Shown piece by piece: positions 1 to 64,000 of a stretch of DNA of 64,000 nt. Numbering within the stretch: the stretch's first letter is position 1; every line of letters begins with the position of its first letter. The stretch spans positions 5,672 through 69,671 of the forward strand of contig JAGDXO010000022.1 of NCBI GenBank assembly GCA_023256615.1, in the 5' to 3' direction. Position numbers and translations under genes: made by a program. The notes below the pieces were generated by a model. It saw only the letters and a program-made list of their open reading frames with translations. It had not been told where the DNA came from and made no database searches. This DNA comes from Thermoplasmata archaeon. Its GTDB lineage: Archaea > Thermoplasmatota > Thermoplasmata > Thermoplasmatales > GCA-001856825.

Positions 1-1674
1 TTTGATTCTTCTCCAGTGTTCTTTTCACTGCTCGATTCAAAAGATGGAGGTTACTTCAAAATAGAACCCTTGGTAGACAATTTCCAGACAAGCCAAGAAT
101 ATGAAACAGATACCAATATACTGAAAACTAATTTTTTTAAAGATAAACAAAGGGTTCTCAGCATACTTGACTTCTTACCTATGACAAGGGAGAATTCCGT
201 TTATTTCTCAGAAATACATAGAAGGATAGAAGCTCTTTCTGATTTAGAAATAAAAATAACATTTGCTCCCTTTGCCACAAAAGAACGAAAGAATTTCATT
301 AAATTTGATGAAAAGGGCTATCTTGTTAAGACTCCTGAAAGAAGTCAGTTTCTTTCCGGTCATATAAATTTGGATAATATAGATGGTAAATTTCAGGGAA
401 ATATAAAAATGAAGACTGGGAAGGTTATCTGGTTAGTAAGCGCATACAATTTAACAAGAGCTTATTCTGTAGAGTTCTTCAACAGTGAAAAAAGATTATG
501 GGAAACCAGGAAATTCTGGAAGGAGTGGATTATAAGATCAAAATACCAGGGTGTATTTTATGAAACCGTGAATAGATCCTTGCTAATTTTGAAAGGCTTA
601 TTTTTTGAGCCAACCGGATTCATGGTAGCAGCTGCTACTACTTCTTTGCCTGAATCAATTGGTGGTGAAAGGAATTGGGATTATAGATATATGTGGATCA
701 GGGACACCGCTTACGTAATTGAGGCTATGGCCAAGGCTGGATTTGTTGATGAAGCAATGAAATTTTACTTGTCCATAATTGATAGGTATGAAAAAGACGG
801 TAGATTGTATTCACTTTATCCTATAAGTGAAGATGGTATCCTCAAGGAAGAAATAGCTGAACTTCCTGGCTACGAAAACACTGCACCTGTAAGATTTGGA
901 AATGATGCCCACAATCAGCTTCAGATTGATCAGTATGCTTCCTTTATAAGCGGGCTCAGAATTTTGATAGAAAATGGGGGTTATCTAAGTATTCATACAT
1001 TGGAGAAGGTACTTTCTGTAGGTGAAAAATTGGAGGAAATATGGAATCAGCCAGATTCTTCGATATGGGAGATCCGTGGCGAGAAGCGCAATTTTGTCTA
1101 TTCAAAATTGATGGCCTGGAAAGCTTTCGTGGATCTTGGTTGGTTATCTTCTTCCCTTGGGATGGATGAGCTCAAGAATAGATATGAAAATATTGCTTCT
1201 CAGATTAGACTGGATATTCTTAATAATGGAATAAGCAAGCGTGGTTACTATTCGCAAAGTTACGGATCAGATGAGTTAGACGCTTCTCTTCTTAGGATGC
1301 CCTTGGTCGGATTTTGCGATTTTAGCGACCCCATTTATGTAAACACATTTAATGCTATTGAGAAATATCTGATGAAAGAAAATTTTCTATTCAAAAGGTA
1401 TACTCTGGATGATGGATTGAAGGGAGAGGATAATGCCTTTCTTATGCTTACATACTGGTATATTAGAAATCTGATGATAGCAGGAAATCTGGATAAAGCA
1501 TCCAATATACTGATAGGCATAATTAATAAGATGAATTCACTTGGGATTTTACCTGAAGAATTAGAATTTCGAACTGGAAGATATCTTGGCAACTATCCGC
1601 AGGCTCTTAGCCATTTATCATTAGTTCTTACAATATTCGATTATAATGAAAAGATAAAGAAAATTAATATCTGA
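1..1674 (+). CDS. Glycoside hydrolase family 15 protein (glucoamylase/trehalase-like), probably 5'-truncated by the window edge
   Basis: The ORF track gives 16..1674, but the frame is open back to nt 1. GH15-type motif NWDYRYMWIRDTAY and an (alpha/alpha)6-type C-terminal region. 552 aa looks short for the family's N-terminal domain. Lies convergent with otsA. Confidence 0.8.
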   Translation, partial: FDSSPVFFSLLDSKDGGYFKIEPLVDNFQTSQEYETDTNILKTNFFKDKQRVLSILDFLPMTRENSVYFSEIHRRIEALSDLEIKITFAPFATKERKNFIKFDEKGYLVKTPERSQFLSGHINLDNIDGKFQGNIKMKTGKVIWLVSAYNLTRAYSVEFFNSEKRLWETRKFWKEWIIRSKYQGVFYETVNRSLLILKGLFFEPTGFMVAAATTSLPESIGGERNWDYRYMWIRDTAYVIEAMAKAGFVDEAMKFYLSIIDRYEKDGRLYSLYPISEDGILKEEIAELPGYENTAPVRFGNDAHNQLQIDQYASFISGLRILIENGGYLSIHTLEKVLSVGEKLEEIWNQPDSSIWEIRGEKRNFVYSKLMAWKAFVDLGWLSSSLGMDELKNRYENIASQIRLDILNNGISKRGYYSQSYGSDELDASLLRMPLVGFCDFSDPIYVNTFNAIEKYLMKENFLFKRYTLDDGLKGEDNAFLMLTYWYIRNLMIAGNLDKASNILIGIINKMNSLGILPEELEFRTGRYLGNYPQALSHLSLVLTIFDYNEKIKKINI

Positions 1675-1709
1675 TTCAACACCTTACCAAAATGGATGGA
1701 TATACTTTC

Positions 1710-3047
1710 TTAAGATTCTTTTAAAATCATTCCATTTATCCAATTATTTATGTCGTATTTTCTTATGAATTCCCTCATTTTTGATGCTCTATCTACTTTT
1801 ATCTCATCGGATATTTCCAGTATATTCCTGATTGCTGTTGAGAATTCCTCGAGATTAAAAGGGTTAACTTTTTCCGTTGCTTCTATGTAATGTGAAATAC
1901 CAGCAAATTTTGATAAAATGAGTAAACCGTTTCTATTGCTTGATATGTATTCTTCAGCTACAAGATTTAGCCCGTCCATTATTGGGGTCACCAAAAAAGC
2001 GTCAGAATTCCTGTACAAAGAAAATACTTCAGATTGTGTTATTTTACGGTAAATGTAGATAACAGGTGTCCATTCTGGAGTTCTTAACATTGAGTTCATA
2101 TTTCCTACAAGCTTGTCTATGCTTTCTTTATACCATTTGTACTCGTTTACTTCCTCCCTTGAGGGGCTGACAACAAGAACAAGAACAACCTTCCCATTAA
2201 ATTTTGGATTATTAATCAAAAAATGTCTGAAGGCTTCAAGCTTTTGTAGTATACCTTTTGTATAATCTAGTCTTGATAGCGAGCTTATTATCTTAATACC
2301 TTTTAGTTTAATTCTTTTGAGTTCTTCATCAAATTTATTCTTTCTTATCTCTACATTCTCGTATTCAGAATAATCAATTCCAAGCGGTATGGCAACAACT
2401 CTTCTTTCGAGAGTTTGATATGAATACTTTTGGCTTATCATTCCCTTAGATGTTTCAAGAAAATTATTCTTGTAGGATGGTAAATGGAATCCAATTTTCT
2501 GGGCACCTGAGATCCCGCTAACGATTTCTTTTATCCAAGGGAACATTTGTAGATATTCAGGAGATACCCATGGTATATGCCAGAAAAAACTTATTTTTTC
2601 AAAGCCTTTTTCATTTAGCTCCCCTGGGACCAAGGATAAATGGTAATCATTAACAAGAATACTCTCTCTGCTTTCTATCTCATTAGATATTTTATTTACC
2701 ATCTTGATATTTGATTCCCTGTATGATAGCCAGGGTTCAACCCTAAAAATATCGGCCTTTCTCAAATAATGAAAAATTGGCCATAAATAGTTATTGCAGA
2801 ATTCTCCATAATACAATTTATTTTTTTCTCTATCGATACTAATTCTGTGTATCGTCATATTCGTTATCTCATCTACACCTTCTTCACTGTCAAAACAGAA
2901 CCAATTTATTCGGTGATTTTTTCTTAATGAAGAAAGGCCTCCGACTAGGCCTCCTGTGTTCAATTCAGAAAATTTATCCTTGTTAGCCTTAAATGGACAT
3001 CTGTACGAAGCTATATTTATTCTCTCAGGGAAATTTTTCATTGTCAA
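1710..3047 (-). CDS. otsA: Trehalose-6-phosphate synthase (GT20, OtsA-like)
   Basis: 445 aa. GT20 hallmarks LWPIFHY, NDYHL and FFWHIPWVSPE, plus a C-terminal nucleotide-sugar binding half (MDGLNLVAEEY). Confidence 0.85.
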   Translation of the reverse strand: MTMKNFPERINIASYRCPFKANKDKFSELNTGGLVGGLSSLRKNHRINWFCFDSEEGVDEITNMTIHRISIDREKNKLYYGEFCNNYLWPIFHYLRKADIFRVEPWLSYRESNIKMVNKISNEIESRESILVNDYHLSLVPGELNEKGFEKISFFWHIPWVSPEYLQMFPWIKEIVSGISGAQKIGFHLPSYKNNFLETSKGMISQKYSYQTLERRVVAIPLGIDYSEYENVEIRKNKFDEELKRIKLKGIKIISSLSRLDYTKGILQKLEAFRHFLINNPKFNGKVVLVLVVSPSREEVNEYKWYKESIDKLVGNMNSMLRTPEWTPVIYIYRKITQSEVFSLYRNSDAFLVTPIMDGLNLVAEEYISSNRNGLLILSKFAGISHYIEATEKVNPFNLEEFSTAIRNILEISDEIKVDRASKMREFIRKYDINNWINGMILKES

Positions 3048-3192
3048 TTCATGCGTGAATCTCTTATAATATTTGCCTTGTGTTCATATATAAAATTAAT
3101 TATTTTTAATTTAAATTTTCAAAATTAAAAAAGTTTAAATATTCGATTTTAATTGCTAAGCAACAATAGGTTGATAACCAGAGGTGGTAATC

Positions 3193-3732
3193 ATGGTGAT
3201 TAGAAAAATAAGGAAGAAGGATGATGATGAATTCTGGGATGATATATATGAATTCCTGGAAAATGCTGATAGGGAATATAGAAAAATGTTCGAAAGATGG
3301 TTCGATACATTCGATGAAATAGAGAATATGAAAGATCAGCCGGGCACTTATGTCTATGGATTTACATACAAGGTAGGTCCAGATGGTAAACCAGTATTCC
3401 AAGAATTCGGAAATGTGCCAAAGGAATATTCAGAACTTCCAAGTCCGGAATATAGGGAACCGGCAACAGACATTCAAGAAAGGGAAAATGAGATATATGT
3501 TACTCTAGAGATGCCAGGGGTCAATAAGGAGGATATATCACTAGACGTGCAGGATAACACTCTAATTATAAAAGTTGACAGAGAAGGGAGAAAGTATTAC
3601 AAAGAGATAGAATTGGAAGATAAAATAGACCCAGATAAAATCAAGGCAACCTATTCAAATGGAGTCTTAGACATAGTCATTAAGAAAATTGAGCCGAAGA
3701 AAAAATCTGGAAAGAAAATTCCTATACAGTAA
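3193..3732 (+). CDS. hsp20: Small heat shock protein, Hsp20/alpha-crystallin family
   Basis: Alpha-crystallin domain (DIQERENEIYVTLEMPGVNKEDISLDV ... ATYSNGVLDIVIKK). The ATG at 3193 is preceded by GAGGTGG. The ORF track starts at the GTG at 3184. Confidence 0.85.
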   Translation: MVIRKIRKKDDDEFWDDIYEFLENADREYRKMFERWFDTFDEIENMKDQPGTYVYGFTYKVGPDGKPVFQEFGNVPKEYSELPSPEYREPATDIQERENEIYVTLEMPGVNKEDISLDVQDNTLIIKVDREGRKYYKEIELEDKIDPDKIKATYSNGVLDIVIKKIEPKKKSGKKIPIQ

Positions 3733-3734
3733 GT

Positions 3735-4265
3735 ATGACAGATATATTGGACCTGATAGATAATGAGATAAGAAGGAAAATACTCAGTATATTATCTATC
3801 AGGCCTTCTTATATTTTTGAACTTGCTAAAACACTTGGTACATCACAGCAGTTGATTTCTAAGCATTTAAAGATACTCGAAGATAGTGGTTTGGTTTACA
3901 AAATAGGAAAATTCGATTCTGAAGAAGGTCCTCAGAGAATTCTATATAAAGCAAATGCCCCTCTTCTTTCCTTATTGCAGTTCATTGAAAAAATTTCTCT
4001 TATGAACTTTGATAATGAAGATGAGGTTGATGAAAGAGATGTTGATATTGATAAACTTATTTCTGATCTCAAGTCCATAGATTCCGAGATTTCAGTTCTG
4101 GAGAGCAAAATAAAAGAACTAATTATAAGACAGCAGAGCATTCTCCTGAAGATCAATGAAATATTGAATGAAATGGATACTTCATCCTTGTTTAATCTTA
4201 TGGATGATGCTCTTAAGCGTGGGAATTTTGAAATTATTCTGGATGCTTTAAATAAGGTTCTTTAA
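3735..4265 (+). CDS. ArsR-type winged-helix transcriptional regulator with C-terminal coiled-coil
   Basis: HTH region RRKILSILSIRPSYIFELAKTLGTSQQLISKHLKILEDSGLVYK. Starts 2 nt after the hsp20 stop. Confidence 0.7.
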   Translation: MTDILDLIDNEIRRKILSILSIRPSYIFELAKTLGTSQQLISKHLKILEDSGLVYKIGKFDSEEGPQRILYKANAPLLSLLQFIEKISLMNFDNEDEVDERDVDIDKLISDLKSIDSEISVLESKIKELIIRQQSILLKINEILNEMDTSSLFNLMDDALKRGNFEIILDALNKVL

Positions 4266-4278
4266 TCAGTTTTATTAG

Positions 4279-4341
4279 GAGCAGATCAGACTGCCTGTCA
4301 CTCATCATCCATCAGTTAAGGCTGATGTCATCATCCTGCTC
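4279..4341 (-). ncRNA. C/D-box sRNA (2'-O-methylation guide)
   Basis: The minus strand reads GAGCAGG-AUGAUGA(C)-CAUCAGCCUUAA-CUGA(D')-UGG-AUGAUGA(C')-GUGACAGGCAGU-CUGA(D)-UCUGCUC. Both guide spacers are 12 nt and the D'-C' linker is 3 nt. A 6-bp terminal stem pairs GAGCAG with CUGCUC. It lies in an intergenic region. Confidence 0.8.
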
Positions 4342-4410
4342 AGTATGATAATTAAAACATAAATACATACTTAACTAATCTTTTTTTACATATACTCATT
4401 TTCTATATTG

Positions 4411-5703
4411 ATGAAAGAAACAGGCGGATTTATTATATCATCGGATAGGAGTGATTCTGGTAAAACGACAATAACACTGGGGATGATGAGATTATTCTCA
4501 AAAAAGTACAAAGTAGCTCCATTTAAGGTTGGTCCTGATTTTATTGATCCTATGTATCATAGGTTAGCTTCTGGAAATTATTCAGTTAATCTTGATCTAT
4601 GGATTATGGGCAAAAAAGGAGTTAAGGATATCTATGGCAAGTATTCTAAATTTCATGATATATCTATAATAGAAGGAGTAATGGGTTTTTATGATGGTTT
4701 AAATGGGAGATACAGCACATGGGAATTGTCTGATGTTTTAAATAAACCTGTTATAATTGTAATTGATTGCTCTAGAAATTCAACAACCGCTTCAGCTATT
4801 GTAAATGGTTTGAAAAATTATAAGAGGAATCACATCAGGGGTGTAATTTTCAACAAAGTTGCATCTCACTCTCATTATAATGACTGCAGAATGAAGTTAC
4901 CTAGAGGTATAAAATCACTAGGATGGATACCTTATAATGATTATCTTAAAATTGGATCCAGACATCTTGGCCTTCTGACTCCAGATGATAAATCTGAAGA
5001 TTTTATAAATAATGCAGCGGAATCAGTTGAAAATAATATAGATATTGACAGTTTAGCTGAAATAATAAGAATTGATGGTGAATATGAAACTCATAATCCT
5101 GGATTGGCTAACGAAAAGAAAGAAAAGGCTGCTGTTGCTTATGATAACGCTTTTTCCTTCTATTATTATGATAATATTGAAACTCTCAGAAATAATTATG
5201 AGTTGGAATTTTTTAGCCCCATTAAGAATCAAGTTGTAAAAGACCCTTCGTTTATTTATTTGGGAGGTGGATACCCAGAATTATTTGCGGAAGACCTTCA
5301 GAATAGTACTTTAACTAAGGGTTGGTTAAAAAAGGAAACGGACAAAGGAACTAAAATTTTAGCAGAATGTGGAGGAATGATGTATCTTTCAAGGAGTCTG
5401 AAAGTGGAAAAAAATTACAATATGACAGGTATTTTTGACGTTGAGGTTGTTATGGGAAAAAGAATTACGATTGGTTATACTGAACTTAAGGCAAGGGATA
5501 ATAACATTCTTTCAAAAAAAGGATCAAAGATAAGGGGACATGAATTCCATAAGTCTCAAATTTCAGATATTCGGGAAAAAAGGGTCTTTGACAACATTAG
5601 GGGGAGAGGTGTAGGTGACGGTACGGATGGTTTCCAATATCAGAATACTCTTGCCCTTTACTCACACAGCATTTTCTCATTTACCAGAGGAAAATTGTTT
5701 TAG
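4411..5703 (+). CDS. cbiA: Cobyrinic acid a,c-diamide synthase (CbiA/CobB)
   Basis: N-terminal P-loop SDRSDSGKTTITLG, a VAPFKVGPDFIDP motif, and a C-terminal glutamine amidotransferase domain with ECGGMMYL. The ATG at 4411 follows the TTG at 4408 used by the ORF track. Confidence 0.85.
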   Translation: MKETGGFIISSDRSDSGKTTITLGMMRLFSKKYKVAPFKVGPDFIDPMYHRLASGNYSVNLDLWIMGKKGVKDIYGKYSKFHDISIIEGVMGFYDGLNGRYSTWELSDVLNKPVIIVIDCSRNSTTASAIVNGLKNYKRNHIRGVIFNKVASHSHYNDCRMKLPRGIKSLGWIPYNDYLKIGSRHLGLLTPDDKSEDFINNAAESVENNIDIDSLAEIIRIDGEYETHNPGLANEKKEKAAVAYDNAFSFYYYDNIETLRNNYELEFFSPIKNQVVKDPSFIYLGGGYPELFAEDLQNSTLTKGWLKKETDKGTKILAECGGMMYLSRSLKVEKNYNMTGIFDVEVVMGKRITIGYTELKARDNNILSKKGSKIRGHEFHKSQISDIREKRVFDNIRGRGVGDGTDGFQYQNTLALYSHSIFSFTRGKLF

Positions 5704-5752
5704 CTAAGTCAGAAAAAGCAAAACAAAATATACGGAATTGCTATGAACAAAG

Positions 5753-6301
5753 GTGTATACTGGAAAGGGGGATAAGGGGGTAACTGACACCGCTACCGGA
5801 GAGCGAGTTATAAAAAGCAATCCGATTATTGAGTGGGAAGGTACATTGGATGAACTTATCTCACAGCTCGGGGTTAGTTGGGCAGAGTGTGAATATGATG
5901 ATATAAAGAATGATATTTATCAGGTTCAGAGGGATCTTTTTGCCATAGGAGAGCAAATACTTACAAATGGAGAAGGAAGAAAATTAAGGGATGATGGGGT
6001 TAAATGGTTAGAAGATAAGATTCATGAATACATGAAAGAAATTGGAGAGATTCGTTTATTCGTAATACCTGGCGGGAAAAAATCTGCGGCTAGTCTCCAA
6101 TTAAGTAGGGCAGTAACCAGAAGAGCAGAAAGGAGGCTTGCAGACCTTTCTCTTCAAAAGAAGATAGAACCTCTTATCTTGCAATATATGAACAGACTAT
6201 CGTCTTTCCTTTTCTTCTTATCACTTGCCGCAAATAGGCGTGCAGATTTCAAAGAGAGATTGTTTGAGTGGCCAAATCCAGAAAAGCTGCAGAAGAAATA
6301 G
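5753..6301 (+). CDS. ATP:cob(I)alamin adenosyltransferase, PduO type
   Basis: N-terminal YTGKGDKGVTD motif typical of PduO-type adenosyltransferases. 182 aa, GTG start. Confidence 0.8.
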   Translation: MYTGKGDKGVTDTATGERVIKSNPIIEWEGTLDELISQLGVSWAECEYDDIKNDIYQVQRDLFAIGEQILTNGEGRKLRDDGVKWLEDKIHEYMKEIGEIRLFVIPGGKKSAASLQLSRAVTRRAERRLADLSLQKKIEPLILQYMNRLSSFLFFLSLAANRRADFKERLFEWPNPEKLQKK

Positions 6302-6345
6302 GACTTTTCCTGAAAATTATTTATTGACAGTAATGTTACAGTATC

Positions 6346-6702
6346 ATGGATGTTCAAGGTTTTGCTAAAAAATATGATGAAGTAAGGGCGATGCCTCTTG
6401 AAGGGGGAGGAATTATAAGATGGCTTATAACTCACAGAGATGGTGCCCCTAACTTTTCAATGAGGTTAATCAACGTTGAAGGCGGAAAAAGTACTCCCGC
6501 CCATAGTCATGATTACGAACATGAGATTTTCATTATAGAGGGTAACGGTGTTGCCACAATTGGTGATAAAAATTTCAAGGTCGGGAGGGATAGTTTCATA
6601 TTCATACCTGGTAATAAGTATCATACTATAAAGGCTGAAACAGACATGAAAATGATATGTGTTGTACCGATAAAGGCTGCAATAGAAATTCTGGGAAAAT
6701 AA
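6346..6702 (+). CDS. Cupin domain protein
   Basis: Cupin metal motif (PAHSHDYEHEIFIIEGNG ... H), 118 aa. Confidence 0.7.
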   Translation: MDVQGFAKKYDEVRAMPLEGGGIIRWLITHRDGAPNFSMRLINVEGGKSTPAHSHDYEHEIFIIEGNGVATIGDKNFKVGRDSFIFIPGNKYHTIKAETDMKMICVVPIKAAIEILGK

Positions 6703-6720
6703 AATAATAATTAATATAAA

Positions 6721-7911
6721 TCAGGAAGTTGCATATTTTTCGTTTAATTTTACTGGGTTCGTGAAGTCGAAATAGAAATCGAATATTGGATCAGCATAGC
6801 CTCTTAATGTCATCCAGTAAATCCTTGCCATGCTCATCTTCATGAAATGTTTCATTCTCGTTGGCGGATAGGGTGCTACAGGATTATCGTAATCTGCTAT
6901 AACAAAAGTAGCCTTTCCATAGGCAGTATCAAATGGACAGTTTATTCTCCCCGTGAACTTGTCATACTTCCCTTGAATGATGTTTGCAACGACTTTTGCT
7001 TCAAGGTGAGCTGTTACTCCTGTCTTGGACGTGGGTAGATTATTCGCATCACCGACTGCAAATGCATTATCAAATCCCTTTATTTTCATTGTGTATTTAT
7101 CCGAAATTATGAATCTGTCCTCATTCTGCAATCCTTCGGGCAGTATTTTGATCTTAGTTCCTTTACAAGGTGGGACTATTATTGGTAGGTCATAATTTAT
7201 AGTGTCTCCCTCAATGGACGTCAAAATTTTTTTCTCGTTATCAACTGTGTCCAGATCGAAAAAAGGCATTACTTCTATTCCTCTCTCCTCTACCATCGGT
7301 TCAACTACCTTATTCATTGGTTCAGCTGGATAAGCCCTTGGAAATGGCGTAAAGAATTTTATTTTCGTTTTGCTCTTCAATCCCTTTTTGTTGAGATATT
7401 CTTCGAGTTGGAAAGCACCTTCCAATAGTGAAGGCGGACATTTGCAAGTTGGAGAGGCTTGTCCAATTGCAATTGTTCCTCCTTTGAAATTTTTGATATG
7501 ATTCCATAATTTCAGTGAGTTTTGAACGCTTGTATGATAATCCCCATATTCGTTGAAAACTTCTCTAAGTCCGGGGATAGGATCTGGATCAGGTGATGTT
7601 CCGGTTGCTATAATTATATAGTCATAATCATATGTGATCCTCAGAGACCCGTAAGCCTTCCTTTCATTAAGATTTATCTCAGTTATCTCATCTTTAACAT
7701 ACCTTATTCCCGGTTTCAACAATGAGGCTATGGGCTTACCTATTTTTCTTTTAGAACCTTTGAATGCCACGTATAGATACCAAGGCTGGTAATAATGATA
7801 TTCATCCTTGTCAACAACTGTAACGTTATAATCCTTTGGGTCCAGTGAATTCGCGAGGATTATCCCGCCAGCTCCTCCGCCTATTATCAGCACCTTTTCC
7901 ATATGTTCCAC
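6721..7911 (-). CDS. sqr: FAD-dependent pyridine nucleotide-disulfide oxidoreductase, sulfide:quinone oxidoreductase-like
   Basis: N-terminal FAD fold VLIIGGGAGG, Cys-containing PTCKCPPSLLEG (resembles the SQR KCxGAPxE region), AFAVGDA, and a late Cys (GRINCPFD). Followed on the same strand by tusA and dsrE-like genes. Confidence 0.65.
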   Translation of the reverse strand: MEHMEKVLIIGGGAGGIILANSLDPKDYNVTVVDKDEYHYYQPWYLYVAFKGSKRKIGKPIASLLKPGIRYVKDEITEINLNERKAYGSLRITYDYDYIIIATGTSPDPDPIPGLREVFNEYGDYHTSVQNSLKLWNHIKNFKGGTIAIGQASPTCKCPPSLLEGAFQLEEYLNKKGLKSKTKIKFFTPFPRAYPAEPMNKVVEPMVEERGIEVMPFFDLDTVDNEKKILTSIEGDTINYDLPIIVPPCKGTKIKILPEGLQNEDRFIISDKYTMKIKGFDNAFAVGDANNLPTSKTGVTAHLEAKVVANIIQGKYDKFTGRINCPFDTAYGKATFVIADYDNPVAPYPPTRMKHFMKMSMARIYWMTLRGYADPIFDFYFDFTNPVKLNEKYATS

Positions 7912-7919
7912 TTATCACT

Positions 7920-8153
7920 TTATCTCTTAAGAATTTTTATTTTAACAATTATCTTGTCTGGCTCTTCCTTTATTTCTACTATTTCATTCCCGGTTTTTTT
8001 TGCCCATGCCTCAGTGTCCGCTTTGACCCCTTTATCTGTTGCCCATAGTTCAAGCATATCTCCTACCTTAGAATTCCTGTATGCCCTGGCCAAGTCTGTA
8101 ATAGGACCTGGACAGGCTGCGCCTCTAGAGTCAATTAATTTTACATCTGTCAT
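7920..8153 (-). CDS. tusA: TusA/SirA-family sulfur carrier protein
   Basis: 77 aa with the diagnostic DSRGAACPGPI motif. Confidence 0.85.
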   Translation of the reverse strand: MTDVKLIDSRGAACPGPITDLARAYRNSKVGDMLELWATDKGVKADTEAWAKKTGNEIVEIKEEPDKIIVKIKILKR

Positions 8154-8162
8154 TTCATCACC

Positions 8163-8567
8163 TCATATAAATAGAACCTGTCCACCTTCTGAATCTGCCA
8201 GGAATTTGGCTGCTCCAACCATGTCGTCTACTATGGGGTCCAGATCTTCTCTCTTTATATTCATCACGCCGCAAGCCATTGAACACGCATAAATCTTTGC
8301 GCCCATTTCCTTGGCTTCCTGAAGCATTTCATACCAGGATTTAACGTGTTCTCTCTTCATGCCTTCCATTAAAGCTGGCCCCATATTTTCAAATTCCTTT
8401 GGCATTATCATCTTTTTCTCCCCCTTTGTAAAACTCAGAAGCCCCCAGAAAGTTACAAAAACGTTGACCTCATTCCCCATTGCTGCTCCTGCTTGGGAAA
8501 GAACACCGGCTGATAGCAATTTATCCACAGTTCCACTAAAAATTATAATAGATAGTTTGTTGGCCAT
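8163..8567 (-). CDS. DsrE/DsrF-like sulfur-relay family protein (COG2210-like)
   Basis: 134 aa. N-terminal LSIIIFSGTVDKL and the conserved Cys region KIYACSMACGVM typical of DsrE-like proteins. Confidence 0.7.
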   Translation of the reverse strand: MANKLSIIIFSGTVDKLLSAGVLSQAGAAMGNEVNVFVTFWGLLSFTKGEKKMIMPKEFENMGPALMEGMKREHVKSWYEMLQEAKEMGAKIYACSMACGVMNIKREDLDPIVDDMVGAAKFLADSEGGQVLFI

Positions 8568-8656
8568 ATTTCCATCGCCGTTCCTTAATCACTTAAGTAA
8601 ATTTAAATTTATCTAAAAGTATTCACCTTTAACTATAATTATTTAGATGACCTTAA

Positions 8657-10033
8657 CTATTTTAATAAAATAAAGTCAGCCATTTTACGGGCTTTTTTTA
8701 CATGCTTAAAAAAATAAATAATTAGGATAATTAAAATATATAGAAATGCTATAAAAATAGCGTAGTTAAATGGGTATATTGAATTCAAAAATACTGAAGA
8801 ATAGATTGCAACAATTAGAAAAATGGAGACAATTAATGGTATCACCAATTGTTTTATTAATGAAAATGATGAATTCCTGATATTCTTGAAAATTAGGGAT
8901 AACGAAACCATGATGTGAACCACATAGCTGAAAATAGCGGCCATAATCAGCAGGAAAATACTTGCTGTTAATGGTGAAAGAACTCTTCCTGTAAATATTG
9001 CAATAAAAGTACCAATAATTATTCCTATATAAAGTGAAGCATATGGGATACCATTGTCATTTATTTTCGTTTTAATTATGCTTGGAATATTAGAGTTCTC
9101 TGAAATTCCAAAGAGCATCCTTGTAAAATTATTAGATGTGGCTAAAAGCGAAGAGTTGAAACTGTTAATTACGAGCAAAATCAGAATTACATAAAATGAA
9201 AAGCCGATATAATGTAAATATATGAAAAGCCCAGGATCTGGGATGTCCGGGTAATTATTGATCATGGATGGCCCCATAGCTGCAGTTTGTCCCATGGCCC
9301 CTAGAATTATTACACTCCCAACTAGAAATAGACCGGAAATTAGGGCTGAAGGTATTTCCCTTTTATAGTTCTTGGTTTCCCGGGTCAGAGGAGTAAGTCC
9401 ACTAATACCTCCAAAGGCCCCTATGCCTAATATAATCGATGTGTATGATATTCTACCAAAGTTGAAATTGAACATATAGGTCAGATTATAACTAAATTTT
9501 ATGATAAGATAAAATGAAGTTGACAGAAGAAAAATTATTTCAAAGATTCCGGCATATAGAAAGTATTTCGTTGATATCTCGATTTTTTTAAGTGATATTA
9601 TCATTGCTTCTATGCCCATTATTATGATCAATATCATCCATAACCAGCCATTATCACGAAATAACTGGAAATAATCCAGAAACGATGATAAACCAAGCAA
9701 TGCAAATCCTGCGTATCCTATCACATAATAAAACCAGTATATCCATCCTGCAGCAAATCCAGCCCCTTTTCCGAGACCCTTCTGGACATAATCCATCCAT
9801 GGTGCTGTTGAGTCACTCTCTGATGACAACTGGTATACTACATATGTCATCATTGCATATATGATAAACGAGATAATTAGAATAAGAACCATATTGTAAC
9901 CAACCATCCCAGCTATAGCAACTAGGTATAGGGATATTGTAGCGGCTGGACCATTCATTGCTATGGATTGCCCCGTGGCTCCCCACTTAGTTAAAACTCC
10001 TCTCCTTACCTCGCCTTTCAAAATACGCGTCAT
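8657..10033 (-). CDS. APC-superfamily amino acid/polyamine-type permease
   Basis: 458 aa with about 12 hydrophobic segments. Its start overlaps the cobT stop by 4 nt. Confidence 0.65.
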   Translation of the reverse strand: MTRILKGEVRRGVLTKWGATGQSIAMNGPAATISLYLVAIAGMVGYNMVLILIISFIIYAMMTYVVYQLSSESDSTAPWMDYVQKGLGKGAGFAAGWIYWFYYVIGYAGFALLGLSSFLDYFQLFRDNGWLWMILIIIMGIEAMIISLKKIEISTKYFLYAGIFEIIFLLSTSFYLIIKFSYNLTYMFNFNFGRISYTSIILGIGAFGGISGLTPLTRETKNYKREIPSALISGLFLVGSVIILGAMGQTAAMGPSMINNYPDIPDPGLFIYLHYIGFSFYVILILLVINSFNSSLLATSNNFTRMLFGISENSNIPSIIKTKINDNGIPYASLYIGIIIGTFIAIFTGRVLSPLTASIFLLIMAAIFSYVVHIMVSLSLIFKNIRNSSFSLIKQLVIPLIVSIFLIVAIYSSVFLNSIYPFNYAIFIAFLYILIILIIYFFKHVKKARKMADFILLK

Positions 10034-11001
10034 TGTATCATTTTTCTATAAATTCTGTCTATTTCGGATACAATCTCCTCATTTGTAAATCCTTTAATTC
10101 TTGAGAGATAGTATGCTCCTCCTGCACCAACTCCCTCCTTAACTATTCCATTTTCGTAATCTCTAATTCCCTTAAATTGGGAAACAGATAGGTCTAATTC
10201 AGATCCAATATATTTAACTCCTATTTCCTTGGAAGTTTCTCTGAAAGTCGCGGAGTTGTCATTGATGACGTATTTCGTAGTTATAATCGATTCCACATTT
10301 TTTTTCAAATGCTTGAGATATGCTGCTACTGCAAGCATTTGTGTACCGCCTGCAAGATATACTTTTCCTTTAAAATGATACGAGATATAGGATATTGATG
10401 CAAGGACTGGATCTCCCAGTTCTTCCATTACCTCTATTTCGCTTTCCTTTTCAATTCTCTTCATCGCCTCATCTATAACCGTTTCCTTCAGTATTAATGG
10501 GTTTTCTTTCAATGATGATGAAGATCTTGCTTCAAATCCCAGCGACCTCAGTACGGCCATTGCAGTAGTTGTACCTCCAGGAATACTTTCAGCTATCATT
10601 ATTTCACTTTCGAAAGAATTCAAAAAATCCGCAAGTTTTGAGCTTTTTTCCTTTATTTCCTCGAAATCAGAAACACCCTTTTCCTTCCTTATATCCCCAC
10701 CTTCTTTGGAGCTTAAATTTATGTAGGGAATTTTAGGTTCTATGATTGAACCGGCCCTGACGACTAATATCGGCAGATTAATCAAGTTCTTTGAAGCTTT
10801 TGTTATTATTCCTGGGGTAGGATTCCCCTCTGGTGTAACAGGTATTGCATTTATACATTTTGGCGTATCATAAAAGAGGAATTCGGCATCAGCTGGCGGT
10901 GTGTATTTTATGAGGGTATCATTTTCTCCTGCTGCTGTTATTCCCTTTATCCTTGAAACTTCTGTATTTCCAATTACCAATAATAATAACATGTAAAGCA
11001 A
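10030..11001 (-). CDS. cobT: Archaeal-type nicotinate-nucleotide--dimethylbenzimidazole phosphoribosyltransferase (CobT homolog)
   Basis: 323 aa. N-terminus VIGNTEVSRIKGITAAGENDTLIKYTPPADAEF matches my recollection of archaeal CobT-like proteins. Lies in a cobalamin cluster. Confidence 0.7.
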   Translation of the reverse strand: MLYMLLLLVIGNTEVSRIKGITAAGENDTLIKYTPPADAEFLFYDTPKCINAIPVTPEGNPTPGIITKASKNLINLPILVVRAGSIIEPKIPYINLSSKEGGDIRKEKGVSDFEEIKEKSSKLADFLNSFESEIMIAESIPGGTTTAMAVLRSLGFEARSSSSLKENPLILKETVIDEAMKRIEKESEIEVMEELGDPVLASISYISYHFKGKVYLAGGTQMLAVAAYLKHLKKNVESIITTKYVINDNSATFRETSKEIGVKYIGSELDLSVSQFKGIRDYENGIVKEGVGAGGAYYLSRIKGFTNEEIVSEIDRIYRKMIQ

Positions 11002-11035
11002 ACTTGATATTATTAAAATTTATTTAACGGTTACC

Positions 11036-11746
11036 ATGAGAAGCCTTATTTCATTCTTCACTCGTATTCCAGCAAAAGGAGATGTATACAGGGCTTCCCA
11101 ATCGCTTTATCTCATTACCATTGTTGCAATCATAATAGCCTTATTCCCTCTAATTCTATACATAATCATTTACAGATTTGTTCCCAGAATTTTACTGACA
11201 ATCATTCTCCTTCTTTCTATTTATGGTGTAACAGGATTATTGCATCTTGATGGTTTAGCTGATTTTTCTGATGGAATTATGAAGAAGGGAACAAGGGATG
11301 AAAAGATCAGAGTTCTTAAGGATGTTAATACTGGGATAGGTGGAACTTTTTCAGTAATAATGATTCTATTAATAGAATTCTATGCCATATACAGTCTCAG
11401 GACAAATCTTATTGATGTCGCTGCTTTTTTTATAGTCTCTGAAATTTCAGCGAAGCTTTCCATGCTAACTGGATTGATAATATTTAAAGCGCCTGAACAA
11501 GGCCTTGCAAACGAGTTTAAAAAGAGTGCCAGGGGGAGCTATTTGATTATTGCAATATTATTAACTATCCCCCTTATAATAATTTTTAAAATAACTTATC
11601 TTAACATTTTTGCCGGTATAGTTATATCATTAATAATTGGAAATTTATCCAGCAAAAATTTTGGATTTGTTAATGGAGATGCTTTGGGTGCTATGAATGA
11701 AATTTCCAGAGCTGCAACAATGTGGTTATTATGCTTGGGATTGTAA
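11036..11746 (+). CDS. cobS: Adenosylcobinamide-GDP ribazoletransferase (cobalamin synthase CobS)
   Basis: 236-aa polytopic membrane protein with an HLDGLADFSDG motif. Confidence 0.85.
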   Translation: MRSLISFFTRIPAKGDVYRASQSLYLITIVAIIIALFPLILYIIIYRFVPRILLTIILLLSIYGVTGLLHLDGLADFSDGIMKKGTRDEKIRVLKDVNTGIGGTFSVIMILLIEFYAIYSLRTNLIDVAAFFIVSEISAKLSMLTGLIIFKAPEQGLANEFKKSARGSYLIIAILLTIPLIIIFKITYLNIFAGIVISLIIGNLSSKNFGFVNGDALGAMNEISRAATMWLLCLGL

Positions 11747-12234
11747 TGGCTGGTGGGAAAAGTTCGCGTTTCGGAAACGAAAAGCTAATTCAGGACATTC
11801 ATGGTAGGAAGATTATAGATATAACAATAGAAAATATTTCAAGATCTAATGTTGAAAATTATTTGATAGCTGTATCAAAAAATGCTCCGAGAACTATGAA
11901 TTATTGTGAAAAATATAGTATTATAGAGACTCCGGGTAAAAGCTATCCTGAAGATGTTGCATATCTTTTGAAACTTTTTAATAAGCCACTTTTATTGCTG
12001 AATGGGGATTCTATATTTGTGAATACCGGCATTATCAATGATTTTCTAAGTAGATACCGTGGAAGGAGCATGACGGCAGTTATATCAGATAATGGCTACA
12101 AATACATAGGACTAAATATAGCCGTTCCTGGAGATGAACGAGATATTGTTGTTGAATACGGGCAACCTTTATTGGCTTTAAATATAAATACGAAAGAAGA
12201 CCTGAAGGAGGCATTGAATCTTGTTGGTAAATGA
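11722..12234 (+). CDS. cobY: Adenosylcobinamide-phosphate guanylyltransferase (archaeal CobY)
   Basis: NTP-transferase fold with MAGGKSSRFGNEK. Overlaps cobS and cbiB. Confidence 0.75.
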   Translation: MVIMLGIVMAGGKSSRFGNEKLIQDIHGRKIIDITIENISRSNVENYLIAVSKNAPRTMNYCEKYSIIETPGKSYPEDVAYLLKLFNKPLLLLNGDSIFVNTGIINDFLSRYRGRSMTAVISDNGYKYIGLNIAVPGDERDIVVEYGQPLLALNINTKEDLKEALNLVGK

Positions 12235-13120
12235 GAGACTTCTCTGGGTTATAACATTATTGACGGCAGCTATTATAGACTATTTTATTGAATACCCCAA
12301 TCAGATCCATCCCGTAGTATTCACAGGAAAGCTTATATCGTTCTTTGATAAGCACAGAATCTCCAAGAAACCATCATATGAGTTCTTATATGGAATGTTG
12401 TCAATTATTTTAATAATATTTTTATGGATTTTTATAATCTATTCAATTGGTTTCATACCGATTTACGTCCGGTTTATTATTTATGTATATATTCTCAAGT
12501 CAACCTTTTCTGTTGGGGCGCTTTCAAAGGCAATAAAGAAGTGCCAGATAGATGATACTGAAATTCTTAGAAATAATGTTGCGCAAATTGTCTCCCGAGA
12601 TGTAAAGACCCTAGACAGGGAACATCTTTTATCGGCAGCCTTTGAATCAGGGTCTGAAAATATTGTTGATTCCGTCATTTCACCAATATTCTATTTCATG
12701 TTTTTTGGTATATTTGGAGCGGTTATCTACAGGGTTATAAATACTGCAGATGCAATGATCGGCTACCACAGTGAAAATTATGAATACTTCGGTAAATTTG
12801 CAGCCAGAGCTGACGATGTCCTGAATTTCATTCCTTCAAGAATATTTGGGCTCTTAGTACTTCTACTTAGCCCGACTAGGGTATCAAATAACCTGAAGAG
12901 ATACAGGAAATTGAAAATAAATGGGATGTATTCAATGGCCACAGTGGCAGGATTATTCAATGTAATGATAGAAAAGATAGACCACTATAGAATAGATGGG
13001 CCTAGATTTCCTGACATAGGAGATCTGAAAAGATTAGAGAAGTTCATTTATGCCATTTCCTACTTCTTCATCTTGATAGCTATTACGGAGGTGATTATAA
13101 TTGGACCATGGTGGAGCTAG
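12221..13120 (+). CDS. cbiB: Adenosylcobinamide-phosphate synthase (CbiB/CobD family membrane protein)
   Basis: 299-aa membrane protein with the NTADAMIGY region typical of CbiB. Confidence 0.8.
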   Translation: MLVNERLLWVITLLTAAIIDYFIEYPNQIHPVVFTGKLISFFDKHRISKKPSYEFLYGMLSIILIIFLWIFIIYSIGFIPIYVRFIIYVYILKSTFSVGALSKAIKKCQIDDTEILRNNVAQIVSRDVKTLDREHLLSAAFESGSENIVDSVISPIFYFMFFGIFGAVIYRVINTADAMIGYHSENYEYFGKFAARADDVLNFIPSRIFGLLVLLLSPTRVSNNLKRYRKLKINGMYSMATVAGLFNVMIEKIDHYRIDGPRFPDIGDLKRLEKFIYAISYFFILIAITEVIIIGPWWS

Positions 13121-14078
13121 AAAATCTGAGATGAATCTATTGGATTTTTCCTACTCTTCCAATCCATATAAACCTCCATTTTTAGGAAAAGCACTTAAAT
13201 CGGCCAAGATTGATAGATATCCATACTGCGAAGAAGACTTAGAGTTAAAAATTAAGGAAAAATTCAAGATAAAGGGGGAGGTATCTGTAGCTGCTGGAAT
13301 AACGGAGCAACTGTATATAATTTTTAATATTTTCAAACATCATAGGTTTGTAATTCCAGCTTACACATACAGCGAATATGAGAGGGTCGCCAATATTATA
13401 GGGGTAAAATACAGAAATATTAAGGTTAAGGATTTAACAATTGATGACTTAAACATCAAGAGAGAGGAGGTTTTACTTATAAGCAACCCCAATAACCCTA
13501 CAGGTAAATATTATGATTTCATTGGAGATTTAGTGGAGAATTCAGTTTATAGGAATTTTTATGTAGTTATAGATGAGGCCTTCATTGACTTTGTAGGCCC
13601 CAAGGTCAAAAAAATTGATATCAATGATAATACCATAATCATGAGAAGCTTCAGCAAATCTTACAATATATCTGGAGTAAGAACAGGTTATTCAATAGCC
13701 ACTGATAAGTTTGCTAAATTAATAAGAAATACAAGAATGCCATGGGGGATAGGATCTCTTGGATGTTCCCTTATTGAGGGCATAATTCGAGATAAAATTT
13801 TTCTTAATTATTCATTGGCTAAAATATTCAGCGAAAGGGAGAGAATAATGGCCAAAACTGGATTAAAAACAGATGCCAATTATTTCCTTGCAAAAGTAGG
13901 AAACGGTACCGCAGTCAAGAATGAATTAAGGAAGAAAGGAATATTGGTGAGGGATTGTACTTCCTTCCAATTCCCTGATTCAATAAGATTTTCAATTAGG
14001 AAAATCTATGAAAATAATAGACTTTTGGAAGCACTTGATGAATTTGAGGTGAACCAGCCTGATGGAATCAACTTCTAG
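13101..14078 (+). CDS. cobD: Threonine-phosphate decarboxylase (CobD) / class I-II aminotransferase fold
   Basis: TTG start gives the N-terminal HGG ... LDFSYSSNPYKP motif. Also NPNNPTG and the PLP-lysine motif SFSKSY. Located between cbiB and cbiP. Confidence 0.75.
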   Translation: MDHGGARKSEMNLLDFSYSSNPYKPPFLGKALKSAKIDRYPYCEEDLELKIKEKFKIKGEVSVAAGITEQLYIIFNIFKHHRFVIPAYTYSEYERVANIIGVKYRNIKVKDLTIDDLNIKREEVLLISNPNNPTGKYYDFIGDLVENSVYRNFYVVIDEAFIDFVGPKVKKIDINDNTIIMRSFSKSYNISGVRTGYSIATDKFAKLIRNTRMPWGIGSLGCSLIEGIIRDKIFLNYSLAKIFSERERIMAKTGLKTDANYFLAKVGNGTAVKNELRKKGILVRDCTSFQFPDSIRFSIRKIYENNRLLEALDEFEVNQPDGINF

Positions 14079-15516
14079 CAAATTAAGACCGCTTATGGTC
14101 ATGGGCACTTCATCAGGTGCTGGAAAATCTTTGATAGTTGCTGCTCTCTGCAGGATTTTTAATGACATGGGAATCAGGGTAGCTCCATTCAAAGTACAGA
14201 ATATGTCACTCAATGCTGGTGTCGGAAAGGGAGGAGAGATGGCATATGCTCAGATAATACAGGCCAGAGCAGCAAGAATAAAACCAACTGTCGACATGAA
14301 TCCCATACTTCTCAAGCCTGAAGGGGAAAAAACACACATAGTAATTCAGGGGAAGTATTACGGGACATATGAAGCTGGAAAATATTTTACCCAGGATAAT
14401 GATTTTTTCCTTCAAAAGGCTCTGGAATCTTTTAAAAAAATTCAGAAAGAAAACGATCTTGTTATCATTGAAGGCGCAGGATCCCCGGCAGAAATTAACA
14501 TTAAAAATGATATTGCCAATACTAAATTTTCAACTCTTGTAAACGCCAAAAATATCTTAGTGGCTGATATAGAGAGGGGGGGCGTTTTTGCAAGTATAGT
14601 GGGAACAATAGAATTGTCCAACATGGAAAATCTAATAGGTATTATCGTTAACAAATTCAGGGGTGATACTTCTCTACTCAAGGAAGGTTATGATTTTATA
14701 GAGAAAAGATTCAAGGTACCAGTAATAGGAACAGTCCCCTTCATATCAAACAATATCCCACAGGAAGATTCTTTGTTTGATAATTTTGGCAGGCGGGGGG
14801 ATATTAATGTTGGAATCATAAGAACCCCTCATATGTCAAATGAAACCGATTATGAAATTCTAAAGATGGAAAAATCAATCGGTTTATTCTATGCAAGGAA
14901 ACCCGAAGAACTAGATAAAATTGATATTATAATTATACCTGGATCTAAACTAACGGTTGAAGACCTTCGTTTTATAGAAAAAGAGGGATTCAAAGATAAA
15001 ATTGGTCAACTTAAGAAAGAAGCATGGATTGCTGGTATATGTGGCGGATTTCAGATGATGGGAAAGTATATAATGGATGTAGATGAGACAGGATCCGGCA
15101 AAGTTGATGGACTAAACCTGCTTGATTCAAGAACAATGATAAAAGGAGATAAGATTACCAGGATTAGCCGTGCAGAAATTTTTCATCCTGTGTTCAAGGG
15201 AATAAAAGTTGAAGGATATGAAATTCACAGAGGTGTCAGTTACAGCCGCAGGCATTTCTCATTCATAGAAGAAATTGATGGAAAACATTCTCATATACCT
15301 GATGGCTCATATAATGATAAAATGTTTGGAACTTACATTCACGGAATATTTGATAATATTAACTTTACTGAAAGAATAGTTAACATTATTAGGATAGAAA
15401 AAGGTTTAGACGAGATTAGCCTTCGAAAAATTGACCGTGATTACGAAATTCAGAACTTTGCTGATTCTGTAAAAAAGAGTATTGATTATAAGTTCATATT
15501 GGAATCCTTAATCTGA
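14062..15516 (+). CDS. cbiP: Cobyric acid synthase (CobQ/CbiP)
   Basis: N-terminus LMVMGTSSGAGKS, and a C-terminal GATase domain with ICGGFQMMG. Confidence 0.9.
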   Translation: MESTSSKLRPLMVMGTSSGAGKSLIVAALCRIFNDMGIRVAPFKVQNMSLNAGVGKGGEMAYAQIIQARAARIKPTVDMNPILLKPEGEKTHIVIQGKYYGTYEAGKYFTQDNDFFLQKALESFKKIQKENDLVIIEGAGSPAEINIKNDIANTKFSTLVNAKNILVADIERGGVFASIVGTIELSNMENLIGIIVNKFRGDTSLLKEGYDFIEKRFKVPVIGTVPFISNNIPQEDSLFDNFGRRGDINVGIIRTPHMSNETDYEILKMEKSIGLFYARKPEELDKIDIIIIPGSKLTVEDLRFIEKEGFKDKIGQLKKEAWIAGICGGFQMMGKYIMDVDETGSGKVDGLNLLDSRTMIKGDKITRISRAEIFHPVFKGIKVEGYEIHRGVSYSRRHFSFIEEIDGKHSHIPDGSYNDKMFGTYIHGIFDNINFTERIVNIIRIEKGLDEISLRKIDRDYEIQNFADSVKKSIDYKFILESLI

Positions 15517-18504
15517 ATCATTTGTTGTCTTAATATTATCTCCCCGGTTTTTATATGTTAAAACTTCCGCAAAAGCCTTGGCTTGTGATCTAACGCTCAT
15601 GTAAAGTATTTTTCTCTCATAGCATGCCCTTCGCAATGTTTTGCCATCTGACTCAGATCTGTAGTTCTCATTCAAAATATTAATTACCGCACTAATATTT
15701 CCCTGCTTAATAATGTCCATTCCATTAGGGCTTCCTTCAAAAATTTTCTTTATCTTTATTGAAGGAATCCCATATCCCTTCAAATAATTGTGTGTGCCCT
15801 CTGTGCTATATATTGTTTTGCCTGAGTCGTATATCATCTTGATAATCCCTAAGAATTCATTTCTCCTATTCCTGGGTATTGAAACTATTACGCCTTCCCT
15901 TTTAATGTCGAACCCTGCTGCTAAATATCCATTTATAATGGCTTCCTGAATATTGTCACCTACTCCTATTACTTCCCCTGTACTTTTCATCTCTGGCCCA
16001 AGGACAACATCTGCTTCTGTTAATTTTTCAAATGGGAAAATTGGAAATTTTACCCCATATTTTGATATTTTTATGGAGGATTTTGACAATTTATTTCCCA
16101 TGATTATCTTGGCAGATATTTCCGCAAGATTAATTCCTGAAATTTTTGAAACAAATGGGAATGTTCTAGATGATCTGGGGTTTATTTCTATTATGTAAAC
16201 TGTATCATTTTTTACAGCAAATTGGATGTTAAAAGGGCCTATAATTTTCAATTTTCTGCAGATACTCACTGTGTATTCCTTCATTGTTTCTTGAACATGT
16301 GCCGGAATATTTGTGCTTGGAAATATACTTGTAGAATCTCCTGAATGTATGCCTGCCTCCTCTATATGTTCAATTATTCCTGGAATCAAAACCGATTCTC
16401 CATCAGATACTCCGTCAATTTCTGCTTCCAGAGAATTATCAAGGTACTTCTCTACAAGGAAATTATCTATATATTTCCCCTGGTATGAAACAAAATCATT
16501 GAGCTCATTTGTATTTCTTAAAATGCCCATATGGGCACCTGATATTGTATACGAAGGCCTAACTATGACCGGGAAACCTATTCTCTCTACGGATTCTTTG
16601 AGATTTTCCTTTGTTGAGAAAATAAATTCAGGATATGGTATATTCATTTCATTCATTAGATTGGCAAACTTTTCTCTATCTTCCAATAAATCAACAACCT
16701 CTACCGATGTTCCTGGTATTTCAATCTTGTCACCAAAATTTTCCTTTAATTTCCTTAAAATATTGATAGGCCTCTGCCCACCAAACCATGGAACTATTGT
16801 TCTGATATTTGAATTATTTATTATAGTTGCAACGCTCTTGTAATCCACAGGATCGAATATGAGTACATCACTCTCATCAAAATCTGTCGATACTGTCTCA
16901 GGATTATCATTCAGTATGACCACTTTCTTTCCTAGTTCTCTTATTACCTTTGAGGCATGAACACAACTGTAATCAAATTCTATCCCCTGTCCTATAGTGA
17001 TAGGCCCACTTCCTACCAAGAGAACGTTAGCCATTATTTTGCTTCCATTCGGGCTGCTATAATAATAGGGAGTTTTTACATCAAATTCGCCCGCACATGT
17101 ATCCACAACAGAAAACACCTCTCCTTCATTTTCCTCCATCTCGAATGCCCTTATTATCTCATCAACAAAAAGCAGATTCCATCCCGTTAATTTAGATATT
17201 TTTGCCGTATCATATCCCCTCTTGTATGCGAGATATATCTGCAGTGCCCGTTCAGGATTTGGAACTGTTAATAATTTTTCATTGAATTCTCCTTTTTTTG
17301 TTAATAATCCAGTCGATCTTAAAGCCTTTCTGAAAGCTTCACTCAGCGATTTTCCTATGCTCATCACTTCTCCAGTACTCTTCATCTGAGTTCCAAGGGT
17401 GAAATCGGCGTCAAAGAATTTCTCTGTTGGCCATATGGGAAATTTCGCTACTATATAATCAATGGCTGGCTCCCTTGCTGAATTTTTCTCTCCTGTCACC
17501 CTGTTCTCTATGAACTCAATTGTCTTTCCTAGTGCTATGAGCGCAGCCACCCTTGCTATTGGATATCCCGTTGCCTTAGAAGCAAGTGCGGAGGATCTTG
17601 ACAATCTTGGGTTAACCTCTATCACATAATACTTTCCTGAGTTGTTATCAAAGGCAAATTGAACATTGCAGGCGCCAATAACTCCTATACCCTCCGCTAT
17701 CTTCAATGCTGCAGATCTTATTTTCTGGTAGTTTTCGTCATTGAGTGTTAGGAAGGGAGTTACTACAATACTGTCTCCAGTATGCACACCCATTGGATCG
17801 ACATTTTCCATCGTACATACTGCAATTTTATTTCCCATTCCATCCCTGACAACCTCCACCTCCAACTCGGTCCAACCAATAATGGATTTTTCGATAAGTA
17901 CTCCGCCTACCTGTGATAAGTTCAACCCTCTTTCCGCAATTGATCTTAATTCATCGATGTCATTTGCAATTCCTCCCCCAGAACCACCAAGCGTGAATGA
18001 AGGCCTCACTACAACTGGAAAACCCATTTGTTTTGCATATTTTATGACATCGTTCAGATTTGTACAATAATAAGATTCAAGGACCGGTTCTCCTATTTCT
18101 TCCATTTTTTTCTTGAAAAGAAGCCTGTCTTCGCTTATTTCTATGGCATCTACTGGTGTGCCTAGTACTTTTATTCCATATTTGCTTATAATCCCTGATT
18201 TCCAAAGTTCCATTAAAAGATTAAGACCTGTTTGACCGCCAAAAGTTCCCATTATAGAATCCGGTCTCTCTTTTTTTATAATTTCCAAAATATTTTCTTT
18301 CTTTAGTGGTATCATGAAAGGTTTTATTCCTTCTCTATTATCTGTCTGTATTGTTGCCGGATTTGAATTAACTACAAGAACCTCCTTCCCCTCTGAGATT
18401 AGAGCTTTGATAGCTTGATTTCCAGAATAATCGAATTCTGCTGATTGACCTATAATTATTGGCCCTGATCCTATTAACAGCACTCTTTTGATATCATCAG
18501 TCAT
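15508..18504 (-). CDS. carB: Carbamoyl-phosphate synthase large subunit
   Basis: 998 aa. Duplicated ATP-grasp halves (VLLIGSGPIIIGQSAEFDYSG and VLLVGSGPITIGQGIEFDYS) and a C-terminal MGS-like domain. Confidence 0.95.
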   Translation of the reverse strand: MTDDIKRVLLIGSGPIIIGQSAEFDYSGNQAIKALISEGKEVLVVNSNPATIQTDNREGIKPFMIPLKKENILEIIKKERPDSIMGTFGGQTGLNLLMELWKSGIISKYGIKVLGTPVDAIEISEDRLLFKKKMEEIGEPVLESYYCTNLNDVIKYAKQMGFPVVVRPSFTLGGSGGGIANDIDELRSIAERGLNLSQVGGVLIEKSIIGWTELEVEVVRDGMGNKIAVCTMENVDPMGVHTGDSIVVTPFLTLNDENYQKIRSAALKIAEGIGVIGACNVQFAFDNNSGKYYVIEVNPRLSRSSALASKATGYPIARVAALIALGKTIEFIENRVTGEKNSAREPAIDYIVAKFPIWPTEKFFDADFTLGTQMKSTGEVMSIGKSLSEAFRKALRSTGLLTKKGEFNEKLLTVPNPERALQIYLAYKRGYDTAKISKLTGWNLLFVDEIIRAFEMEENEGEVFSVVDTCAGEFDVKTPYYYSSPNGSKIMANVLLVGSGPITIGQGIEFDYSCVHASKVIRELGKKVVILNDNPETVSTDFDESDVLIFDPVDYKSVATIINNSNIRTIVPWFGGQRPINILRKLKENFGDKIEIPGTSVEVVDLLEDREKFANLMNEMNIPYPEFIFSTKENLKESVERIGFPVIVRPSYTISGAHMGILRNTNELNDFVSYQGKYIDNFLVEKYLDNSLEAEIDGVSDGESVLIPGIIEHIEEAGIHSGDSTSIFPSTNIPAHVQETMKEYTVSICRKLKIIGPFNIQFAVKNDTVYIIEINPRSSRTFPFVSKISGINLAEISAKIIMGNKLSKSSIKISKYGVKFPIFPFEKLTEADVVLGPEMKSTGEVIGVGDNIQEAIINGYLAAGFDIKREGVIVSIPRNRRNEFLGIIKMIYDSGKTIYSTEGTHNYLKGYGIPSIKIKKIFEGSPNGMDIIKQGNISAVINILNENYRSESDGKTLRRACYERKILYMSVRSQAKAFAEVLTYKNRGDNIKTTNDSD

Positions 18505-19504
18505 TTATAATCATCCTCCTGAACTCATCAAAAACGCCTAGCTCATCCCTTGGACCAGGACCGCCCTCTGGATGGAATTGCGTCGTAAGCAGATTTTCAC
18601 CTTGCATTCCTTCGTTTGATCCGTCATTGAGGGATTTATATCTCATCTTCAGGCCCTTCCCCTCTTCAAATAGCACAGTAAAACCATGATTATGGGTGGT
18701 AATACCTATTTTTCCTGTTATTACATCCTTAACCGGATGATTTATACTTCTGTGACCAAATTTCATCTTTTCTGTCTTCATTCCTGACGCCAGCCCTATC
18801 AATTGATGACCTAGGCATATTCCAAGCATAGGAATATTTAACATTGATTTCCTTAGCTCCTCTCTAAATTGAATGAAATCTGGATGTGATGGATCTCCTG
18901 GGCCATTGGATATAACTATCCCATCGTAGTCCCCTATCTTGTTGAATGAAAAATCTGAGTACGGTATTATTGTTATATCGTATTCATTAAGGAATTTCAA
19001 TATATTCCCCTTGAGGCCTAGATCAACTAGTAAAATTTTACTAGCGCCTTCTTTTTTGAGATGAGTTTGATTTACTTGAATTTCATTAACAAGATTGTTC
19101 TCATACGGGTTGTCCATTCTTGCATTTCCTATCGTGCCAATTTTATTTCCATTCTTTCTAGTAAAATCTACTATTTTTCTAGTGTCGTTTAATATTATTC
19201 CTGGAACACCATTATCTTCCAAATATTTTGAAAACTTTTCCTTAAATATTGAAGGTATTCTATTTAATACTACCCCTCTTACCTGTACATCCTTACTTTC
19301 ACCTTCCTCTTCTATCCCGTAGGAACCTATGTATGGGAAGGAAAAGACTAGTATCTGACCACGGTAACTTGGATCTGTTATAGATTTCAAATAACCTGAA
19401 GGAGATGTTGTAAAAACAATCTCTCCAGATACTTCAGTTTCTTTTCCAAAAAATTCACCCTCAAATTCTCCCAATCCATCAACTTTTAGGATTCCTTTTT
19501 TCAA
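18497..19504 (-). CDS. carA: Carbamoyl-phosphate synthase small (glutaminase) subunit
   Basis: 335 aa. GATase class I motifs GICLGHQL and QFHPE. Overlaps carB by 8 nt. Confidence 0.95.
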   Translation of the reverse strand: MKKGILKVDGLGEFEGEFFGKETEVSGEIVFTTSPSGYLKSITDPSYRGQILVFSFPYIGSYGIEEEGESKDVQVRGVVLNRIPSIFKEKFSKYLEDNGVPGIILNDTRKIVDFTRKNGNKIGTIGNARMDNPYENNLVNEIQVNQTHLKKEGASKILLVDLGLKGNILKFLNEYDITIIPYSDFSFNKIGDYDGIVISNGPGDPSHPDFIQFREELRKSMLNIPMLGICLGHQLIGLASGMKTEKMKFGHRSINHPVKDVITGKIGITTHNHGFTVLFEEGKGLKMRYKSLNDGSNEGMQGENLLTTQFHPEGGPGPRDELGVFDEFRRMIIND

Positions 19505-19599
19505 TTCTACCTTTACCCAATTCCATTCTTAGATATATATTTGAAGGTATAAAATATTCTATTTAAATTATATAAAAACTTCTAATTTTCAGCATTTAT

Positions 19600-20640
19600 T
19601 TATAATACCTCAATATCCTTCAATATTTTACTTGATATCAAGATATTTCTGTGATCTCTTCTCTTTTCCATTTCAAATAATTCCTTGAGGCCGAGGAGAA
19701 AATTCATTGAGGATCTATCGTAGACAATGTAATTATTCTGTAGAATCCTAGATCCATCACTTTCCCACCACATTGTGACCGGCCCGATCCTTCTGGAGAC
19801 AATATTATGAAAGAAATCGTTGAACCAATCACTATTTTCTTTGCATTCAAGTATTCTTATTCCATTTTCCTCTACTATTAAGTTACAATTCCCCTTCCTT
19901 ATTTTTTCATCTCTTTTCTGTATTAAATATAAGTCTACTTTTTCTTTCCCGTAAAATTTTGGATAAAAGATCCCTTTGTTAGTGAAAAGTCCATCAACCT
20001 TTTCCTCTATCTCATTATCCTTGAATTCCCATATAGTTCTGATTAATCTAAAATTTGATAAATCAATACCTTTTGTAGCTAGAAAATTATAGTAAAAAGG
20101 TATTTTATTTACATGATTCATAGGCCCAAAATAAATTATTTCTCCAATTCCGTTCAGTGCAAAGAGTAACTCGAGAGTAATCTTACTTATAAATTCATAA
20201 TTGTTATTTGTGAAATAAAATATAAAATAGGCTGAGTCAAGTTCTCTGAGAACGGTTTGTTCTATGACAATTCCCTCGTGCTTGATCATTTTATCCAGAT
20301 ATTGCTCCAGTAATGTGGGCATTTTAGAATCTATTATGTCATTGTTCATCACTACCTCGGCATCGAGATTCACATTATCATATGCCCTCTGTATATTTCT
20401 TGCGAATTCTGAAGCTACACCCCTTCCATAAGATATTAAAGAATTATTATAAGTGTGCCAGTGATCTCCAACCTTTGATAGCATTATGATATAACTTTCC
20501 ACATTCTTAAAATCGTCCTTAACTCTTGGAGTACTTAGTTTAACAGGAAAACCAACTGTGAATTTAATAATGAGAACATTTTCCAATGGTAATTTCAAAT
20601 TTTGCTCTCCTATTTGAAGAGTCATTTTGTAAATTACCAT
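19600..20640 (-). CDS. Hypothetical protein (346 aa), no family recognised
   Basis: A long ORF with ordinary codon composition and AT-rich promoter-like flanks. I recognise no motif in it. Confidence 0.5.
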   Translation of the reverse strand: MVIYKMTLQIGEQNLKLPLENVLIIKFTVGFPVKLSTPRVKDDFKNVESYIIMLSKVGDHWHTYNNSLISYGRGVASEFARNIQRAYDNVNLDAEVVMNNDIIDSKMPTLLEQYLDKMIKHEGIVIEQTVLRELDSAYFIFYFTNNNYEFISKITLELLFALNGIGEIIYFGPMNHVNKIPFYYNFLATKGIDLSNFRLIRTIWEFKDNEIEEKVDGLFTNKGIFYPKFYGKEKVDLYLIQKRDEKIRKGNCNLIVEENGIRILECKENSDWFNDFFHNIVSRRIGPVTMWWESDGSRILQNNYIVYDRSSMNFLLGLKELFEMEKRRDHRNILISSKILKDIEVL

Positions 20641-20754
20641 TTTATAGAATTTAATTTTTTCTATTAATTTTAAAAAAAATTCTTTTTGTTTTATATATAT
20701 ACAAAATTGTAAAAATGAGTGATAAAATTATTAACTTTTTTTCAATACAGGTAT

Positions 20755-22305
20755 ATGCCGTTTGATAATGAGAACACCTATATTAAAATGGTAGAAAAAC
20801 ATCAGGAGACTGAATTCCACAAGAAATATGAAGAAGCTTTGAAATTAGTAACAAAATATTTTGAGATGGAATACCCAAACCTAGTTGTAGAAAAAATTTA
20901 TGAAAAGGACAAATTAGAGCACGTATCTCCATTAGATGGTAAAACAAAGGTAGGAACATTCCAGATGTCCTCAAAGGAGACTTCAGAGAAGGCAGCAAAA
21001 ATTGCCTCTGAAAATTATAGGAAATGGTTCAATATTGGATATGTTGAGAGATCTAGAATTTTCCTTAAGGCGGCGGATATTCTGTCACAAAGAAAATTTG
21101 AATTTTCTGCAATTCTGAGCTACGAAAATGGAAAAAATAGATATGAGGCGATGGGAGACGTAGATGAAGCAATTGATTTTATGAGGTACTATGCACTCCA
21201 ATTAATAGAGAACGAAGGTTTCATAAAATTTACCGGAACAGCATACTATGGAGAAGATTCAAAAAGTGTTATGAAGCCTTATGGACTTTTCCTTGTTGTT
21301 GCTCCTTTCAATTTCTTCTCTATAACGGTTGGGATGACCAGCGGCCCCCTAATAGTAGGAAACAGCGTGATTCTTAAACCCTCTTCTGACATACCACTTT
21401 CTTCCTACAAATTTGTTGAACTCATGCATGAAGCTGGAGTTCCAAAGGAGAATCTTATCTACCTGTCTGGGTCTGGAGGGAGAGTTGGAAGAACATTGTA
21501 TACAAATGAGCTAGTGGAAGGTGTTGTGTTCACTGGGAGCAGAGAAATTGGTATGAAAATTTTCCGTGAAGCTCAAGAGAAGAGACCAAAGGTAATGGTA
21601 ACAGAGATGGGCGGCAAGGATACTATAATTGTCACATCAAAATGCGATATTGATAAAGCTGCTGAGGGGGTTGCAAGATCTGCCTTTGGATATTCCGGAC
21701 AGAAATGTTCTGCATGCAGCCTGGCACTGATTGATGAAAAAATTTATGATGAATTCAAAGAAAAGCTTGTCGCATTTTCAAAGAAACTATCGGTAGATGA
21801 CCCCCGTAAGAAGGATACATTCACCGGTCCGGTAATTAATAAGGAAGCTTATGATAAATTCATAAACATTATGAGTACAGTGAAGAAGGAAAAAATATTG
21901 CTCGGTGGAGATGTTAAAAAAATGGATGGTTTTTATGCAGAGAATACAATACTTGATAATGTTGAAGATCCAAATATTGAAAGAGTGGAACTTTTCCTTC
22001 CAATACTCGCAATTAAACCTATGAAATCTCTCGAAGAATCTGTGAAATTCGTTAACTCTATGGATTATGGACTTACAGGCGGAATATTCAGCGAGGACAA
22101 AAACGAAATTGACTATTACTTCGAAAATATAGATGTTGGTGTCATATATGCAAACAGAAGAAGGGGAGGATCAACTGGCGCCATGGTTGGTTCACAGCCT
22201 TTTGTTGGCTGGAAAATGAGCGGTACCACAGGAAAGGGAACAGGCTCATTCTATTATCTACAACAATTCTTAAGGGAACAGGCACAAACTATTGTGAGGG
22301 CTTGA
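20755..22305 (+). CDS. Aldehyde dehydrogenase family, 1-pyrroline-5-carboxylate dehydrogenase-like
   Basis: ALDH catalytic motifs TEMGGKD and FGYSGQKCSACS. The ATG at 20755 is preferred over the upstream GTG at 20719 used by the ORF track. Confidence 0.8.
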   Translation: MPFDNENTYIKMVEKHQETEFHKKYEEALKLVTKYFEMEYPNLVVEKIYEKDKLEHVSPLDGKTKVGTFQMSSKETSEKAAKIASENYRKWFNIGYVERSRIFLKAADILSQRKFEFSAILSYENGKNRYEAMGDVDEAIDFMRYYALQLIENEGFIKFTGTAYYGEDSKSVMKPYGLFLVVAPFNFFSITVGMTSGPLIVGNSVILKPSSDIPLSSYKFVELMHEAGVPKENLIYLSGSGGRVGRTLYTNELVEGVVFTGSREIGMKIFREAQEKRPKVMVTEMGGKDTIIVTSKCDIDKAAEGVARSAFGYSGQKCSACSLALIDEKIYDEFKEKLVAFSKKLSVDDPRKKDTFTGPVINKEAYDKFINIMSTVKKEKILLGGDVKKMDGFYAENTILDNVEDPNIERVELFLPILAIKPMKSLEESVKFVNSMDYGLTGGIFSEDKNEIDYYFENIDVGVIYANRRRGGSTGAMVGSQPFVGWKMSGTTGKGTGSFYYLQQFLREQAQTIVRA

Positions 22306-23668
22306 TTATACCTTCAATTATTTTATTTACATTTTTTATAAAATCATATTCTTTTCCATTGGGTATCATGGCCCCAGCCGCATTTCTGTGACCTCCGCCA
22401 GATCCACCCACAAGTTCAGCCGCATCCCTGAATATTAATGATAGGTCAAGTTTTTCAGAGAGATCTAAAGATATCCTTCCTGAGATCTTCTTGCTTCCCT
22501 CAATATCCGCCATTACTATAACTACAGATTCCTTTGGAATTTTTTTATGTGTAATTATTCTTGTTGCTATGGTGCCTGTTATGTTGTTTTCAAGATTTGA
22601 TCCAAAATCATAATAATGAATAATCCCCATAACCTTCCCCTGCATTTCATCTAGGAATCTTGATGCTTTTCTCAGGGTTTCTGTGTGATCTGAATACAGC
22701 TTCATAGCTTCTTCTAATACGGGGCCTCTCTCAAATAAACAAAGCTTTACTCCCACTTCTGGATTGCCCTTTCGTGAAGTAGCATTTATTATTGACGAAA
22801 AATCTCTTGCGTCCTTTAGGACAGAGCTTATTGGTTCAGTTTTCAATTCATATACTTCCCCTGTAAGCCTATTTTTTTCACCGCCCTCCTTTTCTAATAA
22901 GTATAGAAGTTCATTTATGATATTTTTTCTTTTTTCTTCTGAAATATCTACCCATCTTGTGCTATTTGCCATTTTCCTTGGAATTCCCATTCTTTCAAGG
23001 AGTCCGTATACAGCATCAGGCCTATCATATAGGGAGTTTATCTTGGGATCGTTTCCGAATCTCAACATGTATGATACGGGCTTGGAACTTCTGCCAAAAT
23101 ATCGTATATCATTTTTAGGTTCTATTATACCTACCTCTTTTGATAAATTCATCACTTCTCTGTCAGTTTCCACAAGCCTCCCGAATTTTTTGTCATGAAG
23201 GTCGCCTACAGACCCTATAACAGAAAGATGAGAAACTGCTATAACCTCCTGAATTATATTCATTGAAAAAAGGAAAGTAGTCGTTGAACCAGATTGAGAG
23301 ATACTACCATCAAGTCCTTCAAGATGAGGATTGAACTGGTATATCTTATTACCATTATCCTGAATAAAATTATCCATTATCGCTGGATTATGGTGATCAG
23401 TGATTATTCCCTTAATATTTTTCATTTCATTAACTTTGGATGAACCCATATCATTGAACCAATAAATTTCTTCTTCCTTTCCAGTTATGTCCTCTATTGA
23501 TAGTTGATTTCTTATCCTTATTTCATAATTCAATCCAAGCCTCTTTATGACGAAGAGTGCAATTCCTGCTGATGCTATTCCGTCCGAGTCATGATGCGAA
23601 TATATTATGAGCTTCTTCGAGTTCTGGATTAAATCCACTGCTTCAGAAATCATTGTAAACTGCCTCAT
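22289..23668 (-). CDS. recJ: Archaeal RecJ-like DHH/DHHA1 phosphoesterase (GAN/Cdc45-related family)
   Basis: DHH motifs (YSHHDSDGIAS, ITDHHN) and the DHHA1 motif GGGHRNAAGA. Confidence 0.75.
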   Translation of the reverse strand: MRQFTMISEAVDLIQNSKKLIIYSHHDSDGIASAGIALFVIKRLGLNYEIRIRNQLSIEDITGKEEEIYWFNDMGSSKVNEMKNIKGIITDHHNPAIMDNFIQDNGNKIYQFNPHLEGLDGSISQSGSTTTFLFSMNIIQEVIAVSHLSVIGSVGDLHDKKFGRLVETDREVMNLSKEVGIIEPKNDIRYFGRSSKPVSYMLRFGNDPKINSLYDRPDAVYGLLERMGIPRKMANSTRWVDISEEKRKNIINELLYLLEKEGGEKNRLTGEVYELKTEPISSVLKDARDFSSIINATSRKGNPEVGVKLCLFERGPVLEEAMKLYSDHTETLRKASRFLDEMQGKVMGIIHYYDFGSNLENNITGTIATRIITHKKIPKESVVIVMADIEGSKKISGRISLDLSEKLDLSLIFRDAAELVGGSGGGHRNAAGAMIPNGKEYDFIKNVNKIIEGIIKPSQ

Positions 23669-24677
23669 TTATCTGAATTGGTAGTGAATTTTCTTCCGTT
23701 TTAAAAGATTCCCACTTTTCCCTGCATTCACAGCTTAAATTCTCTAGATAGGCAAAGTCTCCAGTTTCACTGTATTTCCTTATGGACTCGGAAAATATTC
23801 TATCACAAGAGTGACCGTTATGTGGGCCCCTACTTTTGCCCGATCCTGTTATAAGGGAGACGACTGGAATATGAATATCTCTCAGTGATAATAGAACTTC
23901 AACCACACTCCATAACCATGGAGGCCTGTAATTTCCTTCCTTGTATAGAGACTCTACCAGAGTTCCTTTCTGTATATTCATCGGATTTATAGAAATGAAA
24001 TCCGCAAATGATGAAATATCCCTTGCAGATTTTATTGTATCATCTATTGCCTCCTGTTCCTTCATAAACGGTGGCTTCATTAAAAGATATGCCCTAACTG
24101 ATATTCCATTCCTATGAAGCGTCTCTGAAGCTCTTTTAAAATCTTCAAAATTATAATTCTTGTTAATAAGGTATTTAAGAACGTCCGGATCGGTAGATTC
24201 CATACCCATAGCTACCTGAAGTTTCCCGGCGAATTGCTTTAATCTCTCTGCTTTGTTTATTATGTATTCTGGCCTGCTTTCGACTATTAGAAAATTATAA
24301 TGATTAAGTAATTTTTCTATTATTGGTACTTGTATTTCTTCACTTACCTCTAAAGGATCAAAAAAAGAGCCAGATGTGAATACTTTTAGCACATCTCCTT
24401 TATTGTGATCCTTCAAAAAATCTTCAACCTGTTTCATTATATCATTCGCATTTATTTCTGGGTTAGTGTCTTCCCAAAATCCACACATTGAACATCCTGA
24501 ATGATAACTCCAACTGCATCCCCTTGTTCTTAAAATTAAAACTCTTTCGTCCCTTGTTCTTCCATTCAGGAACTCCTTTTCATTGTAAGTGGTCACATAG
24601 TCTTTCCTTTCACTTCTACCTATCCTATTTCTAATTTCCCTAATCTCTCCAGCGAATTGGAGATCAATACTGTTCAT
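23643..24677 (-). CDS. Radical SAM domain protein (Elp3-like; possibly archaeosine RaSEA-type, tentative)
   Basis: Cys cluster RGCSWSYHSGCSMCG and a TIM-barrel-like radical SAM core (VESRPEY, MGMES). The specific function is from memory only. Confidence 0.55.
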   Translation of the reverse strand: MNSIDLQFAGEIREIRNRIGRSERKDYVTTYNEKEFLNGRTRDERVLILRTRGCSWSYHSGCSMCGFWEDTNPEINANDIMKQVEDFLKDHNKGDVLKVFTSGSFFDPLEVSEEIQVPIIEKLLNHYNFLIVESRPEYIINKAERLKQFAGKLQVAMGMESTDPDVLKYLINKNYNFEDFKRASETLHRNGISVRAYLLMKPPFMKEQEAIDDTIKSARDISSFADFISINPMNIQKGTLVESLYKEGNYRPPWLWSVVEVLLSLRDIHIPVVSLITGSGKSRGPHNGHSCDRIFSESIRKYSETGDFAYLENLSCECREKWESFKTEENSLPIQINEAVYNDF

Positions 24678-24750
24678 TAATCCCTTATTAGAATTTGATT
24701 AATAACTTGTTCCTTCGTAATACTTTTAAATGTGTATTTAATATAAAAAT

Positions 24751-25386
24751 ATGTGTAGAATGATACTTTCAATTGGAAAATTCACTGATTTGACTCCATA
24801 TTTTAGTTTTCTAAATGAAATGGCCAGAAATGGCTATAATGCTCCTCACAATGATGGATTTGGTTATGCAATTTATAACAAGGGGGAAGTGACAGTAAAG
24901 AAGAGCATCAAAGAAATCAGTCAAGAAAAGGATCTTTTCGGAACTGCTATACTCGCTCATGCCAGGAAGATAAGCTCCTCAAGCAAGAGTATCAATAACA
25001 CCCAACCCTTTGTAAATGGAATGATAAGTTTTGCACATAACGGTACAATCAAGGAATTAGGTGAAAAAAATAGAAGTGACAGTTATTTTTATTTCAAAAA
25101 AATATTGAAGAGTTTTCCAGCTGCTATTGAGAACATTAGGCAGATGAATTTTACGAGCATAAATTTCATTATTACCGATGGGAATTATGCTGCAGCCTAC
25201 AGGGAGGCAAGGGAGGATAAGGGCTATTATTCACTGTTCTATAAATTGGATGATGATAGATTTACCGTTTCTACAGAAGTGATGAATGGTAAATGGTATG
25301 AAATTGAGAATCAGACTCTTGTGGTTTACAGGGATGGAAGAATCAAAGAATATAATTCCAAGGATGTTGTTCCTTCTGTAATTTAA
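24751..25386 (+). CDS. Class II (Ntn) glutamine amidotransferase domain protein
   Basis: Begins with MC (a Cys2 nucleophile after Met removal). 211 aa. HARKISSSS ... NTQPF pattern. Confidence 0.6.
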   Translation: MCRMILSIGKFTDLTPYFSFLNEMARNGYNAPHNDGFGYAIYNKGEVTVKKSIKEISQEKDLFGTAILAHARKISSSSKSINNTQPFVNGMISFAHNGTIKELGEKNRSDSYFYFKKILKSFPAAIENIRQMNFTSINFIITDGNYAAAYREAREDKGYYSLFYKLDDDRFTVSTEVMNGKWYEIENQTLVVYRDGRIKEYNSKDVVPSVI

Positions 25387-26339
25387 TATTTTAATGGAAT
25401 CATTTCTGAAATTCTAGAAATGAAAGCAGACATAATTGATTCATAAACTAGTTCCCACCTTTCCTTCCTTCCGCCTGAAAAATAGTAAATTGCACCTTTG
25501 TTTTCACCAGATTTTCGAGTACCTACAAGATTGTCTGTGACCTCTTCAAGGTTCTTCCCCTCTTTTAAAAATTGAATGGTTTGCTCCTTAATAGGGAGGC
25601 CTGATGACATACCGGATAACTTATTTCCCATTCCATCCCTGATAAGCGAATAATGAATATCATAGTACCTGCTACCGATCTTAATTATTCCAGCTTCTAT
25701 TCCAATTGCATAATCAACATCGTCTGGAATTTCCTTGATTCTTTGTTCAGCCGAAATAAAAATCTCATCCCCGAATGGTTGGTTTATCTCCGTTCTGTTG
25801 GCATATTTTTCAATTCTGAAATTAGTGAAAATATTCTTGGCGAATTTTTCAACTCCCTTTATCTTTTCAGGATTTTCGGATGCCACTCCAAGAATAATTT
25901 CTTTCAGTCTCCTTCCGTTTTCATCTATTTGCCCCTTGATTATTCTTTCTGATTTTATTGGCATAAGATCTTCTGCCAAAATAGTTCCGATATTTTCTAT
26001 AAATAGAGGCTTTATCCCGAGCGATTTCCTCTTAAAATTTATACTTCTCACAAAGTCTATTGTTTCATTGCTGACAACAATCGCATCAAAATAGGGATCG
26101 AGTGTTTTCCCATAAGGATCTTCTAATGGTGATATTCTAGCTCTGATTTTATTTTCTGATAAAAATGTTAAAAGTTTCTCTTCTCTCACCTTAAATGGAG
26201 GGACATTGTATTTTTTGTTGAACTCATATTTGTCAGATGTGACTCCGATGAATAGATCTCCCATTTTTGCGCCCCTTAAAATCATCTCCCTGTGAGCCTT
26301 GTGCAATATACTGAATGTACCTCCAAGTAGCACTCTCAT
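25383..26339 (-). CDS. Fusion protein: archaeal phosphopantetheine adenylyltransferase (N-terminal) plus DUF84/YjjX-type non-canonical NTPase (C-terminal)
   Basis: The N-terminal half has GGTFSILHKAH (cytidylyltransferase (H/T)xGH-type motif) and IVVSNET. The C-terminal half has ILGVASENPEKIKGV, NQPFGDE and DYAIGIEAG, as in inosine/xanthosine triphosphatases. Confidence 0.7.
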   Translation of the reverse strand: MRVLLGGTFSILHKAHREMILRGAKMGDLFIGVTSDKYEFNKKYNVPPFKVREEKLLTFLSENKIRARISPLEDPYGKTLDPYFDAIVVSNETIDFVRSINFKRKSLGIKPLFIENIGTILAEDLMPIKSERIIKGQIDENGRRLKEIILGVASENPEKIKGVEKFAKNIFTNFRIEKYANRTEINQPFGDEIFISAEQRIKEIPDDVDYAIGIEAGIIKIGSRYYDIHYSLIRDGMGNKLSGMSSGLPIKEQTIQFLKEGKNLEEVTDNLVGTRKSGENKGAIYYFSGGRKERWELVYESIMSAFISRISEMIPLKY

Positions 26340-26432
26340 TTATTACTGATTAAATAGACGGATAAATTTCTATTGCATCTTTTCGCTCTACAGATTACAC
26401 ATTCCTTTTATTTGCGGTTATAAATATTCTTT

Positions 26433-26783
26433 ATGAAATTAGCCGTAGTATTGAATGGGGAAAATAAACTTTCCCCTCTGGATATGGGTGAGAAGATAGA
26501 TTTAATCGATACAGATGAGAAGAAGATTCTGGAGTATGAAAACCCTGGTTTTCAAAGACCACACGGAGGTAAGGAAATAGCTATGAGTGTTATACTTCAG
26601 ATTAAACCTGATGCCTTGGCTGTGAAAGAGGGTTTCTTGTGCCCAGGTTCTTATAGAATGTCCGTAAATAGGATAAAATACGCTTTAACTAATGCGGGCG
26701 ATCTTGAAGAGCTTTTATCGGAGATAAATAATCTGAATCATAATCTTGTGGAAGACTTATCTGTGGAGATTTTCCGTGAATGA
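26433..26783 (+). CDS. Hypothetical protein (116 aa)
   Basis: ORF only. The weak resemblance to small NifX/NifB-like alpha/beta proteins is not reliable. Confidence 0.35.
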   Translation: MKLAVVLNGENKLSPLDMGEKIDLIDTDEKKILEYENPGFQRPHGGKEIAMSVILQIKPDALAVKEGFLCPGSYRMSVNRIKYALTNAGDLEELLSEINNLNHNLVEDLSVEIFRE

Positions 26784-26815
26784 TTACTTTTAGAATAACA
26801 TTAATATAAAAATTA

Positions 26816-26888
26816 TGCCGCGAGCCGGGATCGAACCGGCGACCTCAAGATCTTCAGTCTTGCGCTCTCCCAGCTGAGCTATCGCGGC
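26816..26888 (-). tRNA. tRNA-Phe (anticodon GAA)
   Basis: The reverse complement GCCGCGATAGCTCAGCTGGGAGAGCGCAAGACTGAAGATCTTGAGGTCGCCGGTTCGATCCCGGCTCGCGGCA folds as a cloverleaf. Acceptor stem GCCGCGA/TCGCGGC, anticodon loop CTGAAGA, T-loop TTCGATC. No encoded CCA. Confidence 0.95.
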
Positions 26889-26998
26889 TTTTACCAGCGA
26901 GAGTATTCTGATCCCTTAGAAATACTTTAAGTTTGCCCCGCCACCCCCCTCTTTCCACTGCAAGATTAGAGTTAATATCTAAAATGCTATATACCATT

Positions 26999-28069
26999 AT
27001 GAGAACTTCCTTATTTGAAGAACATGTAAAATTAAATGCAAAATTTGTTGACTTCCATGGTTGGGAAATGCCAATTCAGTATACCAGCATTATAGAAGAG
27101 CACAAACAGGTTAGAAGCAAGGCAGGTATTTTTGATGTATCGCATATGGGTGATATTATAATAGAGGGAAAGGACGCCCAGGATTTTATTTCATATTTAC
27201 TTCCAAGTGATTTATCAAAGGCAGAGGTAGGTAAGGCGGTTTATTCTGCTTACCTGAATAGTGATGCCAATATGATAGATGATACAATTGCTTACAAAAT
27301 GAGTGAAGAACGCTTTCTTGTTATTCCTAATGCAGCAACAACAGATAAAATTTACAATTGGATAATTAAGAATAAAAAGGATTTTAAAGTTGTTGTCAGC
27401 AATATTTCAAATAAACTCTCTTGTATAGCATTACAAGGTCCATCTGCATCAGAAGTTATGAAAAATATTATGCCTGAAGCAAATAAGCTTGATCATTTCA
27501 CCTTCATGAATGCTTCCTCTAAATTCCCATCCAAAGGATTGGAGGATTCTACATCAGTCGCAAGAACAGGTTATACAGGAGAAGATGGATTCGAATTCAT
27601 AATTCCAAATGAACATGCTCCAAAGCTATGGGAAGAGCTTCTAAGGAACAGTGATGTGAAACCTATAGGTCTAGGTGCCAGAGATACATTAAGGATGGAG
27701 AAGGGATTTTTGTTATCTGGTCAAGACTTCAATGAGGACAGAAATCCTATAGAAGCTGGGATATCATGGATAATAAACTGGGATCATGAGTTCATAGGAA
27801 AAAACATTCTTGAAAAGAAAAAGGATAATGTCAAGGAGAAGTTCAGAGGGCTATTATCATTAGATAGAACTATACCCAGGAATGGAAATATAATAAAATT
27901 GAATGGAGAGGAAATAGGCAAACTTACATCTGGAACATTCTCCCCTTCACTATCGAAAGGGATTGGACTTGGATATTTAAGAGCAGATATAAAATTTGAT
28001 ACAGAGGTTACAATTGTTGGTAAAACAGGAGAAGGGAAGGGAATAATAAAGAAACCAAGATTAGTCTAA
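26999..28069 (+). CDS. gcvT: Glycine cleavage system T protein (aminomethyltransferase)
   Basis: MRTSLFEEHVKLNAKFVDFHGWEMPIQY, FDVSHMG and ARDTLRMEKG motifs. The ATG at 26999 is preferred over the ORF-track start at 26933, which extends toward the tRNA promoter region. Confidence 0.9.
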   Translation: MRTSLFEEHVKLNAKFVDFHGWEMPIQYTSIIEEHKQVRSKAGIFDVSHMGDIIIEGKDAQDFISYLLPSDLSKAEVGKAVYSAYLNSDANMIDDTIAYKMSEERFLVIPNAATTDKIYNWIIKNKKDFKVVVSNISNKLSCIALQGPSASEVMKNIMPEANKLDHFTFMNASSKFPSKGLEDSTSVARTGYTGEDGFEFIIPNEHAPKLWEELLRNSDVKPIGLGARDTLRMEKGFLLSGQDFNEDRNPIEAGISWIINWDHEFIGKNILEKKKDNVKEKFRGLLSLDRTIPRNGNIIKLNGEEIGKLTSGTFSPSLSKGIGLGYLRADIKFDTEVTIVGKTGEGKGIIKKPRLV

Positions 28070-28606
28070 TCCATCTACGAATAATTTATGAATTCTTTCA
28101 TCACCATATATTTCAGGATGGAATGTTAAACCAATATTCCTTCCATCTTTTACCATTACTGGTTTTCCATTAAAGTAGCTTAAAACAACCCCTTTCCTAA
28201 CCTCATCAATTCTTGGAGCCCTTATGAAAACTCCCCTAAACGATCCTACATCGTTTATTTTTAAATCCGTTTCGAAACTCTCTCTCTGGGTGCCATAGGC
28301 ATTTCTGCTAACCGATATTTTTAATATGGGCATAAGCCCATCCTTATCATCAACTTTCTCCGATATGAGAATAAGACCAGCACAAGTACCCATGACTGGT
28401 ATTTTTATGTCCAGTATGTATTTATCCATACCTCTTGCTTTCAATATTGAACCTATAACTGTACTCTCACCACCAGGGATTATAAGACCATCTATAGAGT
28501 CAAGATCCTTTTTATATCTTACCATAACCCCCTCAACATTTATTTTTTTCAGCATTTCAAGATGTTCCGATACATCACCCTGAATATCAAGGATACCCAC
28601 TCTCAT
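28061..28606 (-). CDS. pdxT: Pyridoxal 5'-phosphate synthase glutaminase subunit PdxT
   Basis: MRVGILDIQGDVSEH, GTCAGLIL and TFHPE motifs. 181 aa. Confidence 0.9.
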   Translation of the reverse strand: MRVGILDIQGDVSEHLEMLKKINVEGVMVRYKKDLDSIDGLIIPGGESTVIGSILKARGMDKYILDIKIPVMGTCAGLILISEKVDDKDGLMPILKISVSRNAYGTQRESFETDLKINDVGSFRGVFIRAPRIDEVRKGVVLSYFNGKPVMVKDGRNIGLTFHPEIYGDERIHKLFVDGLD

Positions 28607-28678
28607 AAAGGGGTTATAGAAAACATATATCTATTTCTTCCCATCAAATTATATCCAAGAAATGAATTAAGAGATTTG

Positions 28679-29956
28679 ATGAGGTCACTAATTGCAGACG
28701 TCAAAGATAAGATTGGAGAAGAAGTTGAAGTATCTGGGTGGGCTCAGAACATAAGGATAGTCGGGTCGCTAGCATTCATAGATCTTAGAGATGTCTCAGG
28801 TAATGTTCAATGCATACTATTCAAAAAGAATAATCCTGATATATTTAATGAGTTGAAGGTATTATCAAGAGAGAGCATTCTAACTATAAAGGGAAAAGCG
28901 GTTAAAAGCCAAGCAAAATTAGGTTATGAAATTCAGATAGACAGCCTTAATATTTTAAACAGGGCCAAGACACCTTTGCCTATAGGAATAATAGATCCTG
29001 TTGAAACTGATCTGGAAACTAGACTAGAAAATAGATTCATAGATTTAAGGAAACCTCAGATTCTATCGATATTTAAGATACAGAGTACTATTGCTAACTC
29101 AATAAGAGATTATTTTTATGAGAATGGTTTCATTGAAATTCATACTCCAAAAATAGTTGCAGCTGCAACCGAGGGAGGTACAGAACTATTCCCAGTCAAA
29201 TATTTTGAAAGGGAAGCCTATCTAAGCCAGAGTCCGCAGCTTTACAAGGAAATAATGATGTCGGCCGGATTTGATAAGGTATTCGAAATAGCCCCTGCAT
29301 TCAGGGCAGAAGAACACAATACTACAAAGCACCTGAATGAATTCACCTCCATTGATATAGAGATGAGCTTTTCGGATGATGAAAAAGTGATGAGTGTACT
29401 GGAAGATATTATCAAGGTTGCATCCAACTCTGTAAACGAGAGAAACAAAAAAGAACTAGAGATATTGAATGTAAATGACCTGAATGTAAATTATAAATTT
29501 AAGAGGATAACATATTCTGATTATATTAAAATGGCAAATGAAAAGGGGATAGAAATAAAGGATGGAGAAGATCTCACTACACCAATTTTCAAGGCAGTTG
29601 GAGGCGGAATGAAGGAATTCTACTTTATAACAAGGTGGCCCAGAAGTTTAAAACCATTCTATGTACAGCCTCATGATGATATATATTCAAAAGGATTTGA
29701 TTTGCAATTTGGAGAAATTGAGATAACAAGCGGTGCACAAAGAGTTCACGATCCTGAAGTATTAATTTCAAATCTGAAGAATAAAGGATTGAATGTAGAT
29801 TCATTCTCATTCTACGTGAAGGCTTTTCAGTATGGAATGCCACCGCATGCTGGATGGGCAATAGGACTAGAAAGATTAACAATGGTTCTTTTAAACCTTG
29901 TTAATATAAGGGAAGCCACCTTGTTTCCAAGAGATAGAACGAGGATAACACCATGA
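28679..29956 (+). CDS. aspS: Aspartyl-tRNA synthetase, archaeal type
   Basis: N-terminal OB fold (VSGWAQNIRIVGSLAFIDLRD) and class IIb motifs (FRAEEHNTTKHLNEF, GLERL). The ATG at 28679 is preferred over the ORF-track start at 28562, which overlaps pdxT. Confidence 0.9.
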   Translation: MRSLIADVKDKIGEEVEVSGWAQNIRIVGSLAFIDLRDVSGNVQCILFKKNNPDIFNELKVLSRESILTIKGKAVKSQAKLGYEIQIDSLNILNRAKTPLPIGIIDPVETDLETRLENRFIDLRKPQILSIFKIQSTIANSIRDYFYENGFIEIHTPKIVAAATEGGTELFPVKYFEREAYLSQSPQLYKEIMMSAGFDKVFEIAPAFRAEEHNTTKHLNEFTSIDIEMSFSDDEKVMSVLEDIIKVASNSVNERNKKELEILNVNDLNVNYKFKRITYSDYIKMANEKGIEIKDGEDLTTPIFKAVGGGMKEFYFITRWPRSLKPFYVQPHDDIYSKGFDLQFGEIEITSGAQRVHDPEVLISNLKNKGLNVDSFSFYVKAFQYGMPPHAGWAIGLERLTMVLLNLVNIREATLFPRDRTRITP

Positions 29957-29984
29957 AATATCCAGTCGAAAAAGGGGGGGCCCT

Positions 29985-31223
29985 ATGTTAAAGGATTACA
30001 TAAATGATGAATTTATTGTGATAAATGAAAATGTGAAAAGGAAAAAACAAATAACAGATCTTTCCTTAAAGTACGGGAAGAGACCAATTCTTCTCAATAA
30101 TTTAGAGGGGAAGACGGGCGTCATAAATCTATGGGCTGACAGAGAAAGAATATATAAAGAATTGAATATGAATAGGGAACAATTTCTCAACAATTACATG
30201 GAGGCAATAAATGGGAATGAAGAACTTAGATTAGGAGATAAGAAATTCAATTTTAAGTCCACAATGGATGATGTACCTGTATGTTGGTTTTATGAAAAGG
30301 ATGCAGGGTACTATTTTACATCAGGAATATTTGTCGCTGAAAAGGATGGCAAAAGGAACCTATCCATCCATAGGGTATTTGTAAGAAATAGCGAGGAAGG
30401 TTTAGTGAGACTTGTACCGAGAGATTTATACAAAATGTATTTGGATTCAATAGAGCATGGAGAGGAGCTAAAGGTATCAATTGTTGTAGGCTCTCCTCTA
30501 GAATATCTTTTGGCTTCAGCAACATCAACAACATTTGAAAAGGATGAAACGCAAATCGCTGCCGAACTTTACAAACTTGCTAAAGGGAAGGACATGCTGT
30601 TCTCAAAGAGCCAAAATAATATTCTCGTTCCATCCGATTCTGATTATGTTATAAATGCAATACTAACGGAAAGGAAGGAGGACGAAGGCCCATTTAAGGA
30701 TATAACCGGGACTTATGACTCACAAAAAAACCAGCCTAAGATAATTTTCCAATCAGTTGAAATCATTAAAGATCCAGTTTACCATGTATTGGTTCCTGCC
30801 ACTTATGAACATTTCAATCTAATGGGTCTCCCAAGAGAACCCACTATATTTAAAGAAATAAAGAAAGAGGGCGTAGATGTCAAGGATGTTAGACTGACAG
30901 AGGGCGGGGCATCGTGGCTTCACGGTGTAGTAAAGATTAAGAAAAAATCAGAAGAAGATTTCAGGAATACTGTAGAGGCGTCTTTCAGAGGGCACAAGAG
31001 CATGAAGAGAGTGATAGTGGTTGACGATGATATAGATATTTATAATGATCAGGATGTGGAATGGGCACTCGCAACAAGATTCCAGGCAGACAGAGGAATA
31101 ATAATCAAAAAGGAGAAAGGGTCATCTCTGGATCCGAGTAGCTATCCTGATAGCATTACATCAAAGATGGGGATGGATGGGACAAAGCCTGTAGGTGGAG
31201 GAGGAAAATTCGAGAGGAATTGA
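29985..31223 (+). CDS. UbiD-family (prenylated-FMN dependent) decarboxylase homolog
   Basis: 412 aa. Layout and conserved stretches are typical of UbiD-like proteins (LSIHRVFV, GSPLEYLLAS, WALATRFQADRG). Confidence 0.7.
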   Translation: MLKDYINDEFIVINENVKRKKQITDLSLKYGKRPILLNNLEGKTGVINLWADRERIYKELNMNREQFLNNYMEAINGNEELRLGDKKFNFKSTMDDVPVCWFYEKDAGYYFTSGIFVAEKDGKRNLSIHRVFVRNSEEGLVRLVPRDLYKMYLDSIEHGEELKVSIVVGSPLEYLLASATSTTFEKDETQIAAELYKLAKGKDMLFSKSQNNILVPSDSDYVINAILTERKEDEGPFKDITGTYDSQKNQPKIIFQSVEIIKDPVYHVLVPATYEHFNLMGLPREPTIFKEIKKEGVDVKDVRLTEGGASWLHGVVKIKKKSEEDFRNTVEASFRGHKSMKRVIVVDDDIDIYNDQDVEWALATRFQADRGIIIKKEKGSSLDPSSYPDSITSKMGMDGTKPVGGGGKFERN

Positions 31224-31226
31224 TTA

Positions 31227-32237
31227 TTAAGCTGTCCTATTTACCATCTTATCAGCGAGCTCTTTCAGTTCATTCCTCTTTTCCTTATCATCGGTTAATT
31301 TGTCTATTGTTGATATAGCCTTATTGTAATAATCGTTGGCGATTTTCCTCGTTTCCTCTAATGCTCCGCACTTTCGTATTATATCTCTTACTTGTTCAAA
31401 ATCCTCGGGAGAAATGTTCTTCTTTCCAATTCTCTCTTTTATAAATTTCACATCACTTTCATTAGCGAGTTTGTAAGTAAGTATTATAAGATGAGTCATT
31501 TTCCCTTCTTCAAAATCGCTTGTTACGGATTTCCCAAGAGTTCTTTCATCCCCAAACATTCCAAGGATATCATCTTGTATCTGGAATGCTATGCCAAGTG
31601 GTATTCCATAATCATTAATGAGGTCTGTATTCTTATAACCACTTAATACACTTCCAATTCTCATGGGACCATTTACAGTGTAGTGGGCAGTCTTCATAAT
31701 ATGGATATTTGTCACATCAGCGAGTGTTACCTGTTCTTTGAAAGGCATCACTATATCCATTAACTGTCCTACTCCAGTGCATTCAACTGTTTCTGACATC
31801 ATCATCATGGCTCGATTTAATCTTTCTTGAGGGAAATTATTTTCAAGGAGTATTTCGTGAGAATATGCATCGGCAAGGTCAGCAGCAACTATTGCTAATC
31901 CTTCATTTACTTTTTTCTCATAGCTAAAAAGTTTGTGGAAAGCAGGCCCTCCCCTTCGTATATCACTTTGATCAATAATATCATCATGTATGAGCAAATA
32001 GGATTGCATTAATTCAAGACTTATCGACGCTTTTATTATTCTTTCATCTATATCGGAATTAAGCCAATAGCCTGTAATCATAAAAAGAGGTCTTATCCTC
32101 TTTCCACCTCTCATTGTAAAATCCTTTAATGCCTTTATAACATCTTTTTCAATCCCTTCTTTCCCTTCTATTTTTCTATCGAAAAAAAATTCTAACTCTT
32201 TATCTACATTGCTCTTATATTGGAATATGGATGACAT
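31227..32237 (-). CDS. idsA: Polyprenyl diphosphate synthase (geranylgeranyl/farnesylgeranyl diphosphate synthase-like)
   Basis: First and second aspartate-rich motifs LIHDDIIDQSDIRRG and FQIQDDILGMFGD. Confidence 0.85.
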   Translation of the reverse strand: MSSIFQYKSNVDKELEFFFDRKIEGKEGIEKDVIKALKDFTMRGGKRIRPLFMITGYWLNSDIDERIIKASISLELMQSYLLIHDDIIDQSDIRRGGPAFHKLFSYEKKVNEGLAIVAADLADAYSHEILLENNFPQERLNRAMMMMSETVECTGVGQLMDIVMPFKEQVTLADVTNIHIMKTAHYTVNGPMRIGSVLSGYKNTDLINDYGIPLGIAFQIQDDILGMFGDERTLGKSVTSDFEEGKMTHLIILTYKLANESDVKFIKERIGKKNISPEDFEQVRDIIRKCGALEETRKIANDYYNKAISTIDKLTDDKEKRNELKELADKMVNRTA

Positions 32238-32458
32238 AAATCAGTATAATAACTCTTTATAAAATAATTGCACATAATGAAAAATTATTTTGAAACTATT
32301 CTCTGAAACATAATAGATTTTCAGGCGGCATTATCATAAAATACTCTTTATCAATCATTAGAAATATATTATAAATTATGGAAATAAACTATTTCTTAAA
32401 TGAAATGATGAAAACATTGGTTAAAGTATTTAAATCCGGTTTTTATTAGGGTAAGTTT

Positions 32459-32950
32459 ATGAATAAAATAAAGGTTGTCAACGATGTAAGTGAACTGGTG
32501 ACGATTTTTACTATATCAAATACAGAAACCAAGAGATCGCTTTTAAAGTTATTGAATGAGAAATGGATGAGCGAGGAGGAAGTAAAGGAAAAACTTGGGA
32601 AGGAGGCAATAGATATACTTCATTATCTTGAGAAAATAAAATTTGTTGAGTCTCAGTGGAGTGCAACACCAAAAGGACCCAAAAAAGTTTATCATAACTA
32701 TTACACATCAATACAGATTAACATACTTATACCCACAGAGGAAACTGCTGACGTCATATATGTAGCTTCATTAAATGATGCTGCCATTGAAGAATTTAGC
32801 AAGAAAATAGAGGAGCTTCTTGAAAATGGAATTCAGTACATAGCAGAGATTCAGGAAAAACTTAATGTGACGTCAACATTTTTGAGAGTAATGATAAAGA
32901 GAAGTAAAACATTGACAATAAAAGGAATGAAGGTGGAGAGAATAAGTTGA
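32459..32950 (+). CDS. Putative winged-helix (ArsR-like) DNA-binding protein
   Basis: N-terminal [25 protein letters not shown] ... [13 protein letters not shown] pattern. 163 aa. Its stop overlaps the next gene. Confidence 0.4.
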
Positions 32951-32958
32951 TAACAGTA

Positions 32959-33960
32959 ATGAGGATAGGGCATAGGCCTGAAAGGGATAAAAGGATAACA
33001 ACTCATGTGGCTCTAGTGTCAAGGGCATTCGGAGCTGATAGAATAATAGTAGACAAAGAGGACTTAAAATTAAAACAAACAGTAGAAAGGGTAACAGAGA
33101 AGTTCGGTGGCTCATTCAAGATAGAATTTTATCCTTATAGAGATCAGATAAAGAAATTTAAGGGAATTAAAGTGCATCTGACAATGTACGGAATACCAAT
33201 GGAAGAAAAAATAAATGAAATAAGAAAAAGCGAAAATATTATGATAATAGTGGGTGCAGAAAAAGTACCGAGGGAGATATATGAAATGGCGGATTACAAT
33301 ATTTCTGTAAAAAACCAGCCACATTCTGAAGTATCTGCACTTGCAATTTTTTTAGAACATCTCGGAAGACAGAAAGAACTCAGGGGATATCTTAGAATAA
33401 TCCCACAGGAAAGAGGTAAGAAGGTATTGAGAATTCCAGATAAAGAGGAGTGTCTTTCACTACTGAATAAATATGGGGCCGATGAAAAATTAATATCTCA
33501 TTCCATAATGGTTTCAAAAGTAGCATTGGAGATAGGAAAAGGGTGCGGAGCAGATGAAAAAATACTCGAGGCAGGAGCTCTTTTACATGATATAGGAAAG
33601 ACTGTTACAGGTGGAATTTCCCATGGGGCAGAAGGGCACTCAATCCTCCTAAAGGAAGGCTACGATGAAATGATAGCAAGATTCTGCAGCACCCATGTCG
33701 GAGCCGGCCTTCTAAAAAAAACAGCTAAAAAATTCAAATTACCAGATCTTGATTATATCCCTAGGAGCCTGGAAGAGAAAATAGTATGTCATGCAGATAC
33801 ACTTTTAAAGGGTTCAAAGGTAGTTACCTTAGACGAAATAATAAAAGATTATGAAATCAAAGGTCTTAGTAGCGAAATTCCTAGGTTAAAAAGATTGGAT
33901 GATCAGCTCAAAAAGAAATGTGGATATAGGATTGAAGAATTATTGAAATTGAATGAATAA
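32959..33960 (+). CDS. trm56: Fusion: tRNA (cytidine56-2'-O)-methyltransferase (aTrm56, SPOUT) plus C-terminal HD/HDIG phosphohydrolase domain
   Basis: N-terminal [26 protein letters not shown] and [16 protein letters not shown] (aTrm56 pattern). The C-terminal half has [10 protein letters not shown] ... LLHDIGK ... HADTL (HD domain). The ORF track starts at the TTG at 32947. Confidence 0.7.
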
Positions 33961-34005
33961 ATAATTAATTGATAGAATATTTTAACAAGTCTGCATTAAT
34001 CCCAT

Positions 34006-34863
34006 GTGAGAATAGTTCCAACATATAATTCAGAAGGTCTAGCTTCTAAAATGTCATCAATTATGGAAATCCCATTGGCAAGAGTCACTAGGAGAAGATT
34101 TGCTGATGGTGAACTGTATATAAAGATTGAGGAGGAATTGGACGAATCAATAGTAGTTGGGAGTACATATCCAGATCAGGGTATAATTGATATATTGCTT
34201 ACACACAATGCATTGAAGAACGCTGGATCGAAAAGGCAAATTCTTGTGGTACCATATTTTGGATATGCAAGGCAGGACTCAATGTTCCAACCTTATGAGG
34301 CAATAAGTGCAAAGGTAATATCAGACATTCTCTATGAAAGATTTGAAAAAATTTTTGTCGTAAACATGCACTCACCTGAAGGAATGGCCTTTCTGAAGGA
34401 TAAAGGTATAGAAATAAGGGCAGAGGTCATAATTGGCGAGCAGGTTGCAAAGGATGATAACGATATAGTTGTATCCCCGGATGATGGTTTCATAGACGAA
34501 GCTAGGAACATCAGCAGGGTATCAGGTAAGGAGGCAATAGCTCTGGAAAAGAAGAGAATATCGGACACGAAAGTTCAAATAAGTATTCCAGATGATATAA
34601 AACTTGACGGTAAAAGAATTGCATTAGTGGACGATCTTATATCAACAGGAGGAACAATACTAGAAGCATCAAGAATATTGAAGCAGCATGGGGCATCCAA
34701 AATAAACGTTTACTGTATACATGGCCTGTTCATTTCAGGAACTTCAAAATATTCGGGGTTCGTAGACAGTATCTCTACGACAGACACAATAGAAGGTCCA
34801 TTCTCTAAGATATCGGTATCCAATCTTGTAGCCACGAAGCTGAGGGAATACTTATTTCTTTAA
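34006..34863 (+). CDS. prs: Ribose-phosphate pyrophosphokinase
   Basis: RRFADGELYIKI, VVPYFGYARQD, and the PRPP-binding loop ALVDDLISTGGT. Confidence 0.9.
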   Translation: MRIVPTYNSEGLASKMSSIMEIPLARVTRRRFADGELYIKIEEELDESIVVGSTYPDQGIIDILLTHNALKNAGSKRQILVVPYFGYARQDSMFQPYEAISAKVISDILYERFEKIFVVNMHSPEGMAFLKDKGIEIRAEVIIGEQVAKDDNDIVVSPDDGFIDEARNISRVSGKEAIALEKKRISDTKVQISIPDDIKLDGKRIALVDDLISTGGTILEASRILKQHGASKINVYCIHGLFISGTSKYSGFVDSISTTDTIEGPFSKISVSNLVATKLREYLFL

Positions 34864-36111
34864 CTCTTTTAGCCATTCCCTATCTTTGAAATTCTTATAT
34901 TTATTAATGAGTTCAATTCTTGCCACATTAGGATTTATTCTCAATGCCATGTTCAGAAAATTCTTAGCTCCCATCTCATTGTTTTTCCAGTCAGCAATTA
35001 TACTCTTGACCATCCAGGCAAGCGCATCTTTTTGATTAATGCTGACATATTTGTTTAATTCCTTCTCGGCCTCTTCTGGATTCCTTTCAAGGTTTACTAT
35101 AGCTTCATAAACTTTGAAGTTGGGGAAATCTGATACTATTTTCAGGGCCTCATCATAATCCTTTCCACTTAGGGCAATATAAAAAATGTCCTCATTTGTT
35201 AGCCCTGAATTCTTAGCAAGTTCGATTGCTTCTTTAACCCTTCCATTTCTTACGAGTTGCGGTATTCTCATTTCTGGTGGAAGCTCCTCGATCGGCCTTT
35301 GGGCAAATATTTTTATGTAATCCAATAGTGTGTTTGCCTCAACGTTTTCGGGGTTGTTTTTTAATACTCCATTTAGAATTTCCTCTGCTTCTTGGAAATT
35401 ATTATTGTCAATCATCATCTTTGCCTCTATCGTGGCTATTCTAGGATTATCAGGAAAAGCTGCTTTTGCCTCTCCGAGAAATGATGTCTCTCCCATAGAG
35501 ATGAGTTTAAGATAAACTTCAAGTAATTTTTCCTTATCATTCCCTTTTTTAAGAAATTCCAGGTACCTCAAAAGAGATTCCTTATCTGAGCTGAGAGCAT
35601 AAAATCTCTCATTCACTTCGGGGTCATCCTGTTTTATATTCAAAGCATTCATGTATGCTTTCTTAGCTTCTTCAGTTTTTCCCTCCTGCTCGTAAATTTC
35701 TCCTAGAATTTTCCAGACATCCGGATTATTGGGGTCAATTTTCTTAGCTTCCTCCAAATTTGACTCTGCATATGAAATCTGCAAGTTCCTACTTAGAAGT
35801 AATCTCCCTATAGAAAGCCAAGATTTTGGATTAGTTGGATCCTCTCTTTTGGCCATTTCAAAACTATCAATGGCCTTATCATAATCTTCAAGACTGGCGA
35901 GAGAGTTACCTATATTTATCAGTATCTCCGCAACAGCTTTCTTATCTTTCTCTGGGATAAATTCTTCGGTGGCGTATCTCAGAACCCTTCTATAAAGCAA
36001 TCTTGCCTTCTCTCTTTCCCCTTGCATTTCAAGATTTTTTGCTTCATCTACCACACTTCTTATATTCCTGAGTGTGGGAGACCCCCCTTGACTACCCCTA
36101 AATAAAGGCAA
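34852..36111 (-). CDS. Tetratricopeptide (TPR) repeat protein
   Basis: 419 aa of repeated 34-aa A/Y/L-patterned units (for example AKKAYMNALNIKQDDPE, AIDSFEMAKREDPTNPKSW). Confidence 0.75.
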   Translation of the reverse strand: MPLFRGSQGGSPTLRNIRSVVDEAKNLEMQGEREKARLLYRRVLRYATEEFIPEKDKKAVAEILINIGNSLASLEDYDKAIDSFEMAKREDPTNPKSWLSIGRLLLSRNLQISYAESNLEEAKKIDPNNPDVWKILGEIYEQEGKTEEAKKAYMNALNIKQDDPEVNERFYALSSDKESLLRYLEFLKKGNDKEKLLEVYLKLISMGETSFLGEAKAAFPDNPRIATIEAKMMIDNNNFQEAEEILNGVLKNNPENVEANTLLDYIKIFAQRPIEELPPEMRIPQLVRNGRVKEAIELAKNSGLTNEDIFYIALSGKDYDEALKIVSDFPNFKVYEAIVNLERNPEEAEKELNKYVSINQKDALAWMVKSIIADWKNNEMGAKNFLNMALRINPNVARIELINKYKNFKDREWLKELKK

Positions 36112-36162
36112 ATTGGATCACTCACACCTATATGTTTTTTTAAGCTTATGAACATTACTGTT

Positions 36163-37380
36163 TTACGAATATCTTTTGAGCACCTCAGAAAGCCTCTTTA
36201 CTCCTTCTATGATATTCTCATCACTACTATAAGTGAAATTTAACCTCATTGACTCGTGGTTATCCTCATCAGGATAGAATGCCGAGCCAATAACGTAAGC
36301 AACTTTCATTTCCATTGCTTTGGTGAACAGTTTGTCAGTGTTTGCTCCTTTCTTTGTGACCCAGATGAACATACCACCATTTGGCCTGGTAAATTCAACA
36401 TCCTCAGGAAAATATTTTTCAAATGACTCTATCATAAGGTCTCTTTTGTGCCTATATAGAGATACGATCTTTGGAATCTGTCTTTCCATATATCCCTTCG
36501 TGACGTATCCTTCCGCAATATATTCAGAAATTGTGCTAGATGCCAAATCCAGAGCCTGCTTTGCAAGATTGAGTTTTTCAATGACATCCTTGGATGCGAT
36601 TACGTAACCAAGTCTGAAGCCAGGTGCAAGTACCTTGGAAAAAGTACCCAAGTAAACGACATTCCCTTCCTTGTCCATTGATTTCAATGATGGAATATGC
36701 TCTCCGGAAAAGCGTAAATTTCCATATGGGTCGTCCTCCAATATTATTAAATCATTCTCGCTTGCAATCTCAAGGAGTTCCTTCCTCCTCTCATAACTCA
36801 TTGTTATGCCCGTGGGATTCTGAAAATTTGGAATAACATATATGAATCTTGGATTAGGATATTTTTTCAAGGTTTCTCTCAATTTTTCCATGATCATACC
36901 ATCATGATCCATCGGAACACCGATCATTCTTATATTCGATGCCCTAAGTGCCGTTATAGTGCCGGTATATGTTGGTGCCTCACTAATCACGTATTCACCA
37001 GGGTTTGCGAAAATTTTTCCCAGCATATAGAGAGCTTCCTGCGAGCCCGTTGTCTGGATTATTTCATCAGGGCTGCAATTAATATTTTCCTTTTCTTTCA
37101 TCCTTTTTGCGAGGGCAATATTCAGCGTTTTCAAACCCTCTGTAGCCCCATACTGTAACATCCTTTTTCCGTTAATTTTCAGCTGTTCCTCGAAAATTTC
37201 CCTTACCTCATCTAGTGGGAAAGAATCGGGATTTGGCAACCCTCCACCGAAAGAAATAATATCTGGGGTATCTGTAACTCTCAAAAGCATCCTTATGGCT
37301 GAGGGTTTCATAGTTTCTGCCAAGTCTGAAAATTTCTTATTAAGGGGCTTATTCATAGCCATGGGCCTGAATTTCACCAT
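36163..37380 (-). CDS. PLP-dependent aminotransferase, class I/II (2-aminoadipate/aromatic aminotransferase-like)
   Basis: FQNPTG and the PLP-lysine region GTFSKVLAPGFRLGY. About 400 aa. Confidence 0.8.
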   Translation of the reverse strand: MVKFRPMAMNKPLNKKFSDLAETMKPSAIRMLLRVTDTPDIISFGGGLPNPDSFPLDEVREIFEEQLKINGKRMLQYGATEGLKTLNIALAKRMKEKENINCSPDEIIQTTGSQEALYMLGKIFANPGEYVISEAPTYTGTITALRASNIRMIGVPMDHDGMIMEKLRETLKKYPNPRFIYVIPNFQNPTGITMSYERRKELLEIASENDLIILEDDPYGNLRFSGEHIPSLKSMDKEGNVVYLGTFSKVLAPGFRLGYVIASKDVIEKLNLAKQALDLASSTISEYIAEGYVTKGYMERQIPKIVSLYRHKRDLMIESFEKYFPEDVEFTRPNGGMFIWVTKKGANTDKLFTKAMEMKVAYVIGSAFYPDEDNHESMRLNFTYSSDENIIEGVKRLSEVLKRYS

Positions 37381-37402
37381 TATGTAAAAAGGTTTTGTAA
37401 TG

Positions 37403-38566
37403 TCAGGGCATTTTTATGTCTCCTAGAATGTTTAAAATATCCCCTAAATTTAAGAATTTCCTGCCATTTACTATTTCAGATATCATAGTTGAAATTTTTA
37501 AAATATGCTCTTTCGATAAACCCATCATCGTCACCTCATTTAGTCCCACTCTTCCTATCCTATCGATAAGTATGTTGTTCTTTTCCAATTGCATCGAAAT
37601 TCTTGCTACCTCTGGATGGTTAATCATCATCATGCAACTTTCTGTGAACTGAGGAGGATTATAAATTGAAACTCCACTCTCTACAAGCCCTTTCAAAAGT
37701 AATTGTGTATTTTGAATGCATTTTTTCGCATATTCAAAATTTTTTAGGAATTCCAGCGATATACCCAATGCGGCTATCCTTCCTAGATGAAAATTATCAT
37801 AATATTTCCAGATTGAGTTCCTTTTGACATTTTCCTCAAGATCCTTCCTACCCAAAATCAAACCCCCCTGGGGGCCAGGGAAATTTTTATGAGTACTCCC
37901 ATATAAAACATCAATCAAAGACAAGTTCTTCTGAAATTCTCCCTGCATTATCAGTCCCAAGATGTGAGAAGCATCATAAAGTATATAAGAATCAGGGAAC
38001 ATTTCCCTCACAATCTTTAAATCATATGGGTGGAAGAATATACTTGCACCCAATATTATTGCAGAATAATCTTTTCCATATTTTCCTAATTTCTGATAAT
38101 CAATCTTCCAGTTTAACATCGGTATTTTCTCTGATTTAAGATGTAGAAGAGATGGGATATACTGTTGCATATATCCATCATATCCTCCCCACTCTTCGGG
38201 TATATAAAGAAATTTTTCGCCTTCCTTTAAAATATTGCCTAATACCTGCAATGCCGCAATGTGTCCAGATATAGGTCTCACATCAGAGAAACCAAACTCA
38301 GTTCCAGAGATCGCCAGTTTCTCAACTGTTTCAACTAGTTCCTCCGAGAACTCAGTGCCAGCATACGCATTATGAACTCTAATACCACGATAATCTGAAT
38401 CCATAACCAATGAATATCGGTGATTGAAGTCAGATGATAGGGCCTCAAGGGCTTTTCTCGGCATTATATTTTCTGACGGTTGAAGAGGAATAACATTTTT
38501 TCTAAAAGAAATCTGTTTCCCTATCAAACTCTCTATCGTATACATAAAGGAATTAGTAATATTCAC
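37403..38566 (-). CDS. glyA: Serine hydroxymethyltransferase family protein (divergent)
   Basis: SHMT signature region GSTHKNFPGPQGG (PLP lysine) and N-terminal LQPSEN. 387 aa, shorter than typical GlyA. Confidence 0.7.
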   Translation of the reverse strand: MNITNSFMYTIESLIGKQISFRKNVIPLQPSENIMPRKALEALSSDFNHRYSLVMDSDYRGIRVHNAYAGTEFSEELVETVEKLAISGTEFGFSDVRPISGHIAALQVLGNILKEGEKFLYIPEEWGGYDGYMQQYIPSLLHLKSEKIPMLNWKIDYQKLGKYGKDYSAIILGASIFFHPYDLKIVREMFPDSYILYDASHILGLIMQGEFQKNLSLIDVLYGSTHKNFPGPQGGLILGRKDLEENVKRNSIWKYYDNFHLGRIAALGISLEFLKNFEYAKKCIQNTQLLLKGLVESGVSIYNPPQFTESCMMMINHPEVARISMQLEKNNILIDRIGRVGLNEVTMMGLSKEHILKISTMISEIVNGRKFLNLGDILNILGDIKMP

Positions 38567-38568
38567 TA

Positions 38569-39375
38569 TTATTCCTTTTCTATGTGAAGATCAAAAACCA
38601 TATGATTTGTTGATGGAGAATAACTCTTGACAATCCTTGATTTTACTCCCCTTACAGATCGCAAATTTACAAGATAATTATTAATGGTTTCATCACCTCT
38701 CTTGACGAGGGCGTGCAGGTGAATTATTCCCGTATTCTTTAAAATTGACAATCCCTTGTTCAAATAAATTAAAGAATCGAAATGCCCCATAATAACTCTG
38801 TCCGCAACTCCCTCTAATGGGAAAAAACTCGAATCGCCAAAATAAGGGATGAGCGTTTCAGATTTGTTTATCATTTTATTTATTATTAAGAAATGATAAG
38901 AATCTGGATTTATCTCACAGGCATAAATCTTTTTAACCCTGGAGGAAAGCGGAATTGAATAGTATCCTATTCCCGCAAACATATCAACTACAATTTCATC
39001 ATTCTTAACTTCATCCAAAAGACGGTGCCTTTCATATTTATTTCCCTTTGAAAACATAACTTTTGAAGGGTTTAATCGGAATAAAATTCCATTCTCAATA
39101 TGGGTTACATCCGTATTTATTCCATATATTAATTTTGCCTCTGGGACTCTCATCTGACCTTTTATTTCAACAAGTTCGTAAAATGACCATAATTTGAATT
39201 TAGTAACATACGACTTAGCTATGCTGTATTTCATGTATTCTGGGAAATCTATTAAACTCATTATTATAGATTTTCCAATTATCTCAAATCTTCTGGGAAG
39301 TCTATCTTTTGGGATACCAGTTTCCTCTGATATAGCCTCAATTATGTCCCTTTTCTGCATTTCTAAACCCTCCAA
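38569..39375 (-). CDS. trm5: tRNA (guanine37-N1)-methyltransferase Trm5/Taw22-like class I SAM methyltransferase
   Basis: VVDMFAGIGYYSIPL SAM-binding motif and the Trm5-type layout. Confidence 0.75.
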   Translation of the reverse strand: MEGLEMQKRDIIEAISEETGIPKDRLPRRFEIIGKSIIMSLIDFPEYMKYSIAKSYVTKFKLWSFYELVEIKGQMRVPEAKLIYGINTDVTHIENGILFRLNPSKVMFSKGNKYERHRLLDEVKNDEIVVDMFAGIGYYSIPLSSRVKKIYACEINPDSYHFLIINKMINKSETLIPYFGDSSFFPLEGVADRVIMGHFDSLIYLNKGLSILKNTGIIHLHALVKRGDETINNYLVNLRSVRGVKSRIVKSYSPSTNHMVFDLHIEKE

Positions 39376-40498
39376 GCCAATACCAAGTTATAAGCCCGCA
39401 GAGAGGGACTATAGATGAGTATATAAATATAAACTTCAGATTGATCAACGACATCAGCAATGCCATTACAAAAGGAGCAGTGATACCCCCCAAATTACCC
39501 CACAAATTAATCCACCCTCCAACGAATGCCGAACTTTCCTTTCCAGCTATTCTTGTCGATAGTCTCCAAGAACTCAGTAGAATGGGATTTAGGAAAGATA
39601 ACATTACAGTAACAAGAATCAAAAACTCATAAGGATTGTTGAGTACAAAAGTCAATAGCATTGAAATAAATATTATTATATATGACAATTTTGAAATCCC
39701 CGTATCATTTTTCACAGCATCCAATACTATTCCTGATAATATTGCACTCAAAGCCATAAAAATCCATGGAAGAGTAAAGAAAATAAAATTGTTGGTTCTT
39801 ATTCCATATCTTTCAGAAAGAAATGCAGGGTACCAGGTAAGAAAAATGTAAAAGTAGAAATCATATAAGAAAAATGACAATCCAAAGATCCAGAAACTTT
39901 TATTCATTAGCATTTTCCATTTTCCAGGGGACTTATTTATCTTATAGTTAATATTTATACTAAGAAGGATCGAACCTACAAATATACCAGAAAATGCGAA
40001 AACAAGTATGGGTAAATATAAGTATCCAGAAAAATTCAAAAGAATGAATGCGACAATAGGTATTATGGCGGGAGATACATCCCCCAAAGCAGAAACATAG
40101 CTCGTGGCTCTTGCATATTCATGATCATCATAACTTAATCTGACTAAATACATAATGGACGGAAAAATTGGTCCCTGGGTAACCCCCATAAAGAAACTTA
40201 TTACCAAGGCAAATACGAATGATTTATCCAATGAAAGAATTCCAAGCAGTATTGACCACGAAATCATCGAAAAACCTGCAATCCTAGATGGCCCATATTT
40301 TTCAGCAAGCCTACCCCCAGGGACTTGGGTGATTGTATACCCTATATAAAAGGATGAAAAAATAAGTGAAAATAATACCTTTGAGTTAATGTCGAGATTG
40401 GCCATGAATTCTTTATAAAGTACAGATATTGCATACCTGTCTCCGAGAGCAAAGAATGCTCCTAGAGATGCTAAGGCCAGAATTGCCCTTCTGTTCAT
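39338..40498 (-). CDS. Major facilitator superfamily transporter
   Basis: 386 aa with about 12 TM segments and a GGRLAEKYGPSR loop motif between TM2 and TM3. Confidence 0.75.
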   Translation of the reverse strand: MNRRAILALASLGAFFALGDRYAISVLYKEFMANLDINSKVLFSLIFSSFYIGYTITQVPGGRLAEKYGPSRIAGFSMISWSILLGILSLDKSFVFALVISFFMGVTQGPIFPSIMYLVRLSYDDHEYARATSYVSALGDVSPAIIPIVAFILLNFSGYLYLPILVFAFSGIFVGSILLSININYKINKSPGKWKMLMNKSFWIFGLSFFLYDFYFYIFLTWYPAFLSERYGIRTNNFIFFTLPWIFMALSAILSGIVLDAVKNDTGISKLSYIIIFISMLLTFVLNNPYEFLILVTVMLSFLNPILLSSWRLSTRIAGKESSAFVGGWINLWGNLGGITAPFVMALLMSLINLKFIFIYSSIVPLCGLITWYWLGGFRNAEKGHN

Positions 40499-41565
40499 AT
40501 GATTCCAATCTCTTTCAATTTCTCAGGCAAGTATGTGTCTGTGACAAAATTTAGGCCATACTTAGCTAAAGCTTGTTGTTCAGCTTTCTTTCCAAGATTT
40601 AGCATCGTCTCAATCTCTCCTTTCCAGAATGGAGTATTGAACCTCGGATCCTCTAATTCAGCATGGAGGGCTTCAATGTCCTTATCACTCAGTTTGTCCG
40701 TGGGAAGTTCATACCTAACTATGTCAGAAGCAGTAATACCAACGAATTCAGAATTCGGTGTTGCGAGTATGTCTGAAATATGGGCTGTCTTTATTGCTCC
40801 ATAGGCTATTGATGCGAAAATCCTGAAGCTCCAAGGGTCTCCATCTGTGAATACTACTACGGGAATATGAAGTTCTTTATTGAGCCGGTTAATCAAACGT
40901 TTTGTAGATCTGGATGGTTGACCCTTAATATGAACTAGCAGGCTTCGCATTTTTTCATCAAATCTATTTTCCACCAATCTATCGAACATTCCCCCGGTTT
41001 CAATTGCCAATACAAAATCAACATCCTCTGAAACAAATTGTATTTTTTCAGGTTCTACGTTATATGGAATCGTATAGCCGGCATCACCTACATCATCTCT
41101 GCAGTTTATTTCCTTCCATTCCCCCTTCCTGTTCATTTCCTTTAATGTCAGGTTTCCTATTACAGATGCCCCGCTTTCTTCAGGTCTCAACCTCATCTCC
41201 TCTCTTAAGAGCGTAGTCATAACCTCCAGATCTTCAGTCATCATATCTGATTCATCTTGGCTCTCAAATTTTCCAAGTCCCCAACCCTCTGAAATGTAGT
41301 ACATCTCTCTCAAGGTAGATGTTTTTAAATCCTGCTCCATCTCATCTATGAAATCTATTATATAGAGCATTTTCAAGATGCTCTTGGCTGAATTTGTTTT
41401 CGATGCGTATCTCTTAACTGTATTATTACCATATTTCCATACTCCACTTAAATTATCAAAAACAATATTGTCCTTATTTCTGGATTTAAGCTCTACCTTC
41501 GGAATTTGACCTTTCTTCATTTCATTGTAAATTTCATCAACTATTGATTTTAATTTTTCATTCAT
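40495..41565 (-). CDS. top6A: DNA topoisomerase VI subunit A (Spo11 homolog)
   Basis: Toprim region LAIETGGMFDRL and FTDGDPWSFRI. Overlaps top6B by 8 nt. Confidence 0.9.
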   Translation of the reverse strand: MNEKLKSIVDEIYNEMKKGQIPKVELKSRNKDNIVFDNLSGVWKYGNNTVKRYASKTNSAKSILKMLYIIDFIDEMEQDLKTSTLREMYYISEGWGLGKFESQDESDMMTEDLEVMTTLLREEMRLRPEESGASVIGNLTLKEMNRKGEWKEINCRDDVGDAGYTIPYNVEPEKIQFVSEDVDFVLAIETGGMFDRLVENRFDEKMRSLLVHIKGQPSRSTKRLINRLNKELHIPVVVFTDGDPWSFRIFASIAYGAIKTAHISDILATPNSEFVGITASDIVRYELPTDKLSDKDIEALHAELEDPRFNTPFWKGEIETMLNLGKKAEQQALAKYGLNFVTDTYLPEKLKEIGII

Positions 41566-43327
41566 TTTTCAACACCTCTGGTAAAGAATATGCTCCAAGC
41601 AATTTTGAATCTGGCAGATTGACATAAATTTCAGAGGAATCTATGATTTCCCTGTCAAAATTCAATTCCACCTTCTCAAAAGGAGCAAGATTGTTGACTT
41701 TCTGTCTCCATTCACCTTCTCCTTTTAATAACACGGTGAATGAAAGCCTTTCCTCAGTATAATTCTCTGCAAACAGCTTTCCATCTATTTCTCTGAATGC
41801 TACTACCCCCATAACTTTGGAAATTATAGGCTTAATATCCGGCTCCTCCATTCTCAATATTGAGGAGGCTTTCTTTGAAATTGCAGGTATAATCTGCTCT
41901 ATAAGAGAAAATTTCTCCTCAACATGTGTTTTATGTTCTTCCTTTGTTTTCATTGCCCTTATTTGTCTGCCAATTTTTTTAATTACAACATCAAGAGAAT
42001 CAAGTATTTCAGGCACAGGCGCAACAGCTTCTTTAGCCTCAGAGGTATAAGGAATTTTGGTACTTGCAATATGAACCACCATTATAACTGGGCCTATAGG
42101 CAATTGGTCTTTTACAGGCTGAGACAATCCATATTGATTCCATGATATTGAAGAAATGGCCTTCGTAATTGCACAACTTCCCTGCTGATATAGTAAAGGA
42201 ACTCTATTTGTAAATCTTAAAATTTTAACAGGTTCTTCTTTCGGGATATTCCCACCATAAACGGCAATCGCCTCTATAATGAAAGGATGTCCAGAGTATA
42301 CAAAAGGTCCCTTTGAAACAGGCATGGAGAAATATGCTGGATGCATATCTTCGAAAGAATTCAATACACTCTTATAAAGGGCCTCTTCACCGATAGGGGA
42401 CAGAGACTCTTTATTTGGCTCCATAAAGTCAAAACTCTGCATGGTATTCCACAAATTTTCAAAGTCCTTCTGATGCAATTGTGATACGCTCTTCTGGCTA
42501 AGCCCGCTTTTATGAACTATTTCCTTGGAAATATTGGAAGTTATCCTAGAAAAACTATCAGAAATTATTTTTTCTATTGGCTCTTTCTCCCTCTCTCTCA
42601 AAATCGACATAAGCTCCCCCAATTCTACACCATGTGGATGAGGCTTTACTGCTTCCGGGATTTTAGGAGCTTCATTTATGCTTCTTTCAATCTCGAATTT
42701 TCTTTCAGGGAGGAAAACATGGAATGATGCATGAGGGTTTGCTATTGCTGTTTGACGAATATATTCCTCAATCGATTGCTTCCCTCCAACAATTTTTCCT
42801 TTCAATACGAGAGAAATTTTTAACCCGCTATTGACATTCCAAATAATTGGCTCAATAGAATGAATCAAGGGCTCATTTTTCTTGACATTTATTTCAAGAA
42901 TGAAGTGAAAAGCAGTAACATCATCTTTTGTTTTAGTTATAATATCCGCAGGAAGTCCGGTTGTTTTCTGGGCATACATTATCGCTGCTGTTATACCAAG
43001 ACCCTGCTGACCTCTGGTCTGCCTTACTAAATGAAATCTCGATCCATAAAGCATTTTACCAAAAGAGTCCGCCACTTCCTTTCTCGGGATGCCTGGTCCA
43101 TTATCGGTGACAGTTACCTTAAACTTATCCTGTTCAACATTCTCTATTTCCAAGGTAATATCAGGCAGTATTCCGTGATCTCCGCAGGCGTCCAATGAAT
43201 TATCTATGGCCTCCTTTACTGTCATAAAAAGAGCTTTCTGTGGAGAGTCAAATCCAAGCATCTGTTTATTTTTATCGAAAAACTCGGAAATTGATACGGC
43301 TTTTCTTTCAGGGTCAATTATCTTCAT
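41558..43327 (-). CDS. top6B: DNA topoisomerase VI subunit B (GHKL ATPase)
   Basis: Bergerat fold motifs EAIDNSLDA, DNGPGI and GQQGLG. 589 aa. Confidence 0.9.
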   Translation of the reverse strand: MKIIDPERKAVSISEFFDKNKQMLGFDSPQKALFMTVKEAIDNSLDACGDHGILPDITLEIENVEQDKFKVTVTDNGPGIPRKEVADSFGKMLYGSRFHLVRQTRGQQGLGITAAIMYAQKTTGLPADIITKTKDDVTAFHFILEINVKKNEPLIHSIEPIIWNVNSGLKISLVLKGKIVGGKQSIEEYIRQTAIANPHASFHVFLPERKFEIERSINEAPKIPEAVKPHPHGVELGELMSILREREKEPIEKIISDSFSRITSNISKEIVHKSGLSQKSVSQLHQKDFENLWNTMQSFDFMEPNKESLSPIGEEALYKSVLNSFEDMHPAYFSMPVSKGPFVYSGHPFIIEAIAVYGGNIPKEEPVKILRFTNRVPLLYQQGSCAITKAISSISWNQYGLSQPVKDQLPIGPVIMVVHIASTKIPYTSEAKEAVAPVPEILDSLDVVIKKIGRQIRAMKTKEEHKTHVEEKFSLIEQIIPAISKKASSILRMEEPDIKPIISKVMGVVAFREIDGKLFAENYTEERLSFTVLLKGEGEWRQKVNNLAPFEKVELNFDREIIDSSEIYVNLPDSKLLGAYSLPEVLKNE

Positions 43328-44097
43328 AAATCTGCAAACTTAGGATTAACTTTATATTTATTTATATTTGCTGCCATCTTCTGAAAAAAGAATCTTGCCA
43401 TCTCGGGAGAGTAAATTAATAAAGAATTCACTCCCTTAACGGCCGCCTCTATGCACGCCTCTACCGGGGCAAAAGGAATCGCATCAATACTTAATTTATC
43501 TGTAAGGGATTTAGCTATCACTCCATAGGTTCCGATGACTTTTATGTTATTCTTTTTAATGAAATCTCTCAGTTTCCTTGAATTTGCCTCTATCGAATAA
43601 TCTTTGTAATCAATGTGCATTATGTAAAGATCGCCTATTTTATAATCTATTATACCTTCCATATTCTTTACTATTATTGGGTCTCCAGGATTTCCATCTA
43701 TTTCTGCTATGCCCCTTGATTTAGATTTCATTTTCTTAGTAGCACACAGAACTCCATTTTTCATTATTAAGAAAACCCTATCATTTTTCTTAATCCTTTC
43801 TAAAGAAATTGCTTCACAGCTTGATATAAAACCCATCTCATCATAAGCTTTTTCAGCTAAATTGGTCATATTAGCAAGAAATTTCTGTAAAAAAGCAATA
43901 CCTCCAGGCGTCACATTCAAATCTTTATCAATTAGTCCATCCTTAACAAGCATTTTGATATAATTTGACGCACCTTGAGGTGTTATTTTAAGTTCAGATG
44001 AAATTTCCCTCAATTTCTTTTTATTTTTTAAAAGCTCTATTAGAATTAATGCCCTTGTAAGGGCTCCTTTCTCTCTCAGTTCAAGAAGGGAATCCAT
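43324..44097 (-). CDS. Winged-helix transcriptional regulator with uncharacterised C-terminal domain
   Basis: N-terminal HTH (LREISSELKITPQGASNYIKMLVKDGLI). Its stop overlaps the top6B start by 4 nt. Confidence 0.55.
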   Translation of the reverse strand: MDSLLELREKGALTRALILIELLKNKKKLREISSELKITPQGASNYIKMLVKDGLIDKDLNVTPGGIAFLQKFLANMTNLAEKAYDEMGFISSCEAISLERIKKNDRVFLIMKNGVLCATKKMKSKSRGIAEIDGNPGDPIIVKNMEGIIDYKIGDLYIMHIDYKDYSIEANSRKLRDFIKKNNIKVIGTYGVIAKSLTDKLSIDAIPFAPVEACIEAAVKGVNSLLIYSPEMARFFFQKMAANINKYKVNPKFADL

Positions 44098-44127
44098 ATT
44101 ACAATAAAGAGATATTAATTATTAAAT

Positions 44128-44316
44128 TTAAACCCATGTCAGTCTTTCAATTTTCCTATCCTCTTTTGTTTCTTTCTTAAATTTCTTATAATGTTCCTTG
44201 CATAAATGAACTTTAGTTTTCTGAGTACTTAAGGAAAAAACCTTTTCCGCCTCTTTTTTACTGACCGTTTTGAATTTTGGATTTTTACACCCTACAACTT
44301 CGCAGTATTCTTCCAT
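44128..44316 (-). CDS. Small basic Cys/His (zinc-ribbon-like) protein, 62 aa
   Basis: CEVVGC ... HLCKEH arrangement with a Lys-rich tail. Transcribed divergently from the T4SS-like operon. Confidence 0.45.
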   Translation of the reverse strand: MEEYCEVVGCKNPKFKTVSKKEAEKVFSLSTQKTKVHLCKEHYKKFKKETKEDRKIERLTWV

Positions 44317-44375
44317 TTTTAATGATTTAATTTGTACTTATAATCTTTTATATTATTGACAGTAAGAATAAATAT

Positions 44376-44383
44376 TTTATATA
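44376..44383 (+). promoter_or_regulatory. TATA-box-like element upstream of the pilin-like gene
   Basis: TTTATATA lies 28-35 nt upstream of the ATG at 44411, and a GGAGGGG stretch sits at 44402-44408. Whether the mRNA is short-leadered or SD-led cannot be decided from sequence. Confidence 0.35.
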
Positions 44384-44410
44384 TGTATGTAATATCAGCC
44401 AGGAGGGGCC

Positions 44411-44764
44411 ATGAAAAGGAATGCAATATTGATAGTTGCATTACTGGCTGTGCTATCGGTTCAAATCCCGATGGCACATGGCCAGCTAATGAATTCAAGT
44501 ATAACTGCATTGGCAACAACTAGTACGAATTCAACACAGATTAATGGAATTGTAGATAGGGCTTTTGGTATTGTTGCTGGAGTTGCTGGACTGGTAATCG
44601 CAATTTTGTGGGTTCCTATTGCAATAGGCTATTTCTCTAGAGACCTAGATAGAAAGGCAGATGCAAAGGAAAGAACAAAGGATGCATTAATCGGTACTAT
44701 AATTTTCGTAATGGCAATAAGTGGAGTCCTTTACGCAGTGATTCATTACATAGTTGTTGGTTGA
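44411..44764 (+). CDS. VirB2/TrbC/CedA1-like pilin candidate (signal peptide plus two-helix hairpin)
   Basis: 117 aa. Sec-type signal MKRNAILIVALLAVLSVQIPMAHG. NSS and NST sequons. Two hydrophobic helices (AFGIVAGVAGLVIAILWVPIAIGYF and ALIGTIIFVMAISGVLYAVIHYIVV) separated by the charged loop SRDLDRKADAKERTKD. Confidence 0.6.
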   Translation: MKRNAILIVALLAVLSVQIPMAHGQLMNSSITALATTSTNSTQINGIVDRAFGIVAGVAGLVIAILWVPIAIGYFSRDLDRKADAKERTKDALIGTIIFVMAISGVLYAVIHYIVVG

Positions 44765-44774
44765 TAAGATAACA

Positions 44775-45815
44775 ATGGATGCTTACTATTCGATAGGGTC
44801 AGTAGTACTATCCATAATCAGCTACCTAGTATCAGTCTTTACTGCAGGGGGGCTTTCACTACTTATTAATATCTACAATTTATACATTTCAAGGTATTTA
44901 TTGTCCCCTAACCAGGCGTATCCCAGTATAGTATCAGGTACAATTGGGAAAGGGGTTCAGTCACTTTATTACTTTTCACTCTTTCAAATATATGATCCTA
45001 TTTTTTCAATTGTGCTGATAATACTAGGAATAACAATACTTCTGAACAGTAGCTTATCCCTTGGATATAATTTTAAGCACATATGGATAAAAATATTCCT
45101 TATCCTTTTATTGTCTAACATATCATTTTTTCTTTCACAGGACTTACTATATTTAGGATATCTAATTTATTTACAACTTTGGGATTATGGCATCCCCAAT
45201 CATAATTTTTCACAGGGTATAAACATTCTATCTGGTGTACAGTTAGGGGGTACAGCAGGTTCAGAAGTCAGCTTTTTAATACTAATTATTTTTATTTTTC
45301 TAATATTATTCTTAGTGCTTTTTCTCTCAATGAGGCTGGCTATAATTTATACTTTCCCTATTTTACTGCCAATTCTATCAATACTTTATTTGATTCCACA
45401 AACCAAGGAGCTAGCAAGGAGAGGTTGGGATATATTTATAGACTCCATTTTTGCCCCCATTTTAATGGCTTTTCCTTTAATACTGGCTACTTACGTTGTA
45501 AACAACAGCGTTCTAACATTAGGGTTTCTTGCCCTAACAGATTCAATTCCAATAATGTTATCAAAATCCTCGGCTTCGAGAATATCAACTCTATTTTTAG
45601 GTCAGGCAGTCTCTACTGGTACCCAAAGATCGATTGGAATAGCAGTAGGCCTTACTGGCCCTATGAGAAATATAGTTTCTTTTTTTAAAAATGCAGAAAT
45701 GGCAAAAGGACCAAGTAATAATTCAAGAAATAATTCAACAGGTTCATCCAGACAATATTCTAGCAGGAACACAGCAAATTATTCTCAATCTCAGTTCTTC
45801 AGAGGTAAGCCCTGA
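44775..45815 (+). CDS. Polytopic membrane protein, VirB6/TrbL/CedA-like candidate
   Basis: About 7-8 predicted TM helices followed by a Ser/Asn-rich hydrophilic tail. The ATG at 44775 lies 10 nt after the pilin stop. The ORF track starts at the TTG at 44754. Confidence 0.5.
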   Translation: MDAYYSIGSVVLSIISYLVSVFTAGGLSLLINIYNLYISRYLLSPNQAYPSIVSGTIGKGVQSLYYFSLFQIYDPIFSIVLIILGITILLNSSLSLGYNFKHIWIKIFLILLLSNISFFLSQDLLYLGYLIYLQLWDYGIPNHNFSQGINILSGVQLGGTAGSEVSFLILIIFIFLILFLVLFLSMRLAIIYTFPILLPILSILYLIPQTKELARRGWDIFIDSIFAPILMAFPLILATYVVNNSVLTLGFLALTDSIPIMLSKSSASRISTLFLGQAVSTGTQRSIGIAVGLTGPMRNIVSFFKNAEMAKGPSNNSRNNSTGSSRQYSSRNTANYSQSQFFRGKP

Positions 45816-46396
45816 TGGTTCATATAATGAAATTTAGACAGGTTACTCTTAAATTAGGTCCTCTAGAAGATATCCTGCTATATAGGGCCTTAATTTTATC
45901 ATCTATAGTTATCTTTTCAGTTTTCATAATTGGATTTTATGGTTTATTAAGCATCATCATTATGATAATCTTTCTATTTCGGATAAACGATGATTTCCTA
46001 GATCAGTACCTTATCAAAATTATTAAGGGTGACAAGAGAGTTGAGCTAATAAATATCGCGGACAAGTATCAGTTATATGAGATATTCTCAGAAACGTATG
46101 GCTATTCTGAATTTCAGGATAGAGAAATAATAAGTAAATGGACAGGATTTATAAGCACCTTTAAATCAGATATCTTGATAATAAGATTTCCTTACAGGAT
46201 TCCGATAGAGAATTTTAAAGATAAAAACGATGGATACAATTCTTTATTTGATAAGAGTACTTATGTCGGGGAGGCTTATTTTATAGGCGTTTTTAAAGAA
46301 TTATCAGAAGATTTCGAAAACAAGGCTTCTGTTTCAGGTTTATTTTTTAGAAAATTGGAAGAAAATGAGGTGAAGGAACTAGATGGTTTCATCTGA
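45815..46396 (+). CDS. Membrane-hairpin protein (VirB3-like / detached VirB4 N-terminal region candidate)
   Basis: 193 aa. N-terminal double hydrophobic segment ALILSSIVIFSVFIIGFYGLLSIIIMIIFLF followed by a soluble domain. TGATG stop/start overlap upstream and a 14-nt overlap with the ATPase downstream. Confidence 0.4.
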   Translation: MVHIMKFRQVTLKLGPLEDILLYRALILSSIVIFSVFIIGFYGLLSIIIMIIFLFRINDDFLDQYLIKIIKGDKRVELINIADKYQLYEIFSETYGYSEFQDREIISKWTGFISTFKSDILIIRFPYRIPIENFKDKNDGYNSLFDKSTYVGEAYFIGVFKELSEDFENKASVSGLFFRKLEENEVKELDGFI

Positions 46397-47963
46397 AAAA
46401 AAGTCAAAAGGAACTCAGAAGGCGGATTATATGATAAAAAATTCTTCAGCGATATCGTACCTCGGCGTGAGAGATATACCATTTGAACTAAGAGACGACT
46501 TCAGAATAAGAATAGCCTATGGTGGAAGATATGTTGGGCAGATAATACATATACACCATATCCCTGAGAGAAGTAGCTGGACAATAATTACACGTGAAAT
46601 AGAGAAGATAACTCTAAATCTTGTAGGTAAGGAGAACGTGAACGATCATCAAAATGAAAAGAATAAAATTGCTCTATCAAATTTGAATTCTTTAAAGGAA
46701 GATATTGCATCTGGTAAATCATCTATATTGAGATATTCAATGAGCTATTTTATAAGGGCCGAACCTTCTAAATTGAGAATAATTAAGGAAGAACTCATTA
46801 AAAATCTAAGAAATTTAGGCGTACAATTAAATATCTCATTATTTGATGATTACAGGACCAGAAATAAAACTATAACGGGGCAGCAGAAAGGGGTGTTTTT
46901 AAATCCGGAGTCAGTTTCATACCTAATACCGGTAAATTACTCTTATACACTTCAGGACGGAGGAACCTTTTATGGAATAGATGAAATAACAAAGGCTCCC
47001 GTATTTCTGAACAGAAAAAAATTTCCATCTTCCCACGAATTGGTTTTAGGTATGACCGGATTTGGAAAATCTTTTTTCATAAAAATTACAATGATGAGGG
47101 AAAAGATTTCAAGAGGAATAAATGTAAAGATAATAGATCCCTTGGGCGAGTACGAAAATGTTAGTCTTACTATCGGGTCTAAAAAAATAGATCTTTTAAA
47201 TATGGAAATGAACATGTTTGAAAAAATTGAATATTTATCAATAAAGGAAAACGTTGATAGAGCTTTAGCATTATTCATTACCTTATTTGATTTAAACACT
47301 GAGGACAAGGGAATAATTGATACCGCTTTAACTCTGATGTTCGAAAACGATCAAAGTATCAAATTTCTACAGGAATTTATCAAAAATAATAGACCAGAAA
47401 CTTACAGCAAAATATCACCATTGTTTGAAGGTTCCTTGAGAAAATTTGTGACAGGAAAGAACCCAGATCTTAGAGGGGACGTAATAATAAACCTTGGAAA
47501 CATCCCAAAGAGATTATTGAGTTTTTACATGCTCTTATCGCTTGATTTGATAATGAGAATTAATGAAGAAAAGGAGACTAATTTGATAATTGATGAGGCA
47601 CACTATCTGATGAGTGAAGACACAGTCACGTCTCTTGAAAGATATTTGAGACACGCGAGACATAATAATATCTCTATGATTTTAATATCACAATCTGCAA
47701 ATGATTTTTCAAGATCTAAATCAACTATTTCGATAATGGAAAACTGTTCGATACATATATTATTTAGGCATCAAAATGTTAACGATGAAATTATAAATTT
47801 TTATAATTTAGATGAAAAGCTTATAGATTTTGTAAAATATGGCGCTGGCTTTAATGGAAAATATTCCCTAGCTATAATGAAGGTTCCAGGTTATGAGTCA
47901 ATTTTACGAATAGAGTCAAATAAATGGGAAATGGGATTATTGAATGAAGTACGTAAAAGTTAA
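46383..47963 (+). CDS. VirB4/TrbE/CedB-like type IV secretion ATPase
   Basis: Walker A LGMTGFGKSFF followed by VKIIDPLGEY, Walker B NLIIDEAHYLMS, then ISMILISQSANDF and CSIHILFRHQ. This order and spacing is typical of VirB4-family ATPases. Confidence 0.65.
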   Translation: MVSSEKKSKGTQKADYMIKNSSAISYLGVRDIPFELRDDFRIRIAYGGRYVGQIIHIHHIPERSSWTIITREIEKITLNLVGKENVNDHQNEKNKIALSNLNSLKEDIASGKSSILRYSMSYFIRAEPSKLRIIKEELIKNLRNLGVQLNISLFDDYRTRNKTITGQQKGVFLNPESVSYLIPVNYSYTLQDGGTFYGIDEITKAPVFLNRKKFPSSHELVLGMTGFGKSFFIKITMMREKISRGINVKIIDPLGEYENVSLTIGSKKIDLLNMEMNMFEKIEYLSIKENVDRALALFITLFDLNTEDKGIIDTALTLMFENDQSIKFLQEFIKNNRPETYSKISPLFEGSLRKFVTGKNPDLRGDVIINLGNIPKRLLSFYMLLSLDLIMRINEEKETNLIIDEAHYLMSEDTVTSLERYLRHARHNNISMILISQSANDFSRSKSTISIMENCSIHILFRHQNVNDEIINFYNLDEKLIDFVKYGAGFNGKYSLAIMKVPGYESILRIESNKWEMGLLNEVRKS

Positions 47964-50001
47964 TAACATAAGAAAGGTTGATCCTGGGAACCCAGTGCTA
48001 CTTTCATATCTAAAGCATAATTTAACATTGGATATGGTATATTTAAAGAAATATGGAAATCCACCTATGTTGTTAGTGCAAAAAAACAATGAAGAAGTCT
48101 TTAATTCTATTGGAATTGAAACTGGGGGAGAAATCGAATTTTCGGGAAAAGGAAGAAAATTATCAATTAAAGGGGACCACAGATTAATAGATTTTCCAGA
48201 TAAGAATATAGGTGACAGAATAATTGAAATATTGAATAATGAAGATCATGGTTACATCGGAATTAAAATTAAAAGGCATTATTTTGCGACCCCCAATACC
48301 CTCAATAAGAGCAAGAATTTGAACAAAAATGACGAAAGTAAGAAGAATAATCTAAGGGAAGGATGGAAACTGGAGATAGAAACAAATAATACTTCGTTAA
48401 AAAATTATATAAGCCACCTATTTTCCAATAATAAAATAAGAGTCTCATTCAGGAAATGGATCCATAGCTCTCCCACTATAGCCTGGTGGGAAATATCATA
48501 TTTTTTACCTACCAGAATATTAATGAGAAGTGAAAAAGGAATAAAAATCGGTAACACAAATAAGTCAGGTCCAATAATTATTGATCCTAATAAAGAATTT
48601 CATTCTCTTATAATTGGTTCTACAGGAAGTGGAAAAAGCTCACTTGTTTTTAACACAATAAAGAATATCTTGAAAACAAAATCCGGAAAAGTTATATTAA
48701 TAGATCCTCATGGCGATACAGCCTATAAGTTGAGTAAAACAGAATATAATTTTTATGAAATTTCAGGGGAATCAAGTAATGGAATAAATATTCTGCATAA
48801 TTACGATGATAAGAATATTAATTTCAGAATTGCGGAAGATTTCGTATCCATACTTAAATCTACAAGGGAAATGCAATTCTCTGAATCATTTATAGGGCCA
48901 AGAATAGAAGATTTAATCTCGAGAGGAATAGTAGCAATATCCAATGTTCAGGGAGCAACAATTGTAGATCTTTATAATATTTTTAAAAGCCAAGAATCAA
49001 GAAATAAAATTTTAAAATCTAATGAAAACCAAGAACTTAAAAAATTTATAGAAGAAATCGAGGAATTACCCAAAGAGGAGATTGCAGGGACTGAAAGAGC
49101 TCTTGGTAGACTAGCTCTAGATCCTTTTATTAGATCGTTAATATGTAATCCAAAAGATGGTGGTATATTGAATAAGGAAATAGATAAGAATGATTTGATC
49201 CTAATAAATTTAGAAAGAGGATTGATTGGTTATGAAGATTCTCGTATTTTATCAAATATATTAGCCGTATATATCTGGTTTATAATAACTTCTAAAAGAA
49301 ACGGTAACTATTATTTATTTCTTGAAGAAGCCCAGGATTACCAAAGCAAATTTATCTCCGATATGATATCTACTGGAAGAAAATTTGGTCTAAGAATTTT
49401 TTTTATAACTACTTCTTTTAAAGTAATTTCATCAAATCTTGAGGCATTATTCTTCTCGAATATTTCAAATTACATAGTTATGAAGCTTTCAGAACCTGAT
49501 AAAGTAGATTTTGAGAAATTTATGGGATTTCCAATAAATTTTTCTGACGAACAATTAAAATTTACACTTATTTCCTCCAACACGCAAATGAAAGGATACA
49601 CTGATAAGGTTCTATTTGAACCGCATAAATCCAAATTCAAAGAATCAAAATATAGTTTCTTAACTGATACAGAAAATGATAACGATTTATCCATAAAAAT
49701 ATCTGATATATTATCTACTTTCGAATCGAGGGAAAAAACGTTTTTTATTTACGAAACATTCGCAAATTATCTCAGCAATTACGAAAAATCAAAGGTAATA
49801 TCAAATCTAAAGAAAATTTTAAAGGAAAATCAGAGTGTTCAATACATTGGAAGATTTAATATAGATTTTCAGAAAATAAGCGGGAGGTATGAAGTTTTTT
49901 TGTTTACTGGAACATCCAGTGCGGTTATAAAACAGTCCAAAATACCACATTTATTTGAAATATATAGTGATTATATAGAATCGTTAATAGTTACGAAATG
50001 A
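47944..50001 (+). CDS. HerA/FtsK-superfamily ATPase, VirD4/TraG-like coupling-protein candidate (no N-terminal TM)
   Basis: Walker A IIGSTGSGKSSL followed by VILIDPHGD, Walker B YYLFLEEAQDY, then GRKFGLRIFFITTS. 685 aa. Confidence 0.55.
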   Translation: MKYVKVNNIRKVDPGNPVLLSYLKHNLTLDMVYLKKYGNPPMLLVQKNNEEVFNSIGIETGGEIEFSGKGRKLSIKGDHRLIDFPDKNIGDRIIEILNNEDHGYIGIKIKRHYFATPNTLNKSKNLNKNDESKKNNLREGWKLEIETNNTSLKNYISHLFSNNKIRVSFRKWIHSSPTIAWWEISYFLPTRILMRSEKGIKIGNTNKSGPIIIDPNKEFHSLIIGSTGSGKSSLVFNTIKNILKTKSGKVILIDPHGDTAYKLSKTEYNFYEISGESSNGINILHNYDDKNINFRIAEDFVSILKSTREMQFSESFIGPRIEDLISRGIVAISNVQGATIVDLYNIFKSQESRNKILKSNENQELKKFIEEIEELPKEEIAGTERALGRLALDPFIRSLICNPKDGGILNKEIDKNDLILINLERGLIGYEDSRILSNILAVYIWFIITSKRNGNYYLFLEEAQDYQSKFISDMISTGRKFGLRIFFITTSFKVISSNLEALFFSNISNYIVMKLSEPDKVDFEKFMGFPINFSDEQLKFTLISSNTQMKGYTDKVLFEPHKSKFKESKYSFLTDTENDNDLSIKISDILSTFESREKTFFIYETFANYLSNYEKSKVISNLKKILKENQSVQYIGRFNIDFQKISGRYEVFLFTGTSSAVIKQSKIPHLFEIYSDYIESLIVTK

Positions 50002-50029
50002 ATTTATCAGAGTAATAATTGGTCTTATA

Positions 50030-50650
50030 ATGAAGGGAGATATTAATGAGGCCTACCTGTCTTCTCTACTAAGATTAGAGGTAAAGAATTATGACTTAAC
50101 TCCAATCCCTTCAACGTTTTACAAGGACGTAAGAAATTACTTAGAGGATCTGAAGGGTAAAATAGATATAGAAACCACCAAGAAGAATTCCAGACTTGCA
50201 GGTAAATACATCATGGATTTGGAAAATTCCGAAAAAAATTTTAGAAGAATTGTTGAAAGGAGAATATCGAAAATTCTAATGGCAAAGTCATTGGAAGAAA
50301 AGGAACGTGTTGAAGGTCATTTAACTCCTGAGGAACAGATTTTTTATGAATCATTAAGTGAAACCATTAAAAATTTCCTAGAGGAATTATTACACGGCGG
50401 GATAATTACAAATCCGGAGATTCCAACAATTAAAAATGAATCTAAAAAAGAAACAGTTACAGATGAACCTTCAACAAAGGAGGACGAAGGGGAAGAATAC
50501 GCTTTAGTATACATAAAGCAGGACATTCAAAATATTTCTGTTATGGGGGAAAAAATAAACCTCAGGAAGGAGGACATTCTGACACTTCCAGTTAAATATG
50601 CTGATATTATTGATAAGCAAGGACTTGGAAAAAAGCTGAAAATCATCTGA
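50030..50650 (+). CDS. GINS complex subunit, Gins51-like
   Basis: N-terminal A-domain pattern (LLRLEVKNYDLTPIPSTFYKDVRNYLEDL, RRISKIL, LTPEEQIFYESL) and a C-terminal B-domain-like segment (YALVYIKQDIQNISVMGEKINLRKEDILTLPVKYADIIDKQGLGK). Confidence 0.6.
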   Translation: MKGDINEAYLSSLLRLEVKNYDLTPIPSTFYKDVRNYLEDLKGKIDIETTKKNSRLAGKYIMDLENSEKNFRRIVERRISKILMAKSLEEKERVEGHLTPEEQIFYESLSETIKNFLEELLHGGIITNPEIPTIKNESKKETVTDEPSTKEDEGEEYALVYIKQDIQNISVMGEKINLRKEDILTLPVKYADIIDKQGLGKKLKII

Positions 50651-50656
50651 TAAGAA

Positions 50657-50668
50657 ATCTATATATAC
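50657..50668 (+). promoter_or_regulatory. Candidate 23S rRNA promoter TATA box
   Basis: ATCTATATATAC lies immediately after the GINS stop and about 125 nt upstream of the mature 23S 5' end. Confidence 0.4.
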
Positions 50669-50790
50669 AGCGTATTGCTATAGTTCTTTTGCTCATTGTG
50701 CACCTGGTGATCTTGTATCATCAGGGAAGGACTGAAATCCTTTTTAGGATTAATGAAGGTCAGCATAGGGTTAAGATATAGAGAATGGAG

Positions 50791-53709
<2,919 letters not shown>

Positions 53710-53846
53710 TCCATTTTACTTAACCCTTGCTGATTGTGAGCATTTTTTATTTCCGAAATAATGTGAATAAATTTTTATCTACCCTAAATAAATTTTTTAA
53801 AAATGGTATAGGAAATCAAATTTTAAAGAAATTATTGGTAAAAGAA

Positions 53847-54932
53847 TCATTGTGGAAATATTTTTAGTTTATCTTGTTTATAATAAAAAAACAGGGATTG
53901 GTTTATCTCATATGGTACATCGCTGAAAGCAAATATTTCAACCTTTTCTGACTCTGCTGGTGAAACTATAATTCTAAATGCACCCCCGGAATAGCTTGAT
54001 ACCTTTACAATTACCTTACCAGCATTAGTATAATCAGTCAAATCATCCTTAACTGAAATCTTGACATCCTCAGGCCTGAATCCAAAAGTAATTTTTTCCA
54101 CATGTTCTGAACTATTTGGTATTAAGAATTCTAAATTTGCTATTCTTACAAATCTCTTATTTCCTTCTACCTCCATATTACCACTAAGGGTAATAATATC
54201 CCCAACCAATTTTGCTACTCCCAGTGACTTAGGCTGATTATAAATTCTCAGGGGGGAGTCAATTTGTACAAATTTTCCATCTAGCAATACACCAGCCTGG
54301 CTAGCAATTGAAAATATATCTGCCGGATCATGTGAGACTATTAAGGTTGTAATTTTGAGTTCATCTTGAATTTTCTTGACAAGGGCTCTAGCACTATCTC
54401 TCATAGCAGCATCAAGATTGCTGAATGGTTCATCAAGAATTAAAATAGAGGGATTCTTGACCAATGCTCTTGCCAGAGATACTCTCTGCTGCTGTCCTCC
54501 AGACATTTCCCTTGGATAATGTGTTAGAACATTCTCCACCCCTAATGTTGTAGCAACATCTTTTACTCTTTTTTCTATTGTTTCTTTATTTAAATGATGA
54601 GATATTAGAGGGAAAGCTATGTTATCATAAGCAGTCATATTAGGATAAAGGGCCCAATTCTGAAATACCATTCCTATATTTCTCTTCTCAGGAGATATTA
54701 TTAATTTTCCGTCCTTTGATACCAGCTGATCTCCAAAATAAATCTCACCCTTATTCGGTACATCAAGACCAGCGATGATTCTCATCAGCGTTGTTTTGCC
54801 AGCCCCGCTAGGTCCAACAATTCCAAATGATTTTCCACTATCTACTGTTAAATCAATATCTTTTAATGCAACAACTTCTTTCTTTTTTGCTTTAAATATT
54901 TTAGTTACTTTATCAACTCTAATCTCAACCAT
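53847..54932 (-). CDS. Sugar ABC transporter ATP-binding protein (MalK/UgpC-like)
   Basis: Walker A GPSGAGKTT, signature MSGGQQQR, Walker B ILILDEP, and a C-terminal regulatory OB domain. Confidence 0.9.
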   Translation of the reverse strand: MVEIRVDKVTKIFKAKKKEVVALKDIDLTVDSGKSFGIVGPSGAGKTTLMRIIAGLDVPNKGEIYFGDQLVSKDGKLIISPEKRNIGMVFQNWALYPNMTAYDNIAFPLISHHLNKETIEKRVKDVATTLGVENVLTHYPREMSGGQQQRVSLARALVKNPSILILDEPFSNLDAAMRDSARALVKKIQDELKITTLIVSHDPADIFSIASQAGVLLDGKFVQIDSPLRIYNQPKSLGVAKLVGDIITLSGNMEVEGNKRFVRIANLEFLIPNSSEHVEKITFGFRPEDVKISVKDDLTDYTNAGKVIVKVSSYSGGAFRIIVSPAESEKVEIFAFSDVPYEINQSLFFYYKQDKLKIFPQ

Positions 54933-54935
54933 AAA

Positions 54936-55799
54936 TTATACACCTTTCCCTCCTGAACCTAAAGCCATTAAACCCCTAATGAAATATCTGCCAAGAAACA
55001 TAAATAATATCAGGGGTACCATTGATGCTAATACTGCAGCAGCAAAGGTTTCGTTGTACAGAGTCCCAAATCCCCCCGTATAAGACTCAACGGAAACTGA
55101 AACTAATGACATTGATGGATTCGTTACCAGAACAAGCGGGATGAAAAATACATTCCAAGACATTATAAAAATAAAAATCAGGGTCGCTATAAATCCTGGC
55201 AGTACTGATGGGAGGACAACTCTGAAAAAAATTCTTAAATCACTCGCTCCATCTATCCTTGCGGCTTCAGTTAATCTTGCAGGCACAACGGATATAAATA
55301 TTGACATAAGTAATGCACCTGTAGGTAAATAAAATATCAAGTAAGCAAATATTAATCCCCAGTAAGTTCCCAAACCATTTATAGAAACCATAAACCTTGT
55401 GAGTGGCATTAGAGTTGCTTGGTAAGGTATAAATGTAGCAAGCGCAACAATTGTAAAAGCAAAATCACTGAAGAATTTATTTCTCTTGCTGAAACTATTT
55501 GACAGGATATCGAAATAGTATGCAGCCATAGACCCAAAGACCGTACTTATAATTGCTACCGGTAAAATTACACTTAGACTATTAAGAATAGGTTGCTCAA
55601 GGCCAGCCCAGGCTTGCTGAAAGGCATAAGTACTGAAAGATATGGGTGGAACGAGAGCTTTGGAAGATAATATTTCTGAATTACTTTTAAATCCATTTAT
55701 GATCATAGTATATGCCGGTATTAACCACACCATCATGAGAAATATAAGAACTATCTGGGTTATGATTACCTTTGTTAACGGGTTGACTCCTCTCTTCAT
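54936..55799 (-). CDS. Sugar ABC transporter permease (MalG-type)
   Basis: Six TM segments and the EAA loop EAARIDGASDLRIFFRVVLP. Confidence 0.85.
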   Translation of the reverse strand: MKRGVNPLTKVIITQIVLIFLMMVWLIPAYTMIINGFKSNSEILSSKALVPPISFSTYAFQQAWAGLEQPILNSLSVILPVAIISTVFGSMAAYYFDILSNSFSKRNKFFSDFAFTIVALATFIPYQATLMPLTRFMVSINGLGTYWGLIFAYLIFYLPTGALLMSIFISVVPARLTEAARIDGASDLRIFFRVVLPSVLPGFIATLIFIFIMSWNVFFIPLVLVTNPSMSLVSVSVESYTGGFGTLYNETFAAAVLASMVPLILFMFLGRYFIRGLMALGSGGKGV

Positions 55800-55815
55800 A
55801 TTTATGTCATTTTTA

Positions 55816-56673
55816 TCAGTGATGAGCCCACCTCCTCATTCCAAGTACGGCGTACGGTACTACAATTACAAGTGCTATTAATACAACTATTGTGGAAGCA
55901 ACAGATGCATTAGCAAAATAGGAGGTAGAAAATTCGAAATATTGGTAAATTAGTAGTGTCTGTAAATATATATTAGAAGGGCCACCGGATATGACAAAAG
56001 GCAAACTGAATACCCTAAATGAAAATAAAAATAACAGAGCTGTTGAAACAACAAATCCATTCATTGAATTAGGAACAAGAATTTTTCTAAATATTCTGAA
56101 AAAGTTTGCGCCATCAATCCTAGCAGCCTCTACTATCGATTTATCCAAGTTCATAAATGATGCAAGGTAAAATAGCATTGAAATACCAGAATAAGCCCAT
56201 ATAATTATTATTATGAGACTAGGCAAAACAGTTTTTGTTGAAGAAAACCAGGGAGATGTTGGAAGATGAAGGAAAGAAAGCAGAGTATTAATTCCAATAT
56301 TAGGATTAAATAGCCAAAGGAATATCAATCCGTTAGCGGACATTGAAATTGTCAACGGATAGATAAAAATTGACATATACGTCATCCTAACCTTATTACT
56401 TTTAATAGAATAAAGAAGACCAGCAAGTGTCATTCCCAACAAATTACCAACTATAACCAAAGTGCTAGAAATCAAAAATGAATGTGTAAGTGAATTTATA
56501 AAATAATAAGAGGTAAGAACTTGATAATAACTACTTAATCCAACAAATCTTGGAACTGGATTTAAAATTGACCAATTGGTGAAGGAAAAATAAACATTCC
56601 ATAACAGTAAATAAATTAAAATGGTTGCAAAAAATAAAACAGGGAAAGAAAAAAAGAAAGTTTTCTTATCCAT
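55816..56673 (-). CDS. Sugar ABC transporter permease (MalF-type)
   Basis: Six TM segments and the EAA loop EAARIDGANFFRIFRKILVP. Confidence 0.85.
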   Translation of the reverse strand: MDKKTFFFSFPVLFFATILIYLLLWNVYFSFTNWSILNPVPRFVGLSSYYQVLTSYYFINSLTHSFLISSTLVIVGNLLGMTLAGLLYSIKSNKVRMTYMSIFIYPLTISMSANGLIFLWLFNPNIGINTLLSFLHLPTSPWFSSTKTVLPSLIIIIIWAYSGISMLFYLASFMNLDKSIVEAARIDGANFFRIFRKILVPNSMNGFVVSTALLFLFSFRVFSLPFVISGGPSNIYLQTLLIYQYFEFSTSYFANASVASTIVVLIALVIVVPYAVLGMRRWAHH

Positions 56674-58325
56674 TAATAAATTACCCCGCTCCTGACATCT
56701 TTTGATGATCTTTGCAGGTTAGATACGATTGCCTTGAACTCAAAGCTACTAATTGGGAAAACAAATGCGTCATTATTCTTAGATTTTACAGGGTTGAATC
56801 CAGTTATTGGCTGGTTCGCGGATGAAATTGTTGAGGGGCTCTTCTGGCCAGTTCTGTTATACGTTGAATTTGCCCATGGAGGAAGATATGATCCAAATGG
56901 CTGCCCTGGGAATCCCAAGTATCCTAATCCGACTTTATTAGCAGAAAGCCATGATGATTTCTCTACCTGCAATTGTGAATTTATGACGCTGTTCCAAGAG
57001 TTAACGTTGGAAGATCCAGTTTCCTGAAGTGTAATTAATGAACCCGTAAGTGTTGAAAATGGACTTGCAAATAATCCACCATCTGATAGAGCATAAACGA
57101 AATCATTGCTTGGTGTTTGGATAAGTCTTTGGTACATATACCATTGTTCAGGAGTATTATAATAGTCAGTTGTTACGTTGTTCCAATAGGAAATACCCTT
57201 CCATTGAGTCCATATCTTATCACCACTATAGGATGTCCAGTACTTGACGAATAGACTTCCAGCAGCAGCCGTTGGTCCTGTGGGGACCCCAATTGCATCA
57301 AGATTTATTACAAATTCATTTTGTGTTCCAGGGAAAGGTTCGACTAAAACTACTGCATTACTCTGATTAATATATTGACTCGTGGCCGGATACGACGTCG
57401 TATTCATAAAATCATACATATAATTAGTAACGAAATCACCGGCGGTAAGGAATGCAATATGACCTTCAACTAACTCAGAAGCCATTTGCGTCCATGACAT
57501 TGATTGCCATCCAGGATAATCATAGGAAGATTCGGCTAGGAACAAACTATCGGTTTCATTTATTATATTCTGAACAGCTGGATTGGATGTATTTAATGTA
57601 CCGTACGTAAATTCATTATAGAGTTTAGGTCCAGCAAGCGCAAGGAAATTGTTTTCCCATAGTTGTAACTGAGCCCATCCTCCCTCATTTGCTGAAATAC
57701 CCCAAGGAGCTGATGTTGAGTTATAGAAACCATCTTTTACTAACTGTTCAGTGGCATTAAGGAGTTGCATTTCATTTGTAGGGACAGGGATATTATAGTG
57801 CTGAAGGACATTTTTATTCATGTATAACAGTCCCATGGTATGCACCTCTACTGGCATTGAAAGTAGGACACCGTTCATTGCGCCTGCCTCAAATGTTGAT
57901 GGAACAACGTGACCACTAAGATTAGACTCGTAATAAGACGTCCAATTTACAAATCCATTCACTCCCTGTGGATCAACACTCACATAACTGTAAGTCCAAG
58001 GACCATAGTGTGTTTGAAATGCATCAGGTGGTTTTCCTGCTGAAATTAAACTCATAACTGCTATCAAGGAGTTACCTCCTCCGCCGCCTGGGCTTATTTC
58101 CTCAGAAACAGTATATCCTGGGTGTGTTGCTTCAAATGCTGGTATCAAATGACTTAGAGCAACCTTCCCTGTAGTTGCCCACCATGTATACAATACTATA
58201 TTTGTTGTAGTAGGTGTTGTAGATTGTTTCGATAATTCATAACCGGCAATACTTCCAGCAATTATAATTATTACAACAACTACTATTACAATACCTGCTT
58301 TTTTACTTAGTGCCATAATATGCAC
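56673..58325 (-). CDS. Extracellular solute-binding protein of the ABC transporter (membrane-anchored, 550 aa)
   Basis: N-terminal TM anchor, Thr-rich linker QSTTPTTTN, many N-x-S/T sequons, and its position as first gene of the transporter operon. Confidence 0.75.
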   Translation of the reverse strand: MHIMALSKKAGIVIVVVVIIIIAGSIAGYELSKQSTTPTTTNIVLYTWWATTGKVALSHLIPAFEATHPGYTVSEEISPGGGGGNSLIAVMSLISAGKPPDAFQTHYGPWTYSYVSVDPQGVNGFVNWTSYYESNLSGHVVPSTFEAGAMNGVLLSMPVEVHTMGLLYMNKNVLQHYNIPVPTNEMQLLNATEQLVKDGFYNSTSAPWGISANEGGWAQLQLWENNFLALAGPKLYNEFTYGTLNTSNPAVQNIINETDSLFLAESSYDYPGWQSMSWTQMASELVEGHIAFLTAGDFVTNYMYDFMNTTSYPATSQYINQSNAVVLVEPFPGTQNEFVINLDAIGVPTGPTAAAGSLFVKYWTSYSGDKIWTQWKGISYWNNVTTDYYNTPEQWYMYQRLIQTPSNDFVYALSDGGLFASPFSTLTGSLITLQETGSSNVNSWNSVINSQLQVEKSSWLSANKVGLGYLGFPGQPFGSYLPPWANSTYNRTGQKSPSTISSANQPITGFNPVKSKNNDAFVFPISSFEFKAIVSNLQRSSKDVRSGVIY

Positions 58326-58512
58326 CTATAATTAGAGATTTTTCTATTATAAATAAATTATCTAGGTTTGTTATACTAAAAAAGGTAGTAAAATCCAAGA
58401 GAAAAAGGAACTCTGATTTTTTTTATTAATTTATTATGATATAACGCAAATAGAAATAATTTTTATTCATGGATCCACAACGTGTAATACCAGGCTATAT
58501 CAGAATTTTAGA

Positions 58513-58597
58513 TGCGGGGGGAGGGATTTGAACCCCCGAACTCCTACGAGACCAGACCCTGAATCTGGTGCCTTTGACCAGGCTCGACAACCCCCGC
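58513..58597 (-). tRNA. tRNA-Leu (anticodon CAG), long variable arm
   Basis: Reverse complement GCGGGGGTTGTCGAGCCTGGTCAAAGGCACCAGATTCAGGGTCTGGTCTCGTAGGAGTTCGGGGGTTCAAATCCCTCCCCCCGCA. Acceptor stem GCGGGGG/CCCCCGC, anticodon loop TTCAGGG, class II variable arm. Confidence 0.93.
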
Positions 58598-59148
58598 TTT
58601 AATTAGGTAATGATAATAGTATATTCAAAATTATCTTCTGGTATAATAATTTGGACTTGATCAAGCATAAATTCATATTATAACTACTGGGATATCATCT
58701 AATTTTTCTTCCCTCTTATTATGTTAGGTTAACAAGTTGAATAAATTTCTAGAATGAAACCTTCTGCTTTGGCCGTGGTTTTGATTGAATGTTTTTTATT
58801 TCTGAATATATATAACTACAAATATGGACGTTTTTCTAAAACCCTTAGAATAGTAATATAAGATAAGAATACATTTAATCTTCATTTAGAAATCTACATC
58901 CCAAGATGGGCTGCTCTTAATCGATTAATTGCCTCAAATTTTTGTTCTTCATAGAAACTCATTACAATGAAACGAGCAAGAAAGCTCCGACCTTTAGGGA
59001 GGAGATGAATTACAAAACATGGAAGCCAATATTCCCTTTATAATGAGATAAAAACGCGAAGGTGATGAACTATATTTTTCAACTTCAATAGAAATTTTCA
59101 ATCCAATTTTTTTTAATCGAAATGATTTGAAAAATAATATAAGGTAAT

Positions 59149-59388
59149 ATGTATTCAATAAATGAGCAAATGGCAAAACTTGTTTTCAAATGCAGGGACA
59201 TAGGGTTTGAATGCAATTATGAAGCTAATGGAAAGTATGTAGATGAAATAGTTCCTAAGATTATAGAACACCTGAGAGTAGTTCATAACCTAGAAAAATT
59301 AGATGAGGAAATGAAGGATAGAATAGCAAAATCAATAAATAAAGTTCCTATAAAAATTAAAATGGCAGTTGGTAAAAAAACTCTTTAA
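59149..59388 (+). CDS. DUF1059-family small protein
   Basis: The KLVFKCRDIGFECNYEANG ... HLRVVH pattern is typical of DUF1059. The likely true start is the Met of MAKLVF at 59170. Confidence 0.6.
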   Translation: MYSINEQMAKLVFKCRDIGFECNYEANGKYVDEIVPKIIEHLRVVHNLEKLDEEMKDRIAKSINKVPIKIKMAVGKKTL

Positions 59389-59438
59389 TATTCAAAGCGG
59401 TAAAATCAGTATAATTAATTTTAAGTACTATTAGGGAA

Positions 59439-59957
59439 TTGAAATTTATGAATTTGAAAGAACAGACTGACGATTTCCCTCAAACATTCTACGCCTATAT
59501 AGAAATTTCACAGGGAAATAATATGAAATATGAATACAAGGAAGAGCTATCGGGGTTGGTGCTAGATAGGATACTTTCAACTTCTATGATTTATCCAGCA
59601 AATTATGGATTTATTCCATTAACTAAAGGAGCTGACGGAGACCCCCTTGATGTTCTGATAATCTCCTCTTTACCGATTGACCACGGAATTATTGTTAAGT
59701 GTAAGCCTATAGGTCTAGCAGAAATGGAAGATGAGGAAGGAATAGATGATAAAATCATTGCAGTTCCTATCGAAAAGATAGATCCAATATCAAAAAATCT
59801 TCAGAATATTGATGATCTAGCTGAGTATAGTAAAGAAAGTATAAGGCATTTTTTTGAGCACTATAAAGAGCTTGAATCTGGGAAATTCATGAAATTTAAA
59901 GGTTTTAAAGAAAAGAAGGATGCAGTCAAAGTAATTGAAAAATTCTCTTTATTATAA
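59439..59957 (+). CDS. ppa: Inorganic pyrophosphatase, family I
   Basis: EISQGNNMKYEY, YPANYGFIP, and DGDPLDVLII motifs. Confidence 0.9.
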   Translation: MKFMNLKEQTDDFPQTFYAYIEISQGNNMKYEYKEELSGLVLDRILSTSMIYPANYGFIPLTKGADGDPLDVLIISSLPIDHGIIVKCKPIGLAEMEDEEGIDDKIIAVPIEKIDPISKNLQNIDDLAEYSKESIRHFFEHYKELESGKFMKFKGFKEKKDAVKVIEKFSLL

Positions 59958-60052
59958 CTGTAAATACTTTTTGATTATAATTTAACCGCGAGAACAAAAT
60001 GATGGACATATGTTAATAATTATTTAATACCAAATTGGTCATGAATTAATCG

Positions 60053-60868
60053 ATGATTGAAAATTATAAGCTCAAGATTTCATTAGTTCAGGCTAAAAGT
60101 GACCCGGATAAGGGAGTTACTTTAAAGAAGATAGAAAATTACGTCTCAAGAGCCAAAGAGCAAAAATCAGATTTGATCGTATTTCCGGAAATATTTATGT
60201 TTTATTCACCAGTAGAAGAAAGTAACGATATAAGATCTGTAAAATCTGAGCCATTGAATGGTAAATATGTAGGTAGAATAAAAAAGATTGCAAAAAAACA
60301 TAATATAAGCATTATTGTTGGTGTCTATGAAAAAATAAACGGTAAAAGCAAAATATACAATACCACAATATTGGTGAATGATAAAGGTGAATTAGATTTA
60401 ATTTATCGGAAAACGCATCTTTATGATGCATTTAATTTTAAAGAATCAGAAATTTATTTATCATCTAACAATGATTTTCCAATCTTTAAATTAGGTAAAT
60501 TTAAAATAGGATTAATGGTGTGTTATGAGATAAGATTCCCAGAAATAGCTAGAACTCTGGCATTGAAAGGAGTGGATGCGATAATAGTTCCTAGCGCATG
60601 GGTTAAGGGGTATAACAAAGAGGATCAATGGTTAACGCTGGTTAAAGCAAGGGCAATAGAAAATACAATCTATGTTCTTACCTCAAACCAGATAGGTAAT
60701 GTGTTTACAGGAATAACGTGTGTTGCTGATCCAATGGGAAATATAATAATGAGGGCTTCTGAAGAGGAGGGTATTATCACTACAGAGTTAAGGAAAGAAA
60801 GGATAAACGAGGTTAGAAAAGCAGTTCCTGTTTTAAAACAAAGAAAATCTGAGTTATATAAACTCTAA
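60053..60868 (+). CDS. Carbon-nitrogen hydrolase (nitrilase superfamily)
   Basis: Glu-Lys-Cys triad context: FPEIFM, YRKTHLYD, MVCYEIRFPE. Confidence 0.85.
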   Translation: MIENYKLKISLVQAKSDPDKGVTLKKIENYVSRAKEQKSDLIVFPEIFMFYSPVEESNDIRSVKSEPLNGKYVGRIKKIAKKHNISIIVGVYEKINGKSKIYNTTILVNDKGELDLIYRKTHLYDAFNFKESEIYLSSNNDFPIFKLGKFKIGLMVCYEIRFPEIARTLALKGVDAIIVPSAWVKGYNKEDQWLTLVKARAIENTIYVLTSNQIGNVFTGITCVADPMGNIIMRASEEEGIITTELRKERINEVRKAVPVLKQRKSELYKL

Positions 60869-60917
60869 CTTCCATATGAGGAAAAAAGTATTAATACAAG
60901 ACAAATAATATATTAAT

Positions 60918-61766
60918 ATGAGAAAATCAATATTTTTGATTATAGCGTTAACTTCTATATTTCTTTTCACTTTTATACCTGCACACGGCGCATCAACACC
61001 GACAATAGTAATACTAGTTCACGGATATTCTATAACAGGTTCGGAGGGTTCAGATCAGTGGCAGTCAGGAGTAAATTTATACCAACAACTCATAAATGCA
61101 GGGTATATAGTTGGTGTAGTGGCATATTATGGAGGATTCTATATTAATTATAGTAATGGTTATCAATTCTCGGATACATCATTCCAAGGAACTTCAAACA
61201 CTCCTATAGAAAATATTGCACAAGAGTTATACATTGGTCTTCAAAACCTCTATTATTATTACGGAAATGTGAACATAGACATTGTTGCTCATAGCATGGG
61301 GGGCCTAATAGTTTCAGAAATGATGGAAAACGAACAACTCCCCCTAACGGTGCAAAACGTAATATTCATAGGAACACCATTCCTAGGTTCTCCATTTGCC
61401 TCAATTGCTTCATACTTAGGACTCGATATTATAGTTGGTTATCAAGCTGATGAAATGGTTCCGGGATCAACATTTTTGACCAATCTACAGAACAATATGA
61501 ACAACATTTCTTATTATTATCCTTCAACACAATTAATAGTGTATGCAGGAAATTATGATCCATGGTGGGGTTATTTGTTTTTCAGCGGGGATAATGACGG
61601 AGTCGTAAGTGTAAATTCTGCAACTGCAATCAATTATAATTACGCCTATGAGTTTCCAGACTTACATACTTCCGAATTTGATTCTTTCACATACTCCGGT
61701 ATAAGCTATTTCGAAGACCAAAATGTTGCCAATACTATAATATCAAATCTCAATTTTAATTACTAA
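60918..61766 (+). CDS. Secreted alpha/beta-hydrolase, lipase/esterase-like
   Basis: Signal peptide MRKSIFLIIALTSIFLFTFIPAHGA, ILVHGY, and the nucleophile elbow AHSMGG. Confidence 0.7.
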   Translation: MRKSIFLIIALTSIFLFTFIPAHGASTPTIVILVHGYSITGSEGSDQWQSGVNLYQQLINAGYIVGVVAYYGGFYINYSNGYQFSDTSFQGTSNTPIENIAQELYIGLQNLYYYYGNVNIDIVAHSMGGLIVSEMMENEQLPLTVQNVIFIGTPFLGSPFASIASYLGLDIIVGYQADEMVPGSTFLTNLQNNMNNISYYYPSTQLIVYAGNYDPWWGYLFFSGDNDGVVSVNSATAINYNYAYEFPDLHTSEFDSFTYSGISYFEDQNVANTIISNLNFNY

Positions 61767-61817
61767 TTTTTAAAAATATTTATCAATTATTTTTCATTAT
61801 CATTTCAGTGGTAGAAA

Positions 61818-62477
61818 ATGGTTAAATTGACTTGGTTTGGTCATGCCGCTTGGCTAATATCATTCGAAAATAAAAACGTGCTAATAGATCCATTCCTGAA
61901 GGAAAATCCAAAGTCACCAATTAAGCCAGACGAATTAGGTAAAATAGATTTTATCATAGTTACCCACTCGCATTCAGATCATTTAGGAGATGCGTACGAG
62001 ATAGTAAAAAAAAGAGGATCAAAATTAATCAGCCTATTTGAGAATATTCAGGACGCAGAAAAGGAAGGACTACCGGAGGAGAAACTCATAGGTATGAATA
62101 TTGGGAGTCAGGTAGATTTCGAAGGCATAAAGATAGGTTTTGTTCAGGCAGTTCATAGCGCTAACTGTACCGGTACCGTAGTCACCGGAGATGGTGTTAC
62201 TATATACCATGCTGGCGATACTGGTCTATTTGGAGATATGAAGCTTATTGGTGAAGTTTACAAACCAAAGGTTGCGTTGTTACCTATTGGGGGATTTTTT
62301 ACAATGGGGCCAAAGGAAGCTGCAATGGCAGCGAGAATGATAAAACCAGAAATAGCTATCCCAATGCATTATGGTACATGGCCACCAATAGATTCAAACC
62401 CCAAGGAATTTCAGGAATTACTGAAAAATGAAATAAAAGTTCCATTACTCAAACCCGGAGAATCATTTATAGTCTGA
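61818..62477 (+). CDS. UPF0173-family metallo-beta-lactamase-fold hydrolase
   Basis: KLTWFGHAAWLI, THSHSDHLGD, and YHAGDTG motifs. Confidence 0.8.
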   Translation: MVKLTWFGHAAWLISFENKNVLIDPFLKENPKSPIKPDELGKIDFIIVTHSHSDHLGDAYEIVKKRGSKLISLFENIQDAEKEGLPEEKLIGMNIGSQVDFEGIKIGFVQAVHSANCTGTVVTGDGVTIYHAGDTGLFGDMKLIGEVYKPKVALLPIGGFFTMGPKEAAMAARMIKPEIAIPMHYGTWPPIDSNPKEFQELLKNEIKVPLLKPGESFIV

Positions 62478-62515
62478 AACAAAAAAAGATAAATTCGATA
62501 AAACTCTGTACGATT

Positions 62516-63451
62516 GTGACTGACAGGAAATACCTGGGTTTTGATGTAGGGGGCACTAAAATAACTGGCACTCTCGCCGATGAAACAGGTAAAATAATAA
62601 AAAGAAAAGAGGTAAAGACTAAAAAATTCTTAGGACCCGATGCACTTGTAAGTCAAATAAATGAACTATCTCAGCAATTTGGTGATTATGATGACGTAAG
62701 TGTTATTTTTCCAGCACCCATCTCTAGAGAGGGTATAGTACTCAATGCACCAAATCTCACAGGATGGAATTCCGTTAATATCAAGCAAAAATTAAACGAA
62801 TCTTTTGGGAAAGAAGTTTTTATAGATAATGATGCAACCGCTCAGGCAATATCTGTAAAAATATTCGACAAGGGTAAGAGATACAAGGATTTCATTTACA
62901 TAGTTATAGGTACTGGAATCGGAGGAGGAATTTTTTTAAATGATAGAATTTACCGAGGGTCAAATGGATATGCGGGGGAGATAGGTCACATGGTAATCCT
63001 CGCTAATGGGCCAGGTTGCGGATGTGGTAGGAGGGGGTGTATTGAAGCTCTCGGATCTGGGAGAGCAATTACGAGGAGGGTTATTGAAAATATTGGGGAA
63101 GTAAGAAAATCAACTTTTCTATCAAGCATATCCCCCACAAGATTGGTTGCAGAAGATGTTTTTAGCGGTAAAAGGCTCGGAGACCCATTTTCAACATTAA
63201 TAATAGACGAAGAGATTTATTACCTTTCAATTGCCGTAGCGAATCTCATAAATATTTTCGATCCAGCTGCAATATTTTTTGGTGGTGGCGTAATGAAAAA
63301 TGACAGAACATTTCTCAATGATCTTGAGGAAGCCACAAAACATGAGCTTGCAAACTATTATAGGGAGGTCCCGATGTTCAAGATAAAGGATGAAACTATA
63401 GATCTGGCTCCAATAGCACTTGCAATTTATGAGAGAAAATATGAAAAATGA
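62516..63451 (+). CDS. ROK-family sugar kinase (glucokinase-like)
   Basis: N-terminal ATP-binding motif GFDVGGTK, GTGIGGG, and the Zn-binding GHMVILANGPGCGCGRRGCIE. Confidence 0.85.
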   Translation: MTDRKYLGFDVGGTKITGTLADETGKIIKRKEVKTKKFLGPDALVSQINELSQQFGDYDDVSVIFPAPISREGIVLNAPNLTGWNSVNIKQKLNESFGKEVFIDNDATAQAISVKIFDKGKRYKDFIYIVIGTGIGGGIFLNDRIYRGSNGYAGEIGHMVILANGPGCGCGRRGCIEALGSGRAITRRVIENIGEVRKSTFLSSISPTRLVAEDVFSGKRLGDPFSTLIIDEEIYYLSIAVANLINIFDPAAIFFGGGVMKNDRTFLNDLEEATKHELANYYREVPMFKIKDETIDLAPIALAIYERKYEK

Positions 63452-63500
63452 AATAGAATAATGTGAAAAGAGTTAATAGTTCATTACTAATTATAAAAGC

Positions 63501-64000
63501 ATGTCAAAAATTTCTGAAATAGAGATAATGGAATTAGGGGAAGAGGGAGAAAAGTCAAGTCCTTGGAGCTCAACTATTCTTATTCTTAAAATGACAACAT
63601 CAGATGGTATCATAGGATATGGTGAGGCACCAACAACTCTAATGACAAGACCGGTTTATGAGCAGATGAAAGAGGTGGAAAGGATATTCAAAGGGGCAGA
63701 GGTTCATAATATAAAATTAAATGTAAGGGAATTTTACAAGCACTCTTTCTATCTCCCAGTATCTATGGAATCAACCTCAGCCTTAAGTGCATATGAAATT
63801 GCATCCTGGGATATAGTTGGGAAGGAACTTGGTGCCCCCATTTATGATCTTCTAGGGGGAAAGGTGAGGGAAAAGGCTAAAGCTTACGCCAATGGATGGT
63901 ACAATGATTGTGTGACTCCGGATCAATTTTTAAAAAATGCTAAGGATATTCAGAAAATGGGTTTTAAGGCAATTAAATTTGATCCATTTGGAAATTATTA
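63501..64000 (+). CDS. Enolase-superfamily (mandelate racemase/muconate lactonizing enzyme) dehydratase, gluconate/galactonate dehydratase-like; 3'-truncated by the window
   Basis: My own translation from the ATG at 63501: MSKISEIEIMELGEEGEKSSPWSSTILILKMTTSDGIIGYGEAPTT ... SALSAYEIASWDIVGKELGAPIYDLLGGKVREK. This is the typical MR/MLE N-terminal capping domain. The frame stays open to the window end. Confidence 0.75.
   Translation, partial: MSKISEIEIMELGEEGEKSSPWSSTILILKMTTSDGIIGYGEAPTTLMTRPVYEQMKEVERIFKGAEVHNIKLNVREFYKHSFYLPVSMESTSALSAYEIASWDIVGKELGAPIYDLLGGKVREKAKAYANGWYNDCVTPDQFLKNAKDIQKMGFKAIKFDPFGNY

Follow-up and report, generated by a model that had tools for sequence, protein, structure and literature searches.

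Three described archaeal box C/D small RNAs (sRNAs) carry a guide with the same core and in the same register as the RNA analyzed here, namely the D guide of Nanoarchaeum equitans sR25, the D' guide of Methanopyrus kandleri sR32, and the D' guide of Pyrococcus sR60 (Rfam RF01309). RNA-seq-verified sets of archaeal sRNAs were published by Dennis et al. (2015; PMC4644070), and the target table of that paper assigns M. kandleri sR32 to G884 of 16S rRNA. By counting on the 16S alignment provided there, we equated G884 with E. coli G902, the first G past the GCAA tetraloop in helix 27; helix 27 is also a named methylation hotspot. In the same alignment, N25 is marked on the helix 27 block, and the D guide of N. 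equitans sR25 (AUUCAGCCUUGG-CUGA) makes 10 contiguous Watson-Crick pairs with helix 27, which places the G after the GCAA tetraloop at N+5. The second guide of sR25 (AUGAUUCAACCG) is marked on the block of the 16S alignment that spans E. coli 920-1010 and, by our reading, would pair near position 955. For sR60 itself, no targets were found in the searchable literature. Targets of archaeal C/D sRNAs in tRNA are established as well (e.g., Pyrococcus sR50 and the tRNA-Trp intron), and over 90% of archaeal taxa are reported to have fibrillarin.

The window (i.e., the whole 64,000-nt stretch of DNA that was analyzed) contains a 63-nt element of this kind on its minus strand. We put at roughly 0.8 the probability that this element is an unannotated archaeal C/D-box guide RNA gene, conserved in Thermoplasmatales, whose D' guide is directed to helix 27 of 16S rRNA; no report of the gene was found in the literature. 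The kind of element, its mechanism, and the target site in helix 27 are already known, and the present data do not change the understanding of C/D RNPs. With sR60, the window sRNA shares the overall architecture as well as the core and register of the D' guide (GUUCAGCCUAAG in sR60 versus CAUCAGCCUUAA in the window), the agreement being 7-10 of 12 positions across orthologs and 10 of 12 for the guide of the L021 ortholog (CUUUAGCCUAAG). The D guides of both RNAs contain GUGAC, but this motif lies 4 nt further from box D in the window sRNA, and the nucleotide at N+5 therefore differs. The two RNAs also differ in their hosts, which are Thermococcales for sR60 and Thermoplasmatales for the window sRNA. 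In N. equitans sR25, the shared guide (UUCAGCCUU, in the same register as in the D' guides studied here) adjoins box D, whereas in the window sRNA it adjoins box D', and the second guides are unrelated. M. kandleri sR32 agrees with the window sRNA in the core of its D' guide (GUUCAGCCUUG) and in the D' position of that guide; however, its internal boxes are degenerate, unlike those of the window sRNA, and its second guide, which is directed to 16S U857, 27 nt away, is unrelated to the D guide of the window. A helix 27 guide is thus common to Thermococcales, Methanopyrus, Nanoarchaeum, and Thermoplasmatales and ranks with the methylation guides of relatively wide distribution. Besides this spread, the interest of the locus lies in its constant linkage to hsp20 and ArsR-type genes and in a conserved D guide whose likeliest partner would be a tRNA anticodon arm.

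Anatomy and genomic setting of the element

Read on the minus strand from 4341 to 4279, the DNA sequence is GAGCAGG ATGATGA CATCAGCCTTAA CTGA TGG ATGATGA GTGACAGGCAGT CTGA TCTGCTC, which corresponds to the RNA GAGCAGG-AUGAUGA-CAUCAGCCUUAA-CUGA-UGG-AUGAUGA-GUGACAGGCAGU-CUGA-UCUGCUC (cf. Table 1). A first-pass annotation, made from the letters of the window, had proposed this 63-nt minus-strand C/D-box sequence with two 12-nt spacers and a 6-bp GAGCAG/CUGCUC stem, and rereading of the window reproduced the sequence, all box coordinates, and these dimensions exactly. It had also described the element as a local GC-rich island, in agreement with a GC content of 0.45 at 4290-4349, compared with 0.15-0.30 just upstream of the sRNA gene (4320-4409) and about 0.30-0.38 on the other side, within the winged-helix (wHTH) gene. 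No open reading frame of at least 40 amino acids was found over the element. A strict four-box expression (RTGATGA, 10-14 nt, CTGA, 2-12 nt, NTGATGA, 10-14 nt, CTGA) matched once when both strands of the 64-kb window were searched and in none of 300 first-order Markov versions of the window, while a looser four-box expression had an expectation of 0.05 matches per window. The four-box arrangement is not a chance event; the first-pass annotation had likewise judged that a chance origin would be surprising. Neither the regular expressions nor a whole-window Rfam scan revealed further C/D-like elements in the window.

At Rfam gathering thresholds, the whole window yielded only the archaeal 23S rRNA (cf. 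Table 1) and two tRNAs. When the thresholds were relaxed, matches to about 25 box C/D families of archaea appeared on the minus strand at 4279-4341. The best of these matches was Pyrococcus sR60, with 37.0 bits (under the gathering cut-off of 50) and E-values of 1.5e-7 locally and 2.9e-5 when the whole window was compared with all 4,227 families. Judged by sequence score, the element is related to sR60 yet is not a member of that family as Rfam delimits it.

If the RNA behaves like characterized archaeal C/D sRNAs, it would adopt an internal D'/C' K-loop and, at its ends, a C/D kink-turn that the 6-bp stem closes, and its predicted protein partners are L7Ae, Nop5, and fibrillarin. In such an RNP, the nucleotide opposite position 5 of either 12-nt guide would come to lie in the methyltransferase site. 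The variability of the D'-C' loop fits an unconstrained K-loop linker. A crude motif check found no fibrillarin gene in the 64-kb window. In the predicted minimum free energy (MFE) fold, there is partial pairing between the guides, of GCCU in the D' guide with AGGC in the D guide; with an MFE z-score of only -1.5 for the 63-mer, nothing indicates that this guide-guide pairing matters.

Table 1. Coordinates of the C/D element, its putative promoter, and other features of the window
Feature	Position	Strand	Remarks
Whole box C/D sRNA	4279..4341	-	63 nt, bounded by the terminal stem; delimited by sequence, conservation edges, and Rfam matches
Terminal stem, 5' strand GAGCAG	4336..4341	-	Partner is 4279-4284
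C box AUGAUGA	4328..4334	-	UGAUGA invariant in 24/24 orthologs; first base A or G
D' guide CAUCAGCCUUAA	4316..4327	-	12 nt; guide position 5 from the D' box is C at 4320
D' box CUGA	4312..4315	-	Invariant; 100% pairwise identity
D'-C' loop UGG	4309..4311	-	Free variation: 2-4 nt, 15 versions in 24 orthologs
C' box AUGAUGA	4302..4308	-	UGAUGA invariant; pairwise identity 97%
D guide GUGACAGGCAGU	4290..4301	-	12 nt; guide position 5 is G at 4294
D box CUGA	4286..4289	-	Invariant
Terminal stem, 3' strand CUGCUC	4279..4284	-	Partner is 4336-4341; 6 bp
Putative archaeal promoter	4371..4387	-	30-46 nt upstream of the stem; function predicted from sequence
BRE-like A-rich run	4381-4387	-	Part of the putative promoter
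TATA-like TTAGTTAA	4371-4378	-	Part of the putative promoter
D'-guide complement AUGAGGUUGAUG	4021-4032	+	In the wHTH gene; one of three sites in 64 kb
D'-guide complement UUAAGGUUGGUC	4523-4534	+	In cbiA; one of three sites in 64 kb
hsp20 and ArsR-type wHTH pair	3184-4265	+	wHTH with a long coiled C-terminal half
ArsR-type wHTH gene	3735-4265	+	Convergent with the sRNA
sRNA-cbiA spacer	4342-4410		About 69 nt, from the sRNA 5' end to the cbiA start
23S rRNA gene	50789-53712	+	Stands alone in the window
tRNA-Leu(CAG)	58513-58597	-	Anticodon loop UUCAGGG

The sRNA is convergent with the wHTH gene and lies 14 nt past its stop codon, while the divergent cbiA starts 67-70 nt from the sRNA, depending on the choice of start codon. 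The spacer between the sRNA and cbiA must house two divergent promoters and has the highest AT content of the region (GC content of 0.15 at 4350-4409). Exact-protein matches place the window on contig JBMFGS010000001.1 (GCA_049977225.1, 171 kb), of which it forms a part or to part of which it is nearly identical, and the region also occurs in JGI, ENA, and Logan assemblies; in all of these gene calls, the spacer that holds the sRNA is empty. The first-pass annotation had called the element "hidden"; the element is indeed there, but the word says too much, as the gene is merely unannotated, like most small RNA genes of metagenome-assembled genomes (MAGs). Annotated C/D sRNA genes are rare in archaeal MAGs, and the record for Thermoplasmatales (the acid-mine-drainage "plasma" lineages and their relatives) is sparse.

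Conservation in Thermoplasmatales

An alignment of homologs of the wHTH protein provided 24 loci from Thermoplasmatales MAGs, I-plasma included. The C/D element was present at the same place and in the same orientation in 23 of them, and the contig of the 24th stops too early. In the window and all 23 orthologs, the spacers are 12 + 12 nt long and the four boxes are invariant; together with the matches to about 25 Rfam C/D families, this bears out the C/D-sRNA reading offered at first pass. The mean pairwise identity of the RNA parts is 83-100%, as against 38-39% for the 30-nt blocks on either side. Since the boxes, the 12-nt spacers, and the stem have been kept while the D'-C' loop and both flanks diverged, the element is, on this sequence comparison, under purifying selection. 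All six pairs of the terminal stem are kept in at least 95% of the 21 distinct orthologs, and members of the I-plasma group have a stem of 9 bp. One compensatory change, from G-C to A-U, affects the outermost pair, and A-U/G-U alternation occurs as well; this variation is sparse, and the covariation of the stem was not statistically separable from that of shuffled controls. On the aligned sequences, the terminal stem is thus conserved, but not proven by covariation.

The linkage of hsp20, wHTH, and sRNA was found in all lineages, the hsp20-wHTH pair, putatively stress-related, adjoining the sRNA in 24 of 24. The adjacent wHTH protein has a homolog with 99% identity in a Thermoplasmata MAG, and the wHTH proteins of the most distant orthologs (L022-L024) are 45-59% identical to that of the window (local tblastn). 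The neighbor on the far side varies, as cbiA occurs there only in the group of the window and in L022, and elsewhere its place is taken by a cobalamin adenosyltransferase gene. Despite the 38-39% identity of the upstream region, an equivalent of the putative promoter, with an A/G-rich run and then a TATA-like element, was present 18-37 nt upstream in all lineages, in the form of GAAAAGAG-CTATTCAAA in the I-plasma group and of TTTATAAAT or ATAAGAAAAA in the others. An oligo-T run directly follows the 3' strand of the stem in most orthologs. From the promoter-like element upstream and the oligo-T run downstream, we infer that the sRNA gene is probably transcribed independently.

These data also bear on two readings in which the element would not be a methylation guide. 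It might be no RNA gene at all, but a chance array of motifs or a hairpin terminator shared with the convergent wHTH gene, given that its terminal inverted repeat lies 14 nt past the wHTH stop codon and that the folding signal of the 63-mer (z-score of -1.5) is weak. A terminator, however, needs neither invariant UGAUGA and CUGA boxes nor conserved spacer sequences, and the boxes and 12-nt spacers have been retained between flanks that are 38-39% identical; along with the absence of the four-box pattern from 300 simulated windows, this pattern of conservation refutes such a reading, to which we attach hardly any probability. The sRNA could also act as a cis or near-cis antisense regulator of the wHTH and cbiA mRNAs, because two of the three non-self matches of the D' guide in the window (10-bp core, at most two G·U pairs) lie within about 315 nt of the sRNA, in the sense strands of these two genes (cf. 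Table 1). Yet neither site recurs in any of the 23 orthologous loci, including those of the closest relatives (L001 and L002), and in most lineages cbiA is absent from beside the sRNA. Being unconserved, the sites were taken as chance matches, and targeting of the neighboring mRNAs was rejected as extremely improbable. A separate D'-guide complement, AUGAGGUUGAU, is shared by the two closest relatives (L001 at 6718 and L002 at 4780, plus strand), about 2.1 kb from the sRNA gene, and has no counterpart in the window.

The D' guide and helix 27 of 16S rRNA

The core of the D' guide, U(C/U)AGCCU, is fixed in the orthologs, and variation is confined to positions 1-3 and 11-12. It is the core of the published guides described above, in the same register; the 9-mer UUCAGCCUU in the D' guide of the distant ortholog L022 is identical, again in the same register, to that in N. 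equitans sR25 and M. kandleri sR32. At the corresponding site, 16S rRNA reads CGCAAGGCUGAAAC in five of the seven archaea of the published alignment, Sulfolobus and M. maripaludis having GACU in place of GGCU. Three of the seven 16S rRNAs were assembled from that alignment, and contiguous helices spanning N+5 were scored. Eight D' variants (seven from Thermoplasmatales and that of Pyrococcus sR60) were compared with two real archaeal 16S rRNAs, and for every one of them the helix 27 site ranked first or second among the contiguous helices, as it did for the N. equitans sR25 control. With the 16S rRNAs of other archaea, the D' guide of the window forms 8 Watson-Crick pairs (A900-A907) and those of its relatives 8-9, with a C-G pair at N+5. 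Taken alone, 8 contiguous pairs are weak evidence, as 20-23 of 200 shuffled guides (10-12%) did equally well. However, the invariant positions of the D' guide coincide exactly with the paired ones. Taken together, (i) the published guides in the same register, (ii) the coincidence of invariant and paired positions, and (iii) the status of helix 27 as a methylation hotspot indicate that the D' guide very probably directs ribose methylation in helix 27 of 16S rRNA.

According to this assignment, the D' guide would pair with the 3' strand of helix 27 (A900-A907) and lead to 2'-O-methylation of G902, which adjoins the GCAA tetraloop near the decoding center. The host 16S rRNA is assumed, from other archaea, to carry GGCU at 902-905, and it would be expected to read AAGGCUGA at 900-907 and GCAAGGCUGAAA at E. 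coli positions 898-909. The gene thus affords a testable prediction, namely Gm at the equivalent of E. coli G902 in helix 27. The first-pass annotation had derived a fully complementary 12-mer target for each guide and had looked for them in 23S rRNA, finding no perfect match. For the D' guide, the target need not pair over the full 12 nt, the conserved 16S site offering 8-9 bp; its supposition that the targets lie outside 23S rRNA agrees, for this guide, with the identity to the published helix 27 guides. A segment of helix 40 in M. kandleri 16S rRNA (UUAAGGCGGAUG) matches the D' guide of the window at 11 of 12 positions and was rejected, as the other D' variants fail there and the region varies between lineages.

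Candidate targets of the D guide

Selection on the D guide is as strong as that on the D' guide. The D-guide sequence UGA(C/U)AGGC is nearly invariant among the orthologs, and the three bases next to box D occur as AGU in the clade of the window, L005, and L022-L024 and as GAU in I-plasma and all others, with each state fixed in a clade, while the equivalent positions of the D' guide show five versions in the same lineages. Because only two states occur here, as opposed to free variation at D' positions 1-3, the bases proximal to box D probably pair with the target, which would then read A(CU/UC)GCCUGUCA. Neither guide had a match in the 23S rRNA, tRNA-Phe, or tRNA-Leu of the window that was better than those of shuffled guides; in the case of 23S rRNA, an equal or better match was obtained by 168 of 300 and 48 of 300 shuffles of the two window guides. 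The earlier remark that 23S rRNA contains no perfect target is therefore correct, and 23S rRNA is not the target of the D guide. No match of either guide was seen by eye in tRNA-Ser(UGA) on the extended contig, and no homolog of the D guide was present among the 489 sRNAs of Dennis et al. (PMC4644070). A guide so strongly conserved in spite of having no rRNA match constitutes a clean test case for the acquisition of non-ribosomal targets.

Among the candidates considered, we tentatively favor the anticodon arm of tRNA-Asp(GUC), nucleotides 27-38, as a target that has a little less than an even chance of being the true one. In tRNA-Asp, the anticodon loop is CUGUCAC, and the pairs G30-C40 and C31-G39 are common. 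The D guide could pair with the near-universal tRNA-Asp motif GCCUGUCAC, which comprises the anticodon loop together with the stem bases G30 and C31. If tRNA-Asp were the target, the invariant core of the guide would be accounted for by the frozen anticodon loop, and the alternation of AGU and GAU by a swap of two pairs in the stem. The host tRNA would be expected to read ACUGCCUGUCAC at nucleotides 27-38 in the clade of the window and AUCGCCUGUCAC in that of I-plasma, with ACUGC and AUCGC, respectively, at 27-31. Both of the corresponding arms, ACUGC...GCAGU and AUCGC...GCGAU, are found among natural tRNA-Asp genes, those retrieved being bacterial. Among the matches listed in a metagenome scan for the predicted arm, there were only bacterial tRNAs, nearly all of them one marine tRNA-Asp; the inspected metagenome contigs of the ACUGC type came from CPR-like bacteria, and a scan of viral contigs gave nothing useful.

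The position that would be modified is unusual. If GUGAC of the sR60 D guide (GGGAGUGACGGA) pairs with nucleotides 34-38 of tRNA-Asp, its N+5 nucleotide would be U35. As GUGAC lies 4 nt further from box D in the window sRNA, N+5 would fall on nucleotide 31 of tRNA-Asp, in the anticodon stem, rather than on positions 32, 34, 35, or 39. To our knowledge, no 2'-O-methylation has been reported at nucleotide 31 of a tRNA. Wolff et al. note that U35 of tRNA-Asp is the predicted target of a P. furiosus C/D guide in the Lowe database, but the Um35 predicted in Pyrococcus tRNA-Asp was not detected by mass spectrometry.

Two sites in 16S rRNA compete with tRNA-Asp. The 1400 region (nucleotides 1398-1409, ACCGCCCGUCAC) would place C1402 at N+5, near the apparent match of the sR60 D guide, whose GGGAGUGACGGA forms 7 pairs with CCGUCAC (1403-1409) in M. 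kandleri, so that both guides of the RNA would act around the decoding center; there are documented precedents for dual guides joining rRNA segments that are far apart in sequence but near in space. Apart from two G-to-A differences, the D guide is a perfect complement of this segment (10 of 12 positions pair), which is invariant in seven archaea and E. coli and was the best D-guide site by a crude score in the 16S rRNAs of M. kandleri and M. maripaludis. Nevertheless, all 24 orthologs place an A opposite C1404 and have one more A·C mismatch (at position 2 or 3), and the perfectly matching G, which selection for this target would favor, was never seen at the mismatches. Furthermore, no uninterrupted helix exceeds 5 bp, an equally good score is reached by 9-26 of 200 shuffled guides, and the contiguous-helix test does not pick the site at all. 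We therefore regard the 1400 region as a very unlikely target. The other candidate is a lineage-variable part of 16S rRNA near the D' site, such as the loop and 3' strand of helix 26, where a variable hairpin loop would account for the ACU/AUC alternation. The 3' strand of helix 26 begins with GCC in seven of seven archaea, that of M. maripaludis (UGCCUAUCUAG) can be set beside the predicted UGCCUGUCAC, and the location would suit the rule, given in a review, that most rRNA guides come as nearby pairs with sites within 100 nt; the second guide of M. kandleri sR32, for instance, pairs only 27 nt from G884. Against it, helix 26 diverges strongly among archaea, yet the core of the D guide is invariant even in L022-L024, and a frozen target, e.g., an anticodon loop, agrees better with this invariance than a variable hairpin; we consider helix 26 and its surroundings unlikely. 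Beyond tRNA-Asp, helix 26, and the 1400 region, what is left of the probability would fall to some other RNA or to the D guide having no methylation target.

A further hypothesis combines the two guides in one RNP with two substrates, of which helix 27 would be methylated through the D' guide, while the D guide would have moved from 16S h44 to the tRNA-Asp arm. Its ancestral target would be CCGUCAC (1403-1409) of h44, as inferred for Pyrococcus sR60, and the 9-mers of the tRNA-Asp arm (GCCUGUCAC) and of 16S rRNA (GCCCGUCAC) are nearly identical. The D guide would now track the anticodon stem of tRNA-Asp by clade (AGU versus GAU), and the outcome might be an unprecedented 2'-O-methyl group on nucleotide 31 or a role in chaperoning or sequestering tRNA-Asp. 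We view this scenario as speculative and somewhat unlikely; if true, it would be a concrete and datable case of guide retargeting between rRNA and tRNA.

Some minor observations concern the rRNA and tRNA sequences examined. The 16S hexamer just upstream of helix 40 (E. coli 1158-1163) is ACUGCC in most archaea and AUCGCC in M. kandleri, i.e., the complements of the two 3' ends of the D guide, which is probably a coincidence. On the extended contig, neither a 16S nor a 5S rRNA gene was found over about 50 kb before and about 18 kb after the 23S rRNA gene, and such a lone 23S rRNA gene agrees with the unlinked rRNA genes described for Thermoplasma. The contig extension of about 17 kb contains two tRNAs, tRNA-Ser(UGA) and tRNA-Arg(CCU). 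Within the window, tRNA-Leu(CAG) combines U8-U9 with U32/G38 in its anticodon loop (cf. Table 1), an unusual combination that Wolff et al. described for Euryarchaeota, including Thermoplasma acidophilum.

Follow-up and report, generated by a model that had tools for sequence, protein, structure and literature searches.

A VirB2-type pilin precursor probably heads a domesticated conjugation-like operon in acidophilic Thermoplasmata

The first gene of a five-gene operon in a Thermoplasmata archaeon encodes a 117-aa protein that we interpret as the precursor of a VirB2-type pilin. It would belong to a chromosomal, vertically inherited apparatus resembling a type IV secretion system (T4SS). This apparatus is most likely a conjugation machine that has been domesticated and carries chromosomal DNA from cell to cell; we put the probability of this reading at about 0.6. 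Since the pilin gene heads a chromosomal operon that is inherited vertically, uncultured acidophilic Thermoplasmata have probably tamed a conjugation-like apparatus, as is known in two other cases among archaea. By analogy with characterized systems, this apparatus would form a pilus and transfer DNA.

The pilin gene and its product

The window, the whole 64-kb stretch of DNA analysed here, carries the pilin module in a single copy. The ORF at 44411-44764 on the forward strand gives a translation identical to the protein quoted in the sequence-only reading from which this work started. As judged by comparison with relatives in 18 species-level genomes, in which the two-helix core is conserved, the 117-aa protein is genuine and strongly constrained by purifying selection, and a chance ORF is ruled out. 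The gene and its regions are listed below.

44367..44384, + strand: TATA-like A/T-rich box AATAAATATTTTATATAT upstream of the pilin gene, a putative promoter element by position and conservation
44402..44408, + strand: Shine-Dalgarno-like GGAGGGG, 2 nt 5' of the ATG
44411..44764, + strand: putative pilin gene, 117-aa precursor of VirB2 type (Pfam T4SS_pilin), by ORF, translation and PF18895 match
44411..44482, + strand: predicted Sec/signal peptidase I leader MKRNAILIVALLAVLSVQIPMAHG, residues 1-24, with n/h/c layout and an A-x-G site at -3/-1
44483..44554, + strand: predicted exposed Thr/Ser/Asn-rich tail, mature residues 25-48, holding N40-S-T (nt 44528-44536) and N28-S-S
44555..44635, + strand: helix 1, residues 49-75, hydropathy peak 54-72, GxxxGxxG pattern, invariant W67 and P69
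44636..44683, + strand: charged loop SRDLDRKADAKERTKD, residues 76-91, with 6 K/R and 5 D/E
44684..44761, + strand: helix 2, residues 92-117, hydropathy peak 93-111, invariant C-terminal Gly

Both upstream signals are widely retained. Across the aligned upstream regions of 11 lineages, the core TTTTATAT of the TATA-like box is kept, and the ribosome-binding site consensus GGGAGGGG precedes the pilin gene in all 11. Leader cleavage was predicted from the -3/-1 and n/h/c rules. The leader comprises an n-region MKRN (+2), an h-region of 15 hydrophobic residues and a c-region P-M-A-H-G, and its Ala at -3 and Gly at -1 follow the signal peptidase I rule, placing the predicted cut between A-H-G and Q25, in agreement with the earlier proposal of a Sec-type signal peptide cleaved before QL. 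The leader is also the most variable and least conserved region among the homologs, in which it is barely alignable, and this supports the cleavage prediction. The mature protein is predicted to yield the N-terminal semi-tryptic peptide QLMNSSITALATTSTNSTQINGIVDR, beginning at Q25. A type IV pilin processed by PibD/FlaK was considered and rejected: no class III motif occurs in residues 1-25, the leader has the classical n/h/c layout, and two more hydrophobic segments lie downstream of it. The absence of the class III motif agrees with the previous statement that the protein does not match PibD-processed type IV pilins, and a Pfam scan of the 117-aa protein returned no type IV pilin family.

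The sequence-only reading had also described two hydrophobic helices joined by a charged loop, and this architecture was recovered both as hydropathy peaks at residues 54-72 and 93-111 and in an AlphaFold model (mean pLDDT 75.6), in which helices 40-80 and 85-116 form a hairpin. Among 28 close-family sequences, 11 of the 16 loop positions are invariant and 13 are conserved at 90% or more; residues S76, D78, K82 and K86 are conserved at 90% or more in the diverse family alignment as well. At a median identity of 85%, the two-helix core equals Top6A, against 54% for VirB4 in the same clade comparison; conservation of this degree is suggestive of polymer-like constraint.

The tail ahead of helix 1 (residues 25-48) is uncharged. 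Of the two N-glycosylation sequons noted in it previously, NST at N40 is kept family-wide, whereas NSS at N28 is not conserved. A sequon is present in 127 of 131 unique pre-helix segments, compared with 49.6 expected from shuffling, and it lies 24 or 27-28 residues ahead of the invariant W67; within the two-helix module itself, 144 proteins hold only one. N40 may thus be glycosylated by AglB, as sequon conservation suggests, and homologs of AglB and AglD are present in the I-plasma lineage (PMC3750248).

The protein matched the Pfam family T4SS_pilin (PF18895) with 28.2 bits against a gathering score of 26.6 (E 2e-6; residues 38-102, profile positions 3-64 of 71). The family was also matched independently by 18 of 22 diverse relatives (best E 3.4e-8). 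NCBIfam NF045849, a 'pilin-like conjugal transfer protein' of a Mycoplasma ICE, gave a weak match in the region shared with PF18895, and Pfam TrbC/VirB2 (PF04956) gave none for the 117-aa protein. A published operational definition describes VirB2 proteins as having 50-150 aa, a signal peptide-out-TM-in-TM-out topology and an adjacent VirB6-like gene (10.64898/2025.12.18.695078). By hydropathy and rules, the present protein has 117 aa, a leader, two TM peaks and a 16-residue charged loop; in respect of VirB4 linkage, a VirB4-like ATPase gene lies in the same operon and is kept in distant lineages. A Foldseek search of the model against the PDB retrieved generic hairpins alone and nothing significant (best E 2.4), and was uninformative because a two-helix hairpin is too simple to discriminate. 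Profile searches of PDB chain sequences with close (A1) and diverse (A2) alignments at E up to 10 found no pilin chain, returning only chance matches such as potassium channels, coronavirus spike and an ABC permease.

These searches could also be read to mean that the protein is an unrelated small two-pass membrane protein whose likeness to T4SS pilins is a compositional accident: the PF18895 score of the window protein is only 1.6 bits above the cut-off, hydrophobic hairpins draw spurious matches such as those to potassium channels and ABC permeases, and the fold searches were uninformative. Against such an accident stand the independent PF18895 matches of the divergent members, the linkage to VirB4-like genes in four chromosomal neighbourhoods and that to VirD4 in two mobile elements (see below), and we consider it extremely improbable. 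The VirB2/TrbC/TraA-type reading put forward earlier is thus supported by PF18895, the VirB4-like ATPase, the mobile relatives with VirD4 and the lack of a class III motif. For the likeness to the Ced and Ted pilins (CedA1, TedC) proposed at the same time, the architecture matches, but the profile searches of PDB chains detected no solved pilin.

Partner genes in the operon

As previously suggested, the pilin gene is the first of its operon, heading five overlapping genes with successive overlaps of 11, 1, 14 and 20 nt; these genes are translationally coupled. The GC content of the operon is 31.6%, compared with 36.0% for the window. The four downstream genes are the following.

44754..45815, + strand: polytopic membrane protein, 353 aa from TTG or 346 aa from ATG at 44775, with at least 5 hydrophobic segments
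45815..46396, + strand: 193-aa protein with an N-terminal membrane anchor (hydrophobic segment at about residues 36-54)
46383..47963, + strand: VirB4-like ATPase, 526 aa, Pfam AAA_10 and DUF87, Walker A GMTGFGKS, Walker B LIIDEA
47944..50001, + strand: HerA-like second P-loop ATPase, 685 aa, soluble, HerA/FtsK superfamily (Pfam DUF87, 4.9e-10)

The polytopic protein is a candidate for a VirB6/TrbL/CedA/TedA-like channel and pilus assembly platform. Its gene always directly follows the pilin gene in the inspected loci, and about a quarter of the distant homologs listed have weak precomputed matches to the VirB6-like family TrbL_3 (PF19590). A local Pfam scan gave no match for the window protein and did not reproduce TrbL_3 in the distant homologs either. 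The structural model of this protein is of moderate quality (pLDDT 65.5), and its Foldseek search against the PDB yielded nothing significant (best E 0.23); TrwI/VirB6 chains appeared at ranks 3, 13, 14 and 37 of the list with non-significant E values of 1.4-5.

The 526-aa ATPase is related to conjugative VirB4 proteins. It matched the NCBIfam models conju_CD1110 (5e-25), TraC (6.5e-16), VirB4_CagE (6e-10) and CedB (3e-7), all far under the equivalog cut-offs, and shares 22-30% identity with VirB4s of haloarchaeal, Sulfolobus and Firmicutes plasmids. Its best solved relative is the VirB4 C-terminal domain in PDB 4AG5 (6e-5). The protein covers only positions 199-700 of the 752-position CD1110 VirB4 profile. 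The 193-aa protein, for which neither Pfam nor NCBIfam gave a family match, may stand in for VirB3 and the N-terminal part of VirB4, and the arrangement of these two genes is kept in all relatives. An apparently pseudogenised VirB4 in a sister assembly (L003) proved to be a run of N in the assembly.

The 685-aa ATPase has weak FtsK and TrwB matches in Pfam, matches to HerA-type PADLOC models and a PDB match to HerA (8WIV, 0.007). We considered it as a coupling protein and rejected this assignment: its similarity to a genuine VirD4, that of locus L029, is confined to the P-loop, and it is therefore better called HerA-like. It is present in all I-plasma-clade loci and absent from the distant chromosomal loci, indicating that it is not a core component. 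An anti-phage defence system was likewise rejected, because the PADLOC matches (mad8, HerA) trace to the HerA/P-loop domain, a generic feature of both ATPases, and the three membrane proteins remained unmatched.

Vertical inheritance and mobile relatives

The genome scan for relatives, with the close-family alignment as query, found the pilin at 57-82% identity in the 18 species-level genomes, which belong to the I-plasma clade. Named relatives are all labelled Thermoplasmata, Thermoplasmatota or generic euryarchaeal MAG. In all inspected clade members, synteny is identical, with Top6A, Top6B, a wHTH gene and a 62-aa gene on one side of the operon and GINS23 and 23S rRNA on the other. In distant Thermoplasmata, the order of pilin, polytopic protein, small proteins and VirB4-like ATPase is kept in differing neighbourhoods, and in four chromosomal neighbourhoods that are unrelated to one another the pilin gene always has a VirB4-like ATPase gene linked to it. 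Loci L029 and L030 hold further members of the pilin family, in the company of an integrase, a relaxase-like protein and a VirD4/TrwB coupling protein (1e-36).

These mobile relatives raise the question of whether the operon could be a self-transferring integrated conjugative element and the protein an ordinary mobile-element mating pilin. Such an origin would suit the VirB4-like ATPase, which is closest to the monoderm/archaeal-type VirB4s of conjugative elements, the lower GC content of the operon and the occurrence of pilin relatives in integrase-bearing elements. It is at odds with the same housekeeping flanks in every inspected I-plasma-clade genome and with the operon proteins diverging in step with these neighbours. 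Pfam and NCBIfam searches of the operon and its flanks found no integrase, relaxase, coupling protein or replication gene, whereas integrase, coupling and relaxase-like genes are present in L029 and L030. Moreover, distances of 17 kb and 8 kb separate the operon from the closest tRNA genes, and searches of plasmids and viral contigs yielded no relatives of the pilin. We therefore consider a self-transferring element very improbable. The domestication reading is favoured by the lack of integrase, relaxase and coupling protein genes, by the single housekeeping position in 18 species and by the HerA-like ATPase.

The absence of a relaxase and a coupling protein from the chromosomal operon would also be expected if the apparatus and its pilus were real and served something other than DNA transfer, namely cell-cell contact, adhesion, or protein or metabolite exchange, for example with the ARMAN/Micrarchaeota nanoarchaea attached to Thermoplasmatales of acid mine drainage (AMD). 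In L025 and L027, the pilin gene is immediately preceded by genes for giant adhesin-like surface proteins with PKD/Ig repeats, and some family members have a large extracellular domain fused to the pilin module. Pili-like connections and needle-like penetration have been imaged between Thermoplasmatales and ARMAN cells (PMC4110969), and the relaxase-less T4SSs of Patescibacteria with VirB2 arrays are thought to have been co-opted (PMC12102498). The imaged connections, however, have been assigned to no gene. Ced and Ted are likewise without relaxases, and Ced imports DNA (PMC9905601). The operon carries a HerA-like DNA motor, and the mobile elements in which the pilin family is accompanied by a relaxase-like gene and a coupling protein point to DNA transfer as the family's ancestral job. 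A purely contact or exchange function is therefore unlikely in our view, and DNA transfer by a domesticated machine is preferred.

Assembly model and comparison with known systems

In the model that we propose, the precursor would be inserted into the membrane via the Sec pathway and cut by signal peptidase I after A-H-G24. Hydropathy and charge suggest that the resulting 93-residue pilin would have both ends outside and its basic/acidic loop in the cytoplasm, with the exposed N-terminal tail presumably N-glycosylated at N40 by AglB. By analogy with the F, T, CedA1 and TedC pili, the VirB4-like ATPase and the VirB6/TrbL-like polytopic protein would extract pilins from the membrane, and a thin, hollow pilus would be built from these subunits, probably together with membrane lipid. 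Its lumen would be lined by the conserved charged loop, as solved conjugative pili suggest (PMC9905601; 10.64898/2025.12.18.695078), and its surface covered by the variable glycosylated tail. In the manner of Ced and Ted, the apparatus would then most likely transfer chromosomal DNA from one cell to another.

A variant of this model dispenses with the extended pilus, the VirB2-like subunit forming just a short conduit or stalk close to the membrane, seated on the VirB6-like platform, which might be enough for wall-less cells in contact. Little envelope would then have to be spanned, and a 2025 surface study of cultured Thermoplasmatales mentions no T4SS-type pilus. A conserved sequon on a variable exposed tail is, however, more natural for a surface filament; the first operon position and strong ribosome-binding site fit a highly expressed subunit; and CedA1 and TedC form long pili in archaea with comparable envelopes (PMC9905601). 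A short conduit appears quite improbable on this evidence, and an extended pilus remains our preferred form.

Among characterized systems, Ted of the Thermoproteales (PMC9905601) shares the most features with the operon. TedC is a small two-helix pilin whose leader is apparently removed by signal peptidase I, and its gene adjoins those of a VirB6-like membrane protein, for which we have a candidate here, and a VirB4-like ATPase. The Ted locus is also chromosomal and without a relaxase, and often includes a HerA-like ATPase, a resemblance that is functional only. Ted belongs to Thermoproteota whereas the present operon belongs to Thermoplasmatota. In this operon, the 193-aa and 526-aa proteins apparently divide the VirB4 function between two genes, helix 1 of the pilin is preceded by a conserved N-glycosylation sequon, and ParA/VirC1-like and Rad50 genes are absent from the window locus. 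Ced of Sulfolobales and Aeropyrum (PMC9905601) is a domesticated chromosomal T4SS that likewise combines a VirB2-like hairpin subunit (CedA1) with a polytopic protein (CedA) and an ATPase of the VirB4/HerA type (CedB). Its pilin CedA1 is reportedly secreted unprocessed (PMC9905601), in contrast to the predicted cleavable leader of the 117-aa protein, and the window operon has no CedA2 counterpart. The two ATPases scored 29.3 and 29.1 bits with the CedB model NF041017 (DNA_import_CedB) against a cut-off of 700 and are not CedB equivalogs. The profile searches of PDB chain sequences returned no pilin chain and thus gave no sequence link to TedC or CedA1.

The bacterial pilins VirB2, TrbC and TraA share with the putative pilin two TM helices and a short charged loop in the mature protein, a leader whose removal before assembly is predicted for the 117-aa protein, a gene that heads the transfer operon, and VirB4 as a partner; they also work with VirB6, for which the polytopic protein is the candidate here. 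Different from these systems, no outer-membrane components are needed here, and the 117-aa pilin is probably glycosylated, as judged by its sequon, whereas for bacterial conjugative pili of known structure glycosylation has been neither seen nor described (PMC9905601). The PF18895 pilins of Patescibacteria and of the Mycoplasma ICE occur in monoderm or wall-less hosts, like the window lineage, and in systems with monoderm/archaeal-type VirB4, often without a relaxase (PMC12102498). They are bacterial, however, and lack the conserved N-glycosylation sequon found here. Patescibacteria moreover carry variable pilin arrays with an average identity of 25%, compared with the single pilin copy and extremely conserved core in the archaeal host.

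A chromosomal cluster of 'Type IV secretion components' has been reported in Cuniculiplasma (CSP5_1185-1189; Golyshina et al. 2016, PMC5155288), comprising a small membrane protein, a multipass membrane protein, a VirB4 component and a Thermoplasmatales-specific membrane protein. Judged by its published description, this cluster is probably orthologous to the window operon; the report gives arCOG labels only, with no pilin assignment, topology analysis or Ced/Ted comparison. Acidophilic Thermoplasmata thus have a T4SS-like operon with a fixed chromosomal place for which a concrete pilin gene can now be named, where earlier there were only these labels (PMC5155288).

The archaeal conjugative-type pili structurally documented so far are those of Ced (Sulfolobales, Aeropyrum) and Ted (Thermoproteales) only, and archaeal conjugative plasmids have long been described as being without a recognisable pilin (PMC9905601). 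Ferroplasma populations in AMD have mosaic genomes and high recombination, for which a review names no mechanism (PMC2704941). We tentatively raise the possibility, itself rather doubtful, that the operon represents a third independently domesticated archaeal conjugation-derived machine, the first outside Thermoproteota, and that a glycosylated, lipid-containing pilus is the long-sought physical path of the homologous recombination that is frequent in AMD Thermoplasmatales populations. If so, the pilus might explain some of the thin filaments that join these cells to one another and to ARMAN nanoarchaea. Since the pilin family still occurs in integrase- and relaxase-bearing elements, the lineage would preserve both a mobile ancestor and its tamed descendant, and the mobile and domesticated versions of one pilin family offer a natural comparison for studying how conjugation machines are tamed. 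For structural work on such a pilus, two features of the family serve as predictions: a sequon that stays conserved while the rest of the tail varies, and a core whose conservation equals that of topoisomerase VI.

Sequence, predicted topology and family of the pilin

Translation of the ORF at 44411-44764 (forward strand) returned exactly the 117-aa protein quoted in the sequence-only reading, which had described it as a secreted two-helix protein with a Sec-type rather than a PibD-type leader. Rule-based analysis bore out this description. The leader has an n-region MKRN (+2), a 15-residue hydrophobic core and a c-region P-M-A-H-G, with Ala at -3 and Gly at -1 conforming to the signal peptidase I rule and placing the predicted cut before Q25; a class III (PibD/FlaK) motif was sought in the leader and none was found. 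Beyond the leader, hydropathy peaks at residues 54-72 and 93-111 mark the two helices, which are joined by the charged loop SRDLDRKADAKERTKD, where 6 residues are basic and 5 acidic. No charge is found in the tail of 24 residues behind the leader, and this uncharged tail together with the charged loop forms a positive-inside pattern, pointing to an out-in-out topology. Targeting by Sec, a cut by signal peptidase I after G24 and this topology are all predictions. In the AlphaFold2 model, obtained with a 28-sequence alignment (mean pLDDT 75.6), the leader is helical, the tail is disordered, and helices 40-80 and 85-116 form a hairpin.

The protein belongs to the Pfam family T4SS_pilin (PF18895), which matches residues 38-102 with 28.2 bits, a small margin over the gathering score of 26.6. 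The same profile was matched singly by 18 of 22 deliberately diverse family members (best E 3.4e-8), and the NCBIfam Mycoplasma ICE 'pilin-like conjugal transfer protein' weakly matched the same region (E 0.0056). Profile searches of PDB chain sequences, run at E up to 10, did not connect it by sequence to any solved pilin. In Patescibacteria, VirB2-like pilins were detected with two Pfam profiles, one of which is T4SS_pilin (PMC12102498). Gram-positive VirB2-like pilins have been defined as proteins of 50-150 aa with the topology (signal peptide)-out-TM-in-TM-out and an adjoining VirB6-like gene (10.64898/2025.12.18.695078), and the pilin fits this operational definition with its predicted topology and a neighbor that is likely VirB6-like. 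The Pfam match, the size and topology, and the VirB4-like ATPase in the operon support the VirB2-type reading, and we put the probability that the protein is the VirB2-type pilin of a T4SS-like operon at about 0.8.

Conservation of the core and of one glycosylation sequon

A first homolog search returned 37 clusters, all from Thermoplasmata/Thermoplasmatales MAGs, with identities of 57-99%; among genomes with a name, 'I-plasma' Thermoplasmatales MAGs come closest (pilin identity 81-82%). A broader profile enlarged the family to at least 628 clusters, the few named ones being Thermoplasmata or Euryarchaeota MAGs. In addition, positions 34411-51500 of the window are 99.97% identical over 17,090 bases to contig Ga0197954_1000042 of JGI metagenome 3300019780.

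In the alignment of the first-search homologs, residues 49-117 are almost invariant, including 11 of the 16 loop positions (76-91), while the leader and tail are free to vary. Among the 18 species-level genomes of the window's clade, residues 1-48 could be aligned in just three.

Median identities to the window's proteins, all against the same 18 genomes
Pilin two-helix core (residues 49-117): 85%
Top6A: 85%
Top6B: 65%
VirB4-like ATPase: 54%
Polytopic protein: 53%
HerA-like ATPase: 41%

The pilin gene is therefore a real gene under strong constraint. A dispensable leader followed by a nearly fully constrained core is what would be expected of a cleaved precursor whose mature part is tightly packed in a polymer.

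Both sequons named in the sequence-only reading, N28 (NSS) and N40 (NST), are present, but the alignment showed that only N40 is conserved. N-x-S/T occurs in 127 of 131 unique 18-residue pre-helix segments from 144 family members, compared to 49.6 after shuffling; its Asn lies nearly always 24 or 27-28 residues ahead of an invariant Trp, and among all 144 members taken together, just one sequon falls within the two-helix module. This conservation reaches beyond the close pilin family. Since AglB/AglD homologs and an N-glycosylation gene cluster are present in the I-plasma lineage (PMC3750248), N-glycosylation of the pilin at N40 is a well-motivated prediction.

The operon and its chromosomal and mobile relatives

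As proposed from the sequence, the pilin gene is the first of an operon, which comprises five genes overlapping by 11, 1, 14 and 20 nt.

Features around the pilin gene in the window
43324-44097, reverse strand: winged-helix protein, C-terminal DUF7839 below the Pfam cut-off
44128-44316, reverse strand: 62-aa basic protein with a Cys-x4-Cys ... Cys-x2-His pattern, divergent from the pilin gene
44367-44384: conserved TATA-like box upstream of the pilin gene
44402-44408: GGAGGGG ribosome-binding site upstream of the pilin gene
50030-50650, forward strand: GINS23-like gene; long acidic C-terminal extension; NCBIfam E 4.8e-14 (below cut-off)
50789-53712, forward strand: complete archaeal 23S rRNA gene

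Gene 2 encodes a polytopic protein of 346 or 353 aa. A Pfam scan of the protein itself gave no match; its homolog family has 229 clusters, and among the distant members listed, about a quarter have a weak precomputed match to PF19590 (TrbL_3), a TrbL/VirB6-like family. Its AlphaFold model is moderate (pLDDT 65.5), and Foldseek returned no significant match for it, with R388 TrwI/VirB6 chains at ranks 3, 13, 14 and 37 (E 1.4-5). Gene 2 is thus likely, but not established, to be VirB6-like. The 193-aa product of gene 3, with a membrane anchor at its N-terminus, drew no match in family profile searches. Gene 4 encodes a 526-aa VirB4-like ATPase with Walker A and B motifs, matching the NCBIfam models conju_CD1110 (5e-25), TraC (6.5e-16), VirB4_CagE (6e-10) and CedB (3e-7), each far below the equivalog cut-off; among solved structures, the VirB4 C-terminal domain 4AG5 matches it best. 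Of the 752 positions of the CD1110 profile, it covers only 199-700. The missing N-terminal, VirB3-like part may therefore come from gene 3, so that VirB4 is apparently split over genes 3 and 4, an arrangement conserved among relatives. Gene 5 encodes a soluble HerA/FtsK-superfamily ATPase (685 aa), for which comparison with a genuine VirD4 from the mobile-element locus L029 made no clear case as a coupling protein.

The operon position is identical in every close-family member inspected, with PRPP synthase, aminotransferase, SHMT, Trm5, MFS, Top6A, Top6B, winged-helix protein and 62-aa genes on one flank and GINS23 and 23S rRNA genes, in this order downstream of gene 5, on the other. Loci with the operon and flanking proteins were found by tblastn in 18/18 species-level genomes. 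Pfam and NCBIfam profile searches of the window locus found no integrase, relaxase or coupling protein, and the family was absent from the PLSDB plasmids and IMG/VR contigs searched. With synteny fixed in this way, a self-transmissible ICE is very unlikely.

Gene order is preserved in L025-L028, four distant chromosomal loci with unrelated housekeeping genes around them: the pilin gene is followed by those for a polytopic protein (375-431 aa), two small proteins and a VirB4-like ATPase (561-605 aa). That similarity to T4SS pilins arose by chance is hardly credible, because linkage to T4SS ATPases recurs. Two further loci, L029 (1-20378) and L030 (1-15309), are in a mobile context with a phage-type integrase and many small ORFs, and a MazE antitoxin in L029. 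There, the pilin gene is directly followed by genes for proteins of 283-314 aa and 208 aa, the latter weakly matching MobA/VirD2 relaxase domains, and for a VirD4/TrwB coupling protein (E 1e-36). As archaeal conjugative plasmids are said to lack recognizable relaxases, the relaxase-like gene would be notable if the hosts are archaeal. The coupling protein and relaxase-like gene tie the pilin family to DNA-transfer machinery, of which the window holds a chromosomally fixed version.

The GINS23-like gene starts 28 nt past gene 5, on the strand of the operon, with which it may share a transcript; its synteny is kept in all relatives. The 16S rRNA gene is absent from the 64-kb window; rRNA genes are unlinked in Thermoplasmata, which fits the lone 23S gene, at which related MAG contigs stop. 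The 62-aa protein, without a family match, keeps its position in all I-plasma-clade loci (median identity 61%, up to 89%) and may regulate the operon as a small zinc-binding protein. In every relative, the winged-helix gene has Top6B on one side and the 62-aa gene on the other; L026 and L028, too, encode an HTH-containing protein just upstream of the pilin gene. The GC content of the operon (44411-50001) is 31.6%, compared to 36.0% for the window, which could stem from Ile/Leu/Phe/Asn-rich membrane proteins or from an ancient foreign origin. An apparent VirB4-like pseudogene (62 aa + 345 aa) in a sister assembly (GCA_049966375.1; L003, 11973-13298) was an assembly artefact caused by an N run in the contig.

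Proposed function and comparison with known systems

If the system resembles those behind solved conjugative pili (PMC9905601; 10.64898/2025.12.18.695078), the VirB4-like ATPase would act with the VirB6-like platform to pull the pilin out of the membrane, and the pilin would polymerize with membrane lipid into a hollow pilus, its lumen lined by the conserved charged loop and its surface formed by the variable, glycosylated tail. A short conduit instead of a long pilus is rather unlikely. For the function, we tentatively favor a Ced/Ted-like exchange of chromosomal DNA, because the operon lacks a relaxase, coupling protein and integrase, retains a HerA-like motor, which is also frequent in Ted loci, and has conjugative mobile cousins. 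Exchange of DNA, taken by itself, has nearly even odds, and the composite of VirB2-type pilin and DNA exchange is somewhat probable.

The pilin would work like TedC and CedA1 yet lies outside both families. Different from Ced, the operon ATPases reach 29 bits with the CedB equivalog against a cut-off of 700, and different from Ced and Ted, the named pilin relatives are all Thermoplasmata-type MAGs. In Cuniculiplasma, this cluster type has been listed by arCOG labels as 'type IV secretion components', its small protein being called merely a membrane protein (PMC5155288), and VirB4 has been noted in E-plasma (PMC10354927). Within the open-access and bioRxiv literature covered, no Thermoplasmata system appears in the Ced/Ted paper (PMC9905601), a 2025 study of Thermoplasmatales surface filaments (PMC12448462) or a 2025 T4SS nomenclature review (PMC12857230). 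Our data support a VirB2-type pilin in a domesticated archaeal T4SS, which would hardly astonish specialists; new are the conserved glycosylation sequon, a core conserved like Top6A, the apparently split VirB4 and a pilin family with both mobile and chromosomal forms. Domesticated conjugation-type pili would thereby reach a second archaeal phylum, and DNA exchange in Thermoplasmata gains a concrete candidate that can be tested.

Giant surface proteins (1415-2183 aa) are encoded directly upstream of the pilin gene in four loci and are absent from the window's clade, which suggests a co-expressed adhesin in other lineages.

Giant surface proteins upstream of pilin genes
L025, 3725-9004: PKD repeats; overlaps the pilin start codon
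L027, 3584-9004: PKD repeats; overlaps the pilin start codon
L029, 3256-9807: directly upstream of the pilin gene
L030, 5615-9862: faint Ig-like matches

A less probable function is contact, adhesion or an exchange of something other than DNA, with ARMAN nanoarchaea as one conceivable partner. It is supported by the PKD-repeat proteins of L025 and L027, imaged inter-species connections (PMC4110969) and the fusion of the pilin module to large ectodomains in some family members. In the fused proteins (P0046, P0056, P0060 and P0063-P0067; 260-600 aa), a signal peptide and a large extracellular domain precede a Gly/Trp/Ser-rich linker that leads into the C-terminal two-helix pilin module; they could be minor or tip pilins displaying an adhesin. 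One of them, P0067 (597 aa), shares a 45-kb contig with the short pilin P0048.

Follow-up and report, generated by a model that had tools for sequence, protein, structure and literature searches.

The machines most similar to the one considered here are Ced, from the Sulfolobales and related orders (CedA, CedA1, CedA2, CedB and CedD), and Ted, from the Thermoproteales (the pilin TedC, TedA, the VirB4-like TedB and the VirD4-like TedD). An earlier note on the present DNA took Ced to have only one ATPase. This is outdated, since in 2025 both systems gained a second, VirD4-like ATPase, CedD or TedD, that is essential for DNA import (PMC11823120). TedD is encoded within Ted loci, and some CedD/TedD orthologs lack a membrane anchor (PMC11823120). 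CedB and CedD of Saccharolobus have been proposed to act together as one VirB4-equivalent motor (PMC11868833). Within the Thermoplasmatales, a chromosomal VirB4 cluster with membrane proteins and a TraG/TraD/VirD4-family ATPase was already reported for Cuniculiplasma (Golyshina et al. 2016, PMC5155288).

Here we analyzed a stretch of 64,000 nucleotides (the window) that contains a cluster with both ATPase classes. We consider it somewhat better than even odds (roughly 55%) that these ATPases serve as the paired motors of a machine that derives from conjugation, is fixed in the chromosome of acid-loving Thermoplasmatales and moves DNA between cells.

A five-gene cluster at one chromosomal locus

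The cluster encodes, in this order, a VirB2-type pilin, a polytopic membrane protein, a small membrane protein, a VirB4-like ATPase and a coupling-like ATPase (Table 1). Its genes are tightly packed, with overlaps of 1-20 nt, and the two ATPase genes form its 3' end. Their reading frames and their overlap proved to be as the earlier note had given them. This overlap is present in every intact orthologous locus and is exactly 20 nt in most, while the other lengths vary with the choice of start codon. The pilin gene shares the A+T-rich intergenic region on its 5' side with a divergent 62-aa gene. This region includes a GGAGG at 44402-44406, 5 nt upstream of the pilin ATG, and read from the sequence it is a putative promoter and ribosome-binding site for the cluster.

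Table 1. Positions in the window of the cluster genes and of the features within and upstream of them
Feature	Positions	Strand	Basis or remark
Intergenic region, A+T-rich	44317..44410	+	5' of pilin gene; read directly from sequence
Pilin, VirB2/TedC-type, 117 aa	44411..44764	+	Pfam T4SS_pilin PF18895, hydropathy
Polytopic membrane protein, ~350 aa	44754..45815	+	At least 6 hydrophobic segments (hydropathy)
Small membrane protein, 193 aa	45815..46396	+	One long N-terminal hydrophobic stretch (hydropathy)
VirB4-like ATPase, 526 aa	46383..47963	+	Profiles, plasmid tblastn, reference scoring, tree, hhalign
20-nt overlap	47944..47963	+	Stop of VirB4-like gene, start of second ATPase gene
Coupling-protein-like ATPase, 685 aa, soluble, FtsK-HerA superfamily	47944..50001	+	Profile census, tree, model
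N-terminal alpha/beta domain of second ATPase, residues 1-215	47944..48588	+	Predicted models; lineage-specific
Motor core of second ATPase	48616..49389	+	Invariant columns, motif alignment, modeled secondary structure
C-terminal domain of second ATPase, residues 575-685	49666..49998	+	Modeled secondary structure

The cluster is flanked by topoisomerase VI on one side and by GINS23/23S rRNA on the other. The same gene order, from topoisomerase VI through the HTH regulator, the 62-aa gene and the five cluster genes to GINS23, occurs in 16 species-level Thermoplasmata genomes with ATPase identities of 37-66%, and also in locus L021. In 14 of the 16 genomes no reading frame is broken. Second-ATPase identity falls to 37-40% in the most distant loci that share the insertion point and gene order. 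No integrase, relaxase, repeats or plasmid genes were found near the cluster, and all neighboring genes examined are housekeeping genes. The cluster is chromosomal and vertically inherited at a single locus. It has decayed in the other two of the 16 genomes: frameshifts or stops interrupt all five genes in L019, and L020 has lost the cluster apart from remnants of the second ATPase gene, with intact flanking genes in both cases. This joint decay indicates that the five genes form a functional unit. Elsewhere in the Thermoplasmata, a distant locus (L022) has a VirB4-like cluster without an adjacent second ATPase, and stand-alone relatives of the second ATPase occur in the context UbiA-PcrB-ATPase-DEAD helicase.

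The pilin passes the Pfam T4SS_pilin cut-off (28.2 versus 26.6 bits) and has a signal peptide, two hydrophobic helices and a basic loop (KDLDRKADAKERTKD), with an N-x-S/T sequon close to the mature N-terminus. It is among the best-conserved proteins of the cluster, with 56-83% identity across orthologous loci, on par with the adjoining topoisomerase VI subunits. The polytopic membrane protein, which may start at TTG 44754 or ATG 44775, keeps its position in all loci and has no match in Pfam or NCBIfam. Judged by position and topology, it would be a channel-like, VirB6-like protein in the VirB6/CedA/TedA slot. The 193-aa protein is hydrophobic at about residues 20-55 and soluble in its C-terminal part. 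It is kept in all loci (30-58% identity), matches nothing in PDB, Pfam or NCBIfam, and shows no similarity to VirB4 N-terminal regions. It occupies the VirB3 position and may tether the ATPases to the membrane.

Two ATPases of different classes

Both ATPases have Walker A and B motifs, and a Kyte-Doolittle scan found no hydrophobic segment in either. By sequence, the 526-aa protein is VirB4-like. Its Walker A motif is GMTGFGKS (residues 223-230, nt 47049-47072) and its Walker B motif IIDEAH (residues 401-406, nt 47583-47600). The profile of its family retrieved the VirB4 C-terminal domain 4ag5 from PDB (E 2.4e-15), and the protein matched the NCBIfam VirB4-like CD1110 model at E 5e-25, under the family cut-off. 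A tblastn search matched VirB4-like, TraC and TrsE genes on 268 plasmids. The family profile gave 116 bits to a haloarchaeal transfer protein and 107 bits to the TrbE-like protein of the Sulfolobus plasmid pSOG1. As the earlier note observed, the protein is shorter than bacterial VirB4 proteins (TrwK 823 aa, TraC 875 aa, TcpF 841 aa). Still, hhalign pairs its family over almost the whole length with a VirB4-like haloarchaeal plasmid protein of 650 aa, the "transfer complex protein" (99%, E 7e-18; residues 30-532 versus 53-641), so that among archaeal VirB4-like proteins its size is not unusual.

As to the 685-aa protein, the sequence comparisons place its motor domain among type IV coupling-protein-like ATPases (TraG/TraD/TrwB/CedD-like). 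Its family profile scored proteins annotated as "type IV secretion system DNA-binding domain" at 93 and 46 bits and the pSOG1 TraG-like protein at 40 bits, versus only 15 bits for the VirB4-like neighbor and at most 5 bits for VirB4s. The 69 nearest representatives, drawn from a library of 1.84 billion proteins by exhaustive profile search, matched Pfam TrwB_AAD_bind (63), TraG-D_C (49) and HerA_C (4), as well as NCBIfam TraD (66), CedD (48) and HerA (10). An HMM built solely from the nearest relatives scores the 685-aa protein at 261 bits, and TrwB ranks first when the profile of these relatives is compared to PDB (E 3.4e-15). In a neighbor-joining tree (200 bootstraps) without archaeal HerA, CedB, CedD, TedB and TedD, and with relatives chosen by similarity to the query, the 526-aa family falls inside the VirB4 clade (61%) and the 685-aa family in a T4CP-like clade (77%), which canonical TrwB/TraD join at 52%. 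Plasmids were also searched by tblastn with the 685-aa ATPase; the closest labeled relatives of the cluster ATPases are plasmid transfer proteins.

The 685-aa protein lies under the curated cut-off of every named family, including Pfam TrwB_AAD_bind (15.7 versus 20.5 bits) and NCBIfam HerA (20.9 versus 970 bits), and is not detected by the NCBIfam CedD model. A fold search does not separate HerA, VirB4 and TrwB (each E 1e-10 to 1e-12), and the best overall structural match is Gp156, an unnamed ~825-aa protein of Bacillus phage G. In the sequence comparisons its motor domain does not group with the VirB4-like neighbor, HerA or FtsK. The two ATPases are not recent paralogs: they fall in different clades, and profile-profile comparison of their families aligns the ATPase core alone (E 1e-6, 21% identity). 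The proposal that two ATPase classes stand here in tandem is therefore upheld by profiles, census and tree.

Domains and motifs of the second ATPase

The AlphaFold model of the 685-aa ATPase (pLDDT 82.5) contains no transmembrane helix, which together with the hydropathy scan agrees with the earlier note that the protein is anchorless. That note had also called the roughly 215 residues before the motor core non-conserved. This holds outside the family, as they have no sequence relatives in PDB, and a search of 1.84 billion proteins matched own family members only. It does not hold within the family, where many residues are invariant and a folded domain is confidently predicted (pLDDT mostly 80-95).

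Motifs of the motor core were aligned against 45 related and reference ATPases. They include Walker A GSTGSGKS (residues 225-232), IDPHGD (253-258) and GRKFG (478-482), and the model places an all-helical insert at residues 292-400. In Walker B (LFLEE, residues 458-462) a Glu replaces the usual Asp, and Glu-Glu is invariant in the entire family. Because of this replacement, ATPase activity is not assured. The C-terminal domain has no sequence match in PDB or Pfam, and G636, R637, R648 and E650 are invariant. Its elements are predicted in the order helix, strand, helix, helix, strand, strand, helix. Winged helices share this order, so the domain may bind DNA.

A candidate DNA-exchange machine and alternative explanations

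In our reading, the cluster encodes a domesticated, conjugation-like machine for DNA exchange, a Thermoplasmatales variant of the Ced/Ted kind. Modeled on bacterial type IV secretion and these archaeal systems, the VirB4-like ATPase would dock on the membrane proteins and drive pilin extraction and the assembly of a pilus or channel. The second ATPase would form a ring that engages DNA, possibly via its C-terminal domain, and passes it to the channel or takes it from there. The substrate would most likely be chromosomal DNA, swapped within one population and used for recombination. The division into an assembly motor and a substrate motor is inferred from bacterial systems, and the substrate and the direction of transfer are likewise suggested by analogy.

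Both ATPases could instead make up one VirB4-equivalent motor, in which the second ATPase supplies that half of the VirB4 N-terminal domain which is missing from the short VirB4-like protein. The latter has ~220 aa before Walker A, versus about 450-490 aa in TrwK, TraC and TcpF. A Foldseek search with the N-terminal domain of the second ATPase alone returned TrwK/VirB4 N-terminal regions as all of its best matches, and when the full-length protein is aligned by fold to TrwK and to phage proteins of ~800-900 aa, the alignments cover at least 800 columns. In addition, the N-terminal domains of Saccharolobus CedB and CedD superpose on separate parts of the VirB4 N-terminal domain (Wu et al., PMC11868833). 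However, the N-terminal matches are non-significant (E 0.15-0.5, probability at most 0.63), and the motor domain of the second ATPase groups with coupling-like proteins rather than VirB4. Archaeal plasmid VirB4-like proteins are equally short N-terminally, yet are paired with a separate TraG-like ATPase. We deem a single composite motor unlikely, though a serious candidate. It is also quite doubtful that the machine moves no DNA but builds an adhesive or contact pilus or delivers proteins recruited by the second ATPase, for example in contacts between Thermoplasmatales and other acid-mine-drainage archaea. The cluster contains no relaxase, nuclease or other DNA-processing gene, a pilus may serve adhesion or protein delivery, and many bacterial type IV systems secrete proteins while still using a coupling protein (PMC12102498). 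Cryo-tomography has shown cells of Thermoplasmatales lineages with pervasive pili and penetrating appendages (PMC4110969). Conversely, Ced and Ted, the sole characterized chromosomal archaeal relatives, move DNA without relaxases (PMC9905601), and none of the loci has a candidate effector gene beside the cluster.

It is very improbable that the 685-aa protein merely neighbors the secretion genes and is in fact a repair helicase of the HerA type or an ATPase for anti-phage defense. Its best Pfam match is indeed DUF87 ("HerA central domain", 40 bits), its top score in curated libraries is PADLOC mad8 of the MADS defense system (82.5 bits), and HerA structures are among its top fold matches. However, both models are generic for this branch: mad8 also matches the VirB4-like neighbor (52 bits) and all 69 relatives, the best of them at E 3.9e-26, marginally ahead of the window protein (9.1e-24). 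The protein groups with neither HerA-NurA nor a specific defense family, its HerA score is far below the cut-off, and the fold search with the N-terminal domain returned no HerA structure. No NurA, Mre11, Rad50, methyltransferase or other mad genes were found nearby, and the gene keeps its overlap with the VirB4-like gene and decays along with the cluster. There is equally little to expect from the view that the cluster is a remnant of an integrated conjugative element that no longer serves its host. Decay in two lineages and kinship to plasmid transfer proteins would fit this, but 16 species-level genomes have the cluster at one insertion point and with one gene order across the second-ATPase divergence given above, with intact frames in 14, a pilin conserved like topoisomerase VI, and no integrase, repeats or plasmid genes nearby.

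Comparison with known systems

Among known systems, Ted, like the window cluster, has the genes for its VirB2-type pilin, its polytopic membrane protein and both of its ATPases, the VirB4-like and the coupling-like one, together in one locus. Both lack a relaxase, and Ted is likewise chromosomal and not borne by mobile elements (PMC9905601, PMC11823120). Ted belongs to Thermoproteota, whereas the window cluster belongs to Thermoplasmatota, has no adjacent ParA/VirC1-like or Rad50 genes, and has the extra 193-aa membrane protein. The second ATPase of the window cluster also differs by N- and C-terminal domains of its own and by the Glu-Glu Walker B. Ced also combines two FtsK-HerA-type ATPases in one DNA-transfer machine, and CedD is described as VirD4-like with some orthologs anchorless, as is the 685-aa protein. 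However, Ced of Sulfolobus relies on Ups pili and has its genes at scattered sites, and NCBIfam CedB reaches only 29 bits here versus a cut-off of 700, with CedD undetected.

The two window ATPases match different partners in the ATPase pairs of archaeal conjugative plasmids, namely the TrbE-like and TraG-like proteins of Sulfolobus pSOG1 and the "transfer complex protein" and T4CP-named protein of a Halalkalicoccus plasmid, where both are likewise encoded in one gene string. Those pairs are plasmid-borne and transfer the plasmid, whereas the window cluster belongs to the core chromosome. At 1063 aa, the TraG-like protein of pSOG1 shares the motor core alone with the 685-aa protein. Bacterial VirD4, TrwB and TraD fall in the same FtsK-HerA superfamily branch by nearest-neighbor census and share DP(H/N)GD and GRK(F/A)GL motifs and a helical insert in the motor domain. 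Unlike them, the 685-aa protein has neither an N-terminal membrane anchor nor a partner relaxase; it scores under the Pfam cut-offs, and their union has a bootstrap of 52%. In Cuniculiplasma the gene for the second ATPase lies at another place in the genome, whereas in the window lineage it has become part of the operon and encodes different terminal domains. The distinctive traits of the window system are the lineage-specific N-terminal domain, the possible winged-helix C-terminal domain and the invariant Glu-Glu Walker B of its second ATPase.

Genomic setting of the ATPase pair

The two ATPase genes close a tightly packed, same-strand cluster on an archaeal chromosome (G+C of the window about 35%), and their positions, lengths and 20-nt overlap are as the earlier note described them; both encode Walker A and Walker B motifs (see table). 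Junctions in the cluster overlap by 1 to 20 nt, and the overlap between the ATPase genes is retained across orthologous loci. The 526-aa protein is encoded beside a pilin and two membrane proteins directly upstream, an arrangement kept in all loci. The 117-aa pilin has a signal peptide and two hydrophobic helices, and scores 28.2 bits with Pfam T4SS_pilin (cut-off 26.6). The other members are a polytopic membrane protein of about 350 aa and a 193-aa protein with a single long hydrophobic stretch; neither the pilin nor the 193-aa profile matched any PDB entry. An HMM scan detected no further FtsK-HerA-type ATPase encoded in the window besides these two. Immediately behind its predicted signal peptide the pilin has a sequon that is nearly invariant among orthologues, which suggests that the pilin tip or surface may be glycosylated.

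Features in and around the five-gene cluster (window coordinates)
Feature	Position	Strand	Remarks
257-aa winged-helix/DUF7839 protein	43324-44097	-	Diverges from pilin promoter region
62-aa basic protein, C-x4-C ... C-x2-H pattern	44128-44316	-	Diverges from pilin promoter region
N-x-S/T sequon of the pilin	44526-44537		Residues ~39-42
VirB4-like ATPase ORF, 526 aa	46383-47963	+	Walker A and Walker B; no hydrophobic segment
Coupling-like ATPase ORF, 685 aa	47944-50001	+	Walker A and Walker B; no hydrophobic segment
Walker B of the 685-aa protein, LFLEE	49315-49329		Residues 458-462
Thr-Thr-Ser after Walker B of the 685-aa protein	49408-49416		Residues 489-491
23S rRNA gene, complete	50789-53712

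Close homologues of the window proteins were found only in metagenome-assembled genomes of Thermoplasmata/Thermoplasmatales, among them those of the 'I-plasma' lineage from acid mine drainage. The order topoisomerase VI A/B, HTH regulator, 62-aa gene, the five cluster genes and GINS23 is the same in all 16 species-level genomes found, across which ATPase identity reaches as low as 37-44%, and it is also present in a further related locus (L021). Genes surrounding the cluster in the window are housekeeping genes. We rejected a mobile element, as the window contains no integrase, relaxase or plasmid genes and the synteny is fixed; the cluster is a chromosomal locus inherited vertically. Nor was a relaxase found among the genes neighbouring the 685-aa gene in the window and the related loci examined.

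Two related loci carry a decayed cluster. In L019 (4400-10030), frameshifts or stops disrupt all five genes, but the flanking topoisomerase VI, HTH, 62-aa and GINS23 genes remain intact. In L020 (6700-8900) only fragments of the second ATPase are left, the rest of the cluster being deleted. The five genes therefore behave as one dispensable unit. These loci are a natural loss-of-function control, in that they allow recombination to be compared in populations that have the machine and in those that lack it. The 62-aa and 257-aa genes are kept in every locus, even where the cluster has been lost, and so are probably not dedicated regulators of it. On the other side, GINS23 is immediately followed by a solitary 23S rRNA gene. 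As the 64-kb window contains no 16S rRNA gene, the rRNA genes are unlinked, which is a known feature of Thermoplasmatales.

The 526-aa protein is VirB4-like

Searched against the PDB, the 526-aa family profile retrieved the C-terminal domain of Thermoanaerobacter VirB4 first (4ag5, E 2.4e-15; next best 1.7e-7), with HerA-like entries far behind. NCBIfam VirB4-like CD1110 matched residues 12-470 (E 5e-25) at 87.8 bits against a cut-off of 325, and VirB4_CagE scored 38 bits against 643. The protein is thus VirB4-like without being a member of either bacterial equivalog family. It matched 268 annotated plasmid records, haloarchaeal and Sulfolobus plasmids among them, in which the genes are named VirB4-like CD1110, TraC or TrsE. 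A neighbour-joining tree placed its family inside the VirB4 clade with 61% bootstrap.

The earlier note had considered this protein much shorter than bacterial VirB4. It is shorter, with Walker A at residue 223 compared to 451-492 in TrwK, TraC and TcpF, and the difference reflects a shorter N-terminal region. The length is nevertheless typical of archaeal VirB4-like proteins, since a 650-aa haloarchaeal 'transfer complex protein' aligns with it almost end to end (hhalign 99%, E 7e-18).

The 685-aa protein groups with coupling proteins

Curated libraries gave the 685-aa protein 40 bits for DUF87 and less than 30 bits for CedB, VirB4, EccC, HerA and TraD. When its family was scored one sequence at a time, the NCBIfam models for EccC, CedB, VirB4, HerA, CedD and TraD performed weakly and near-equally; such scores cannot classify the protein, for which an exhaustive search and labelled references are needed. 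Pfam TrwB_AAD_bind (15.7 bits, cut-off 20.5) and FtsK_SpoIIIE (19.5 bits, cut-off 24) fell short on the window protein, and T4SS-DNA_transf and TraG-D_C were not detected on it, though some family members exceed the TrwB_AAD_bind cut-off (P0063, 32.8 bits). Similarly, the CedD model NF053655 gave no match to the window protein with an E-value limit of 1 but weakly matched 16 of 19 family members (best E 1.6e-7). The top PDB sequence match, TcpA, covers the Walker A region only (E 5e-6). With the AlphaFold model (pLDDT 82.5), Foldseek returned HerA, full-length TrwK/VirB4, TrwB/VirD4 and the VirB4 C-terminal domain, all at E 1e-10 to 1e-12. Because library scores and fold search separate nothing, we used three further lines of evidence.

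The first was a census of relatives. An exhaustive profile search with the 685-aa family, covering 1.84 billion representative proteins, found the full-length architecture in only a handful of Thermoplasmatales clusters, while the motor core is common to thousands of proteins. Among 69 sampled nearest representatives, Pfam matches were to TrwB_AAD_bind (63), TraG-D_C (49), T4SS-DNA_transf (21) and HerA_C (4), and NCBIfam matches to TraD (66), CedD (48) and HerA (10). An HMM built from the relatives only scored the window protein at 261 bits and its VirB4-like neighbour at 52, and the relatives' profile retrieved TrwB first from the PDB (E 3.4e-15). The best plasmid matches are named T4SS DNA-binding domain proteins.

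Labelled references from annotated records (R388, F, pCW3, pSOG1, a Halalkalicoccus plasmid, and E. coli ftsK and yjgR) provided the second line. The 685-aa family profile scored 'type IV secretion system DNA-binding domain' proteins at 93 and 46 bits and the pSOG1 TraG-like protein at 40, followed by TcpA (27), FtsK (17), its own neighbour (15), TrwB (12), and the VirB4s and YjgR (at most 5). The 526-aa family profile gave the converse pattern.

Thirdly, we used the neighbour-joining tree, built from motor cores with 200 bootstraps. The 685-aa family (100%) is sister to ATPases encoded alone in other Thermoplasmata (80%), and both fall in a coupling-like clade with the pSOG1 TraG-like and haloarchaeal proteins (77%). 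TrwB and TraD form the next branch outside (52%); FtsK, TcpA and TcpB form a separate clade. As archaeal HerA and the Ced/Ted ATPases are absent from the tree and its supports are moderate, it shows that the two ATPases lie on different branches rather than their exact positions.

By census, references and tree, the motor domain of the 685-aa protein groups with coupling proteins and not with VirB4, HerA or FtsK. The two ATPases are of different classes, as the earlier note had proposed. The outcome in which they would be simple paralogs was not found: in a profile-profile comparison the families align at the ATPase core alone (E 1e-6, 21% identity), and the two are not recent paralogs.

Architecture of the second ATPase

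The 685-aa protein lacks an N-terminal transmembrane anchor, as the earlier note had it; the hydropathy scan found no hydrophobic segment and the model has no transmembrane helix. In the same scan the anchor was absent in 105 of the 139 nearest relatives. Residues 1-215, previously described as non-conserved, instead form a confident alpha/beta domain in the model and are conserved within the family. No sequence relatives of this region were found outside the family among the 1.84 billion representatives or in the PDB. Searched alone, its best fold matches were all TrwK/VirB4 chains, none significant (E 0.15-0.5), with no HerA-type barrel or relaxase-like fold among them.

The motor core contains DP(H/N)GD and GRK(F/A)GL motifs, both also present in TrwB. 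In the model it carries a seven-helix insert (residues 292-400); helical inserts also occur in VirB4 and HerA, and fold search does not separate these. Walker B has Glu for the usual Asp, invariant in the family, whereas all 39 other FtsK-HerA ATPases aligned have Asp-Glu. At the end of the following strand Thr-Thr-Ser takes the place of a Gln conserved in the others, and the Thr-Thr is common to the family and its stand-alone Thermoplasmata relatives. Residues 575-685 show the secondary-structure order of a winged helix in the model, and from this order the C-terminal domain may be hypothesized to bind DNA. Neither terminal domain had a profile match in the PDB or Pfam, and no relaxase-like or known DNA-binding family was assigned to them.

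Relatives in other genomes

A more distant Thermoplasmata locus (L022, 241-4248) has a VirB4-like cluster with no adjacent second ATPase, and there 245-aa and 95-aa proteins, the former with a faint Pfam TraC-like match, replace the 193-aa protein. The closest relatives of the 685-aa protein in other Thermoplasmata are soluble, 840-900 aa long and encoded alone, away from secretion genes, at another conserved site of the chromosome: UbiA, PcrB, ATPase, DEAD-box helicase, MarC (L023, 8001-10712; L024, 8001-10535). A 2016 note on Cuniculiplasma genomes describes a split arrangement that matches such a separate VirB4-like cluster and second ATPase (PMC5155288). Further afield, the best structural match of the 685-aa model in any library was Gp156 of Bacillus phage G (825 aa, E 4.7e-20, aligned over ~850 columns). 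The model matches the neighbouring Gp155 too, and this jumbo phage may carry a similar ATPase pair.

Alternative functions

An anti-phage defence role for the 685-aa protein looked strong at first sight, with PADLOC mad8 of the MADS system scoring it at 82.5 bits. However, this match is generic to the whole branch, being shared by the VirB4-like neighbour (52 bits) and by all 69 relatives; the best relative reaches an E-value of 3.9e-26, little better than the protein's own 9.1e-24. Moreover, no mad model matched the remaining proteins of the cluster or the two genes upstream, and the neighbours checked are housekeeping genes. A HerA-NurA repair helicase fails on its HerA score (20.9 bits against an NCBIfam cut-off of 970), on an N-terminal domain that has no HerA fold match when searched alone, and on the lack of nurA, mre11 or rad50 among the neighbouring genes. 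The earlier note had allowed for both groupings, and neither was found.

Two further explanations concern the machine as a whole. The ATPases could together make up one VirB4-equivalent motor, as in a split VirB4, which we consider unlikely. As a separate candidate for the missing N-terminal part of such a VirB4, the 193-aa protein was rejected: it resembles neither the haloarchaeal plasmid VirB4-like protein nor the 245-aa protein in the same position in L022. A pilus with a non-DNA function is possible, given that Thermoplasmatales-lineage cells in acid-mine-drainage biofilms bear abundant pili and penetrating appendages (PMC4110969).

Comparison with Ced, Ted and conjugative systems

In our view the locus is best regarded as a Thermoplasmatales form of domesticated conjugation machinery of the Ced/Ted kind. 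On the full reading, to which we give roughly one chance in three (0.35), it would be the third archaeal lineage of such machinery, Ced and Ted being the earlier two, and the first beyond Thermoproteota. It would provide a hitherto unrecognized route for the frequent homologous recombination of acid-mine-drainage Thermoplasmatales, and some of the cell-to-cell pili that cryo-tomography has shown might be its product as well. The second motor would represent a new coupling-ATPase architecture: soluble, with a Glu-Glu Walker B, a DNA-binding tail resembling a winged helix, and a private N-terminal domain faintly like half of the one in VirB4.

To our knowledge, Thermoproteota are the only group in which chromosomal machines for DNA exchange that derive from conjugation have been worked out (Ced, Ted). 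A stable, vertically inherited Thermoplasmatales counterpart would mean that a second archaeal phylum either underwent such domestication or retained it. Ferroplasma populations of acid mine drainage have mosaic genomes and high recombination (reviewed in PMC2704941), for which no mechanism was named in the literature we found. If the reading is true, the cluster is a concrete candidate mechanism, and its connection with their recombination can be tested.

VirB4 and a coupling protein are paired in all conjugative type IV systems (PMC12102498), as the earlier note stated, and the archaeal plasmids compared here also pair VirB4-like and coupling-like ATPases. The earlier note's account of Ced as having a single ATPase is outdated, CedD having been added in 2025 (PMC11823120, PMC11868833). 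Since conjugative systems, archaeal plasmids and Ced/Ted carry both, a two-motor arrangement is to be expected. A division into an assembly motor and a substrate-translocating motor is plausible by analogy with bacterial systems. Less described is a fixed chromosomal Thermoplasmatales operon whose second ATPase has a distinct architecture; among the papers searched we found no analysis of this operon beyond the Cuniculiplasma annotation.

One account casts CedD as a coupling protein of the VirD4 type that DNA import requires; its homologue TedD lies within Ted loci, and a membrane anchor is missing from some orthologues (PMC11823120). CedD has also been described as a CedB paralog, the N-terminal domains of CedB and CedD together resembling a complete VirB4 N-terminal domain (PMC11868833). 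The nature of CedD is disputed, it being a coupling protein in one account (PMC11823120) and the second half of a split VirB4 in the other (PMC11868833), and the in-operon, anchor-less second ATPase of Thermoplasmatales bears on this dispute.
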